A stretch of 32,000 nt of DNA from Desulfovibrio subterraneus. Its GTDB lineage: Bacteria; Desulfobacterota; Desulfovibrionia; Desulfovibrionales; Desulfovibrionaceae. The position numbers and the translations under genes were made by a program. The DNA lies in assembly GCF_013340285.1 (NCBI RefSeq), contig NZ_BLVO01000013.1, positions 13,574 through 45,573 of the forward strand. Reading direction: 5' to 3'. The notes beneath the pieces were generated by a model. The model ran no database searches. It was not told where the DNA came from and worked only from the letters and a program-made list of their open reading frames with translations. Shown piece after piece: positions 1 to 32,000 of this stretch (within the stretch, counting starts at the first letter, position 1; each line of letters starts with the position of its first letter).

Positions 1-2446
1 GTGGATAGAGCTTTTCTGCCCGCTGCCGTTGCCCCGCGAGGTTGAACAGGCGGGTGATGAGCAGGGCGCGGTCCTTGGGCAGCGGGTCCCTGTCGAGCAG
101 CGGGCCGAAGAATTCCAGCGCCTTCGCCGCCTTGCCGGTATTGCCGTATGCCTCGGCCAGCGCAAACCGGTCGTTCTCTTCAAGCGAGGCAAGGCCGTAT
201 GATTCATACATGTCGACGGAACGTTCGTACTTGCCAGTATACAGGGCGTTGCGGGCAACTTCCAGCATGGTGGGGCGGTCCTGCGGCCGGATGGCGAGGG
301 CCTGCTCGAAATAGCGCAGTGCCTTTGCCGTGTCGCCTGCGGCGGCCCATGCCGCGCCTGCACCGGATGCGGCCTCGAAGTCGTTGCGCGAGGCATCCGC
401 CAAGTGGGTCCACGTTTGTGCTGCAATGGTGTAGTGACCGGTGTCGAACGCCAGTCGTGCCACCTTGCGGCCGAGATTTGTGTCTGTCGTGTCAGCTCTG
501 TAAATCTGATACCAGAGGCGGAAGGCCTGTTCGACCAGTCCTGCCTCTTCTGCCATGGTGGCCCAGCGGCGCAGCAGAGCAACATCCTTGCCGGAGCGCA
601 TGAAGCGGGAAAGCAAAGACTCAAAGGCAGAGGCATCACCCTGTGCTGCAAGAGCCTGTGCGGAAGTCATGGCAAGGTCTTCATCATCCGGCCGCAGGGT
701 TCCTGCAATACGCAGGGCCTCCAGAAAACGGGCCGGATCGCCGGTAAAGGAGGCTATTTCCACCATGCGCATCACCTGCTCCCTGTCGCCCTTGGAGAGA
801 CGGGCCGCCTTGACGGCATAGGGCAGCGCCTTGACCGGATTCTCAACCCACAGCAGCACTTCGGCGGCTGTGTCCATGACTGTGCGCGAGGCAGGGTGCA
901 GTGTTGCCGCAAGCGTTGCAGCTTCTTCCACCGTGGCAGGGGTACCGGTGTAGCCTGCTGCTTCCAGCATGGTCAGGGTATCCGGCTCAAGCCGTGTGGC
1001 GGTGGCAATCTTCTTCAGCAGGCGGTAGGCTTCTGCCGGTTCGCTGACTGTGAGCAGGGCGTCTGCTCCGGCTCTCATGAAATCCACATTGTCCGGTTCG
1101 CGGCCAAGAGCAAGGCGCACGGCATCCACTACAAGGGGGGGCTGACCCGTGGCTGCCGCCACATCAAGCAGGCGGACAAGCTGTTCGTGATCGGGGGTAT
1201 TTTTGTCCGCTGCTTCGCGCAGCAGAACATAGGCTTTTTCGGGCTCGTTCAGCGCAAGGTGCAGTTCGACCTTTGTTTCCACTATATCCGGCCTGTCGGT
1301 GGGGAAGGGCAGAGCCTTTTCCAGAGCAAGGCGCATGGTGGATGGTTCACCCGAAAAAAGCGCGGCCGTGAGCATTCTGCCGAGAATTCTGAGCGTATCA
1401 ACGGCAGTGGCAAGCAGCCTGTCAAACAGGTTGAGCGCCTTGTCCACCTGATTGTTCGCCAGATACACCTCGGCGAGCTGTTCCGCATATTCGGTCTTGT
1501 CAGGCACGGCGTTGGTAAGGCTTTCCAGCGCATATTCCACAGTCTGCATGTCTTCGGCATCACGCGCGGCTCTGCTGAGGGCGACGAGAACCTCTTCGTT
1601 GCGGGGCACCTGACGGTCTACGTCTTTGAGGTAGGCAACGGCCTCGGGGAGCAGGTTGTTCCATTGCAGCACCTGCGCAAGGCGCAGACGGGCGGCCACA
1701 CCGCCCTGCAATGTATCAAGGCGCGTTGCAAACTGCCCGCCCTGCTGCACCATGCCGGTGCGCATGAAGTGTTCCAGACAGTAGGTGGTGTATTCTTCCG
1801 TGGAAACCGTTGCGCCGTCGCGCAGTTCTTCTTCGAGATTTTCGGAAACGACGAAGAGTTGCTGCATCAGCAGGTCGCGCAGGGGATCATAATCACCGGC
1901 AAGGCGCAATCCGGCAAGGCCGAGCAGTTCTTCACGCAGAACAGAGCGGATGGCCAGTGCGGTTTTCGTCGCGGTTGTACTTTCCAGCTGGATGAGGCGG
2001 GCCAGAGCAAGGCTCTCTTTATCCGGCATGCCGTAGTAGCGGTAATGCGAGACAAGTGTGCGCAGAATATCTGTACGGCCGGGGTCTGCCGCGAGTATTT
2101 CCTCATACACGGGCATGGCCAGAAGCGGCTGCATATTCCACTGATAATAGGTGGCCAGCGAGTTCAGCATGGCAACGTTGCGCGGCTTGAGCGGGCGCGC
2201 CTTCAGCAGGAAATCAATGGCCTGTTCCGGCTTGCCGAGCAGGTGATAGACCTCGGCAGCCGTTATGAGCAGGGGGTAATCTGAGCCGTCTTCAGCCACC
2301 GCCTTGTCTATGATGTCTTTGGAGCGCTGGATGTCGCCGCTCGCAAGATACAGCTCGGCCAGCTCCCGCCTGGTGGGGTAGACAAGCAACGTCAGGGTGA
2401 ATACCGCGACGAAGAAGCAGAGGACGTAGAACGGATTGATTCTCAC
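1..2446 (-). CDS. TPR-repeat protein with N-terminal membrane anchor (PelB-like exopolysaccharide export scaffold candidate); 3' end lies outside the window
   Basis: My own minus-strand translation is open from GTG at 2446 to the window edge. This ORF is missing from the track because no stop lies in the window. It begins VRINPFYVLCFFVAVFTLTLLVY (one hydrophobic helix) and is followed by repeated TPR-like A/L/Y-rich helices, for example LAELYLASGDIQRSKDIIDKAV and ALRYFEQALAIRPQD. The GTG start overlaps the upstream gene's stop as GTGA. Confidence 0.7.
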   Translation of the reverse strand, partial: MRINPFYVLCFFVAVFTLTLLVYPTRRELAELYLASGDIQRSKDIIDKAVAEDGSDYPLLITAAEVYHLLGKPEQAIDFLLKARPLKPRNVAMLNSLATYYQWNMQPLLAMPVYEEILAADPGRTDILRTLVSHYRYYGMPDKESLALARLIQLESTTATKTALAIRSVLREELLGLAGLRLAGDYDPLRDLLMQQLFVVSENLEEELRDGATVSTEEYTTYCLEHFMRTGMVQQGGQFATRLDTLQGGVAARLRLAQVLQWNNLLPEAVAYLKDVDRQVPRNEEVLVALSRAARDAEDMQTVEYALESLTNAVPDKTEYAEQLAEVYLANNQVDKALNLFDRLLATAVDTLRILGRMLTAALFSGEPSTMRLALEKALPFPTDRPDIVETKVELHLALNEPEKAYVLLREAADKNTPDHEQLVRLLDVAAATGQPPLVVDAVRLALGREPDNVDFMRAGADALLTVSEPAEAYRLLKKIATATRLEPDTLTMLEAAGYTGTPATVEEAATLAATLHPASRTVMDTAAEVLLWVENPVKALPYAVKAARLSKGDREQVMRMVEIASFTGDPARFLEALRIAGTLRPDDEDLAMTSAQALAAQGDASAFESLLSRFMRSGKDVALLRRWATMAEEAGLVEQAFRLWYQIYRADTTDTNLGRKVARLAFDTGHYTIAAQTWTHLADASRNDFEAASGAGAAWAAAGDTAKALRYFEQALAIRPQDRPTMLEVARNALYTGKYERSVDMYESYGLASLEENDRFALAEAYGNTGKAAKALEFFGPLLDRDPLPKDRALLITRLFNLAGQRQRAEKLYP

Positions 2447-4557
2447 TGAATGCTGATCTCCACCCCGCCGGAAACCATGCCGGACAGGACAAGCGTGCCT
2501 TGCCTGTCGACAGTTACCGTATGCTTGCCGTTAACGGAGTCCACCGCCACCCGGGTGTCCGGTGGCAGGCCGCCGAGCGTGACCGTGCCTTTGCCGAATC
2601 CGTCATGCTGGAAGCGGACCTTCCGTGCATCGTATGTGAAGCCGCGTATCCAGCCGGTGGCGCTGCGGATGAACGGCCGTGCGTTGCGCGGATGGTCGGC
2701 GAGCACTATGCGGGCTTCACCGGCATCCGGTGCCAGATGCACGAAAAGCCCCTGAGGCTGCACATCGTAGCCGAGCACGTTCACCGAGTGCTCAAGGTCC
2801 GGCAGCTTTGCCGTGTCGTCATAGCGCACGCTGAGGCAGGCTCCGTAGTTGGTGAAGACATCGGCATCGCCGTCGCGCGCCACATGGGCCTGCGTAAAGG
2901 ACTGCACCATGGGGGGATAGGCGGATGTGAACACCCGTGCGGTATCCTGACGGGCCATCCAGTCATAGACGTCCAGCACAGCCTGCAATGATGCTTCATA
3001 TTCCGCACTGTAGAAGTGGTAGTACGCGTTAATGGGCATCAGTCTGCGCGGACTGCCTGTCCGTTCCATGGTGCGCGTGATGTAGCGGTAGGCATGGTAG
3101 GGGCCGGTCCACAGGTTTGTCAGAATATTCTCGTTGGCCTGTCCGGTGAAAACTTGCACATACGGCCCGACCTGCTTGTACAGGGGAGAGACCGTGGTGA
3201 GCGAGTTGTTGTGCTCGTCATAAATGGTATCGCCGCCGTTGATGTTCTGCAGGCCCGCCCCGGCCACTATGCGCATGACCGGTGTTTTGGGGTCGCATGA
3301 GCCGGACCACTGCATGAGGCGGCAGGGCTTGCCCGCCGGCGCGAGATGTTCGGTTATCCAGCGCGCCGACTCCACGATTTCCTTTTTGGGGTCGAAGGTA
3401 TAGCCCTTGACGGGGATACCGTATTGCTCAAGGCCAAGTTTCTCTTTGAACATCATGGCCTTGGCGTCATCGCCGGAATCCCAGTAGAACGGATGGCTGA
3501 AACTGTGCGACCCCGGTTCCACGTTGGGCATGGCGAACATGCTGCGGGCCACGTCCATGAGGTGGGCGTTGCCTTCGTATTTCGGGTCCACTTCGGCCTG
3601 AATGACCGATACGGTCACGGGAAAATCCACTTTGGCGAGCACCCGGTCACGGATGATCTCGGCGCAGTTCCTGGTCTTGTCCACATTGGTGAAGCCGTTG
3701 AATCCGTCGGCATCAATGTGCGAAAAGGCTATGCGTTTGCCGTTCAGCGTGGTGGGGGTGAGGGCTGGCTGGCCACGCAATCCCATGCTGTCTGCAACAA
3801 AGGCGAAGGGGTCAATATAGAGCTGCTTGCGAAAATCTGCGGGGTCCATCCAGCGGATGTATTCCGGCAGGACCATGGCACCCGCTTCGGACACGGCAAC
3901 GGCAATGCCGGTTGTGCCCTGCGCCTTGTTGCGCACGGTGAGCCACGGCGTGAGGCTCTTGTCGCCGGTGGCGGTGAACCGTTCAAAGACAGGCGGCAGG
4001 GGGGGGAGCCTGCGTTCAAAGTTCATCTGGCTGCCGACCGTTTCATAGGCGAGCAGAGTGCCTGCGGTGGTGGTTTGCTGTTCAAAGGCGAGGCCGAGCC
4101 GCGCCAGCAGTCTTGCGAGCGCCTCCTGTGTTGCGGGCGATGCTCCCTCTGCAATCTGCGTGGGATGGTTGAGGAAGATAATTCGTATGCCACGCTCGGA
4201 GGCAGCCAGAAGCCACCGGATGAGCCCTTCGGGATCATCTACGGTAAGTGCACTGTATGCGCAGACAACCGCACGCCATTCGGCAGGGTCGAGTTTGGCG
4301 GGCAGCGGATTGGCTACATCCTGATAGAATGAGAGCAGGCCGAAATAGTTGCCGGGCATGGCAAAGGCTCTGCGCCATGGGTTGTCAGTCTCAAGCTGCC
4401 CCGCGGCGCCGCTGTAAAGGATGAGTACCTTGCGGGCCACCGGCACAGGGGCGGCATGGCCGGATTCGGCTGTACCCGCCAGCACGGCGCAAAAGATGAG
4501 CAGGCACAGGCATATGCCCGCCATTCTGAAGAGAAAAGGGGTGAGGCGCTGTTGCAT
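2443..4557 (-). CDS. Secreted polysaccharide deacetylase-like protein (CE4-like, PelA deacetylase-region-like)
   Basis: 704-aa ORF. It has an N-terminal signal-like segment (MAGICLCLLIFCAVLAGTAES). HSFSH matches the CE4 motif H[ST]xxH, and FSHIDADGF resembles a variant of the CE4 Asp motif. A GGGGGAAC Shine-Dalgarno-like element precedes the ATG. The gene sits between a lipoprotein gene and a TPR gene. Confidence 0.72.
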   Translation of the reverse strand: MQQRLTPFLFRMAGICLCLLIFCAVLAGTAESGHAAPVPVARKVLILYSGAAGQLETDNPWRRAFAMPGNYFGLLSFYQDVANPLPAKLDPAEWRAVVCAYSALTVDDPEGLIRWLLAASERGIRIIFLNHPTQIAEGASPATQEALARLLARLGLAFEQQTTTAGTLLAYETVGSQMNFERRLPPLPPVFERFTATGDKSLTPWLTVRNKAQGTTGIAVAVSEAGAMVLPEYIRWMDPADFRKQLYIDPFAFVADSMGLRGQPALTPTTLNGKRIAFSHIDADGFNGFTNVDKTRNCAEIIRDRVLAKVDFPVTVSVIQAEVDPKYEGNAHLMDVARSMFAMPNVEPGSHSFSHPFYWDSGDDAKAMMFKEKLGLEQYGIPVKGYTFDPKKEIVESARWITEHLAPAGKPCRLMQWSGSCDPKTPVMRIVAGAGLQNINGGDTIYDEHNNSLTTVSPLYKQVGPYVQVFTGQANENILTNLWTGPYHAYRYITRTMERTGSPRRLMPINAYYHFYSAEYEASLQAVLDVYDWMARQDTARVFTSAYPPMVQSFTQAHVARDGDADVFTNYGACLSVRYDDTAKLPDLEHSVNVLGYDVQPQGLFVHLAPDAGEARIVLADHPRNARPFIRSATGWIRGFTYDARKVRFQHDGFGKGTVTLGGLPPDTRVAVDSVNGKHTVTVDRQGTLVLSGMVSGGVEISIQ

Positions 4558-4588
4558 AGGTTCCCCCGGAAAAGCTCCCCGAAGGGGG

Positions 4589-5155
4589 TTAGCGGCCTTC
4601 CGTGGCGGAACTGAGCTCCTGCACGGCCTTTCGGCACAGGGTCTGCGTCAGCATGTTGAGCGAGGTGTCGCAGCCGAAGAAACAGCCGCTGCTTTCCGTC
4701 AAGGAAGCCGCCCAGATCACTTCACCGGTCTTTACATCCATCATGCGCAGGTTCACGCCCACAACAGGGCTCTGATCCAGCCCGCGCTTGTAGCGGAATT
4801 CACTGACTGAGCCGTAGAAGATGGTATCCACACCCAGAGTCTTTCCTGCACGACGGGCAACGGCCTTGTCCATCACGTAATCAAGGTCTTCTTCACCGCC
4901 CTTGAGTGATTCAATCATTGCCGTGGTTTCGAGGAATGCATATCCCTTGAGTCCATACAGTTCCGTGGAAAGAATGTCGCTGACAATGCGTCCCGCATTG
5001 GGGTGGGCAGTCAGGTTGACCAAAGGCAGCACGGCAGCGGTGCGCTCCCCGTCCGGCATGGCGGCGGAATTGAAGAAGTGTTGTTGCGAGGCTGAACAGG
5101 CCGTCAGCGAAATGAGAAGGCACGCGGTCATGATGCAGCGAAAGATGGTGTTCAC
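4589..5155 (-). CDS. Small outer-membrane-type lipoprotein, PelC-like
   Basis: 188-aa ORF with a GTG start preceded by GGGGGA. Lipobox L-T-A-C (MNTIFRCIMTACLLISLTAC). The core (AVLPLVNLT...GSVSEFRYKRGLDQSPVVGVNLRMMDVKTGEVIW) has the flavour of the PelC / TolB-N-like lipoprotein fold. The assignment is from memory of the family, not from a search. Confidence 0.62.
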   Translation of the reverse strand: MNTIFRCIMTACLLISLTACSASQQHFFNSAAMPDGERTAAVLPLVNLTAHPNAGRIVSDILSTELYGLKGYAFLETTAMIESLKGGEEDLDYVMDKAVARRAGKTLGVDTIFYGSVSEFRYKRGLDQSPVVGVNLRMMDVKTGEVIWAASLTESSGCFFGCDTSLNMLTQTLCRKAVQELSSATEGR

Positions 5156-5248
5156 GTATATCCCCCTGGTTGATTGCGTTAGATTTTCATAGCCTCAGGG
5201 CCGCTCTTTTGCAATAATAACAGTTATCAAAAACTCCAAGAGGGGCGC

Positions 5249-6271
5249 ATGGCTACCTACTTTATACACTATTTGAAATATCACGTAAGTAATATTTTGG
5301 CGTTCCACATATTTGTGCTCATTATGCTCGCGTTGTTCGGCTCGCTTGCCGGGTGTGGTCCGGTGGGCGATCAGGTGCCGGAGCGCAGGGCGGACTCCAC
5401 TGTCCGTGACGGAGCTGATTCCATGGAGGCGCCTGTGAGACATGTACGCATTGTACCGCATCCCCGGCGCTGGGCACTGTGGCTGCAGGGGGCGCAACCG
5501 GATGCGGTGGCTGCCTCGGCCACGGATCTTGTCGTGGTGGACTACTCGGCAGACGGCACGGATGCTGCCGCGTTTACCCCGCAGCAGGTTGCCCGCATGC
5601 AGCAGGGCGGTCGTAAGGTGCTGTGTTATTTTTCCATCGGCGAGGCAGAAAGTTATCGCTTTTACTGGGATGCGCAATGGAAGGAAGCGCCTCCTCCCTT
5701 CCTCGGACCCGAGAACCCCGACTGGCCCGAGAACTACAAGGTTATGTACTGGCACGAACAGTGGTGGGATCTGGTGCTTCGCCCCTACATGGACAAGATT
5801 CTGGCAGCCGGATTTGACGGCGTGTACCTTGATATCGTGGATGCATACTGGTTCTGGTATGAACAGGGCCGCGATCTGCAGCTGTGCGCTGACGACATGA
5901 TCCGGCTGGTTGCCCGCATCGCCAACTACATGCGGACCGCCGGAGGTGCCGATTTCATCATCACTCCCCAGAATGCCGAGGGCATTTTCAACGATGCTTC
6001 GGAAGCCTCTGTCGCACGGTATCTTGAGGTCATGGACATGATCGGGGTTGAATCGCTGCTTTTCAATGTCACTCCCGAAGACAGTGTCTACCGTACGACC
6101 ATGCTCAGAAAGGTCGCAGATGCGGGGAAGACCGTACTCAACATCGAGTATATTCCGCTGGAACGCATGGCAGAATACCGCAACGCATTGACCACGCTGC
6201 CGTTTGCGCCTGTACCCTATCGTGCCGAACCGGACAGGGCGCTGGATTCGCTTGCCCCGCAGACCCCCTGA
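5249..6271 (+). CDS. GH114 / PelA-hydrolase-like (TM1410-type TIM-barrel) glycoside hydrolase lipoprotein
   Basis: 340-aa ORF with lipobox L-A-G-C. Motifs WALWLQG, DLVVVDYS, VLCYFSIGEAESYRFYW and GFDGVYLDIVDAY are typical of the Glyco_hydro_114 / PelA N-terminal hydrolase family. AGAGGGG Shine-Dalgarno-like element. Confidence 0.8.
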   Translation: MATYFIHYLKYHVSNILAFHIFVLIMLALFGSLAGCGPVGDQVPERRADSTVRDGADSMEAPVRHVRIVPHPRRWALWLQGAQPDAVAASATDLVVVDYSADGTDAAAFTPQQVARMQQGGRKVLCYFSIGEAESYRFYWDAQWKEAPPPFLGPENPDWPENYKVMYWHEQWWDLVLRPYMDKILAAGFDGVYLDIVDAYWFWYEQGRDLQLCADDMIRLVARIANYMRTAGGADFIITPQNAEGIFNDASEASVARYLEVMDMIGVESLLFNVTPEDSVYRTTMLRKVADAGKTVLNIEYIPLERMAEYRNALTTLPFAPVPYRAEPDRALDSLAPQTP

Positions 6272-6365
6272 TTGTAGGCATGGCCTGACACCTGATGTAC
6301 GGTGATGACGGATGGTGCCTGAGGTGGCAGATGGTATCGGGCGATAGATGAAAAGAAAATCAATT

Positions 6366-6410
6366 GCAGAACGGCCCGCCGGACAACGGCGGGCCGTTCT
6401 GCTGTTTTTG
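6366..6410 (+). terminator. Rho-independent terminator downstream of the GH114-like gene
   Basis: 15-bp perfect stem GCAGAACGGCCCGCC / GGCGGGCCGTTCTGC with a 7-nt loop, followed by TGTTTTTG. Confidence 0.65.
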
Positions 6411-6694
6411 CGGGGAGTCGATCAGGCTTCGTCGGCGGGTACACGTGGGTATATGGGGGGGGGCTGCGCGGGCGTTTCTCTGATTTCCCCTAATTTTTCA
6501 GGGCTGTTGCCGGAACGGAAGTCTGACGGGGACAGGTGTGAGAGCGGGTGAGACGCCAGTGTTTTGACTGCAGAAGGAAAAAACTGCATATGGTGAAAGA
6601 TGGTAATTTTATTAACTTATCGTAAAGATGGTGAATGATGCTATTGAGAATAGTTATTGCATAAGCTCAGCCCAGACTCAATGGGGAGGGAATT

Positions 6695-7819
6695 ATGCCG
6701 GGGTTACAGCAAAATACAGGAATGCCTCAGTCTGCATCTGACAAGGCACAGCGCATTGTAGCGCGTCGTTTCAGGTACGCCGACCGTCATCCTCTGAACA
6801 GCCGCGACAGGGAGCTTGTCGAAGGCATGCGCGGGGTGGCGTTGGAGGCGGTAGAAATCATGCTGCAGATGGATATGGAAGCCTATCAGCTCGACAGGCC
6901 CATTCTGGGGGCGTTGCCGAGGTCCGGCGGGCCGCTGCGGGGGCAGTATACGCCCGAATCCTTTGTGCAGGGACGTTTTCACCTTGCTCCCATGCCGGGC
7001 GTTCTTGCCCGACTTGACGCATATTCCCGCAAGCATTCCGATTCCACCGATGAGCTTGCGGATATCATCCGCTACGATATGGTGCTCACCCTTGCGCTGC
7101 TGCGTCTGGTGAACAGCCCGTTATATGCGGGCGGCAGGGGCGAAGCTCCCATCGGTTCCGTGCGCGCAGCCGTAGGTATCGTCGGTGGCAGACAGCTTGC
7201 CGGGCTGGCATTTGCCGCAGGGCAGATGGGCAGCAGACTGAATGTGCCAGCGGAGCTTTCCATGACGGAATTCTGGCGGCATTCGCTGATGGTTGCAGGG
7301 CTTGCCCGCAGCCTTGCCAAGCGTGCCGGTTTTGAAGACCCCGAGCGATATTTCACCGCCGGACTGCTCCACGACATGGGGCGCCTGCTGCTTGTGGAAC
7401 GCCTCGGGCATGCAATTGCCGGAGTCTACGGCGAAGCCTCTGCGCAGGATATTCCGTTCCATGTGGCGGAAACACGTGCGCTGGGGTTCGACCACGGCGC
7501 AGTGGGCGCAGCCGCACTGCAGGCGTGGGGTGTGGATGCCCGTCTGGTGAAGGCCGTGCGGGAACACCACAGTCAGGACATGGCCTCCGACAGTCCGGAA
7601 TACGCTGCGGTGGTGGGTGTTGCCGACTTCATGGCGCGGGCGCTCGGATATGTTTACTGGACGGACGAGCACGTGCTGCCGCCTGCCAATGGCGCATGGC
7701 GTATGCTCGGCATACCGCTTGGGGATATTGCGGACGTGGCCAGGGATGGGTATGCGGAAATGGAACGGGCACTTTTTCTGTTCGCTGCGGAAGGCCGCAC
7801 CAATCGTCACGCGGCGTAG
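6695..7819 (+). CDS. HDOD domain signal-transduction protein
   Basis: 374-aa ORF with HDOD hallmarks: LLRLVNSPLY, GLLHDMGRLLL and LGFDHGAVGAAALQAWGV. An AT-rich upstream region and a GGGGAGGG Shine-Dalgarno-like element precede the ATG. Confidence 0.85.
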   Translation: MPGLQQNTGMPQSASDKAQRIVARRFRYADRHPLNSRDRELVEGMRGVALEAVEIMLQMDMEAYQLDRPILGALPRSGGPLRGQYTPESFVQGRFHLAPMPGVLARLDAYSRKHSDSTDELADIIRYDMVLTLALLRLVNSPLYAGGRGEAPIGSVRAAVGIVGGRQLAGLAFAAGQMGSRLNVPAELSMTEFWRHSLMVAGLARSLAKRAGFEDPERYFTAGLLHDMGRLLLVERLGHAIAGVYGEASAQDIPFHVAETRALGFDHGAVGAAALQAWGVDARLVKAVREHHSQDMASDSPEYAAVVGVADFMARALGYVYWTDEHVLPPANGAWRMLGIPLGDIADVARDGYAEMERALFLFAAEGRTNRHAA

Positions 7820-7889
7820 CGCTGCAGGCTGCGGCATTGCATCGGCCTGAAACATCGGGTCATGGTATTGGCGATTCTTTGAAAGAAAA

Positions 7890-7917
7890 GGGGCGCGAAC
7901 CTTGCGGTTCGCGCCCC
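7890..7917 (-). terminator. Rho-independent terminator for the ndk-proC transcript (also closes the convergent HDOD gene)
   Basis: 12-bp perfect stem GGGGCGCGAACC / GGTTCGCGCCCC with loop TTGC. On the minus strand it is followed by TTTTCTTTC. Confidence 0.65.
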
Positions 7918-7959
7918 TGCACACATTTCATACCCCCCGTCACTTGGGTATTTCTGGTG

Positions 7960-8757
7960 CTATTTGCTCATCTCAAGGCCGCGTTGGCGTGCCTCGAGCA
8001 CAGCGTCGATTATGTTACCCCGCACTGCCGTACGGTCGAGATGGTTAACGGCTGCGATGGTAACGCCTGCCGGGGAACAAACCATTTCGCGCAGAACGGA
8101 CAGATGCTGGTCCGACTCATCTGCAAGCTTCACTGAGCCCTTGAAGAGTTTGATGACCATATCTGTAGCGTCCTTCCGTGTAAAGCCCACGGTTACGGCT
8201 GCTTCCACCACGGCTTCCATAAAGTGGAAGACGTAGGCGGGGCCGCATCCGGCAACGGCGGTGAAGGCGTTGAACTTCTTTTCTTCCAGCACCAGGGCCT
8301 GCCCGATGGTGCCGAATATTTCCTGAATGGCTGTCTGGTGCTCGTCGCTGAGATCGGCGTCCTCGAAACACAGGGCAAAGATGCCTTCACCCACCATGGC
8401 GGGGGTGTTGGGCATGCAGCGTACAACGGGGCACGCCTTTTTGCTGTATTCCTTGAGCGCCGCCTGCGAAACGCCTGCGGCAATGGAGATGACAACCTTG
8501 TCCCTGGTCAGTGCAGGCGCGATCTTGCCCAGCACAGCTTCGACCATGTCCGGCTTGACGGCGAGAAGGATGTAATCAGCCTTTTCGGCTACATCTTTTT
8601 CGGACGCCAGAGGCTGGAAGTTGATGTCGTCCCGAAGGGCGGCAAGGGCGTTTTCGTTACGGTCAAAGCCGGTAAAGGCCAGACCTTCCTTTGCAGCGAG
8701 TCCCCTGAGGATGGCGGAACCCATGTTCCCGCATCCGATACAGCCAAACGTTTTCAT
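7960..8757 (-). CDS. proC: Pyrroline-5-carboxylate reductase
   Basis: 265 aa. N-terminal Rossmann motif FGCIGCGNMGSAIL, and a conserved C-terminal region VCSPAGVTIAAVNHLD. Its start overlaps the ndk stop by 1 nt (TAATG). Confidence 0.95.
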   Translation of the reverse strand: MKTFGCIGCGNMGSAILRGLAAKEGLAFTGFDRNENALAALRDDINFQPLASEKDVAEKADYILLAVKPDMVEAVLGKIAPALTRDKVVISIAAGVSQAALKEYSKKACPVVRCMPNTPAMVGEGIFALCFEDADLSDEHQTAIQEIFGTIGQALVLEEKKFNAFTAVAGCGPAYVFHFMEAVVEAAVTVGFTRKDATDMVIKLFKGSVKLADESDQHLSVLREMVCSPAGVTIAAVNHLDRTAVRGNIIDAVLEARQRGLEMSK

Positions 8758-9176
8758 TAGCCGGTGATCTCCAGAGCGTTGAAGAAGTAGCAGATTTCAA
8801 AAGCTGCGGTTTCAGGAGCGTCGGAACCGTGCACGGAGTTGGCTTCCAGGCTTACTGCGAAATCCTTGCGCAGGGTGCCTTCAGCGGCGTTGGCAGGGTT
8901 GGTGGCGCCCATCAGCTCGCGGTACTTGGCAATGGCGTCTTCACCTTCCAGCACGGAGCATACAACGGGACCGGAACACATGAATTCGACGAGGCTGCCG
9001 AAGAAGGGGCGTTCCTTGTGCACGTGGTAGAAGCCTTCGGCCTGCGCACGTGTAAGGTGGATCTTCTTCATGGCAACAACGCGCAGTCCTGCCTTCTGGA
9101 TACGGTCGAGAATGGCACCTTCCAGATTGCGTTCGGTCGCGTCGGGCTTGATGATGGAAAAGGTTCTTTGCAGCAT
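8757..9176 (-). CDS. ndk: Nucleoside diphosphate kinase
   Basis: 139 aa. Contains [21 protein letters not shown] and the active-site region NSVHGSDA. Confidence 0.97.
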
Positions 9177-9251
9177 GACAGATATTCCTCCGATTGAATA
9201 CGTATTATTGCAAGGGCATCCGAAGCAGCATTGCCGGATGCCGTTCCCACA

Positions 9252-10562
9252 TCATTGCGGCGGAAGCGAGCCGACGGTCACCACTGTCACAGCCTTGTTG
9301 CGCTTTGCCTCCCATTGTTTGAGGGCGGCAAGCGTTTCAGGCAGCGGGTGGCCGATGGCAATGGCCTGACCTGTGGTCAGAGCAATGCGTTCCGCCTTTT
9401 CGAGCTGGTGCACGATGCTGGAAACGTCGCGGATGACGTCTATGAAGACGCTGCGCCTGTAGGCTTTCATCCCCGCGTTCTGCGCTTCGGCGTACAGCTT
9501 GGTCCGCGAATGGGTCCAGCTGTCCAGCACGAACAGGTTGTGCTTGCGCAGTTCATCCAGCGCAGCTCTGACGGCTGCGCGGTCCTGCGTGAAGCGTGAC
9601 CCCATGTGGTTGTTGATGCCCACGGCCTCGGGAACCTTTTTCAGGTTATCCGCAATGATCGTGTGTATCTGGTCCGGCGTCATCTGCACGAACACCGTGC
9701 CCGGTCCCGGGCGTACCTCGGGGTAGCCGACGGGTTCCATGGGCTGGTGGATGATGATCTCCTCTCCATGCTTTGCCCCCAGTTCGGCCACCTGTCTCGT
9801 GTGGGTAGCACGGGGCCAGATGGCAAAGGTGACAGGGTAGGAAAGGGCGACCAGCTTTTTTGCCGCGCTGACGCTTTCGCCAAGGTCATCAATGACAATG
9901 GCGAGACGTCCGGACCCCTTGGGGGTCGTGTGTGGGTCTGTGGCAGGTCCGGGTGCCGGAGTGGTGCCGTTTGCAGCGATCGGAGGAACCGCTGATCCGG
10001 GCTCTGTCTGTGGTGTGGTGGTTTCCGGAACCTGCGGCGGCGTTTCCTGCGCGAGGGCTAATTCGTGCGTGGTTACGCCGTGCAACGAGATGGAATAGGT
10101 TGAGTCGGTGGTTTTGGTCAAGGTGGCATTTTGCGCCCATATTGCCAGTGATGCCGCTATGGCGTTGGCAATGTCCTGATTGGGCGCGCCGGAAAGACGT
10201 ATGCGCTGGAAGTGGTATTCCTGCCCGCCGGCTGATCTGAGTTCGATCTCGTTCAGTTCTATGGAATTCTGGTTCAGGGCAAGGGAGCCAAGGGCCTGCA
10301 GAAGGGCGTAATCAACCTTTTTCACCCCTTCTTCAAGGGGGGCATCAAGGGATTCCTCATACGGCAGGTTGCCCGCGTCTGCCTGTTCGCGCATGGTACC
10401 GTTCTGTGCTGTGCGGGTGGCAGGCGGCTTATCGCCGAGCATGCCCGTATCGCGCAGGGTCTTAAGGCCGAGGGCCAGCGCCGCCACAAGGATGAGGCAG
10501 CATATGGCGCCCATGACGGGCAGTACCCAGCGGGGCAGTGAAGGGGGGGTCGGTTCAGTCAT
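9252..10562 (-). CDS. Divergent polysaccharide deacetylase family protein (YibQ-like) with N-terminal membrane anchor
   Basis: 436 aa with one TM helix (WVLPVMGAICCLILVAALALGL). The C-terminal domain has LAIVIDDLG, INNHMGSRFT and AIGHP, as in the YibQ / divergent polysaccharide deacetylase family. Confidence 0.88.
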   Translation of the reverse strand: MTEPTPPSLPRWVLPVMGAICCLILVAALALGLKTLRDTGMLGDKPPATRTAQNGTMREQADAGNLPYEESLDAPLEEGVKKVDYALLQALGSLALNQNSIELNEIELRSAGGQEYHFQRIRLSGAPNQDIANAIAASLAIWAQNATLTKTTDSTYSISLHGVTTHELALAQETPPQVPETTTPQTEPGSAVPPIAANGTTPAPGPATDPHTTPKGSGRLAIVIDDLGESVSAAKKLVALSYPVTFAIWPRATHTRQVAELGAKHGEEIIIHQPMEPVGYPEVRPGPGTVFVQMTPDQIHTIIADNLKKVPEAVGINNHMGSRFTQDRAAVRAALDELRKHNLFVLDSWTHSRTKLYAEAQNAGMKAYRRSVFIDVIRDVSSIVHQLEKAERIALTTGQAIAIGHPLPETLAALKQWEAKRNKAVTVVTVGSLPPQ

Positions 10563-10622
10563 GTATCCTGTCAGTATCAGTTCTGCTGCGTTCCGGCGGT
10601 GCGGAACGGCGCGTCATGCGAA

Positions 10623-10646
10623 CGGGGCGCGGATAACCGCGCCCCG
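10623..10646 (-). other. GC-rich hairpin between ctpA and the yibQ-like gene (possible attenuator or weak terminator)
   Basis: 10-bp perfect stem CGGGGCGCGG / CCGCGCCCCG with loop ATAA. No clear U-tract follows on the minus strand. Confidence 0.35.
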
Positions 10647-10670
10647 GATCAAATCATGCTTCAGCACCCG

Positions 10671-11960
10671 TTAGTGGATGGTCTGAATTCTGGGCAGCGA
10701 GCGTACCAGTTGCAGTGCAAGGCGCAGCTGGTTGTCGCGGGTGAGGGCTTCGGTTGCTTCGGGGCTGCGCTTGAAAGCGGGCTTGCCGGATTCGCCGTTG
10801 CCGTTGGGGTTTTCCAGATGCCCGGTCAGGTCCTTCTCGCGCATGAGGCGGCGGGGATGGGCCTTGTCTTCTTCACGGGGTGCTTCAAAGGGCATGAGGA
10901 TATCGGGCTGAATACCCTCTGCCTGAATGGACGTGCCGTTGGGCGTGTAGTAGCGGGCAATGGTCAGCTTGACCGCACCACCGTCGCTCAGGGGAATGAT
11001 GTTCTGCACGGACCCCTTGCCGAAGCTGCGTTCGCCGATGAGCAGAGCGCGCTTCTGGTCGCGCAGGGCGCCAGCCACGATTTCCGAGGCGGAGGCGGAA
11101 CCGGCGTTGATGAGTACGGTCATGGGTACGACAATGTCGGATTCCTGCGCGTGTGCGTTGAATTCACGGCTGTCCTTGCCGCGGCCGCGGATGGAGACAA
11201 CCACGCCTTCGTTCAAGAATGCATCGGCAACGCTGATGGACTGGTCAAGCAGGCCGCCGGGGTTGTCACGCAGGTCAAGGATGATGCCCTGCAGTTCGTG
11301 ATTCTTGGTATATTCGCCGATCTTCTCATAGAGTTCATCGGTGGTGCGTTCGGAGAAGCGCATGAGGCGCACCCAGAGGTAGCCGTCGTCAAGCACGCGG
11401 GTCTTCACGCTGATAAGCGGAATGACGTCGCGCACGAGCTTTACTTCCTTGGGTTCCTTATCGCTCTTGGAGAGTACGGTCAGCATGACCGCAGAGCCCT
11501 TGGGGCCTTTGATTTTGGAAACGGCTTTGCCCAGCGACATCTCCTGCGTGGACTCGCCGTCCACTTCCAGAATCAGGTCGCCGCTCTTGAGACCGCCCTT
11601 CCATGCAGGGGTGTCTTCGATGGGAGCAACTACCTTGAGGATGCCGTTTTCATCCTGGGTGATTTCAATGCCGATGCCGAAGAATTCGCCGGAGGTGGTT
11701 TCCTGCATCTCCTGCTGTTCCTTGGGGTCCATGTAGGTGGAGTGCGGGTCAAGCGACTGCAGCATGCCGCGCATGGCTCCGTCTATCAGGTCCTTACGGC
11801 TGACATCGTTAACGTAGAAGCGCTCAACCATATCCAGCACCTGACTGAAACGCTTGAGCGAATCGAATTTGCTTTGATCTTCTGTGGCCAGTCCGGGCAC
11901 GCAGGAGAAGGCGAGAATTGCCAGAGAGGCCGCAGAGGCGACCCACATTGTCATGCGCAT
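10671..11960 (-). CDS. ctpA: Carboxy-terminal processing protease (S41 family)
   Basis: Contains a PDZ domain plus S41 motifs (GIGIEI, LDLRDNPGG, LINAGSASASEI, GERSFGKGSVQ). I placed the start at the internal ATG at 11960, which has a GGAGGA Shine-Dalgarno and a signal peptide (MRMTMWVASAASLAILA). The track ORF start at 12011 would overlap the upstream gene. Confidence 0.92.
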   Translation of the reverse strand: MRMTMWVASAASLAILAFSCVPGLATEDQSKFDSLKRFSQVLDMVERFYVNDVSRKDLIDGAMRGMLQSLDPHSTYMDPKEQQEMQETTSGEFFGIGIEITQDENGILKVVAPIEDTPAWKGGLKSGDLILEVDGESTQEMSLGKAVSKIKGPKGSAVMLTVLSKSDKEPKEVKLVRDVIPLISVKTRVLDDGYLWVRLMRFSERTTDELYEKIGEYTKNHELQGIILDLRDNPGGLLDQSISVADAFLNEGVVVSIRGRGKDSREFNAHAQESDIVVPMTVLINAGSASASEIVAGALRDQKRALLIGERSFGKGSVQNIIPLSDGGAVKLTIARYYTPNGTSIQAEGIQPDILMPFEAPREEDKAHPRRLMREKDLTGHLENPNGNGESGKPAFKRSPEATEALTRDNQLRLALQLVRSLPRIQTIH

Positions 11961-11989
11961 TACAGATCCTCCGAGAGACTGTATCGTAT

Positions 11990-13165
11990 CTAATTTGAAG
12001 CTGTTAGCCACGGTTCAGGGTTAATGGCTTTTTGGTGAAAACGCAATTCGAAATACAGCCCGGGGCCTTCCACGCGGGGAAAGTACCCGGCTGTACCGAG
12101 CTTCTGTCCTCTTTTCACATCCTGCCCTACAGTGAGATTGCTGTCAGCAAGATATGCATACAACGAATAGTATTCCTTATCATGCATAACGATCACGACG
12201 CGTCCGAAACCGCGCAATATGTCGTTGTGCACGACCTTGCCCGAGGCCACGGTCTGAACAGGAGCGCCGTTCATCAGGGCAATGCCTATGCCGCGCGTGG
12301 GCGGATCGGCCGCGGGGGCATAACGCAATGTCAGCATACCTCGGGCAGGCCACGGCAGGCGGCCCTTGTTCAGGGCGAACTTGCCTTCCGGCTTGTCGGA
12401 TGTCTCCAGACGATAATTGAGATCCTGAATGAGCGAAAGCACGTTTTTGAGCGAGGCTTCCGCGTCTTCCTTCTGTTTGCGGACGTTATTCAGGCGGCTG
12501 TTGTAGGCCAGCTTGTCGCGCAGAATTCTGTCCTTTGATTTGTTGACCGAGGCAAGGCGTTCGCGGGCCTTGCGCTCAAGCTCCTCCTGCTTTTTCAGAA
12601 CGGATGCAATTTCCTGCTGTTGTTCCGCAAGTTCCCTGTTTTTTTCATTTATGGCCGCATACACGCGGGTGGACCATTCGAAACGCCTGTCGCTCTCATG
12701 CCAGTCGGGCATGTTGGCTCCACGTCCGGCACGGCTTTCAATGTACAGCGGCCACATGGCATTGAGCAGTTCTTCCAGTTCTTTTTCGGTCTTGCGGCGT
12801 TTTTGCAGCAGGCGGCCATGGCTCTTTTCCGATTCAGCCTTGTTCTGCTCTATCTCGGCAAGGGCGGCTTCCTGCGAATTGAGGTCGCGTTCCAGCGATT
12901 TGATGCGGTCTTCGGCCGCGGCCAGTTCCTTGTGCAGATCGCGTTCCTTGGCCGTGAGCTTGTTCAGGGTCTGCTCGGTCTTCTTCGCTTTCTGCTTCTG
13001 GTCTTTCAGGTTGGCCTTGATGTCGGAAGGCCCTGCGGCCCGTATGGCAGGTGCAGTAAACAGCAGCATGCCCAGCGTGAGCATGAAGACAAAAACGGCC
13101 GGAATCTTATGAGGTTGCAAGGGCAGAACGGGATGGCGGCTTTGTGGCGGCTGGCTGTGCATCAT
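11990..13165 (-). CDS. envC: Coiled-coil M23/LytM-domain protein, EnvC-like murein hydrolase activator
   Basis: A long coiled-coil region (KKTEQTLNKLTAKERDLHKELAAAEDRIKSLERDL...) is followed by a C-terminal LytM domain. The usual HxH metal motif reads GLYFELR, which is degenerate as in EnvC. I chose the start at 13165 because it forms an ATGA overlap with the upstream stop. The track's longer N-terminus is unsupported. Confidence 0.85.
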   Translation of the reverse strand: MMHSQPPQSRHPVLPLQPHKIPAVFVFMLTLGMLLFTAPAIRAAGPSDIKANLKDQKQKAKKTEQTLNKLTAKERDLHKELAAAEDRIKSLERDLNSQEAALAEIEQNKAESEKSHGRLLQKRRKTEKELEELLNAMWPLYIESRAGRGANMPDWHESDRRFEWSTRVYAAINEKNRELAEQQQEIASVLKKQEELERKARERLASVNKSKDRILRDKLAYNSRLNNVRKQKEDAEASLKNVLSLIQDLNYRLETSDKPEGKFALNKGRLPWPARGMLTLRYAPAADPPTRGIGIALMNGAPVQTVASGKVVHNDILRGFGRVVIVMHDKEYYSLYAYLADSNLTVGQDVKRGQKLGTAGYFPRVEGPGLYFELRFHQKAINPEPWLTASN

Positions 13166-13848
13166 GCCCGGCCTCCGTTCGGATGGGTGTCGAGAAACTC
13201 GGCCAGCGGGCAGTCTTCGCAGCGCGGAGTGCCTTTTTTGCACCAGTCCTTGGCAACGCGCACGATCAGGGCATGGTATTCATTGAAAAGATGGGGGTCG
13301 TGCGGGAGTACATCCATAAAATAGTCGCGCAGGGTGTGATAGTCGGTATCTTCCGGTATCAGACCGTGGCGTGAGTATATGCGCAGCGTGTATGCATCCA
13401 CCACGAAGGTGGGCAGGCCCGCAGCATACAGGGCTATGGAGTCGGCAGTTTCCGGCCCGACGCCCTTGACCGAGAGCAGGGCCGTGCGCGCGGCATTCAC
13501 TTCCATGCTGCCGAGGTTGGCTATGTCTCCGTCGCAGGTGTCCTGCAGCCAGAGCAGGAGCTGCTTCAGCCGCTTTGCCTTCATATTGTAGTAGCCGGAA
13601 GGACGGATGAGCTCTGCCAGTTCTGCGTCCGGCAGGGCGAGCATGGCATCGGGGGCCAGATTGCCGGTGGCTTTGAGGTTGGCGATGGCGCGCTCCACGT
13701 TGCCCCAGTTGGTGTTCTGGGTAAGAATGGCACCCACGGCCACTTCGAAAGGCGTTTCGCCGGGCCACCAATGGCTCGGGCCCAGCCGGTCGAGCATGGA
13801 CTGGTACATGTTGAGGAGGAGGTCTGCACGGCTCATATGGGGTGGCAT
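13162..13848 (-). CDS. Endonuclease III-related HhH-GPD DNA glycosylase family protein
   Basis: Contains AILTQNTNWGNVERAI, the helix-hairpin-helix VKGVGPETADSIALYA, and a C-terminal Cys cluster CKKGTPRCEDC. I chose the start at the ATG at 13848 (MPPHMSRADLL...). The 110-aa N-terminal extension in the track ORF looks non-coding. Confidence 0.82.
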   Translation of the reverse strand: MPPHMSRADLLLNMYQSMLDRLGPSHWWPGETPFEVAVGAILTQNTNWGNVERAIANLKATGNLAPDAMLALPDAELAELIRPSGYYNMKAKRLKQLLLWLQDTCDGDIANLGSMEVNAARTALLSVKGVGPETADSIALYAAGLPTFVVDAYTLRIYSRHGLIPEDTDYHTLRDYFMDVLPHDPHLFNEYHALIVRVAKDWCKKGTPRCEDCPLAEFLDTHPNGGRA

Positions 13849-13999
13849 GCTATCTCTTCCGGACGCGTGTTGCAACAGGCGGGATATTTCCGCGCCGGGA
13901 AGGGAAGGGTTGCCTCCCGCCGGATACGGTATTACTTTACGGCCCACACAGCCTGTTTGTCCTGTTTCGGAACTTCTTTTCGGTGTTATTCCTGATTTT

Positions 14000-14040
14000 G
14001 GTGGCGGATGACGCCACCGGGTCATGCCACCGGTCCATGC
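14000..14040. promoter_or_regulatory. Inverted repeat plus 13-bp tandem direct repeat in the divergent intergenic region upstream of the hgc locus (candidate operator)
   Basis: GGTGGCG-gatga-CGCCACC is a 7-bp perfect inverted repeat at 14000-14018. It overlaps the tandem repeat CACCGGGTCATGC / CACCGGTCCATGC at 14015-14040. Confidence 0.3.
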
Positions 14041-14198
14041 AGTTCCCAAGCTGCCGGGCCATGCTGTCGGAAAACGCCATTCGGAATAGAGCAGCCGTAA
14101 GGATAGGCCGCGCTCAACGCCTTGTCCTGATGTCCGGATGATCGGGCAAATTACCAACGTAACCGCATGACAGGGCATCCGCCAATTCAGAGGACCAT

Positions 14199-14828
14199 GT
14201 GAAGGAACTAGAAACGTTTGTCTCCGTGACTTCTACCGGAGCTGCTACCGAAGCCTCCCCCGTAACATCCTCAGGCTGCGGCTGTTCGAGCCACGACGGA
14301 GGCAAGGGAGGCTGCGCCTGTGCAGAGGCTGCCGGTACGGAAAGCACCGCCTGCCTGTGTGCGGAGAATCCATCTGCCGCTGTTTCCGGTTGCGGCTGTT
14401 CATCGTCGGATGCTTCCCATGGTGGATCAGCCGGTGTGCAGCTCAAAGCCTATGATCCCTTTGCCGCACAGGGTGTCGCGCCGTTTTCCGGTAAAGAGGC
14501 GTCTGCGCCCAAGCCACTTGGCAGTACGCTGAAAATGGCGCCTGAAAAGTTCGCTCAAGAAAACTCCGCTCCAATAACGTCCGCTCCAATAACGTTCGCT
14601 CCGGAAAAGTCTGCTTCGGCTAAGTCCACTTCTGGCGAATCCGCCTGCTGCTGCACCCCGACGCAGAAGCAGGAACTGCGGCCTCTGGAACTTGCCGTCC
14701 CCGCTGCCTCCAAAGGCGGTTCCTGCTGCAGCGAGCAGCCTGCGGCATCCGCGTGCTGTTCCAGCCCCGATCCGTTCATGGCACAATTTTCGCGCGACAC
14801 CGCGTCTCCCGACGCGGAACCGTGCTGA
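14199..14828 (+). CDS. Cysteine-rich low-complexity protein (metallothionein-like CxC / CC(C) motifs), hypothetical
   Basis: 209 codons with a GTG start 4 nt after AGAGGA. It has 16 Cys: GCGC, GCAC, ACLC, GCGC, ACCC, SCC, ACC and a terminal C. No TM segment. It is on the same strand and in the same frame as hgcA, 63 nt upstream. Third-position GC is only moderate, so coding status is uncertain. Confidence 0.45.
   Translation: MKELETFVSVTSTGAATEASPVTSSGCGCSSHDGGKGGCACAEAAGTESTACLCAENPSAAVSGCGCSSSDASHGGSAGVQLKAYDPFAAQGVAPFSGKEASAPKPLGSTLKMAPEKFAQENSAPITSAPITFAPEKSASAKSTSGESACCCTPTQKQELRPLELAVPAASKGGSCCSEQPAASACCSSPDPFMAQFSRDTASPDAEPC
14565..14609 (+). repeat. 15-bp in-frame tandem repeat inside the Cys-rich ORF
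   Basis: TCCGCTCCAATAACG occurs twice (14565-14579 and 14580-14594), followed by a degenerate third unit TTCGCTCCGGAAAAG. This encodes SAPIT-SAPIT-FAPEK. Confidence 0.85.
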
Positions 14829-14840
14829 GGCCCTCCCCCG

Positions 14841-14858
14841 CGACCTGAGGCCAGGTCG
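14841..14858 (+). other. Hairpin between the Cys-rich ORF and hgcA (SECIS-like geometry, or a simple structural element)
   Basis: CGACCTG-AGGC-CAGGTCG: a 7-bp perfect stem with a 4-nt loop. The loop starts 19 nt after the in-frame TGA at 14826-14828. No U-tract follows. Confidence 0.5.
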
Positions 14859-14891
14859 TATGAGCGCGCGGGCTATGCCGTTTATCCCTGT

Positions 14892-15911
14892 GTGACGCAT
14901 TTTGTGGACACTCCCGCAGGTGACGTGCCGAGTATCACGCATGCGTGGGGGCTGCAGGACTGGCTGGGAACCGCGTTTGCGCGTCTGGGCGTGACCCGCA
15001 ACAACTACGCCGTTTCTCCCGGCCTGTATGCCATGGGTAATCCGGATGCGAACTCTCCGGTCATTGTCACCGCAAACTACAAACTCACCTTCGACGCCGT
15101 GCGTAGCGACCTTGCCGGACAGAATCTCTGGATGGTCGTGCTGGATACGCGTGGCATCAACGTGTGGTGCGCGGCAGGCAAGAATCTTTTTTCCACCGCC
15201 GAGGTCATCAAGCGACTGCAGCGGGTGCGGCTTGACCGCGTGGTGAAGCACCGTCGCATCATTCTGCCGCAGCTGGGCGCACCCGGTGTTTCCGCCAAGG
15301 AAGTGCGCCGCGCCACCGGTTTCAGCGTGGTATATGGCCCCGTGCTTTCAGCGGATCTTCCGGCATTTCTGGAATCCGGCATGCAGGCCACGACAGAAAT
15401 GCGTACTGTCCGTTTTCCGCTCAAGGAACGTGCGGTGCTCATTCCTGTGGAAATCATGCTGCTCTGGAAGACGCTGCTGCTTGCCTTTGCCGTCATGTTT
15501 GTCCTTTCGGGCATAGGGCCGGACATCTTCTCCTTCTCCGCTGCGGTGGGCAGGCTTGCGCCGTTTGCGTGGGCAACGCTCTTCGGTGTGCTGGCAGGGC
15601 AGGTTGCCGTGCCGGTTCTGCTGCCGGTGCTGCCTTTCAGGGCCTTTGCCGCCAACGGTGCCTTGGCCGGCGGGGTGGCGGTGCTGCCCATGCTGGCTTG
15701 CGCATGGCCGCTGGCAACATGGCTTGAGCTTGTGGTGCTCGCCGCATGGACGCCCTGTCTCGGATCGTTTCTGGCAATGAACTTCAGCGGGTCCACCCCC
15801 TATACCTCGCCCACGGGCGTGGAATGGGAGATGCGCCGCGCTGTTCCCCTGCAGATTCTTACCGTTGCCGTGTGCCTGTGCCTTTGGGTTGCGGCTGCCT
15901 TCATCGGATAG
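14892..15911 (+). CDS. hgcA: HgcA, corrinoid-binding mercury methyltransferase component with C-terminal 5-TM domain
   Basis: 339 codons. The N-terminal domain carries the diagnostic cap-helix motif GINVWCAAGK (N-V-W-C-A-A-G-K at 15159-15182; the Cys is residue 93 counted from the GTG at 14892), plus VTANYKLTFD and LPQLGAPGVSA. The C-terminal half has about five hydrophobic helices, for example LIPVEIMLLWKTLLLAFAVMFVL and LQILTVAVCLCLWVAAAFIG. Confidence 0.93.
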   Translation: MTHFVDTPAGDVPSITHAWGLQDWLGTAFARLGVTRNNYAVSPGLYAMGNPDANSPVIVTANYKLTFDAVRSDLAGQNLWMVVLDTRGINVWCAAGKNLFSTAEVIKRLQRVRLDRVVKHRRIILPQLGAPGVSAKEVRRATGFSVVYGPVLSADLPAFLESGMQATTEMRTVRFPLKERAVLIPVEIMLLWKTLLLAFAVMFVLSGIGPDIFSFSAAVGRLAPFAWATLFGVLAGQVAVPVLLPVLPFRAFAANGALAGGVAVLPMLACAWPLATWLELVVLAAWTPCLGSFLAMNFSGSTPYTSPTGVEWEMRRAVPLQILTVAVCLCLWVAAAFIG

Positions 15912-15920
15912 GGGGGGCGT

Positions 15921-16217
15921 ATGAAAGATTTTCGCTATATCGATGGTGTGGCCAGCATTGCACTGGAAGCCAAAACCTGTGTGGGCTGCGGCGTGTGCGT
16001 GCAGGTATGTCCGCATCAGGTGTTTACCGTACAAAAGGGCAAGGCCGTGTTTGCAGACCGCAATGCCTGCATCGAGTGTGGCGCATGCGCCAAAAACTGC
16101 CCGGTGGACGCCATACTCGTTACCCCCGGTGTGGGCTGTGCTTCGCTCATGATCAAGCGCTGGCTGCATGAGAAGGGCATTCCCGTCCGCCTTGGCGGCG
16201 GCACCGGCTGCTGCTAG
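15921..16217 (+). CDS. hgcB: HgcB, 2x[4Fe-4S] ferredoxin partner of HgcA
   Basis: 98 aa, starting 9 nt after the hgcA stop and preceded by a G7 Shine-Dalgarno-like run. Two CX2CX2CX3CP motifs (CVGCGVCVQVCP, CIECGACAKNCP), an extra Cys at residue 73 (GVGCAS), and a C-terminal vicinal pair GTGCC. Confidence 0.93.
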   Translation: MKDFRYIDGVASIALEAKTCVGCGVCVQVCPHQVFTVQKGKAVFADRNACIECGACAKNCPVDAILVTPGVGCASLMIKRWLHEKGIPVRLGGGTGCC

Positions 16218-16306
16218 GGGAGGCTTACCGGTCTCCGGCTTCAGGTCGATATGGCAGGCGAGAATAGTGCGGCAAGAATAACCAACATAATTTTATTGGT
16301 ATGATT

Positions 16307-16334
16307 GAAGCGCTGTGTTTGCACACAGCGCTTC
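16307..16334 (+). terminator. Stem-loop downstream of hgcB (probable terminator; weak U-tract)
   Basis: 12-bp perfect stem GAAGCGCTGTGT / ACACAGCGCTTC with loop TTGC, followed by TGGTTAAT. Confidence 0.5.
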
Positions 16335-16459
16335 TGGTTAATGACAAAGCTGTGTTCTCAGTAAAACCACATCTCCGTTAAGCCGGAGCTGAAATTCAAA
16401 AACGGATTTTCATCGCTTATACGAGGTGCAGGAACGTTAGGTTCCTGCCCGGCGGAGCC

Positions 16460-16505
16460 AAAAAAAACCAGAAATGACCTCGTCAGCAGTCTGGTTTTTT
16501 CTTTT
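16460..16505. terminator. Bidirectional Rho-independent terminator (closes hrpB on the minus strand; has a U-tract on the plus strand as well)
   Basis: AAAAAAAACCAGA ... TCTGGTTTTTTCTTTT. The CCAGA/TCTGG stem is extended by A/T pairing, with runs of A upstream and T downstream. Confidence 0.65.
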
Positions 16506-16542
16506 ACATCCCCGCAGGATGTTCCTTCAAGCCATTCCTGAA

Positions 16543-19149
16543 TTACCCCTGCTGCATGCGTTTCGTTACATGGCGGGTGGGCCGGGCCGTGGTCGGGTCT
16601 TCGGGCCACGGGTGTCTGGGGTAGCGGCCACGCATTTCCGCCCGCACGGCAGGGTAGCCGTTTTTCCAGAAGGAGACGAGGTCGCGGGTGACCTGCAGCG
16701 GTCTTCCGGCTGGTGAGAGCAGGTGTACCAGCAGCGGGAACCGGCCACCTGCGATGGCAGGTGTTTCCTTTGCACCGAACATTTCCTGCAGTTTGACCGG
16801 CAGGGTCGGGCCGCCCTGTTCCGTATAGTCCAGCCGGATGCGGGAACCGGAAGGTACCTCAAGATGGGTGGGAGCATCCCTGTCCAGCCGTTGCTGCATG
16901 GGCCAGTCGAGCAGTGCGGTGATGGCGGCGCACAGGTCCAGAGACTTGAACTGGCTGCGGCGGGTTATGCCGTTGAGGAATGGGCCGAGCCACTGCGGGA
17001 GCGTGTCGAGCAGGGCGGTATCGGAAAGATCGGGCCAGACGGATTCCCACGCGCTGGTTGTTTCGTCCTTCGTCTCGCAGCCTGCCGCATCCACGGCGCG
17101 CAGGAATTGTATTCTGGCTCGCAGCGCTGTGGCTTCCGCTGTCCACGGGAGGCAGTGCAGCCCGATGGAACGTATCCCTTCCACCACGACATCGGTCACA
17201 TCCGCGCTGCCTGCGTCCGCCAGCGGGGCATCCGCTAATATGAGCGCGCCAAGACGCTTCTGCGAACGGGCCGCCACGGCTTCGGTCCTGCTGTCCCACA
17301 CCACGAACGAGCCTTGCGTTACGCGGTCTGCAAACAATTCTTCCAGCAGGTCGCTGCCAACGGGAGCCGCCCGCCATATGCGCGCCCGTGCGGCGTTGCC
17401 ATCCAGCTCTCCCACGGCGAGAAAGGATTCACGTGCAAGGGGATCTTCCGGAGGCAGGTAGGCTGTCTTGCCACCGGAAAGGCGGAAGGTGCCGTTGCCG
17501 CGCTGCTGGGCGATGCGGTCGGGGTAGGCAAGGGCCAGGCACTCTCCGGCCGCTTCGGGATCGGCCCGTCTGAATGCGGCGTCGGGGATGGCGTGGCGGA
17601 CTGTGCGCATGATGTGTTGCACCGTGTCGGCCATGCGGTTGCGGCCTCCGCTCATGGCGCGTTCCGGCGTGCCGGATTGCGACTGATCGGATTGCGGCTG
17701 CGTTAGGCCAGCGCATTCCGCCATGCGATGACGCATGTCCGCTCCCGTCTGTCTGCTGTCGCGGTCGGAAAGAAGCGCGGCAACAACACAGGCCGTGCCG
17801 CCTTCGCCTGAGCGTGCCGCCGTGAGAACCATGTGTCCGAGGCGCGGATGCAGGGGCAGAGAAAGCAGCTCAGAGCCATGGGGTGTTATGCGCAGGGCCT
17901 CGTCCAGTGCGCCAAGGTCGCGGAGCAGGGTGCAGGCCTGCTGGTAATTTCCTTGCGGAGGCGGCGTGAGCCACGGCAGGGCAAGTGCTCCGTCATATCC
18001 GGCAATGCCCCATGCGGCCAGCTCAAGCACAAGTGCTGCAAGGTCGGCTTCGGCGATTTCCGGTGCGGCAAAGGAGCGCATGGAATGTTCTTCTGCCACA
18101 TCCCACAGACGGTAGCAGGTGCCGGGTTCCAGACGTCCGGCACGGCCCTGCCGCTGGGTTGCGGCGGCGAGCGATACCCGTTCCGTCACCAGCCGCGTCA
18201 TGCCGCTGCCCGGATCGAAACGGGGCAGACGGGAAAGTCCGCAATCCACGACCACGCGCACGCCCTCGATGGTCAGGGACGTTTCCGCAATACTGGTTGC
18301 AAGCACCACCTTGCGTGTGCCTGCCGGTGCCGGTGTAATGGCGGCGTCCTGCTCCGATGCGCTGAGGTCTCCGTAGAACGGATGGACGCTCACATTCTCC
18401 GGCAGGGTGGTGCTTTCGAGCATGGCGGCGATGCGGCGTATTTCTCCGGCACCGGGGAGAAATACGAGAACGGAGCCCGTGTCATTGGCAAGGGCGTGCC
18501 GGATGACGGAAGCGGCGTGGGCATCATCAAGATGTACGCCGGAAGACTGCATGTGCCGACGGGGTGGCGGAACGTGGCGCACTTCTACTGGGTAAGATCG
18601 TCCCTCGCTGGAAATGACGGGGCAGGGTGTGCCGTCCCTGCCCAGCAGGGAGGCAACGGGGGCGCAGTCCAACGTGGCGGACATGACAAGCAGGCGCAGG
18701 TTGTCGCGCAGGGCGGCCTGCGATTCCGTACACAGGGCAAGGCCGAGGTCGGCGTGGATGCTGCGCTCATGAAATTCGTCGAAGATGATGATGCCGTACC
18801 CGGAAAGTTCGGGGTCTGCCTGCAGCAGGCGCGTGAGTACGCCTTCCGTCACCACTTCTATGCGGGTGGCTGCGGAAACACGGGTTTCGTGGCGAATGCG
18901 GTAGCCAACGGTTCTGCCCACCTCTTCCCCCAGAGCGCGGGCCATGAATCCGGCTGCCGCGCGGGCGGCAATGCGGCGGGGTTCAAGCACGAGGACACGC
19001 CGTTCTCCCAGCCAGCCCGCACTGAGCAGGGCAAGGGGAACGCGGGTTGTCTTACCTGCGCCGGGCGGGGCATGGAGCAGGGCATTCGGCGTATGCTCAA
19101 GGCTCGTGAGCAGATCGGGCAGTATGGTGTCTATGGGGAGTATATGCAT
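16543..19149 (-). CDS. hrpB: ATP-dependent RNA helicase HrpB (DEAH-box)
   Basis: 868 aa. Walker A APPGAGKTT, DEFHERS (DEAH-type), SATL, TSIAETSLTIEGV and QRQGRAGR, plus the HrpB-type C-terminal domain. Confidence 0.93.
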   Translation of the reverse strand: MHILPIDTILPDLLTSLEHTPNALLHAPPGAGKTTRVPLALLSAGWLGERRVLVLEPRRIAARAAAGFMARALGEEVGRTVGYRIRHETRVSAATRIEVVTEGVLTRLLQADPELSGYGIIIFDEFHERSIHADLGLALCTESQAALRDNLRLLVMSATLDCAPVASLLGRDGTPCPVISSEGRSYPVEVRHVPPPRRHMQSSGVHLDDAHAASVIRHALANDTGSVLVFLPGAGEIRRIAAMLESTTLPENVSVHPFYGDLSASEQDAAITPAPAGTRKVVLATSIAETSLTIEGVRVVVDCGLSRLPRFDPGSGMTRLVTERVSLAAATQRQGRAGRLEPGTCYRLWDVAEEHSMRSFAAPEIAEADLAALVLELAAWGIAGYDGALALPWLTPPPQGNYQQACTLLRDLGALDEALRITPHGSELLSLPLHPRLGHMVLTAARSGEGGTACVVAALLSDRDSRQTGADMRHRMAECAGLTQPQSDQSQSGTPERAMSGGRNRMADTVQHIMRTVRHAIPDAAFRRADPEAAGECLALAYPDRIAQQRGNGTFRLSGGKTAYLPPEDPLARESFLAVGELDGNAARARIWRAAPVGSDLLEELFADRVTQGSFVVWDSRTEAVAARSQKRLGALILADAPLADAGSADVTDVVVEGIRSIGLHCLPWTAEATALRARIQFLRAVDAAGCETKDETTSAWESVWPDLSDTALLDTLPQWLGPFLNGITRRSQFKSLDLCAAITALLDWPMQQRLDRDAPTHLEVPSGSRIRLDYTEQGGPTLPVKLQEMFGAKETPAIAGGRFPLLVHLLSPAGRPLQVTRDLVSFWKNGYPAVRAEMRGRYPRHPWPEDPTTARPTRHVTKRMQQG

Positions 19150-19286
19150 TCGGGCTATGGTTCCATCCTTCGGATTGGTCCTTCCGGTTCATCCTGCTGA
19201 TTCAATCTGCCGACGTATCGGGCAGCATTATTCTGCTGATGACCGGGGGATACCCGAAATGCCCAATCCTGAAAAGTCCGCCCAGC

Positions 19287-20132
19287 CTACTTCGTATAGC
19301 TGTGGATGATCTCCTCCACCTTGCCTTCTTCCTTCAGTGCGTTGAATGCTTCTCTGAACTTCTGCACCAGTTGCGGGTCCGTATCCCAGTTGAAGGCGAA
19401 ATAGGTGTCGAACGAATCAAGCAGGAACACCCGTTCATAATCGTTGGGGGTGTAGCCTGCCTGCCTGATGAAGTAGCGGGCCACGGTTTCATCATAGGCC
19501 CATGCATCCACTCTTTTTCTGTTGAGCATTTCGATAATGCTTGTGGCGTATGGGTTTTTGACGATCTTGTTGTCCAGATAGCCGTGCTTGAGCAGCATGT
19601 TGTGGGCTATGTCGTCCTGAATGGTGGCAATGGTGTAATTGTTGAGATCGTCGCCGTTGCTGACGGTGATGTGCCTGTCCTTGCGGGCCAGAACGACGAT
19701 GGTGTTGGGAGCAATGGGGCCGACCCACTGGAACAGCTGTTCCCGTTCAGGACTTCTGTTCATGGAGAACAGGCAGGTGTTGGGGGTTTCAAGCACTGTT
19801 TTGTATCCCCGCGCCCAAGGCAGTATTCTGATGCGCTTGTCATCTTCCGGCACCCGCAGGCGGGTCAGAACACTGTGGAGAATGTCCACCGAGATGCCTT
19901 TGAGGTTTCCGTTCTCGTAGTAATTATACGGAGGATAGTCTTCCGTCATGAACGTGATGGAGCCGATTGTGGCGGGCGCGGCAGCCGTATGGGGTTCGCC
20001 TGCAGCCTGCGGCGGGGCGCTCCATGCCGGTGACGGATTGAATGTCAGCCACAGGCAGGTGAGGGCAACTGTGTAAAATGACAGAGCAAGCACGCTTCTG
20101 CATAACCTGAACAGGGGGATGATGACTGGCAT
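19287..20132 (-). CDS. Periplasmic substrate-binding protein, family 3 (amino-acid ABC-type SBP fold), orphan
   Basis: Signal-like N-terminus (MPVIIPLFRLCRSVLALSFYTVALTC) and an SBP_bac_3-like core (YPPYNYYENGNLKGISVDIL, WARGYK, VDAWAYDE). The start at 20132 is chosen for its AGAGGTG Shine-Dalgarno-like element; the track start at 20243 is possible. No permease or ATPase gene is nearby. Confidence 0.78.
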   Translation of the reverse strand: MPVIIPLFRLCRSVLALSFYTVALTCLWLTFNPSPAWSAPPQAAGEPHTAAAPATIGSITFMTEDYPPYNYYENGNLKGISVDILHSVLTRLRVPEDDKRIRILPWARGYKTVLETPNTCLFSMNRSPEREQLFQWVGPIAPNTIVVLARKDRHITVSNGDDLNNYTIATIQDDIAHNMLLKHGYLDNKIVKNPYATSIIEMLNRKRVDAWAYDETVARYFIRQAGYTPNDYERVFLLDSFDTYFAFNWDTDPQLVQKFREAFNALKEEGKVEEIIHSYTK

Positions 20133-20361
20133 GGCACACCTCTGCTGATAAGGGGTTTTTACCACTATATCCTGAAAAGGGGGGGCAGAGGCAATGAGAG
20201 AATGCAGAGGAGGCAAGGTTATCATTATCCTCCGTACCCACATGCCGGGCGGTGCGCTGCGTGAGGGAAGCGGGCAACGATAGAGCCTTCAGGTGAGGGC
20301 AGATCTCCGGGCGGTGCGGAGTGGCAGGTGACCTGCTGCAGAAAGGGGGCGGGCGGCTTCG

Positions 20362-21234
20362 CTACGGAATGTAGCGATGGATTATTTCGTCAACATCTCC
20401 ATGCGCTTTTATGGTGTCAAAGGCACGTTGAAATGTACTGATGATGTGGTCAGGTGTTTCAATATTGAAGGCAAAGTAGAGTTCTGCCTGCGTAAGCACA
20501 AATACGGATTCGAATTCGTGCGGATCATGCCCGCACTTGCGAATGAAGAACGAAGCGACAGATTCCTCATATGCCCATGCATCCACTCTTTTTTTAAGCA
20601 TCATTTCTATGATGCCCTCTGCATATGGATTGGTTGTCAGTTTTGCGAGCGGCTGCCCGTTCTTGACCAGCAGGGTATGCCCGATGTCGTCAGGCAGGGC
20701 GGCAATGGTGTATTTCTTCAGATCGGCAAGTTGCCGGATGATCAGGTGCGCACTTTTGGGGGCCATAATGGCAATGGTTGTGGGCATGATGGGACCCACC
20801 CACCGGAACAGGTGTTCGCGGTCGGGGGTGCGCGTCATTACGAAAAGACAGGTGCCCGGAGTCTGCAGCACGGTCTTGTAGGCCCGCGCCCACGGAAGGT
20901 GCCGGACATTGTTTGAGGAAATGGTGGCATTCATTTCCTTCAGCATCCCATTCAGAATATCAATGGAGATGCCCTTGAGTCGTCCTCCGTCACGATAGTT
21001 GAACGGGGGGTACTGCTCGGTCATGAAATAGATATCGTTGATGGTGCTCCGGGCAGAAGGGATTTTCGGCGTGTTTGTCAGGGATGGGGAGAACGGCGTG
21101 GCTTGTGACGGGCCGGAGGCGAGAGCCTCCTGCACGGGCAGGAGGGGATTAAGTGCACATAACACCAGACAGCTCGCTGTCAGAAATGTGATGAGCACCT
21201 TTGACCATTGTATGCAGGGAATGGTGTGCCGCAT
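20362..21234 (-). CDS. Periplasmic substrate-binding protein, family 3, paralog of the adjacent gene
   Basis: Collinear with the neighbouring SBP (FMTEQYPPFNYRDGGRLKGISIDIL, LPWARAYKTVLQTPGTCLF, KRVDAWAYEESVA, DEIIHRY). The start is ambiguous (21234, 21255 or 21282). Confidence 0.78.
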   Translation of the reverse strand: MRHTIPCIQWSKVLITFLTASCLVLCALNPLLPVQEALASGPSQATPFSPSLTNTPKIPSARSTINDIYFMTEQYPPFNYRDGGRLKGISIDILNGMLKEMNATISSNNVRHLPWARAYKTVLQTPGTCLFVMTRTPDREHLFRWVGPIMPTTIAIMAPKSAHLIIRQLADLKKYTIAALPDDIGHTLLVKNGQPLAKLTTNPYAEGIIEMMLKKRVDAWAYEESVASFFIRKCGHDPHEFESVFVLTQAELYFAFNIETPDHIISTFQRAFDTIKAHGDVDEIIHRYIP

Positions 21235-21405
21235 TGATTCCCGCTTGAAATGCATGCTTGTTCTCAGAAGATAATGCGACACTACACCATTACTCTGTCC
21301 ATTTCGAGAAAAAAATCAGGGCTTACAGGAAATGTGGGCATGTCTGCCTGTCGGGGTGTGACTGCATGCAAAGTGAGTGGTTCACATTTTTTCTGCTGCG
21401 AACCC

Positions 21406-21432
21406 TTGACGTGGTGCTTGCAGAGGTATAAT
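21406..21432 (+). promoter_or_regulatory. Sigma70-type promoter candidate for the usp gene
   Basis: TTGACG (21406-21411), a 15-nt spacer, then TATAAT (21427-21432), about 50 nt upstream of the ATG. The spacer is short (16 nt if the -35 is read as CTTGAC). Confidence 0.45.
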
Positions 21433-21483
21433 TGTTTGATCACACAGTCAGTGGGCATAATCATTTTTTCGGAGGAAAGCGCA

Positions 21484-22008
21484 ATGGAACTACCTATTCT
21501 CAACAATTTTCTGGTCCCGGTTGATGGCGGCGAATCTTCCCGCAGGGCAAAGCGGTATGCAGTGGCACTCGCGCAGAAGTGCGGCGCCAAGGTGATTCTT
21601 TTCTACGCACACGGCCAGATTTCCGGCCGCATCGGCGGTGAAGACCGTCAGAAAGTAGTGCAGAAGAATCTCGAAGGCATCGACAAGGTTTTCGCCATCT
21701 ACGAAGACGGCTTCAAGGAAGCCGGAGTTGAATTTGAAACCGTGGTTGCTTCCGGTGAACCGTCGGAAGCCATCATCAAGGCCGCCTGTGAACACAACTG
21801 CGGCATGATCATCATGGGTGCCAAGGGGCAGACCGGCATGCGCAAGGTGCTTGGCTCCGTGGCAAGCAAGGTGAGCTCCACCAGCCCCATTCCCGTGCTC
21901 GTAGTGGGTACTGAATGTGACTGCACCAATTCCTGCGGCAAGGAATGCATGTGGAAGTGGCGTTTTGAGCCGGTTCCCAACCTGCAGGAAAAGTGCTGCA
22001 GACAGTAG
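21484..22008 (+). CDS. Universal stress protein (UspA family) with Cys-rich C-terminal tail
   Basis: The start at 21484 follows a GGAGGA Shine-Dalgarno. Contains NFLVPVDGGESS and IIMGAKGQTGMRKVLGSVASKV (the ATP-binding G-x2-G-x9-G-S motif). The tail reads GTECDCTNSCGKECMWKWRFEPVPNLQEKCCRQ. The track's upstream extension from 21250 is not credible. Confidence 0.88.
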   Translation: MELPILNNFLVPVDGGESSRRAKRYAVALAQKCGAKVILFYAHGQISGRIGGEDRQKVVQKNLEGIDKVFAIYEDGFKEAGVEFETVVASGEPSEAIIKAACEHNCGMIIMGAKGQTGMRKVLGSVASKVSSTSPIPVLVVGTECDCTNSCGKECMWKWRFEPVPNLQEKCCRQ

Positions 22009-22033
22009 CCATTGGCAGTATGGCTGAATACAC

Positions 22034-22064
22034 GCCCGGAATCGAAAGATTCCGGGCTTTTTTT
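22034..22064 (+). terminator. Rho-independent terminator after usp
   Basis: GCCCGGAATC-GAAA-GATTCCGGGC: a 10-bp perfect stem with a GAAA tetraloop, followed by TTTTTTT. Confidence 0.85.
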
Positions 22065-22352
22065 ATTGCATTAATTCGAATGGATATGAAAATAAGTGCA
22101 AAATTAAAAACCAAATTGATGTTTTCCATTAAAACTTTGATGTAAAGTTGACGAAAATGGTCTGTGTGCGCTAGAAAAACTGCAGCTTGACCACACGGGA
22201 TTTGATCAGGTCTGCGCAGAATGCATGAGCAGGCAGAACCTACGTGTGTCTGCTCATTGTCTATGTTTCCGTCGCTGTGGTATTATGCCGGACCGTTCCG
22301 GTGCGGCCGCGGAAAAGAACGACGCCACGCTTTCTTTGAAGGAGACGAGAGT

Positions 22353-24152
22353 ATGCAGCTGGATGTGAACAACATTAAAACGTTGGACCCCAAGGATCAT
22401 CCTGACTGGGAAGTCGCGCAGGACGCCGAATCCCGCATGAAGACCATATATAAGCTTGGTGACGAGATGGGCCTTGAGGAGCGCGAGCTGCTGCCCTATG
22501 GTCACTACATGGGCAAAATTGATTACCGCAGCGTGCTCAAGCGCCTTGCGGACAAGCCTAACGGCAAGTTCGTGAACGTAACCGCCATCAACCCCACACC
22601 GCTGGGCGAAGGCAAGTCCACCACCACCATCGGCCTGGTGCAGGGCCTCGGCCGCAGGGGCAAAAAGGCTTCTGCCGCCATCCGCCAGCCCTCCGGCGGC
22701 CCCACCATGGGGGTGAAAGGCTCCGCCGCAGGCGGCGGCCGCTCGCAGTGCATTCCGCTCACGCCGTTTTCTCTCGGCTTCACCGGCGACATTAACGCCA
22801 TCATGAACGCCCACAACCTTGCCATGACCGCGCTTACCGCGCGCATGCAGCATGAGCGCAACTATTCCGACGAAAAGCTGCTCAAGCTTTCCGGCATGCC
22901 GCGCCTTGACGTGGACCCCACCCGCATCTCCATGGGCTGGGTCATAGACTACTGTGCGCAGGCGCTGCGTAACATCGTCATCGGCATGGACGGCGTGAAC
23001 GGTGCGCAGGACGGCTACATGATGCGCTCCAAGTTCGATATCGCCGTATCGTCCGAAGTCATGGCCATTCTTGCCGTTTCCAAGGACCTGAAGGACCTGC
23101 GCGAGCGCATGGGCAAGATCATCATGTGCTACGACAAGTTCGGCAAGCCGCTCACCACCAAGGATTTCGAGGTGGATGGCGCCATGACCGCATGGCTTGT
23201 GGATGCCGTGAACCCCAACCTTATCCAGACGCTCGAAGGCCAGCCCGTTATCGTGCATGCCGGTCCCTTCGCCAACATCGCCATCGGCCAGAGCTCCATC
23301 ATCGCCGATCAGGTGGGTCTCAAACTTTCCGACTATCATGTCACGGAATCCGGCTTCGGTGCCGACATCGGCTACGAGAAGTTCTGGAACCTCAAGTGCC
23401 ACTACAGCGGCCTTACGCCCGATGCCTCGGTTGTCGTGGCCACGGTGCGCGCGCTCAAGTGTCATGGCGGTGCGCCCATGCCCGTCCCCGGTAAGAAGCT
23501 GCCGGAAGCCTATACCACCGAGAACGTGGAATGGGTGGAAAAGGGCTGCGCCAACCTGCTGCACCATGTGAACATCGTGAAGAAATCCGGTGTATCCCCC
23601 GTGGTGTGCATCAACGCCTTTGTCACGGACACCCCGAACGAGATCAGAAAGATCCGCGAACTGTGCGAGGCCGCCGGTGCCCGCGTGGCTGTTTCCAAGC
23701 ACTGGGAATACGGCGGCGAAGGAGCGCTTGAGCTGGCAGATGCCGTTATGGACGCCTGCAACGACAAGACTACCTTCACCCCGCTGTATGACTGGTCCAT
23801 GCCTATGCGTCAGCGTATCGAAAAGGTGGCAACGGAAGTCTACGGCGCAGACGGCGTGGATTATTCATTTGAAGCCAAGGCTCGTCTCGAATCCATCGAG
23901 AACGATACCGAGCTTTCCAAGCTTGGCCTGTGCATGGTCAAGACGCACCTCTCGCTTTCCGACGATCCCACCCTCAAGGGTGTACCCAAGGGCTGGAGGC
24001 TCAAAGTGCGCGATGTGCTCACCTTCGGCGGGGCCGGATTCGTGGTGCCTGTGGCCGGTTCCATATCCCTCATGCCGGGAACGGGGTCAAACCCCTCGTT
24101 CAGGCGCATAGACGTGGATACGGATACGGGCCGCGTGGAAGGATTGTTCTAA
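22353..24152 (+). CDS. fhs: Formate--tetrahydrofolate ligase
   Basis: 599 aa from the ATG at 22353 (GAAGGAGA Shine-Dalgarno). Contains the P-loop [24 protein letters not shown] and [11 protein letters not shown]. The track ORF start at 22221 is an upstream artefact. Confidence 0.97.
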
Positions 24153-24154
24153 GA

Positions 24155-24186
24155 GAACGCCGGGGACAGCAATGTCTCCGGCGTTT
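24155..24186 (+). terminator. Stem-loop after fhs (probable terminator)
   Basis: GAACGCCGGGGACA-GCAA-TGTCTCCGGCGTTT (one G-U pair), followed by CTGCTG. The U-tract is weak. Confidence 0.45.
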
Positions 24187-24365
24187 CTGCTGTGCAGAGC
24201 AGGCCGGTGTGCCTCCTCACCCGCCGGCCTGCCTCATGCATTCTGTCGTACCTTCACAGCCCGTTCACAGACTCTTCTCGGTCCCTTGCGGGTGCGCATC
24301 CCGTGCGGATGGTGTACCCTTGTCTCGGGCCGAAAGGGCTGTACCTTGGCTGAGCAAATTGCGGG

Positions 24366-24394
24366 TTGACAGGGTGTCGCGTCTGGGCAATACC
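24366..24394 (+). promoter_or_regulatory. Possible sigma70 promoter for folD
   Basis: Consensus -35 TTGACA at 24366-24371, a 17-nt spacer, then a weak -10 AATACC. About 45 nt upstream of the folD ATG. Confidence 0.3.
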
Positions 24395-24439
24395 GTGCGC
24401 GGCACGACATCATACATATTTACGTCACGGGAGCCTGCC

Positions 24440-25354
24440 ATGAGCGCGGAAATTATCAGCGGCACCGACATGCGTACCGCCATTCTGGAAGAACTTGCCT
24501 CTGAAGTTGAGGCAATGAAGGCCAAGCACGGCAAGGTTCCGGGGCTGGTCACCATTCTGGTGGGTGAAAACCCCGCCTCGGTCAGCTATGTCACCCTGAA
24601 GGTGAAAACAGCCCTCAAGCTGGGCTTTCACGAAATTCAGGACAGCCAGCCCGAGTCCATTTCAGAAGAGGAGCTTCTCGCCCTCATCGAACGGTACAAT
24701 CAGGACCCGGATATTCATGGCATTCTGGTGCAGCTGCCCCTGCCCAAGCACATCAACGAAGAAAAGGTCATCTACGCCATCAATCCTGACAAGGACGTGG
24801 ACGGCTTTCACCCCGTCAACCTCGGCCGCATGGTCATAGGCGGCGACAACGGCGGGTTCCTTCCCTGCACGCCTGCGGGCATTCAGGAAATGATCGTGCG
24901 TTCCGGTACCGAGACCAGCGGTGCGGAAGTGGTTGTTGTGGGCCGCTCCAACATCGTGGGCAAGCCCATTTCCGTCATGATGGGCCAGAAGGGCCGTGGC
25001 GCGAACAGCACCGTCACCATGGTGCACACCCGCACCCATGACATTGCCGAACACTGCAAGCGTGCCGATATTCTTATCGTTGCCGCCGGTGTTCCCGGTC
25101 TGGTGAAGCCCGACTGGATCAAGCCCGGTGCCACCGTTATCGACGTGGGCGTGAACCGCGTGGGTACCAGCACCACGGGCAAGGCCATTCTTTCCGGCGA
25201 TGTGGATTTTGCCGAGGCCTGCAAGGTTGCCGGCAAGATCACGCCTGTTCCCGGCGGCGTGGGTCCCATGACCATTGCCATGCTGATGAAGAACACCGTA
25301 AAGTCGGCCTGGATGCATCTTGAACGCACAATGGCCGACACCCTGCCCAGATAG
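24440..25354 (+). CDS. folD: Bifunctional 5,10-methylene-tetrahydrofolate dehydrogenase / 5,10-methenyl-tetrahydrofolate cyclohydrolase
   Basis: 304 aa from the ATG at 24440. Contains PGLVTILVGENPASVSYV, GILVQLPLP, VVVGRSNIVGKP and PVPGGVGPMTIAMLM. The track ORF (from 23930) overlaps the end of fhs and is too long. Confidence 0.96.
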   Translation: MSAEIISGTDMRTAILEELASEVEAMKAKHGKVPGLVTILVGENPASVSYVTLKVKTALKLGFHEIQDSQPESISEEELLALIERYNQDPDIHGILVQLPLPKHINEEKVIYAINPDKDVDGFHPVNLGRMVIGGDNGGFLPCTPAGIQEMIVRSGTETSGAEVVVVGRSNIVGKPISVMMGQKGRGANSTVTMVHTRTHDIAEHCKRADILIVAAGVPGLVKPDWIKPGATVIDVGVNRVGTSTTGKAILSGDVDFAEACKVAGKITPVPGGVGPMTIAMLMKNTVKSAWMHLERTMADTLPR

Positions 25355-25364
25355 TATGTTTCAG

Positions 25365-25403
25365 CGCCGCCCCGCAGACGCGGGGCGGCGTATTCCTTTC
25401 TTT
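25365..25403 (+). terminator. Rho-independent terminator or attenuator between folD and the FDH genes
   Basis: CGCCGCCCCGC-AGAC-GCGGGGCGGCG: an 11-bp perfect stem followed by TATTCCTTTCTTT. Confidence 0.6.
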
Positions 25404-25415
25404 ACCGGAGAGCCG

Positions 25416-25946
25416 ATGAGCTGTTGCAATCATTCGCATGGCGTTGCTTCGGGCTGCTGCGGAACCGCGGAAAACGATTCCGAAATCACCCCCGAACAGT
25501 GGGCAGAGGTGCACGCCATCATCGCCCGTCACAAGGAAACTCCGGGTGCGCTCATCACCGTGCTGCGCGAGGCGCAGGGCGTGGTGGGATACTTCCCGAT
25601 CGAGCTTCTGGACTGCATTGCCGAGGGCATGAACATTCCTGCCAGCGACGTGTTTGGCGTGGTTTCGTTTTATTCCCTGTTTTCGCTCAACCCCAAGGGC
25701 CGTCACACCATCAAGGTGTGCACGGGCACTGCCTGCTACGTGAAGGGCATTCGCGAGGTCATCAACCGCATTGCCTCGGAATACGGCATTCGCGAGGGGG
25801 AAACCACCGAGGACCGCCGCTTTGACCTTGAAGGCGTGCGCTGTCTTGGTGCCTGCGGCCTTGCGCCTGTCATGGTTGTCGGGGAAGATACGCACGGAGC
25901 CGTATCTGCCGACAGAGTGCTTGAACTGCTCAAGAAGTACACCTAG
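25416..25946 (+). CDS. NuoE/HndA/HydC-like thioredoxin-fold [2Fe-2S] subunit of a soluble NAD(P)-linked formate dehydrogenase
   Basis: Start at 25416 with a GGAGAG Shine-Dalgarno. NuoE cluster ligands appear in context (KVCTGTACYVKG ... RCLGACGLAPVM). It has an unusual N-terminus, MSCCNHSHGVASGCCG. Confidence 0.9.
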   Translation: MSCCNHSHGVASGCCGTAENDSEITPEQWAEVHAIIARHKETPGALITVLREAQGVVGYFPIELLDCIAEGMNIPASDVFGVVSFYSLFSLNPKGRHTIKVCTGTACYVKGIREVINRIASEYGIREGETTEDRRFDLEGVRCLGACGLAPVMVVGEDTHGAVSADRVLELLKKYT

Positions 25947-25954
25947 GGGGCTGC

Positions 25955-27841
25955 ATGACGGTACAACATGATAACGCTTGCTGCTGTACAGCCGCCCGCC
26001 GTCTGACGGTGGACGACCTTGCAGTCATGCGCGAAGAGTATGCGGCCCGCCTGCATGCGCCGAACATGCGGCACATCTTTATCTGCGGCGGCACGGGCTG
26101 CCATGCCACCGGCAGCATAGCGGTGAAGAACCGCCTTGTGGAAGAAGTGGCCGCGCGCGGCCTGACGGATACCGTGCGTATTGTGGAAACGGGCTGTAAC
26201 GGCTTTTGCGCGCTCGGCCCGCTGCTGCTGGTGCATCCGGAGAACATCTTTTACCAGAAGCTTGCTGCTGATGACATTCCCGAACTCGTGGAAGAGCAGC
26301 TTGTGCACGGCAGGCAGGTGGAACGCCTGCTGTATCGTGACCCGCAGACAAAAAAGCCCATTCCGCATTTCGGCGATATTCCTTTTTTCGCCCGCCAGCA
26401 GCCGTGGACCCTGCGCAACAAGGGCGTGATCAACCCTGAATCCGTCGAGGACTACATAGGCCGCGACGGGTATCGCGGCACGGCCAGAGCCCTGCTGGAA
26501 ATGACGCCCGAATCCATTGTGCAGGAAATGCTCACCTCCGGCCTTCGCGGTCGCGGCGGGGCAGGGTTCCCCACGGGGATGAAGTGGCAGTTTGCCCAGC
26601 GCAGCGCGGGCGATGTGAAATACGTGCTCTGCAACGCGGATGAGGGCGACCCCGGTGCCTTCATGGACCGCTCCATTCTGGAAGCGGACCCCCATGCCGT
26701 GCTGGAAGGCATGATCATCGCGGCCCGCGCCATTAACGCGTATCAGGGCTACATCTACTGTCGTTCCGAATATCCCCTGGCCGTGCGCCGTGTGCAGATA
26801 GCCATAGAACAGGCCCGTGCACTTGGTCTGCTCGGTCACAATATTCTCGGTTCCGGCTTTGATTTCGACGTGGAAATCTATCAGGGCGCTGGCGCTTTCG
26901 TCTGCGGCGAAGAAACCGCGCTCATGCGATCCATCGAGGGCAAGCGCGGCATGCCGCGTCCGCGTCCTCCGTTCCCTGCGCACAAGGGGCTGTGGGAAAA
27001 ACCCACCATCCTCAATAACGTGGAAACGCTGGCCAACGTTGCGCAGATTATGCTCAACGGCGGTGCGTGGTACGCCTCTGTGGGAACGGAAAAGAGCAAG
27101 GGTACCAAGGTGTTCGCGCTCTCCGGCGATGTGAACAACATCGGCCTTGTGGAAGTGCCCATGGGTACCCCCCTGCGCAGCATTGTCTATGACATCGGCG
27201 GCGGCATTCCCAAAAAGCGCAAGCTCAAGGCCGTGCAGCTCGGCGGTCCTTCCGGCGGGTGTATTCCCGAGGCATATCTTGATGTCATCATCGACTATGA
27301 AGAGATAGCCAAGGTCGGCGCCATCATGGGCTCCGGCGGTGCCATTGTCATGGACGACCGCACTTGCATGGTGGATATGGCCCGCTTCTTCCTTGATTTC
27401 ATTCAGGACGAAAGCTGCGGCAAGTGTACTCCCTGCCGGGAAGGCACGCGCCGCCAGCTTGAACTGCTGGAAAAGATATGCGCAGGCAAGGGCGAAGATG
27501 GCGATATCGAGCTGCTGGAAGAGCTTTCTTCCATGATTACGGAATCGGCTCTGTGCGGGCTGGGGCAGACGGCGTCCAACCCTGTGCTTTCCGCCCTGCG
27601 GTATTTCCGCGATGAGTTCGATGCCCACATCAAGCAGAAGAAGTGTCCTGCCAAGCGCTGCGCCGCGCTGCTCGATTTCACGGTCAACGCGGACAAGTGC
27701 AAGAAGTGCGGCAAGTGCTTCCAGACCTGCCCTGTGCAGGCCATTGCGTGGCAGAAAAAGGAAGTGGCTGTGATCAATCGCGATATCTGTGTGCGCTGCA
27801 TGAGCTGCTTCGAGGCATGCCCCTTTGATGCCATAGACTAG
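25955..27841 (+). CDS. NuoF/HndC/HydB-like flavoprotein subunit (FMN, NAD(P)H; N-terminal [2Fe-2S] domain and C-terminal 2x[4Fe-4S])
   Basis: 628 aa. Contains GRGGAGFPTGMKW (FMN site), DEGDPGAFMDR and ESCGKCTPCREG (N3 cluster). A C-terminal ferredoxin domain has CKKCGKCFQTCP and CVRCMSCFEACP. An N-terminal thioredoxin-like domain has CGGTGCHA...CNGFCALGP. Confidence 0.92.
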   Translation: MTVQHDNACCCTAARRLTVDDLAVMREEYAARLHAPNMRHIFICGGTGCHATGSIAVKNRLVEEVAARGLTDTVRIVETGCNGFCALGPLLLVHPENIFYQKLAADDIPELVEEQLVHGRQVERLLYRDPQTKKPIPHFGDIPFFARQQPWTLRNKGVINPESVEDYIGRDGYRGTARALLEMTPESIVQEMLTSGLRGRGGAGFPTGMKWQFAQRSAGDVKYVLCNADEGDPGAFMDRSILEADPHAVLEGMIIAARAINAYQGYIYCRSEYPLAVRRVQIAIEQARALGLLGHNILGSGFDFDVEIYQGAGAFVCGEETALMRSIEGKRGMPRPRPPFPAHKGLWEKPTILNNVETLANVAQIMLNGGAWYASVGTEKSKGTKVFALSGDVNNIGLVEVPMGTPLRSIVYDIGGGIPKKRKLKAVQLGGPSGGCIPEAYLDVIIDYEEIAKVGAIMGSGGAIVMDDRTCMVDMARFFLDFIQDESCGKCTPCREGTRRQLELLEKICAGKGEDGDIELLEELSSMITESALCGLGQTASNPVLSALRYFRDEFDAHIKQKKCPAKRCAALLDFTVNADKCKKCGKCFQTCPVQAIAWQKKEVAVINRDICVRCMSCFEACPFDAID

Positions 27842-27895
27842 CCGCGAGTAACGCTGAGGGAGCCCCTGACTTGGTCAGAGTATGTATGGAGTAGA

Positions 27896-27950
27896 TCCGG
27901 ATTTGTTCCGGATTTGATCCTGATTTGATCCGGAGTCGATTCTGACAAGC
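27896..27950. repeat. About five tandem 11-bp units in the 250-bp gap upstream of fdhA
   Basis: The units are TCCGGATTTGT, TCCGGATTTGA, TCCTGATTTGA, TCCGGAGTCGA and TTCTGACAAGC. They are contiguous with an exact 11-nt period, about one helical turn. Confidence 0.7.
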
Positions 27951-28092
27951 CACCGGCTGGACGTACTCAGGCAGAATAGTTTTTGTGTGTAAGCGCCTTT
28001 GGCGTTTTGCGAATGCCCCGGCGGGCAGGAAAGAAGCCCTGCACCCCCATAAGCATCGGGCATGTATACAATTAAGCTCTTTGGAATTCCGT

Positions 28093-30789
28093 ATGAGCAA
28101 TACACTGACATTGAACGGCATTACCTGCGAGTTCACACCCGGAGAAACCATTCTGGACGTGGCGCGGCGTAATCATGTGGATATTCCCACGCTTTGCCAC
28201 CTGAAAGGCACAACGCCCACGGGCGCATGCCGTATCTGCGTGGTGGAAGTGAAGGGCGCGCGCAGCCTTGTGGCTTCCTGTGCTGCACCGGCCGGTGCGG
28301 GAATGGAGATTCAGACCGAATCGCCAAGCGTGGTGCGGTCGCGCAGAATGAACCTTGAGTTGCTGCTTTCTTCCGGCTCGCACGACTGTCTGCTCTGTCC
28401 GGCTTCCGGCGACTGCACCCTGCAGGCGCTGGCTTTCCGCTACGGTGCCGGTGGCAGAAAATTCGAGGCGCGCAAGCCCGCGCACAAGCCGGATGCGTCA
28501 AATCCCTTTCTCATCCGCGATTTTTCCAAATGCATCCTGTGCGGGCGCTGTGTGCAGGCCTGCAAGCAGGTGCAGGTGAACGATGCCATAGACTACGGCT
28601 ATCGCGGGGCAAAGACCAAGATCATCACCGGCAACGACCTGCCTCTGGGCCAGTCTGACTGCGTGTTCTGTGGTGAATGCCTGCAGGTCTGCCCTGTGGG
28701 TGCCATTGCGCTCAAGGATGCCCGCAAGAAACCGCGCCAGTGCGAAACCCGCGCGGTGCGCACCACCTGTGCCTACTGCGGCGTGGGGTGTCAGGTGAAC
28801 CTGCATGTGCGCGATAATACCGTGCATATGGTCACGGGTGCCGATGTGGCCCCCAATCACGGCAGCCTGTGTGTGAAGGGGCGATTCGGCCTTGAATTCA
28901 TCGGCTCACCGGAGCGGCTGACAACGCCGCTGGTCCGCAAGGATGGCGAGCTTGTTCCCGCCACGTGGGATGAAGCGCTTGATGTGGTGGCGCAGCGGCT
29001 TGCCGCAGTGCGTGCGGAAGAGGGCGCAGATGCCGTGGGTGTGCTCACCTCGGCCCGCTGCACCAACGAAGAGAATTACCTGTTGCAGAAATTTGCCCGC
29101 GCAGTGGTCGGCACGAATAACGTCGACCACTGCGCGCGACTCTGACACTCCCCCACGGTGGCCGGTCTGGCCGCCGCATTCGGAAGCGGAGCTGCAACCA
29201 ACCCCATTCATGATGTGGTCAATGCTGATGTGGTGCTGATTACCGGCTCCAACATCACGGAGAACCATCCCGTGCTGGCTGCCGCACTGAAGCGTGCCGT
29301 GAAGTTCGGCAGGCCCGACGGCAAAAGAACCCGCCTTATCGTTGCCGACCCCCGCAAGGTGGGCATAGTCCGCCATGCGGATATCTGGATGCGCCCCACA
29401 CCGGGAACGGATGTGGCATGGATAAACGGCATTGCCCATGTGATTCTGCGCGAGAATCTGCACGATGCGGAGTACGTGACCGAGCGTACCGAGGAATTCG
29501 AGACATTCCGCGCTTCCGTTGCCTTGTTCACGCCGGAGCATGTGCAGGCCGTGACGGGCATTCCCGCCGCACAGGTGGAAGAGGCTGCGCGTCTGTATGC
29601 ATCAGGCAGAGCGCTCATTTTCTACTGCATGGGCATGACCCAGCATGTGAGCGGCACGGACAACGTGAAGGCGCTGGCGAATCTTGCCATGCTGTGCGGC
29701 AACATCGGCCGTGCGGGCGGCGGACTCAACCCCATCCGCGGACAGAACAACGTGCAGGGCGCATGCGACATGGGCGGGCTGCCGGACAAGCTGCCGGGCT
29801 ACCGTAATGTTGCGGATGCTGCCGCACGTGAGGCTGTGGGCGCCGTGTGGGGAACCACCCTGCCGGAAGGGCGGGGCATGACCTCGCGCGACATGTTCCA
29901 CGCCATGGAAAAAGGAACGCTGAAGGCGCTGTATCTGGTGGGCGAAAACCCCATGGTGTCCCATGCCGATCTGGGGCATGCGGAACGGTGCTTTGATGCC
30001 CTCGATTTCCTTGTGGTGCAGGATATTTTTCTCACCGAGACGGCGCGTCGGGCAGATGTGGTGCTGCCTTCGGCTTGCTTTGCAGAAAAGGACGGCACCT
30101 TCACCAACACCGAACGCCGCGTGCAGCGCGTACGCAAAGCCGTGAACGCACCGGGCGAAGCGCTGGCAGACTGGCGCATAGTCTGTGCGTTGGCAGAACG
30201 CATGGGTGCCACATGGCAATTCCGTTCACCGCAGGATGTGATGCGTGAGATTGCGGCTGTTACCCCCTCCTACGCAGGCATTTCCCATGGCCGGATAGAG
30301 GAGGAAGGAATTCACTGGCCGTGTCCGCATGACGAACATGAGGGTACCCCCATTTTGCACACGCAGGGCTTCCTGCGCGGCAAGGGGCGCTTTCATGCCG
30401 TATCCTTCGTGCCTCCGGCGGAACTGCCGGATGCCGACTATCCGTTCATCCTGACCACGGGCCGCGTGCTCTATCAGTACCATACCGGCACCATGACCCG
30501 TAAGGCCAAGGGCCTTGCCGCCAAGGAAGCTGAGTGCTTTGTGGAATTGGCCCGTGAAGATGCGCTGCGTCTGGGAATAGGGCAGAGGATGGATGTGCGC
30601 GTGACCTCGCGCCGTGGCAGCATAGTGGTGAAGGCCCGCATTTCACCCAAGGCGGTGGCGGGTACGGTGTTCATTCCCTTCCACTTTGCCGAGGCGGCTG
30701 CAAACCGGCTGACGCACGATGCGTCTGATCCGGCATCCGGCATCAGCGAGTTCAAGGTTTGCGCCGTGCGTGTGGAGCCTGCGGTCTGA
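28093..30789 (+). CDS. fdhA: Selenocysteine-containing formate dehydrogenase catalytic subunit with NuoG-like N-terminal Fe-S domains (in-frame TGA at 29143-29145 read as Sec)
   Basis: Two track ORFs (27985..29145 and 29158..30789) share one frame and are joined across a TGA in the conserved context [26 protein letters not shown]. The N-terminus has [2Fe-2S] (CRICVVEV) and 4Fe-4S motifs (CILCGRCVQAC, CVFCGECLQVCP). The body is a molybdopterin oxidoreductase. I placed the start at the ATG at 28093 (MSNTLTLNGI). Confidence 0.93.
29143..29176 (+). promoter_or_regulatory. Sec codon plus bacterial SECIS hairpin of fdhA
   Basis: After the UGA comes GGUGGCC-GGUCU-GGCCGCC: a 7-8 bp stem with one G-U pair and a GGUCU apical loop. 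The loop begins 18 nt after the UGA. It resembles the E. coli fdhF SECIS loop (GGUC). Confidence 0.75.
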
Positions 30790-30812
30790 CGCTGCCCCCC
30801 CTTTATGAGATG

Positions 30813-30858
30813 AAAAAAAGCCCGTCCGTGTTGCCTTGTGGCAGCCGGACGGGCTTTT
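30813..30858. terminator. Bidirectional Rho-independent terminator between convergent fdhA and lrp-family genes
   Basis: AAAAAAA-GCCCGTCCG...CGGACGGGC-TTTTCG with an inner GTTGCC/GGCAGC extension. There is an A-run on one side and a T-run on the other. Confidence 0.75.
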
Positions 30859-30882
30859 CGATTGGTCCTGAAAAAATGTCGG

Positions 30883-31347
30883 CTATTCCGGCAGCGTGTC
30901 AGGATCAAGGATGTAGGGAGCCATCATGCGGGTACCCTTGTACACCACAAAGCTCTCGACAGACAGGATGCCGTCGACCTTGGACATTTCATTGGAGTAG
31001 AACTCCAGTAGCCCGAATCCTTCCCGCAGCAGCAGGGTGAGGATGATGTCGAATCGGCCGGTAACCACGGCAGAAGAGATAACTCCCTTCAGCTCGCTCA
31101 GTTCCTGACACTTTGAGAACAAGTCCCTCTCGCTCAGGCGCACGCCTGTGTAGACGATGGTGTGGCCGGGAATTTTTTCAACATCCAGACGACCCACAAT
31201 GTCCATTACTCCGTCTTGCTGCATCTTGTTGATGCGCGAGCGCACGGTGTTCTCCGCAACGGAAAGCTCCTGTGCGATTTCCCTGTAGGACTTGCGCCCG
31301 TCAAGCAACTGCCCCGCAATCTGGAAGCTCAGCTTGTCGATTTTCAC
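30883..31347 (-). CDS. Lrp/AsnC family transcriptional regulator
   Basis: 154 aa. N-terminal HTH (LDGRKSYREIAQELSVAENTVRSRINKM) and a C-terminal AsnC/RAM-type ligand domain. Confidence 0.9.
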   Translation of the reverse strand: MKIDKLSFQIAGQLLDGRKSYREIAQELSVAENTVRSRINKMQQDGVMDIVGRLDVEKIPGHTIVYTGVRLSERDLFSKCQELSELKGVISSAVVTGRFDIILTLLLREGFGLLEFYSNEMSKVDGILSVESFVVYKGTRMMAPYILDPDTLPE

Positions 31348-31775
31348 TATTTCCTCCGAAAGGCTCTGGCGCGGAGGGGTTGCTGTTTTCAGCAGCGTTT
31401 ATTCCGCGCAAGGTGAGGGGAACAGGGCGAAAGCCCAACCAACCACGCGATGCCGTCAATAAGCTCGGTTCGTTACTTATCGGAAATTACAAAAAAGTTC
31501 AATTCCCCGTCATGAGAAAGTGATTTTTGCGGAAAAATGCAAATTCACTCCTCTGTAACCATTGAAGAATTCTCTAATCATTACAGGTAAGCAAGCGCTC
31601 TTCATCACTTTGCTGCGCAACTTTGCCGTTTTCTTCACGAGGGTGGCACATCATAGGGAAAATCAGCGGAAAAAAGATGATAGCACTGCTTGCGTCAGAT
31701 GCGGTGCTGCAGAAAACGCAGGCGAGCACTCTGTTTGCGGGCAGGGGTGTGCACCTGTAAGGGAAAAAGATGTAT

Positions 31776-32000
31776 TTAGCGGCGGGCCTGTTCAGCCCGC
31801 GCTCTGTATTTGGGGGCGGGGAAGCTGCGCACCGTGCATTGCGTGCCGTGCAGCGTGGTATACCGCGAGCAAATGGTCAGGGCGGTGCGGCGGGAAGCTC
31901 CGGCACCGGCAATCAGGCTGTACCAAGGTGTGCGACGCGTATCATACAGCACGATCACTTCGGCGGAAAAACCCGCCTTGGCGAGCCTGTTGCGTTCGGT
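31776..32000 (-). CDS. Hypothetical protein, C-terminal fragment (5' end outside the window)
   Basis: The minus-strand frame is open from the window edge to the stop at 31776 (...NRLAKAGFSAEVIVLYDTRRTPWYSLIAGAG...). I did not recognise a family. Confidence 0.3.
   Translation of the reverse strand, partial: TERNRLAKAGFSAEVIVLYDTRRTPWYSLIAGAGASRRTALTICSRYTTLHGTQCTVRSFPAPKYRARAEQARR

What the first reader, a model, noticed from the sequence alone, without database searches (positions are those of the whole stretch)
14199..14828. Metallothionein-like Cys-rich ORF directly upstream of hgcA
A 209-codon ORF with a GTG start and an AGAGGA Shine-Dalgarno lies on the same strand, 63 nt upstream of hgcA, with no U-tract terminator between them.

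It has 16 Cys (about 8 percent of residues). They are organised as four CxC pairs in the N-terminal third (GCGC, GCAC, ACLC, GCGC), three CC/CCC clusters in the C-terminal third (ACCC, SCC, ACC), and a terminal Cys. An Ala/Ser/Pro-rich linker separates the two groups. There is no TM helix or signal peptide.

CxC and vicinal-Cys arrays are classic soft-metal (Hg, Cd, Cu, Zn) ligands. This points to a cytoplasmic thiol-rich Hg(II) buffer or delivery protein co-transcribed with the methylation machinery. I know of no described role for such a protein, so the function is my inference.

Coding status is not certain, because third-position GC is lower than in neighbouring genes.
Basis: inference. 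Interest (0 to 1): 0.72.

Follow-up and report, generated by a model that had tools for sequence, protein, structure and literature searches.

The report
Cys-rich N-terminal arm of selenoprotein HgcA
The "separate" cysteine-rich gene upstream of the mercury-methylating gene hgcA is most likely the first 209 residues of HgcA itself, joined to it through a UGA codon read as selenocysteine; selenocysteine in HgcA is already published, but an arm this long and this rich in cysteine has not been described.

Summary
There is a 209-codon GTG ORF at 14199-14828 with 16 Cys, four CxC pairs, CCC/CC/CC clusters and a terminal Cys.

The ORF is not a separate gene. It is in the same frame as hgcA, and a single TGA (14826-14828) separates them. 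That TGA aligns with the second Cys of the N-terminal "PCCGP" motif found in Cys-type HgcA homologues. The 63 nt "spacer" encodes the conserved HgcA segment GPPPRPEARSYERAGY and has no start codon of its own. An 8-bp hairpin begins 11 nt after the UGA. The same window holds a classical selenocysteine formate dehydrogenase gene (TGA 29143).

Haft & Gwadz (bioRxiv 2022) already reported that most HgcA proteins are selenoproteins with a PCUGP motif in a short N-terminal extension, giving 363-400 aa in total.

What differs here is size. The arm is 209 aa and the protein 570 aa. The arm is under purifying selection (dN/dS 0.14-0.27) and predicted to be largely disordered. It is confined to a small Desulfovibrio subterraneus / D. 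mangrovi clade, and some relatives carry a second C-UGA-hairpin module.

Hg(II) capture and hand-off is an inferred function, not a shown one. Verdict: a new variant of a known kind, of moderate interest.

The parts
14189..14194 (+). Shine-Dalgarno-like AGAGGA, 4 nt before the GTG start
   Evidence: Read directly. The TTCAGAGG-n4/5-GTGAAG arrangement is kept in the close relatives and in D. mangrovi L015.
14199..15911 (+). Proposed true hgcA coding sequence: 570 codons with selenocysteine at codon 210, plus the stop
   Evidence: One frame with a single in-frame TGA. The read-through product was assembled. The core matches NF040863 HgcA at 412 bits against a cutoff of 275.
14199..14825 (+). N-terminal Cys-rich arm (residues 1-209). 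This is the ORF of the finding.
   Evidence: dN/dS 0.14-0.27, third-position bias and in-frame indels. No family match. AlphaFold2 mean pLDDT 42.
14268..14489 (+). Conserved small domain (residues 24-97) with four CxC pairs (27/29, 39/41, 52/54, 65/67), then the LK.YDPF.AQG.APF motif
   Evidence: Homologous to residues 1-117 of D. mangrovi P0124, E=3e-24, in an exhaustive search. All eight Cys are invariant. Weak strand predictions fall at each CxC.
14565..14602 (+). 15-nt tandem repeat (TCCGCTCCAATAACG, 2.5 copies) encoding SAPIT repeats in the linker
   Evidence: Tandem Repeats Finder. The stretch varies in length in frame: L001 lacks one 15-nt unit and L003 lacks 45 nt that span the array.
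14646..14759 (+). Vicinal-Cys clusters: CCC (150-152), CC (176-177) and CC (186-187)
   Evidence: CC clusters sit at the corresponding places in D. mangrovi.
14820..14834 (+). PCUGP motif: CCG TGC TGA GGC CCT, with TGA 14826-14828 read as selenocysteine
   Evidence: The TGA aligns with the second Cys of PCCGP in Cys-type HgcA homologues. The motif is identical to the published PCUGP. The TGA is kept in every relative examined.
14840..14859 (+). SECIS-like hairpin GCGACCUG-AGGC-CAGGUCGU, starting 11 nt after the UGA
   Evidence: Found in the centroid fold. P is about 0.004 for an 8-bp hairpin at +10..13 from a given TGA. Over 11 C-UGA sites, 94% of cells pair, 5 of 8 pairs show compensatory changes, and no shuffle of 500 reaches that. 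The geometry matches the fdhA hairpin in the same window.
14829..14891 (+). The former "intergenic" 63 nt: conserved HgcA N-terminal segment GPPPRPEARSYERAGYAVYPC
   Evidence: Aligns with the GP..P....E(R/K).GY....FV segment of full-length Cys-type HgcA. The only 3 variable sites among relatives are synonymous third positions. No in-frame start codon lies inside it.
14892..15911 (+). HgcA core as usually annotated: corrinoid-binding domain with cap-helix NVWCAAGK (Cys324 of the full protein), then the C-terminal membrane domain
   Evidence: NF040863 at 414.7 bits and PF03599. Motif and hydrophobic segments from about residue 411 to 570.
15921..16217 (+). hgcB: 2x[4Fe-4S] ferredoxin with Cys73 and a C-terminal Cys-Cys
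   Evidence: NF040864 at 118.9 bits against a cutoff of 99. Sequence ends ...GGGTGCC.

Best explanation
The ORF at 14199-14828 is the 5' part of hgcA, not a separate gene.

**Proposed sequence of events**
1. Translation starts at GTG 14199.
2. It runs through 209 codons of a Cys-rich, mostly disordered arm.
3. At UGA 14826, selenocysteine is inserted. This would be directed by SelB binding to the hairpin at 14840-14859.
4. Translation continues into the conserved ERAGY segment, the corrinoid-binding domain and the membrane domain.
5. The product is a 570-residue selenoprotein HgcA carrying the PCUGP motif.

**What is shown here**
- The shared frame, and the homology of the UGA to Cys in other HgcA proteins.
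- Coding-type conservation on both sides of the UGA.
- A conserved, covarying hairpin after the UGA.
- Use of selenocysteine by this organism.

**What is inferred**
The arm's eight CxC cysteines, its CCC/CC/CC clusters and the terminal Cys-Sec pair may act as a tethered thiolate/selenolate relay. The relay would strip Hg(II) from cytosolic thiol complexes and pass it to the Cys-Sec site beside the methyl-cobalamin centre. It may work together with the C-terminal Cys-Cys of HgcB. This resembles the way the N-terminal NmerA domain of mercuric reductase feeds Hg(II) to that enzyme's Cys pairs (my own knowledge of MerA).

My confidence in the gene structure is about 0.85. My confidence in the Hg hand-off function is about 0.4. 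The single confidence value given for this explanation (0.8) refers to the gene structure.
For: **Frame and motif**
- One frame, with a single TGA.
- The TGA aligns with the second Cys of the conserved PCCGP motif in about 10 full-length Cys-type HgcA homologues. The next 21 codons align with their GP..P....E(R/K).GY....FV segment.
- The motif equals the PCUGP reported as invariant in 20 Sec-type HgcA proteins. HgcA is also listed as a CU selenoprotein in a 2026 review.

**Conservation across the UGA**
- The 63 nt after the TGA have no ATG/GTG/TTG. They show 0 nonsynonymous and 3 synonymous third-position changes among relatives.
- The TGA and the frame are kept in every independent assembly checked: L001, L003, L004, L005, L018, L019, L010, L011, L013/L014 and L015.

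**Hairpin**
- It starts 11 nt after the UGA. The chance probability is about 0.004.
- The same geometry with a different sequence appears at second C-UGA sites in relatives and in a Pseudodesulfovibrio locus. Across these sites 94% of cells pair, 5 of 8 pairs have compensatory changes, no shuffle of 500 reaches this, and slid controls pair at 43% or less.

**Selenocysteine use**
- fdhA at 27985-30789 has TGA 29143 at the catalytic Sec/Cys position, followed by a hairpin 10 nt downstream.

**Translation of the arm**
- dN/dS 0.14-0.27 and in-frame indels.
- 32 synonymous codon swaps among the 60 residues conserved against D. mangrovi.
- The GTG-AAG start and its SD are kept in the D. mangrovi locus; L010 and L011 also open with an in-frame GTG-AAG.
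- The internal Met194 is Ile in D. mangrovi. Neither ATG 14778 nor GTG 14892 is preceded by an SD.
Against: - There is no direct evidence of Sec insertion. There is no proteomics, and selA, selB, selC and selD are not in the window.
- Within the close clade the hairpin is invariant. Covariation comes only from paralogous or distant sites, and the structure tested was derived from these same sequences.
- The loop is AGGC, not the E. coli GGUC (E. coli loop from my own knowledge). The fold energy of the 76-nt stretch is unremarkable (z = 0.5). Rfam reports nothing.
- RefSeq still annotates the D. subterraneus HgcA as 328 aa without the extension.
- GC3 of the arm is low (0.59) and AlphaFold2 confidence is poor (pLDDT 42). 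Both fit low-complexity sequence of little function.
- ND132 HgcAB, His-tagged directly on the annotated N-terminus and made in E. coli, still showed Hg-methylation activity in cell lysates (PMC11588087). That the construct lacked the CU extension is my inference from the tag position. If so, the N-terminal extension is accessory at most.
- Hg binding by the arm is pure inference.
Confidence: 0.8

Rival explanations
1. Separate gene. UGA 14826 is a true stop. A free 209-aa metallothionein-like protein is made, and HgcA starts independently at GTG 14892.
For: ORF callers and public annotation split the two. In D. mangrovi the N-terminal part is a "hypothetical protein", and D. subterraneus HgcA is annotated at 328-339 aa. 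A form of HgcA with a tag on the old start is catalytically active.
Against: - The 63 nt after the stop encode the conserved HgcA N-terminus and evolve only synonymously.
- No SD precedes GTG 14892.
- Gene callers choose different downstream starts in different relatives.
- The stop is always TGA, always follows Cys, and is always followed by the hairpin.
- There is no metallothionein family match, and Cys content is only 7.7%.
Confidence: 0.07
2. Short Sec-HgcA. Translation of HgcA starts at the internal ATG 14778 (Met194), giving a typical 377-aa CU-type HgcA. The upstream 579 nt would be a leader or a separately translated ORF.
For: MAQFSRDTASPDAEPCU resembles the normal N-termini of other HgcA proteins, e.g. 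P0009 MMPLYKATDTDQPCCG. A 377-aa gene model exists for D. mangrovi. Published lengths are 363-400 aa.
Against: - The upstream part is under purifying selection in this same frame, with no stop.
- The equivalent of Met194 is Ile in D. mangrovi.
- No SD precedes ATG 14778.
- A conserved SD plus GTG-AAG start sits at the 5' end.
Confidence: 0.08
3. The arm is translated as part of HgcA but has no specific function. It would be an expanding and contracting low-complexity N-terminal tail, tolerated because it is disordered.
For: - pLDDT 42.
- A 15-nt repeat stretch that varies in length among relatives.
- Extension length varies from about 60 to about 250 aa among close relatives.
- The arm exists only in a narrow clade.
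- Low GC3.
- The core is probably active without any extension.
Against: - dN/dS is 0.14-0.27.
- All 8 CxC cysteines and all CC clusters are invariant between D. subterraneus-like sequences and D. mangrovi, despite about 47% divergence and many synonymous changes.
- Extra Cys residues recur near the CC/CU motif in unrelated HgcA lineages: L017 has 8 Cys in about 55 aa, P0008 is another case, and the paper notes "packing with extra Cys".
Confidence: 0.2
4. Redox or cofactor role instead of Hg hand-off. The Cys-Sec pair and the Cys arrays would form a selenenylsulfide/disulfide relay or bind an Fe-S or Zn centre. This would serve reductive activation of the corrinoid, or protect it.
For: - CU and CxxU motifs in other selenoproteins are usually redox-active (general knowledge).
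- HgcA needs Co(I) regeneration.
- By my recollection, the related CFeSP large subunit carries an N-terminal [4Fe-4S] domain.
Against: - HgcB already supplies two [4Fe-4S] clusters.
- CxC and CC spacings are not standard Fe-S motifs.
- CU motifs recur specifically in Hg-related proteins: MerT-type, MerB-like SaoL, and HgcA.
Confidence: 0.15

Closest known systems
Selenoprotein form of HgcA with an N-terminal PCUGP extension (Haft & Gwadz, bioRxiv 10.1101/2022.07.06.499078; NCBIfam NF040863)
   Same: - An in-frame UGA directly after Cys, in PCUGP.
- The UGA corresponds to Cys in the minority CC-type homologues.
- The conserved E(R/K).GY....FV segment follows.
- The HgcA core and hgcB lie downstream.
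- The gene is truncated at the UGA in databases.
   Different: - The segment before Sec is 209 aa, against roughly 13-45 aa.
- Total length is 570 aa, against the reported 363-400.
- It adds 15 more Cys in a conserved 4xCxC domain plus CCC/CC/CC clusters.
- Relatives (L010, L013, L015) carry two C-UGA-hairpin modules, whereas the paper describes a single UGA.
NmerA, the N-terminal metallochaperone-like domain of mercuric reductase MerA (from my own knowledge)
   Same: A Cys-bearing N-terminal module tethered by a flexible linker to a Hg-processing catalytic core. It is thought to acquire Hg(II) from cellular thiols and hand it to a vicinal Cys pair of the enzyme.
   Different: NmerA is a folded HMA (ferredoxin-like) domain with GMTCxxC. 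The arm here has no HMA match, is predicted disordered, uses CxC/CC/CU motifs, and its Hg binding is untested. This is an analogy only, not membership.
Bacterial and eukaryotic metallothioneins (e.g. SmtA/BmtA; Pfam metallothionein families)
   Same: CxC and CC motifs, very few aromatic residues (7 Phe, 1 Tyr, no Trp), low-complexity sequence likely to be unfolded without metal, and soft-metal ligands.
   Different: No Pfam, NCBIfam or PDB match. Cys is 7.7% over 209 aa, well below metallothioneins, which are far smaller and much richer in Cys (my own knowledge). It is not a stand-alone protein if the UGA is read through.
Other CU/CC motifs of Hg-related proteins: HgcB C-terminal CC, SaoL/SaoB/SaoC, CU-type MerT
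   Same: A vicinal Cys-Sec or Cys-Cys pair on a flexible terminus of a protein that handles mercury or organometallic substrates.
   Different: Those are single pairs on short tails. Here the pair closes a 209-aa array of further Cys motifs.
Selenocysteine formate dehydrogenase FdhA in the same window (27985-30789, UGA 29143)
   Same: An in-frame UGA aligned to catalytic Sec/Cys, with an 8-bp hairpin 10-11 nt downstream. It serves as an internal positive control for Sec decoding and hairpin geometry.
   Different: An unrelated protein. Its loop is GGUCU, against AGGC in hgcA.

Membership tests
HgcA (mercury methylation corrinoid protein, NF040863) | Full-length match to the HgcA equivalog model above its curated cutoff | tested here: met
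   412-415 bits against a cutoff of 275, model positions 1-324 of 325. PF03599 CdhD match.
HgcA (mercury methylation corrinoid protein, NF040863) | Cap-helix motif N(V/I)WCA(A/G)GK with the cobalt-ligating Cys | tested here: met
   NVWCAAGK at residues 321-328 of the read-through protein, Cys324. Invariant in the alignment.
HgcA (mercury methylation corrinoid protein, NF040863) | C-terminal multi-helix membrane domain | tested here: met
   Overlapping hydrophobic segments from about residue 411 to 570. Aligned end to end with HgcA homologues.
HgcA (mercury methylation corrinoid protein, NF040863) | Adjacent hgcB ferredoxin with a C-terminal CC | tested here: met
   15921-16217, NF040864 at 118.9 bits against a cutoff of 99. 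Ends in CC.
Selenoprotein (CU-type) HgcA | In-frame UGA inside PCUGP, aligned with Cys in CC-type homologues, with homology continuing on both sides | tested here: met
   EPC-UGA-GPP aligned to PCCGP. Published motif. Synonymous-only change after the UGA.
Selenoprotein (CU-type) HgcA | SECIS stem-loop shortly downstream of the UGA | tested here: met
   8-bp hairpin 11 nt after the UGA. P about 0.004. Covariation across 11 sites. SelB binding was not tested.
Selenoprotein (CU-type) HgcA | The organism has the Sec-insertion machinery (selA, selB, selC, selD) | tested here: inconclusive
   The genes are not in the 32-kb window, and no tRNA-Sec was found. Indirect support comes from a canonical Sec-type fdhA with a hairpin in the same window.
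Selenoprotein (CU-type) HgcA | Selenium actually incorporated into the protein | not testable with these tools
   Needs 75Se labelling or mass spectrometry.
Selenoprotein (CU-type) HgcA | Corrected length in the described range (363-400 aa, single UGA) | tested here: not met
   570 aa from the first possible start. Relatives have two UGAs. This is the sense in which it is a variant.
Metallothionein | Match to a metallothionein family model | tested here: not met
   No Pfam family at E<=1, no NCBIfam, no PDB relative.
Metallothionein | Small size and very high Cys content as a free protein | tested here: not met
   209 aa, 7.7% Cys. Most likely not a free protein.
HMA / NmerA-type metallochaperone domain | HMA fold with a CxxC metal-binding loop | tested here: not met
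   No HMA match. No CxxC motif in the arm. Predicted disordered.

The most novel reading that the evidence does not exclude
The arm may be a selenium-gated, two-product device.

- **With selenium available:** the ribosome reads UGA 14826 as Sec and makes a 570-aa HgcA. Its tethered poly-thiolate/selenolate "antenna" harvests Hg(II) and feeds the methylation site.
- **When Sec insertion fails:** the same mRNA releases the free 209-aa Cys-rich peptide. That peptide buffers Hg(II) like a metallothionein, and no methylase is made.

Selenium status would then switch the cell between sequestering mercury and methylating it.

A related point comes from relatives. The C-UGA-hairpin unit is duplicated there, which suggests it behaves as a self-contained cassette that can multiply within the arm.
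Probability: 0.12. Interest if true: 0.8.

Novelty: new variant of a known kind. Interest (0 to 1): 0.5.

Why it matters
How Hg(II) reaches the HgcA corrinoid centre is still open. The PNAS 2024 study leaves the second half-reaction unresolved. Most biochemistry appears to use HgcA from the old start, without the Sec-bearing N-terminus.

A lineage that has expanded this N-terminus into a 209-aa array of conserved CxC, CC and CU motifs is a natural argument that the extension is a metal-handling arm. It also offers a convenient test object: arm deletion, U-to-C or U-to-S mutants, and Hg-binding stoichiometry.

There is a practical side too. hgcA in D. subterraneus-like genomes is annotated truncated at 328-339 aa, and its 5' part is either left unannotated or called a separate hypothetical protein. 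Surveys and expression constructs built on those gene models miss 40% of the protein.

Tried and rejected
**Searches that found nothing**
- Rfam on the whole window gave no family, so no curated SECIS model applies.
- ARAGORN found no tRNA, so no tRNA-Sec is in the window.
- Pfam, NCBIfam and PDB sequence searches of the arm gave nothing beyond one chance hit at E=0.19.
- The sigma-70 promoter scan of 13700-16600 found none.
- Literature searches for CP104208, and for D. subterraneus with hgcA, found nothing.

**Searches that found little**
- The word-indexed homology search for the arm found only three close relatives.
- The exhaustive search of 1.84 billion cluster representatives added only D. 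mangrovi P0124 and a spurious repeat protein, P0125.
- The metagenome scan added two near-identical loci.
- The genome scan with HgcA returned only one close genome, plus four distant loci that are CC-type or lack the motif.

**Structure prediction**
- Prediction of the full read-through protein could not be run.
- The arm alone gave a low-confidence model, so no fold search was attempted.

**Explanations rejected**
- *Sequencing error or pseudogene:* the TGA is conserved in all independent assemblies.
- *Internal start at Met194:* rejected, see the rival explanations.
- *Overlapping minus-strand ORFs (14114-14446, 14427-15251) as real genes:* the conservation pattern follows the plus-strand frame.

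**Correction**
My early notes gave the internal Met as M193 at 14775. The correct values are Met194 and ATG 14778-14780.
Full report
**1.

The ORF at 14199-14828 (+) starts with GTG, 4 nt after AGAGGA, and has 209 codons. It has 16 Cys (7.7%): four CxC pairs at residues 27-67, then CCC (150-152), CC (176-177), CC (186-187) and a terminal Cys209. The rest is rich in Ala, Ser, Gly and Pro, with no hydrophobic segment. GC3 is 0.59, against 0.65-0.75 in the neighbours. No terminator-like site lies on the + strand between 13700 and 16600.

The downstream genes are hgcA and hgcB. hgcA scores 414.7 bits on NF040863 (cutoff 275). hgcB scores 118.9 bits on NF040864 (cutoff 99).

**2. The ORF is translated**

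Three close relatives of the ORF (98, 88 and 81% identity in the search) turned up in metagenome assemblies and one MAG. Each lies in the same place, upstream of hgcAB. Two more loci came from a metagenome scan.

- Pairwise dN/dS is 0.14-0.27, with strong third-position bias.
- The indels are 15 and 45 nt, so the frame is preserved. They fall in a stretch holding a 15-nt tandem repeat.
- An exhaustive profile search of 1.84 billion representatives found one further homologue, P0124 (E=3e-24), from Desulfovibrio mangrovi.
- Against D. mangrovi, 60 of 109 aligned codons keep the residue, including all eight CxC cysteines. Of those 60, 32 use a different synonymous codon.

**3. It is not a separate gene**

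The ORF and hgcA are in the same frame, and the only stop between them is TGA 14826-14828, directly after Cys209.

I aligned the read-through sequence with HgcA homologues. Many full-length proteins of about 370 aa begin with ...PCCGP..GP.....E(R/K).GY....FV..F..TPAG. The window reads ...DAEPC[TGA]GPPPRPEARSYERAGYAVYPCVTHFVDTPAG, so the TGA sits exactly on the second Cys.

The 63 nt once taken as intergenic contain no ATG, GTG or TTG. Among relatives they vary at only three sites, all synonymous third positions. No SD precedes GTG 14892. Gene callers choose different downstream starts in different relatives.

**4. A SECIS-like hairpin follows the UGA**

An 8-bp hairpin with a 4-nt loop, GCGACCUG-AGGC-CAGGUCGU, starts 11 nt after the UGA. 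Hairpins of this quality occur 30 times on the + strand of the window. The chance of one starting 10-13 nt after a given TGA is therefore about 0.004.

Relatives with 70-75% HgcA identity (L010, L013, L015) carry a second upstream C-UGA-(A)PP site. Each such site has a hairpin at the same distance but partly or wholly different in sequence. In L015 it is AGGGUCCG-GUUU-CGGAUCCU. A Pseudodesulfovibrio-type locus has GACCCC...GGGGUC.

Across 11 sites, 94% of cells pair and 5 of 8 pairs show compensatory changes. No shuffle of 500 reaches these values, and slid registers pair at 43% or less. Two caveats apply. Seven rows are nearly identical, and the structure tested was taken from these sequences.

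**5. The organism uses selenocysteine**

About 13 kb downstream, a formate dehydrogenase alpha gene (27985-30789) is split by ORF callers at TGA 29143. The context is NNVDHCARL-U-HSPTVAGL. The TGA aligns with the catalytic Sec/Cys of solved formate dehydrogenases, and an 8-bp hairpin follows 10 nt downstream. selA, selB, selC and selD are not in the window, and I could not check them genome-wide.

**6. This kind is already published**

Haft & Gwadz (bioRxiv 10.1101/2022.07.06.499078) reported that most HgcA proteins are selenoproteins. They describe an invariant PCUGP motif in a previously missed N-terminal extension, corrected lengths of 363-400 aa, and a single UGA. A 2026 review lists HgcA as a CU selenoprotein.

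The window's EPCUGPP fits exactly. The central point, that the "stop" is Sec and the "spacer" is HgcA, is therefore a rediscovery rather than a novelty.

**7. What is unusual here**

The segment before Sec is 209 aa, which gives a 570-aa protein. Among the 120 best HgcA hits, none exceeds 375 aa.

The arm has three parts:
- a conserved 4xCxC domain, residues about 24-97;
- a variable linker bearing the repeat;
- a CCC/CC/CC region leading into PCUGP.

The SD and GTG-AAG start are shared with D. mangrovi. The equivalent of the internal Met194 is Ile there, which argues against a short form starting at ATG 14778.

Within this Desulfovibrionaceae clade all loci share synteny: S41 peptidase, M23 peptidase and HhH-GPD on one side, then hgcA and hgcB. 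Yet the arm varies from about 60 aa (L011) to about 250 aa with two Sec codons (L015).

Public annotation gives D. subterraneus HgcA as 328-339 aa. It labels the D. mangrovi N-terminal part a separate hypothetical protein. The window is D. subterraneus-like, since its HgcA falls in the same 90% cluster.

**8. Function**

AlphaFold2 on the arm alone gives pLDDT 42, with only weak strands at the four CxC motifs. That fits a disordered segment, or one that folds on metal binding. No family or solved structure matches it.

Extra Cys residues around the CC/CU motif recur in unrelated HgcA lineages (L017, P0008, and the paper). CU motifs are otherwise concentrated in mercury and organometal proteins.

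I therefore favour a tethered Hg(II) capture and hand-off arm, analogous to NmerA in MerA (my own knowledge). This is inference.

The PNAS 2024 work made ND132 HgcAB in E. coli with a His tag placed directly on the annotated N-terminus, and the enzyme still showed Hg-methylation activity in cell lysates. I infer that this construct lacked the CU extension. If so, the arm is accessory and not part of the minimal catalytic unit.

**9. Verdict**

Their interpretation as an independent metallothionein-like gene is not supported, but the idea of a thiol-rich metal-handling element serving HgcA survives in a tighter, covalently linked form. I rate it a new variant of a known kind and of moderate interest.

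Noticed in passing
window 27985-30789 (+), TGA at 29143-29145: A formate dehydrogenase alpha gene with a NuoG-like N-terminus and molybdopterin domains is split by ORF calling at an in-frame TGA in the motif CARL-U-HSPTVAGL. An 8-bp hairpin (CGGUGGCC-GGUCU-GGCCGCCG) follows 10 nt downstream. This is a classical Sec site and a second selenoprotein gene in the window.
   Followed up: yes
window 22221-30789 (+): A C1/formate gene cluster lies about 6 kb downstream of hgcAB. It comprises formate-tetrahydrofolate ligase (22221-24152), FolD (domains within 23930-25354), a Nuo51/NuoF-like flavoprotein (25955-27841) and the Sec-FdhA. A possible link to methyl-group supply was not explored.
   Followed up: partly
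L010 2677 and 2947; L013 2704 and 2893; L015 4391 and 4730: Relatives with 70-75% HgcA identity have two in-frame C-UGA sites in the HgcA N-terminal arm, each with its own hairpin 11-13 nt downstream. In L010 and L013 the upstream module (PC/GC-U-APPSRPE(F/V)RS) looks like a duplicate of the main PC-U-GPPPRPEARS module. The published description mentions only a single UGA.
   Followed up: partly
window 14565-14602: A 15-nt tandem repeat (TCCGCTCCAATAACG, 2.5 copies) encodes SAPIT repeats. This stretch differs in length between close relatives, always in frame: L001 lacks one 15-nt unit and L003 lacks 45 nt spanning the array.
   Followed up: yes
window 14160-14198, and the same stretch in L001, L003, L004: The 40 nt leader just upstream of the GTG (TAACCGCATGACAGGGCATCCGCCAATTCAGAGGACCAT) is nearly invariant among the close relatives, although the sequence further upstream diverges. 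In L003 that upstream part is a short TGATCGGGCCGTA repeat. It may be a regulatory or 5'-UTR element. No sigma-70 promoter or Rfam family was found.
   Followed up: no
L016 1013-1327; L017 1-370: In Pseudodesulfovibrio-type and Deferrisomatales hgcAB loci an ArsR/HTH_5-family regulator gene lies just upstream of hgcA. In the window's clade that position is taken by a divergently transcribed HhH-GPD DNA glycosylase gene, and no regulator is adjacent.
   Followed up: no
window 404-2284 (+), 2443-4557 (-), 4589-5155 (-), 5195-5755 (-): Four long ORFs (626, 704, 188 and 186 aa) have no Pfam match at E<=1e-5. I did not check whether they are real genes of unknown function or spurious frames in GC-rich DNA.
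   Followed up: no
public annotation of relatives: RefSeq names WP_269890921.1 (D. subterraneus) as HgcA at 328 aa, without the Sec extension. WP_265826924.1 (D. mangrovi, 130 aa) is annotated as a separate hypothetical protein, although it ends at a C-UGA site inside the hgcA frame.
   Followed up: partly

Follow-up and report, generated by a model that had tools for sequence, protein, structure and literature searches.

The window, a stretch of 32,000 nucleotides from Desulfovibrio subterraneus, carries hgcA with its adjacent hgcB and, further downstream, fdhA. HgcA produces methylmercury, and it is in this form that mercury accumulates in food webs. A Cys-rich ORF (14199..14828; GTG start, 209 aa, 16 Cys; 3′ end GAA CCG TGC TGA) lies upstream of the GTG at 14892 from which hgcA is usually called, and this GTG is in frame with the upstream ORF (both coordinates are 0 mod 3). 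The TGA at 14826-14828 is the sole stop in the frame that runs from 14199 to the hgcA stop at 15909-15911, and the 21 codons that follow it (14829-14891) are all open, with neither ATG nor GTG nor TTG among them. The preliminary description of this DNA had already noted the shared frame, the lone TGA after TGC and the 21 open codons, and was correct on each. The features of the locus, together with those of fdhA, are as follows:

14189..14194, + strand: Shine-Dalgarno-like AGAGGA, 4 nt 5′ of the GTG of the proposed full-length gene
14199..15911, + strand: proposed full-length hgcA CDS, with one in-frame UGA as putative Sec and a predicted product of 570 aa
14199..14825, + strand: Cys-rich leader of 209 codons ending in DAEPC, with 16 Cys (four CxC, CCC, CC, CC and the Cys of CU)
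14564..14608, + strand: 15-nt tandem repeat in the leader, with two exact copies and one diverged (SAPIT-type units)
14820..14834, + strand: PCUGP motif (CCG TGC TGA GGC CCT), identical to the pentapeptide reported for selenoprotein HgcA
14826..14828, + strand: UGA as candidate Sec codon (residue 210), the UGA being kept in 26 distinct HgcA sites
14829..14891, + strand: 21-codon arm GPPPRPEARSYERAGYAVYPC, formerly deemed intergenic, which joins the CU pair to the first beta-strand of the corrinoid domain
14840..14859, + strand: bacterial SECIS-type hairpin (stem 14840-14847 / 14852-14859, loop AGGC at 14848-14851)
14892..15911, + strand: HgcA as usually called, 339 aa, with the corrinoid-binding domain (cap-helix INVWCAAGK) and a five-helix membrane domain
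15921..16217, + strand: hgcB ferredoxin (NF040864, 118.9 bits, cut-off 99; C-terminus GTGCC)
29143..29176, + strand: fdhA Sec codon (29143-29145) and SECIS hairpin (29156-29176), with the TIGR01591 match split at the TGA

The downstream part has the HgcA cap-helix signature N(V/I)WCA(A/G)GK followed by a multi-helix membrane domain: the cap helix INVWCAAGK is present with its cobalamin-ligating Cys, and N90-K97 are invariant in the HgcA alignment. The NCBIfam profile NF040863 scores 412.4 bits (cut-off 275), the match being limited to the HgcA core, where residues 243-568 correspond to profile positions 1-324 of 325. An AlphaFold2 model of the product of 14829-15908 shows long helices at 213-359 (mean pLDDT 87) and a first strand that begins at V232; the 16 residues following the Sec have a pLDDT below 50, so that a placement of the CU arm near the active site would be tentative. 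The hgcB product has a Cys (GVGC) where a minority of HgcB proteins have Sec (bioRxiv 10.1101/2022.07.06.499078).

Evidence that the organism decodes UGA as Sec comes from fdhA, where profile positions 1-128 of TIGR01591 precede the TGA and positions 130-672 follow it. As the match flanks the TGA exactly, this is taken as a genuine Sec site, and an fdhA of this kind in the window points to Sec decoding in the organism. The hairpin behind this UGA (8 bp, loop GGUCU, dG -15.4 kcal/mol) follows after a spacer of 10 nt and places its loop 18 nt past the UGA, as the preliminary description had stated. No selA, selB, selC or selD and no tRNA gene was found within the 32-kb window.

The Cys-rich leader, which contains the stretch ELETFVSVTSTGAATEASPVTSSGCGCSSHDGGK, had zero matches in Pfam and NCBIfam. 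A word-indexed search returned only three near-identical truncated ORFs, and an exhaustive HMMER search added one protein of D. mangrovi (P0124); another HMMER hit, P0125, was rejected as a spurious low-complexity match. The D. mangrovi leader is 52% identical to that of the window, with homology from end to end. When the leader was compared with the closely related loci L001 and L091, substitutions numbered 40/33/45 at third codon positions versus 15/12/16 at first and 13/11/7 at second positions, indels were multiples of 3 without exception, and 16 of the 16 Cys were retained. The copy number of the tandem repeat varies between close relatives, and in-frame length differences of 5 and 15 codons occur in L091 and L001. 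At the 5′ end, a Shine-Dalgarno-like purine run located 4-7 nt upstream of a (G/A)TG-AA(G/A) start is kept in nine loci (the window, L001, L091, L092, L002, L005, L007, L009 and L010). To judge from these substitution patterns, the leader evolves as coding sequence.

The same kind of comparison was extended across the UGA itself. A C-UGA in the same frame is found in L001, L002, L005-L010, L091 and L092 and in 17 metagenome loci; these orthologues have either one UGA or two, each of the two then with its own hairpin. The second C-UGA with a SECIS-type hairpin lies in the leaders of L002, L007/8 and L092, the last being D. mangrovi, where the homologous full-length architecture would give 604 aa with two UGAs. 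The genome of this cultured isolate is complete, and its PGAP annotation splits the gene into an upstream hypothetical protein of 130 aa and a separate HgcA of 377 aa. In all, 26 distinct sequences have C-UGA-G at one alignment position; they were drawn from isolates, MAGs and metagenomes, and their HgcA are 50-96% identical. The C-UGA is kept across clades in which HgcA is merely 50-60% identical.

The Cys-form homologues have Cys in place of the UGA. Among the matches listed with at least 350 aa, 114 have CCG(P/S/T/A) within an uninterrupted ORF; in more than 100 Cys-form homologues PCCGP aligns with the PCUGP of the window, and the Cys-form motif PCCGPxxGPxSSxxE(K/R)PGY aligns, among the homologues listed, with PC-U-GPPPRPEARSYERAGY. 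In the column of the Sec (C210), at least 90% of the aligned homologues have Cys, and 3′ of it the columns G225, Y226, V232 and F235 are near-invariant. The 21-codon arm is homologous to the GPxxGPxSSxxE(K/R)PGY segment of the Cys forms, and compared with L001, L091 and L002 it has solely synonymous third-position changes up to the shared AV (GCC GTN). Alignment of orthologues and inspection of the TGA position had been proposed as checks, and they gave the same frame everywhere and Cys (PCCGP) at the site in the Cys forms.

The hairpin behind the hgcA UGA had been described as a stem of 7 bp, CGACCUG-AGGC-CAGGUCG, with its loop 19 nt past the UGA; folding reproduced this structure, with a G-U pair that brings the stem to 8 bp and a spacer of 11 nt from the UGA. 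In isolation, the hairpin has a dG of -12.4 kcal/mol and a z of -4.2 relative to shuffled sequences. Wider segments of 45-121 nt have folding z values of -0.2 to -1.9 (-0.2 to -1.6 at 45-69 nt), which is ordinary for GC-rich DNA, so that the hairpin stands out only when folded by itself, and the question was therefore settled by comparative data and not by the window alone. The consensus model of the bacterial SECIS (PMC13188914, Fig. 2 legend) has four constraints: an apical loop of 3-9 nt on an upper stem of 4-16 bp, at least one G in loop positions 1-2 followed by G or U, a distance of 16-37 nt from the UGA to the apical loop, and an MFE of -7.5 kcal/mol or lower (PMC13188914). The hgcA hairpin agrees with all four (loop of 4 nt, stem of 8 bp, G at loop position 2, 19 nt, -12.4 kcal/mol). 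The preliminary description had rightly pointed out that the loop lacks the GGUC of the fdhF type, but as a ground for doubt this did not hold, because the four constraints are satisfied and GGUC-type loops occur at this position in other HgcA clades, whose loops are AGGU, AGUU, CGUGCC, GGUCCA, GUC and GUU.

At 25 of the 26 distinct CU sites, versus 10 of the 51 CC sites, there is a hairpin of 5 bp or more whose loop lies 18-20 nt 3′ of the UGA position (Fisher p=3e-11, a value that overstates independence, since both sets are phylogenetically non-independent). The global MFE differs only modestly between CU and CC forms (-16.6 versus -13.5 kcal/mol, p=0.002), which is why the position-specific test was used instead. 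In an ungapped alignment of the 26 CU sites the hairpins fall into three registers, and the counting of pairs was therefore restricted to the 17 sequences in the register of the window. Among these 17, five of the seven pairs are altered on both sides and 92% of the cells are paired, a result equalled by 0 of 500 shuffles; the paired share is 71% after shuffling and at most 52% when the stem is slid. The position of the hairpin is constant despite a 1-nt shift in codon phase between the window and L009. On these comparisons, the hairpin is linked to UGA and not to UGY.

Other views of this segment were also considered. A terminator or attenuator was rejected, as a U-run is absent 3′ of the hairpin and the search for intrinsic terminators gave none in the stretch from the leader to hgcA. 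The direct repeat of 8 bp, CTGAGGCC, that the preliminary description had placed at 14825-14832 and 14845-14852 is present, with only these two copies in the window, a number that equals the chance expectation; it is absent as such in L002 and L007 (which have TTGAGGTC) and, not being retained there, is taken as incidental. Rfam at gathering thresholds reported nothing in the window, the fdhA SECIS included, and having missed a genuine SECIS it is uninformative on bacterial SECIS elements, so that the hgcA hairpin stands without confirmation by a curated family.

Selenoprotein forms of HgcA have been described by Haft & Gwadz (J Bacteriol 2023), with PCUGP invariant in 20 Sec forms that have 363-400 aa and a single UGA (bioRxiv 10.1101/2022.07.06.499078), and a review of 2026 counts HgcA (NF040863, CU) among the selenoproteins. 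Like these, the window has an in-frame UGA in a PCUGP that is N-terminal of the former start, an adjacent hgcB, Cys forms with CC at the UGA site, and a genome that is probably Sec-competent, to judge from fdhA. In contrast to them, its ORF runs 209 codons 5′ of the Sec, to 570 aa in total with 16 Cys in the leader, and its relatives L002, L007/8 and L092 of D. mangrovi have two UGAs; with a single UGA but 570 aa versus 363-400, the HgcA of the window is best regarded as a variant and not as a non-member. The Cys-form proteins (e.g., P0009-P0123, 376-465 aa) have the same order of parts, i.e., a Cys-containing leader, D-x-PCCGP, the E(K/R)PGY arm, FV(D/E)xF and the corrinoid domain, but with Cys replacing Sec and with the position-specific hairpin only in the minority counted above. 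Their leaders frequently start with a KPLEMLPM-like motif and are far shorter: the median is 48 aa with 3 Cys and the maximum 105 aa with 7 Cys, versus 208 aa and 16 Cys in the window. As for the RNA element, the hgcA hairpin resembles the fdhF-type SECIS of E. coli in being a stem-loop within the CDS directly 3′ of the UGA, and differs from it in its AGGC loop in place of GGUC and in that a bulged U is not evident. Flexible segments with a CU or CC pair, proposed as soft-metal ligands, are also found in the metal-related CU-motif selenoproteins SaoL, SaoB, SaoC and some MerT and in the C-terminus of HgcB, the likeness being one of mechanistic analogy alone. The C-terminus of MerA is a Cys-Cys Hg-binding tail that is comparable, by the same analogy, to the CU pair of HgcA.

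The locus could be read in other ways. Gene callers see two genes, with P0001-P0003 ending at the TGA and P0004 being the protein of 339 aa; a Cys-rich protein of 209 aa would then stop at UGA 14826, HgcA would be made separately from GTG 14892, and the hairpin would serve in coupling, stability or regulation. The GTG at 14892 exists and is conserved, and internal initiation is conceivable. Furthermore, the HgcA of ND132 made from the old short start methylates Hg in an E. coli lysate together with HgcB, which means that the CU arm is dispensable in vitro and that a short form could work; and Sec insertion is seldom fully efficient, some of the 209-aa product being likely as a by-product. Yet the 21 codons behind the UGA, which offer no start codon, evolve synonymously and are homologous to a segment internal to the uninterrupted ORF of Cys-form HgcA, the Val of GTG 14892 is itself part of the conserved FV(D/E)xF motif, a Shine-Dalgarno sequence is absent 5′ of 14892, the called downstream starts vary among relatives, and the presence of the hairpin goes with UGA, not with UGY. 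Two separate genes are very improbable on this evidence. More remote still, with a probability that is close to nil, is a nonsense mutation, a sequencing error or a coincidence of frame. A shared frame has a prior of 1 in 3 and the folding energies of the wider windows are ordinary, but the conserved C-UGA-G refutes this explanation; the options of a recently split gene and of coincidence, raised in the preliminary description, are excluded by its retention across the 50-60%-identical HgcA clades.

A real Sec codon would also be compatible with a later start, e.g., at ATG 14776 (MAQFSRDTASPDAEPCU), which would yield a HgcA of ~376 aa and leave the upstream part as a separate small gene or untranslated. 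The published extensions are equally short, and the PGAP annotation of D. mangrovi draws the boundary in this way. What makes such a start unlikely is the leader: its substitutions are of the coding type in the hgcA frame, none of its indels breaks that frame, all of its Cys are retained, and the Shine-Dalgarno sequence and GTG-AAG at its 5′ end are kept in the nine loci, whereas ATG 14776 is without a Shine-Dalgarno sequence and its Met is missing in D. mangrovi (PDPFISPLS). The Cys-form homologues likewise have their shorter Cys-rich leaders inside one ORF, and the extra C-UGA with a SECIS-type hairpin in the leaders of L002, L007/8 and L092 is sensible only if the leader is translated in the hgcA frame.

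The reading of UGA 14826 as selenocysteine within hgcA is strongly supported by these comparisons, and it is highly probable that hgcA is one gene (14199-15911) from which SECIS-driven Sec read-through would produce a selenoprotein HgcA of 570 aa, the one of the three options in the preliminary description that is favored here. The sequences compared display each element on which this reading is built: the common frame, the alignment of Cys with Sec, the coding evolution that leader and linker have in common, the conserved start, the linkage and covariation of the hairpin, and fdhA as a Sec gene of this genome. Translation would begin at GTG 14199 with its upstream Shine-Dalgarno sequence and pass through the 209-codon leader to the UGA, where the hairpin at 14840-14859 would act as the SECIS, presumably bound by SelB, and recruit the SelB-GTP-Sec-tRNA(Sec) complex. 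After Sec insertion, the 21 codons and then the corrinoid-binding and membrane domains would be translated, leaving the Cys-Sec pair of PCUGP on a flexible arm ~20 residues ahead of the first beta-strand of the catalytic domain. There the CU pair, aided by the thiols of the leader, might capture Hg(II) or release methylmercury, and pass either to or from the methyl-cobalamin site.

A Cys-Sec pair in most HgcA is a recent claim of a bioinformatic nature only, and the window adds independent support to it through the coding evolution across the UGA, the UGA-linked hairpin that is mostly missing from the Cys forms, and the covariation of the stem. Relative to the forms in bioRxiv 10.1101/2022.07.06.499078, the long leader with 16 Cys is, as far as the predicted protein goes, a new variant of a known Sec mechanism, in which the N-terminal part of HgcA can exceed the described size and thiol content and relatives can hold two Sec. 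Annotation pipelines and hgcA surveys cut short or split such genes, as in D. mangrovi, and heterologous constructs made from the old start leave out the Cys-Sec arm. A more speculative idea, offered as a rather doubtful one, is that in a small clade of Desulfovibrionaceae (the source of the window, D. mangrovi, and related MAGs called Halodesulfovibrio) HgcA carries a thiol/selenol antenna of 200-240 aa with 16-20 Cys (CxC, CC, CCC), in some cases with a second Cys-Sec module and its SECIS. Such an antenna might scavenge Hg(II) at very low concentration and pass the ion on, through ligand exchange, to the PCUGP arm, which would feed the methyl-cobalamin site. If so, the present annotation conceals the protein as two or three ORFs, and these bacteria would be unusually efficient, selenium-dependent methylators.

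Reading of positions 13900-16500 together with the listed ORFs showed a Cys-rich leader ORF of 209 codons, which starts with GTG, encodes 16 Cys and ends in GAA CCG TGC TGA ahead of hgcA:

14199-14828, Cys-rich leader ORF
14892-15911, hgcA as usually called, starting with GTG
15921-16217, hgcB

The starts at 14199 and 14892 are both 0 mod 3, the TGA at 14826-14828 is the sole stop in the hgcA frame from 14199 to 15911, and there is no ATG, GTG or TTG among the 21 codons that separate it from GTG 14892. The shared frame, single TGA and 21 open codons reported in the preliminary description were confirmed in this way, and both copies of its direct repeat CTGAGGCC were found. The NCBIfam HgcA model matches the read-through product with 412 bits (cut-off 275), but spans only residues 243-568, and therefore confirms the identity of HgcA without addressing the selenocysteine (Sec) site.

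A selenoprotein form of HgcA with the motif PCUGP (Cys-UGA) has already been published, so the core mechanism is not new. Haft & Gwadz (bioRxiv 2022; J Bacteriol 2023) extended 20 HgcA genes upstream via a single UGA, found PCUGP to be invariant in them and CC in occasional homologues, and a 2026 review entered HgcA (NF040863) with the CU motif. The window's CCG TGC TGA GGC CCT encodes exactly this PCUGP; the published forms, however, have 363-400 aa, whereas the product predicted for the window has 570 aa with its 16-Cys leader. A literature search found no experimental demonstration of recoding for any HgcA. At about residues 68-74 of HgcB (16120-16140) the window has GVGC where the Sec form, present in about 6% of HgcB proteins (Haft & Gwadz), has GVGU, i.e., a Cys-form HgcB is paired with a Sec-form HgcA.

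The alignment of orthologues proposed in the preliminary description returned an in-frame TGA in the close relatives and Cys in two other loci. An HgcA scan of species-representative genomes gave L001 and L002 (96% and 76% identity, from MAGs labelled Halodesulfovibrio), in which ...AEPC-TGA-GPPPRPEARSYERAGYAV... lies in the hgcA frame, the hairpin downstream is kept, and all nucleotide differences from the window before the shared AV (GCC GTN) are synonymous third-position changes. The same scan gave two Desulfobulbaceae-type loci, L003 and L004 (47-48% identity), with an unbroken ORF ...CCGGPPPPKSSPYARPGYTLCSFVE... and Cys at the position of the window's TGA. Further relatives were reached via truncated HgcA calls (L005/6, L007/8, L009 from Pseudodesulfovibrio indicus, L010) or, for L091, via the truncated leader ORF P0002, and all have PC-TGA-GP in frame. 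With the read-through product as query, a protein search found 5473 HgcA relatives; among the best 120 the closest are truncated calls of 324-348 aa, and more than 100 others are unbroken ORFs of 376-465 aa that read ...D(D/E)xPCCGP(P/K)xGPxSSxxE(K/R)PGYxxxxFV(D/E)xF...TPxGxVP. This Cys form aligns residue for residue with the window's ...DAEPC-U-GPPPRPEARSYERAGYAVYPCVTHFVDTPAGDVP, and in an alignment of 77 sequences Cys makes up at least 90% of the Sec column and of the column before it, with linker positions G225, Y226, V232 and F235 nearly invariant. The 63 nt called intergenic are therefore a conserved part of HgcA which, lacking its own start codon, only read-through of the UGA can translate. 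Some HgcA-like genes (L048, L050, L054, L069, L072, L076, L086) have the N-terminus ...CCAPPSxK..PCCGGGSPSKxEIRY..., in which the CC pair directly adjoins the first beta-strand and the PGY arm is missing.

Bacteria insert Sec at a UGA that is followed by a hairpin (SECIS), using SelB and Sec-tRNA. By this route, as we infer from the known mechanism and the comparative signals, the hgcA UGA and its hairpin would engage SelB carrying Sec-tRNA and be recoded as Sec. The preliminary description's claim that the organism decodes Sec was borne out at fdhA, where profile TIGR01591 matches with positions 1-128 before the TGA at 29143 and 130-672 after it, and its comparison with the fdhA SECIS is correct, an 8-bp hairpin with loop GGUCU lying 18 nt past that UGA. 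The hairpin downstream of the hgcA UGA, CGACCUG-AGGC-CAGGUCG, folds as had been described, with the loop beginning 19 nt past the UGA and a G-U pair lengthening the stem to 8 bp (14840-14859; -12.4 kcal/mol and z = -4.2 in isolation). A consensus model of the bacterial SECIS given in PMC13188914 sets four constraints, and the hairpin satisfies them all: the loop must have 3-9 nt and the stem 4-16 bp, the first two loop positions must include a G, the spacing must be 16-37 nt, and the MFE must be <= -7.5 kcal/mol. The hairpin is not followed by a U-run, nor was a terminator called there. The window alone leaves the case open: folds of wider stretches do not stand out (z of -0.2 to -1.9), and Rfam has no match in the window, missing the fdhA element as well.

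Comparison across loci is more telling. A metagenome scan contributed 80 additional HgcA loci, which with the fetched relatives brought the distinct sites to 26 with C-UGA and 51 of the Cys form. Of the 26 UGA sites, 25 have a perfect stem of 5 bp or more whose loop starts 18-20 nt past the codon; of the 51 UGY sites only 10 have one, even when loop starts from 15 to 24 nt are allowed (Fisher p=3e-11, a value that exaggerates independence, as the sequences are related). With stems of 6 bp or more the counts are 20/26 UGA versus 4/47 UGY sites. Stem sequences vary by clade, and many of their loops contain GGUC:

Window clade, GCGACCUG/CAGGUCGU
L010, GGACCUG/CAGGUCC
Pseudodesulfovibrio type, GACCCC/GGGGUC
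L022, GAUCCC/GGGAUC
GPKPPPRSSG-type loci L038 and L060, UCCAC/GUGGA and GCCAC/GUGGC
L080, AACCCCG/CGGGGUU

Among 17 sequences in the window's register, 92.4% of cells are paired in the named structure, compared with 71% after shuffling (none of 500 shuffles reached 92.4%) and at most 52% with the partner slid; both sides have changed in five of seven stem pairs. The hairpin has the same position in the window and in L009 but another codon phase, so that RPEARS and DPRAGV, respectively, are encoded; conservation of the protein therefore does not explain the hairpin. These comparative data add quantitative support for a predicted HgcA SECIS.

The leader evolves as coding sequence. In three pairwise comparisons involving L001 and L091, substitutions numbered 15, 12 and 16 at codon position 1, 13, 11 and 7 at position 2, and 40, 33 and 45 at position 3; all 16 Cys are kept and indels comprise 5 or 15 codons, in part from gain or loss of copies of a 15-nt repeat. 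This tandem repeat (14564-14608; two copies of TCCGCTCCAATAACG and a third that has diverged) encodes SAPIT-type units; L091 and L001 have other copy numbers, in frame every time. A Shine-Dalgarno-like purine run lies 4-7 nt 5′ of a (G/A)TG-AA(G/A) start in the window, L001, L091, L092, L002, L005, L007, L009 and L010 (encoded starts VKELETF, VKLFNLF, VKPLDLM, VKPFEPL, VKSLPPL, MKPLHIL and MNGLEDK), and nothing like it precedes ATG 14776 or GTG 14892. Cys-form homologues have shorter Cys-containing leaders within one ORF (median 48 aa, 3 Cys; maximum 105 aa, 7 Cys, among the matches listed). Judged from these patterns, the Cys-rich ORF is a conserved, translated N-terminal leader of HgcA in a Desulfovibrionaceae clade. 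The Sec-form HgcA of L022 (1300-1430; PPCM01000158.1) has a Pro/Cys-rich leader with four CC pairs ahead of the CU site (...QCCPPPVQEPCCPPPAQDSCCAPISLDTCCPPPSVDDDAPCU...); Cys-rich leaders have therefore arisen in at least two Sec-form lineages.

When the leader was used in an exhaustive HMMER search, it brought up protein P0124 of Desulfovibrio mangrovi, whose locus L092 (complete genome CP104208.1, 22102-28494) has the same synteny as the window. Here a 130-aa "hypothetical protein" ends in ...GFC-TGA and is followed in frame by a second Cys-rich stretch that runs into ...DAEPC-TGA-GPPPRPEARS... and HgcA; the full reading, in three parts (3001-3393, 3394-3681 and 3682-4815), gives 604 aa with 20 leader Cys and two UGAs predicted to be read as Sec. 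The leader is 52% identical to that of the window over its whole length and the remaining protein 86%. The gene table has the 130-aa protein (N1030_00100) and a 377-aa HgcA, leaving the stretch between unannotated; it also calls a 62-aa ORF on the opposite strand. A further module, PCUAPPSRPE(F/V)RS, is present in L002 and L007/8, where it too has a hairpin of its own. The second in-frame Cys-UGA sites are:

L002:3656, GGCUAPPSRPEFRS
L007:2204 (L008 alike), APCUAPPSRPEVRS
L092:3391, GFCUAPPAGSGF

Behind each of these leader UGAs, at 19 nt, lies the loop of a 6-7-bp hairpin (GGGUCCG-GUUU-CGGAUCC in L092), and only translation of the leader in the hgcA frame makes sense of a SECIS-type hairpin after a leader C-UGA. 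Unlike the single-UGA genes of Haft & Gwadz, these relatives are predicted to encode double-selenocysteine proteins.

An AlphaFold2 model of 14829-15908, built with 76 homologues, has a mean pLDDT of 87 and a pTM of 0.74. Confidence is low (pLDDT below 50) in the first 16 residues past the Sec and high from a beta-hairpin that starts at the Val of GTG 14892; next come the Rossmann-like corrinoid domain and five long helices. By this model, the Cys-Sec pair would lie on a flexible arm, about 20 residues away from the folded domain. From soft-metal chemistry, the CC tail of HgcB and other CU proteins, we infer that the pair and the thiol-rich leader might serve in Hg(II) capture and hand-over, or in methylmercury release. 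ND132 HgcA made from the old short start, together with HgcB, methylated Hg in E. coli lysate, which counts against an essential catalytic role of the CU arm; more likely it helps, as an accessory, to acquire the substrate or handle the product. It is plausible that some translation ends at the UGA and releases a free 209-aa Cys-rich peptide.

The order CtpB-like S41 protease, M23 peptidase, HhH-GPD glycosylase, hgcA, hgcB is kept in the window (10671-19149), L005, L007, L091 and L092, and in the window and L092 an HrpB helicase follows hgcB on the opposite strand. Loci of the Pseudodesulfovibrio type (L009) have an ArsR-type regulator directly upstream of hgcA, which the window clade lacks. 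The HhH-GPD glycosylase ORF of the window (13162-14178 on the - strand, 338 aa in the ORF list), with 14179-14198 between it and the leader, has probably been drawn too long at its 5′ end; its homologues in L005, L007, L091 and L092 have calls of 211-228 aa. A shorter gene would put divergent intergenic DNA of several hundred bases before the leader. A one-carbon cluster (22221-30789) lies 6-15 kb downstream of hgcAB:

22221-24152, formate-tetrahydrofolate ligase
about 24410-25354, FolD
25955-27841, NuoF-like subunit
27985-30789, Sec-containing FdhA with a NuoG-like N-terminal Fe-S domain

The feature at TGA 14826 is real, and the reading preferred in the preliminary description, Sec read-through giving an N-terminally extended HgcA, is right, in view of PCUGP, the Cys homologues and the UGA-tied hairpin. 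To the published selenoprotein the locus adds a long leader, evidence that this leader is translated in a Desulfovibrionaceae clade, predicted double-Sec relatives and support for the SECIS.

Follow-up and report, generated by a model that had tools for sequence, protein, structure and literature searches.

The stretch of DNA analyzed here (the window, 32,000 nt), from Desulfovibrio subterraneus DSM 101010, carries two adjacent genes on the forward strand whose products are both already named in public databases. The locus is a genuine hgcA–hgcB mercury-methylation gene pair, and this core finding is already known. The initial annotation had placed hgcA at 14892–15911, as 339 codons from a GTG start, followed 9 nt after its stop by hgcB, a ferredoxin gene of 98 codons (15921–16217). 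Both open reading frames (ORFs) were present in the sequence as described, and the same-strand adjacency is repeated in related loci. The boundary of the first gene stood up less well: the 339-codon ORF, which represents the HgcA core, is probably truncated, with hgcA extending upstream through an in-frame UGA at 14826.

The HgcA core and HgcB

The two products were compared with curated profile models, as the initial annotation had proposed. HgcA scored 414.7 bits against the NCBIfam equivalog NF040863 (cut-off 275), covering profile positions 1–324 of 325, and HgcB scored 118.9 bits against the equivalog NF040864 (cut-off 99). Rival models failed: HgcA reached 209.2 bits with NF043039, the model for HgcAB-like fusions of the non-methylating type (cut-off 285; the two genes are separate here), and 83.2 bits with the CFeSP gamma model (NF003195, acetyl-CoA decarbonylase–synthase gamma; cut-off 306), where only the last 125 profile positions were matched. 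The identification as hgcA–hgcB was thereby confirmed. A search returned 7715 homologues at E ≤ 1e-10, and the core is 53–59% identical to the HgcA proteins of Pseudodesulfovibrio.

The N-terminal half of the core had been likened to the cobalamin-binding domain of CFeSP. This likeness was upheld by a Pfam CdhD match at residues 38–155 (339-aa numbering; 15003–15356; 61.5 bits) and by sequence matches to CFeSP large subunits in the PDB (2h9a, 4c1n and 4djd, E about 1e-10). The domain contains the cap-helix motif GINVWCAAGK (residues 88–97, 15153–15182), with Cys93 encoded at 15168–15170. The motif and its cysteine are as first reported, but the interval originally given, 15159–15182, spans NVWCAAGK only. 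Among 120 homologues, the motif was invariant at N, W, C, A, G and K and nearly so at V (at least 90%). The C-terminal half is hydrophobic, and both hydropathy and an AlphaFold2 model showed five transmembrane spans (15420–15908), in line with the roughly five helices first noted. The model, which begins just after the UGA and has 360 residues with a mean pLDDT of 91.7, places these spans in helices 198–359, the first being split in two by DSSP. A Foldseek search ranked the published HgcAB model 9a0b_A first (E 1e-22) and CFeSP structures next.

HgcB has the two cluster motifs CVGCGVCVQVCP and CIECGACAKNCP, each of the form CX2CX2CX3CP, as expected for a ferredoxin with two [4Fe-4S] clusters. 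Its cysteines are at positions 20, 23, 26, 30, 50, 53, 56, 60, 73, 97 and 98; they include Cys73 (codon TGT, 16137–16139, in GVGC) and the C-terminal pair Cys97–Cys98 (16209–16214), so that every feature originally listed for the protein was recovered. Between hgcB and the convergent hrpB gene lies a perfect 12-bp inverted repeat with a 4-nt loop (16307–16334), a probable terminator that lacks a clear T-tract and was not flagged by a consensus terminator scan. A scan with the sigma-70 consensus found no promoter. Whereas P. indicus (L008) has an arsR-like regulator upstream of the pair, D. subterraneus has a divergently transcribed HhH-GPD glycosylase gene in its place.

The HgcA and HgcB proteins of P. 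mercurii ND132 and Geobacter sulfurreducens PCA were reportedly described by Parks et al. in 2013, with biochemistry in Zheng et al. (2024, PMC11588087). They share with the D. subterraneus pair the two adjacent genes, the CFeSP-like domain with NVWCAAGK and Cys93, the five transmembrane helices after the corrinoid domain, and an HgcB with two CX2CX2CX3CP motifs, Cys73 and a C-terminal Cys–Cys, the comparison with ND132 being by described features. The large subunit of CFeSP (AcsC/CdhE; 2h9a, 4c1n, 4djd, 2ycl, 9fzy) has the cobalamin-domain fold in common with HgcA, at about 26–29% identity over about 125–145 residues. Unlike HgcA, CFeSP contains a TIM barrel and, at its N-terminus, a [4Fe-4S] domain, and it lacks the cap-helix cysteine (...SVLTAWAAGKF), a transmembrane domain and an HgcB partner.

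A profile scan of the larger ORFs of the window detected no mer-family domain, and the motif GMTCxxC was absent from all of its frames, in agreement with the earlier statement that mer genes are missing. The “MerT-like” regular-expression matches were off-frame artefacts.

The in-frame UGA and the hairpin downstream of it

Upstream of the HgcA core, an ORF at 14199–14825 is in frame with hgcA and separated from it by a single TGA at 14826–14828. The sequence across this codon reads DAEPC-TGA-GPPP, giving a P-C-U-G-P motif if the UGA is read as selenocysteine (Sec). In 88 motif-bearing loci, the codon at this position was TGA in 39 and TGC or TGT in 49, and never anything else; the Cys-type homologues, which are long proteins, read APCCGP here. 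The linker GPPPRPEARSYERAGYAVYPC (14829–14891), between the TGA and the GTG at 14892, is conserved coding sequence without a start codon, and ERAGYAVYPC within it lines up with (K/R)PGY...FV, which is conserved among homologues. GTG 14892 is the first start-type codon past the TGA and lacks a Shine–Dalgarno sequence. The 339-codon model is probably incomplete, as coding conservation continues upstream of 14892 and through the UGA. With a pLDDT of about 62 in the structural model, the linker is probably flexible. We infer that UGA 14826 is read through, and hgcA is most likely a selenoprotein gene in which this codon would be decoded as Sec.

Selenoprotein HgcA has been published (Haft & Gwadz 2023, J Bacteriol 205:e0025922; preprint 10.1101/2022.07.06.499078). 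As far as the preprint passages go, the published proteins have one in-frame UGA ahead of the formerly assigned start, the PCUGP motif and Cys–Cys homologues, all of which apply here. Those passages contain no mention of a SECIS hairpin for hgcA. In D. subterraneus, a SECIS-like hairpin, GCGACCUG-AGGC-CAGGUCGU, lies at 14840–14859, with an 8-bp stem and its loop at nt 23–26 after the U of UGA. Using as a criterion a stem of at least 5 bp with the loop at nt 21–26, a hairpin at nt 15–34 after the UGA was found in 32 of 33 distinct TGA-type sequences, compared to 2 of 49 of the Cys type (Fisher 3e-19). The rate was 13% in shuffled sequences and 15% when codons were redrawn for unchanged peptides. 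The stem covaries across loci, with pairs such as GACCCC/GGGGUC, GCCAC/GUGGC and AACCCCG/CGGGGUU, among others. Free energy alone was not significant (z −0.8 to −1.4), and the argument for a SECIS element therefore rests on the comparison across loci. No SECIS or other family emerged from Rfam searches, run on 14600–15100 with permissive E-values and on the entire window with gathering thresholds; miRNA-like matches were due to chance and reflected an inverted repeat.

The same window contains fdhA, a classical Sec formate dehydrogenase gene with a TGA at 29143 (HCARL-U-HSPTVAG), the halves flanking the TGA matching positions 1–128 and 130–672 of TIGR01591. The computation thus shows, at the level of predicted decoding, that the host uses Sec in fdhA. 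The fdhA hairpin (29156–29176) resembles that of hgcA in spacing: both start 13–14 nt past the UGA and have an 8-bp stem and a G-rich loop of 4–5 nt at nt 22–26. Their sequences are unrelated, with the loop GGUCU in fdhA vs. AGGC in hgcA. A tRNA scan of the window found none, and selA, selB, selC and selD are absent from it; the Sec-type fdhA is indirect support for such genes in the host. As a point against Sec, long ORFs split by an in-frame TGA are common in the non-coding frames of this GC-rich DNA, with 10 of them in the window.

The cysteine-rich upstream ORF and the probable start of hgcA

The ORF preceding the UGA (14199–14825) comprises 209 codons and encodes 16 cysteines: four CxC units in codons 27–67 (14277–14399), a CCC (14646–14654), two CC pairs (14724–14729 and 14754–14759) and Cys209 (14823–14825), which is adjacent to the putative Sec. 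RefSeq lists it as a 209-aa “hypothetical protein” (WP_243452101.1). It matched no Pfam family, and homologues were found in the D. subterraneus clade and D. mangrovi only; one further match from the representative search (P0153) was a spurious repeat match. Prodigal called the ORF in some contigs only. A 15-nt tandem repeat (14565–14602; 2.5 copies encoding SAPIT units) accounts for the different tail lengths among strains (194, 204, 209 and 214 aa), all of which are in frame.

The tail is under purifying selection. With relatives whose tails are 81–88% identical as the reference, dN/dS was 0.21–0.23 in the hgcA frame vs. 1.4–1.9 in the other two frames, and all 16 cysteines were conserved. 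(Two near-identical strains, L002 and L003, were uninformative for substitution counts, as their differences sit in the 15-nt repeat.) The first 70 codons are weakly constrained (pN/pS 0.40–0.64). Codon-position GC in the tail is atypical, with a GC3 of 0.58 vs. about 0.70 in neighboring genes, probably skewed by its Ala/Ser/Pro/Cys composition. The tail is probably disordered. In D. mangrovi, the sister species, the CxC region is 58% identical, has a dN/dS of 0.24, and is likewise in frame with hgcA. That gene has a second in-frame C-TGA followed by a hairpin, and the GenBank model there must start at ATT. The TGA after the D. mangrovi CxC ORF (CP104208.1; 4391–4393 in locus L093) could be a real stop, giving a separate protein in that species.

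Translation of D. subterraneus hgcA would most likely start at GTG 14199, which is preceded by a Shine–Dalgarno-like GAGGA (14190–14194, 4 nt before the GTG); an equivalent AGAGGG precedes the GTG of D. mangrovi. The resulting maximal model (14199–15911) has 570 codons plus the stop, in one frame, with Sec at codon 210 as the single internal TGA. Shorter forms starting at ATG 14535 (458 aa) or ATG 14778 (377 aa) are less likely, and neither ATG has a Shine–Dalgarno sequence. Gene callers differ on the start, giving 339, 335 or 328 aa, and the databases contain both a 339-aa (GFM33045.1) and a 328-aa (WP_269890921.1) form. What looks new here is how long the tail is: it has 209 residues, 16 of them cysteines, vs. 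a median length of 45 elsewhere. Taken as a whole, the best explanation of the locus is an HgcA–HgcB complex whose HgcA is a selenoprotein with a cysteine-rich tail, most likely starting at GTG 14199, to which we assign a probability of about 0.8.

Other readings have to be set against this one. The CdhD family is the sole Pfam match of HgcA; fhs, folD and a formate dehydrogenase are located 6–14 kb downstream of the pair; and CCl4 dechlorination has been reported for HgcAB, whose native role is debated (ArsR/SAH link). These observations would fit a non-methylating corrinoid protein of the CFeSP/CdhD type or HgcAB-like paralogue, or one with another physiological role such as halomethane dehalogenation. 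We consider this very improbable, because HgcA passed its equivalog model while falling well below the CFeSP gamma and HgcAB-like fusion cut-offs, and because the cap-helix cysteine, the transmembrane domain, and the Cys73 and Cys–Cys of HgcB argue against a non-methylating paralogue. Since all of these were found, placement with the CFeSP/CdhD paralogues, the outcome that the initial annotation had named as contrary to its call, was not borne out; nor would a different native substrate remove the capacity to methylate. The current GenBank/RefSeq model implies instead two separate genes, a 209-residue cysteine-rich protein ending at TGA 14826 and an HgcA of 328–339 residues without selenocysteine, starting independently at GTG 14892, 14904 or 14925. 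In its favor, ND132 HgcA truncated in the same way is active in vitro (Zheng 2024), and the NCBIfam HgcA profile starts at residue 12 of the 339-aa ORF. However, the candidate GTGs have no usable Shine–Dalgarno sequence (an AGGTGA is only 1 nt from 14925), and upstream of all three there is conserved coding sequence with no start codon past the TGA. The structural model has a strand starting exactly at residue 1 of the 339-aa ORF, which leaves no spare N-terminus. Two genes would also not account for a stop that is always TGA and alternates with Cys codons alone, or for a position-specific, covarying hairpin confined to TGA-type loci. This reading is improbable.

A more serious alternative, though still an unlikely one, is that HgcA is a selenoprotein of ordinary size, starting at ATG 14535 or ATG 14778, with the CxC region (14199 to about 14530) either forming a distinct gene upstream or lying outside the translated HgcA. 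The corrected lengths given in the passages of Haft & Gwadz are 363–400 aa, and the upstream open stretch has a median of 45 codons in 82 other loci. In D. mangrovi, the TGA after the CxC ORF is followed by a GGAG and an ATG exactly 97 codons before the second TGA, and this ATG matches the position of ATG 14535; the weaker constraint and lower GC3 in the first half of the tail point in the same direction. Against this, the CxC region of D. subterraneus runs on into the remainder without an intervening stop, both ATGs lack a Shine–Dalgarno sequence in this species, and ATG 14778 is not conserved, being ATT in D. mangrovi. Moreover, the D. mangrovi CxC ORF is itself in frame and ends in Cys-TGA, followed by an 8-bp hairpin with the geometry of a SECIS at nt 15–34 (z −2.05), and the purifying selection on the CxC region indicates that it is translated in some form.

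Possible function of the extension

By the mechanism established for the family, the two [4Fe-4S] clusters of HgcB would reduce the cobalamin in the CFeSP-like domain of HgcA to Co(I), which would acquire a methyl group from SAM, with the Cys93 thiolate of the cap helix acting as the cobalt ligand from below; transfer of the methyl group to Hg(II) would yield methylmercury. The lower-ligand role first proposed for the cap-helix cysteine has since gained published EXAFS support for Co–S(Cys) ligation, and SAM rather than methyl-THF was found to be the methyl donor (Zheng et al. 2024, PMC11588087). In D. subterraneus, translation from GTG 14199 would proceed through the 209 cysteine-rich codons and insert Sec at UGA 14826, directed by the hairpin at 14840–14859, after which a flexible linker of about 20 residues would join the Sec to the corrinoid domain. 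The Cys–Sec pair, together with the 15 further cysteines of this lineage (four CxC, one CCC, two CC), might then form a soft-metal capture and relay arm that passes Hg(II), or whatever the native substrate is, on to the methyl-cobalamin site alongside the C-terminal Cys–Cys of HgcB.

The analogy to metallothionein-type CxC/CC clusters and to relay arms such as NmerA, the C-terminus of MerA and that of HgcB is functional only. Like these, the tail has dense CxC, CC and CCC motifs in a stretch of low complexity, enriched in Ala, Ser, Gly and Pro and flexibly tethered to a metal-handling enzyme; it had no sequence family match, and metal binding is putative. Hg methylation was obtained in E. coli lysate with ND132 HgcA that begins at the annotated start and has no Sec extension (Zheng et al. 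2024, PMC11588087), showing that the tail is not essential in vitro. In its fullest form, the proposal is that HgcA of this lineage is a selenoprotein of 570–604 residues, with a metallothionein-like poly-Cys domain that relays soft metal through Cys–Sec: 16 Cys and one Sec in D. subterraneus and perhaps two Sec in D. mangrovi, each a Cys-UGA with its own hairpin. We hold this only tentatively, at somewhat less than even odds.

As hgcAB is the accepted genetic marker of methylmercury production, the gene content predicts that this deep-subsurface Desulfovibrio is a methylator, which is the routine part of the result; the searchable literature held no Hg methylation assay or report for D. subterraneus. 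The Cys–Sec motif is lost from databases, hgcA reference sets and expression constructs when these begin at the annotated codon, and the annotation here also makes the front part of HgcA a separate “hypothetical protein”. For the route of Hg(II) to the methyl-cobalamin site and the effect of selenium on methylation, a deletable poly-Cys/Sec arm would offer a convenient natural test case. If the proposal is true, methylation would be selenium-dependent and more efficient at trace Hg, and D. mangrovi would have the first two-Sec HgcA.

The extension also differs in scale from what is given in the Haft & Gwadz passages: the maximal model reaches 570 aa and places 16 Cys ahead of the Sec, vs. corrected lengths of 363–400 aa, and its 209 codons preceding the Sec compare with the 14 that Haft quotes for the minimal extension of ND132. 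The possible second Cys-UGA and hairpin of D. mangrovi are likewise unlike the selenoprotein HgcA described in those passages. According to the same source, position 73 of HgcB is Sec in 6.4% of HgcB proteins (Haft & Gwadz 2023); in D. subterraneus it is Cys.

Identity of the hgcA and hgcB genes

The initial annotation had described a mercury methylation module made up of a 339-codon gene for a membrane-tethered corrinoid protein and a 98-codon ferredoxin gene. Both were recovered: an ORF with a GTG start at 14892–15911, encoding the cap-helix motif GINVWCAAGK (residues 88–97, nt 15153–15182, with the Cys at residue 93), and, 9 nt past it, a ferredoxin gene at 15921–16217 with two CX2CX2CX3CP motifs, Cys73 and a terminal Cys-Cys. 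The products exactly match GFM33045.1 and GFM33046.1/WP_174404739.1, respectively, of Desulfovibrio subterraneus DSM 101010, and both scored above their NCBIfam equivalog cut-offs (HgcA, 414.7 bits against 275; HgcB, 118.9 bits against 99). Two other models were rejected for the hgcA product, the HgcAB-like fusion type (209, cut-off 285) and the gamma subunit of the corrinoid iron-sulfur protein (CFeSP; 83 bits, cut-off 306). The CFeSP-like character ascribed to the N-terminal half was borne out by CdhD at residues 38–155, the sole Pfam family on the 339-aa product, and by a PDB sequence search, which returned only CFeSP large subunits (E ~1e-10); 7715 HgcA homologues were found at E<=1e-10. 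Since the protein does not fall with CFeSP/CdhD itself, the hgcA-hgcB reading holds, and we consider it practically certain. When the 360 residues downstream of the TGA at 14826–14828 were modeled with AlphaFold2 (mean pLDDT 91.7, pTM 0.82), five transmembrane spans emerged in the hydrophobic C-terminal half, matching the roughly five helices proposed earlier. The model's top Foldseek match in the PDB library was the published HgcAB model 9a0b_A (E 1e-22), with CFeSP structures next. RefSeq already carries the names HgcA and HgcB for D. subterraneus, so the core identity was known.

The probable start of hgcA and its predicted selenocysteine codon

The hgcA boundary at 14892 is probably wrong. 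No Shine-Dalgarno sequence was found before GTG 14892, and gene callers place the start inconsistently, giving 339, 335 or 328 aa. An ORF at 14199–14828, annotated as a hypothetical protein (209 codons, 16 Cys), shares its frame with hgcA, with the single TGA at 14826–14828 between them. The 21 codons from this TGA to the GTG include no start codon and encode GPPPRPEARSYERAGYAVYPC, which aligns to the conserved G-P-x-x-G-P...(K/R)PGY...FV of longer homologues; these have APC-C-GP where the window has EPC-TGA-GP. A small ORF ending in ...(A/E)PC and TGA, in frame with hgcA, is also present in P. indicus, two related MAGs and close strains.

We compared the best 80 hgcA loci from one genome per GTDB species, together with other loci. 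The motif was present in 88 loci; directly after its Cys, 39 have TGA and 49 have TGC or TGT, with no other codon or stop seen. One locus of 89, from a Desulfamplus sp. MAG (L084), was the only one without an identified CC/CU motif ahead of the conserved PGY segment. Of 33 distinct TGA-type sequences, 32 have a hairpin with an unbroken stem of 5 bp or longer, some 15–34 nt past the U of UGA and with its loop at nt 21–26. Only 2 of 49 Cys-type sequences have one (Fisher 3e-19), as do 13% of composition shuffles and 15% of controls with codons redrawn for the same peptides. The stems covary among loci (GCGACCUG/CAGGUCGU, GACCCC/GGGGUC, CGCCAC/GUGGCG, AACCCCG/CGGGGUU, UCCCC/GGGGA and others). The window's own hgcA hairpin, which carries an AGGC loop, lies at 14840–14859. 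Folding energy by itself does not set it apart (z -0.8 to -1.4), and it has no match among Rfam families. We put the probability that the UGA at 14826 is decoded as selenocysteine (Sec) at about 0.9.

Haft & Gwadz (preprint 10.1101/2022.07.06.499078; J Bacteriol 2023) reported that most HgcA proteins are selenoproteins whose PCUGP motif precedes the old start and whose lengths, once corrected, are 363–400 aa, and that HgcB residue 73 is occasionally Sec; a 2026 review counts HgcA among selenoproteins. The Sec reading here therefore confirms published work, to which the SECIS covariation is added.

The window also contains a textbook selenoprotein gene, that of a Sec-type formate dehydrogenase alpha subunit. 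The two fdhA halves, 27985–29142 and 29146–30789 (+), are in frame across TGA 29143–29145 (HCARL-U-HSPTVAG) and match TIGR01591 positions 1–128 and 130–672. Downstream of this TGA, at 29156–29176, lies an 8-bp SECIS hairpin whose spacing is the same as in hgcA. NuoE-like (25320–25946) and NuoF-like (25955–27841) subunit genes precede fdhA, suggesting an NAD-linked enzyme. No tRNA or sel genes lie within the window. In non-coding frames of this DNA (59% GC), pairs of long ORFs split by one in-frame TGA arise often. The window has 10 such positions, 8 of them artefacts, and a split ORF is therefore not in itself evidence for selenocysteine.

The proposed cysteine-rich N-terminal extension

Across 82 other loci, the median length of the longest open stretch ahead of the CU/CC was 45 codons, and 1–6 Cys were usual. 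The D. subterraneus tail (14199–14825) has 209 codons, with four CxC units, CCC, CC and CC, then the Cys-Sec pair. Judged from sequence comparison, the tail is protein-coding: its dN/dS is 0.21–0.23 against two related loci (L090 and L091, tails 81–88% identical), versus 1.4–1.9 in the other two frames, and that of the hgcA core is 0.05–0.08. All 16 of 16 tail Cys are conserved, and a 15-nt tandem repeat (14565–14602) gives rise to in-frame variants of 194, 204, 209 and 214 aa. By thirds, pN/pS is 0.40–0.64, 0.21–0.26 and 0.12–0.16, with tighter constraint nearer the Sec. A GAGGA Shine-Dalgarno sequence precedes GTG 14199, and none was found at ATG 14535 or ATG 14778. We favor translation of the whole tail as part of HgcA, with fair but not strong confidence. 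Searched exhaustively with phmmer, 1.84 billion representatives yielded tail homologues in this clade and D. mangrovi only. What sets this lineage apart within the known kind of selenoprotein HgcA is the proposed long poly-Cys/Sec N-terminus, annotated at present as a separate hypothetical protein.

The proposed D. mangrovi hgcA (locus L093 of CP104208.1) spans 4001–5815, with TGAs at 4391–4393 and 4730–4732. Its CxC region, which shares 58% identity with the D. subterraneus one at a dN/dS of 0.24, ends in ...GSGFC-TGA, in frame with the remainder of hgcA. Both TGAs have a Cys before and an 8-bp hairpin at nt 15–34 after them, the first of -17.7 kcal/mol (z -2.05). A product read through at the two TGAs would have 604 residues, and by this sequence pattern the protein may contain two selenocysteines. 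The deposited model has 377 aa and a non-canonical ATT start, which implies that the annotators read the second TGA as Sec without a real start, and which argues against ATG 14778 being a conserved start.

The direct repeat TC(A/C)GG(C/T)TGCGGCTGTTC at 14271–14287 and 14385–14401 encodes GCGC units one and four; all four CxC units are TGC-x-TGT, 12–13 codons apart. These patterns suggest that the units arose by internal duplication. An 18-nt inverted repeat within the tail coding region (14662–14679/14716–14733; 83% complementary, 36-nt spacer) gave chance miRNA-like Rfam matches.

Proposed mechanism and neighboring genes

According to the published scheme, cobalamin that HgcB has reduced to Co(I) takes its methyl group from SAM, not methyl-THF; the Cys93 thiolate is the lower ligand (Co-S 2.5 A by EXAFS), and the methyl group finally passes to Hg(II) (Zheng et al. 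2024, PMC11588087). The D. subterraneus core would follow these same steps. In the AlphaFold2 model, pLDDT is ~62 over the first 20 residues after the Sec and the first beta-strand begins exactly at the old GTG, so the Cys-Sec pair is predicted to sit on a flexible tether. Together with the poly-Cys domain behind it, the pair could form a soft-metal capture and relay arm. In E. coli lysate, ND132 HgcA shows activity even when produced from its annotated start (Zheng et al. 2024, PMC11588087), which argues against an essential role for such an arm. What HgcAB does natively is itself disputed; connections to ArsR/SAH regulation and to CCl4 dechlorination have been drawn.

Upstream of hgcA lies a divergently transcribed HhH-GPD glycosylase gene, and hrpB is convergent downstream of hgcB; a perfect 12-bp palindrome at 16307–16334 probably terminates the operon. 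As initially noted, no mer genes were found in the window: the larger ORFs had no mer-family domain, and no frame had a GMTCxxC motif. No arsR-like regulator is present at D. subterraneus hgcAB, whereas P. indicus has arsR directly upstream of hgcA (5513–5925 of locus L008, immediately before the Sec-containing 5' extension); what gene callers show between these two as a 33-codon "small ORF" is the beginning of hgcA. Three candidate ORFs in the window, 404–2284 (+, 626 aa), 2443–4557 (-, 704 aa) and 5195–5755 (-, 186 aa), matched no Pfam or NCBIfam family. The genes for formate-tetrahydrofolate ligase (fhs) and FolD, at 22221–25354 (+), lie 6–9 kb downstream of hgcAB, with FolD Pfam matches at residues 176–460 of ORF 23930–25354. 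They are a C1/folate cluster near hgcAB, even though methyl donation is now assigned to SAM rather than methyl-THF, and FTHFS is likewise near hgcAB at two related loci (L006 and L007).
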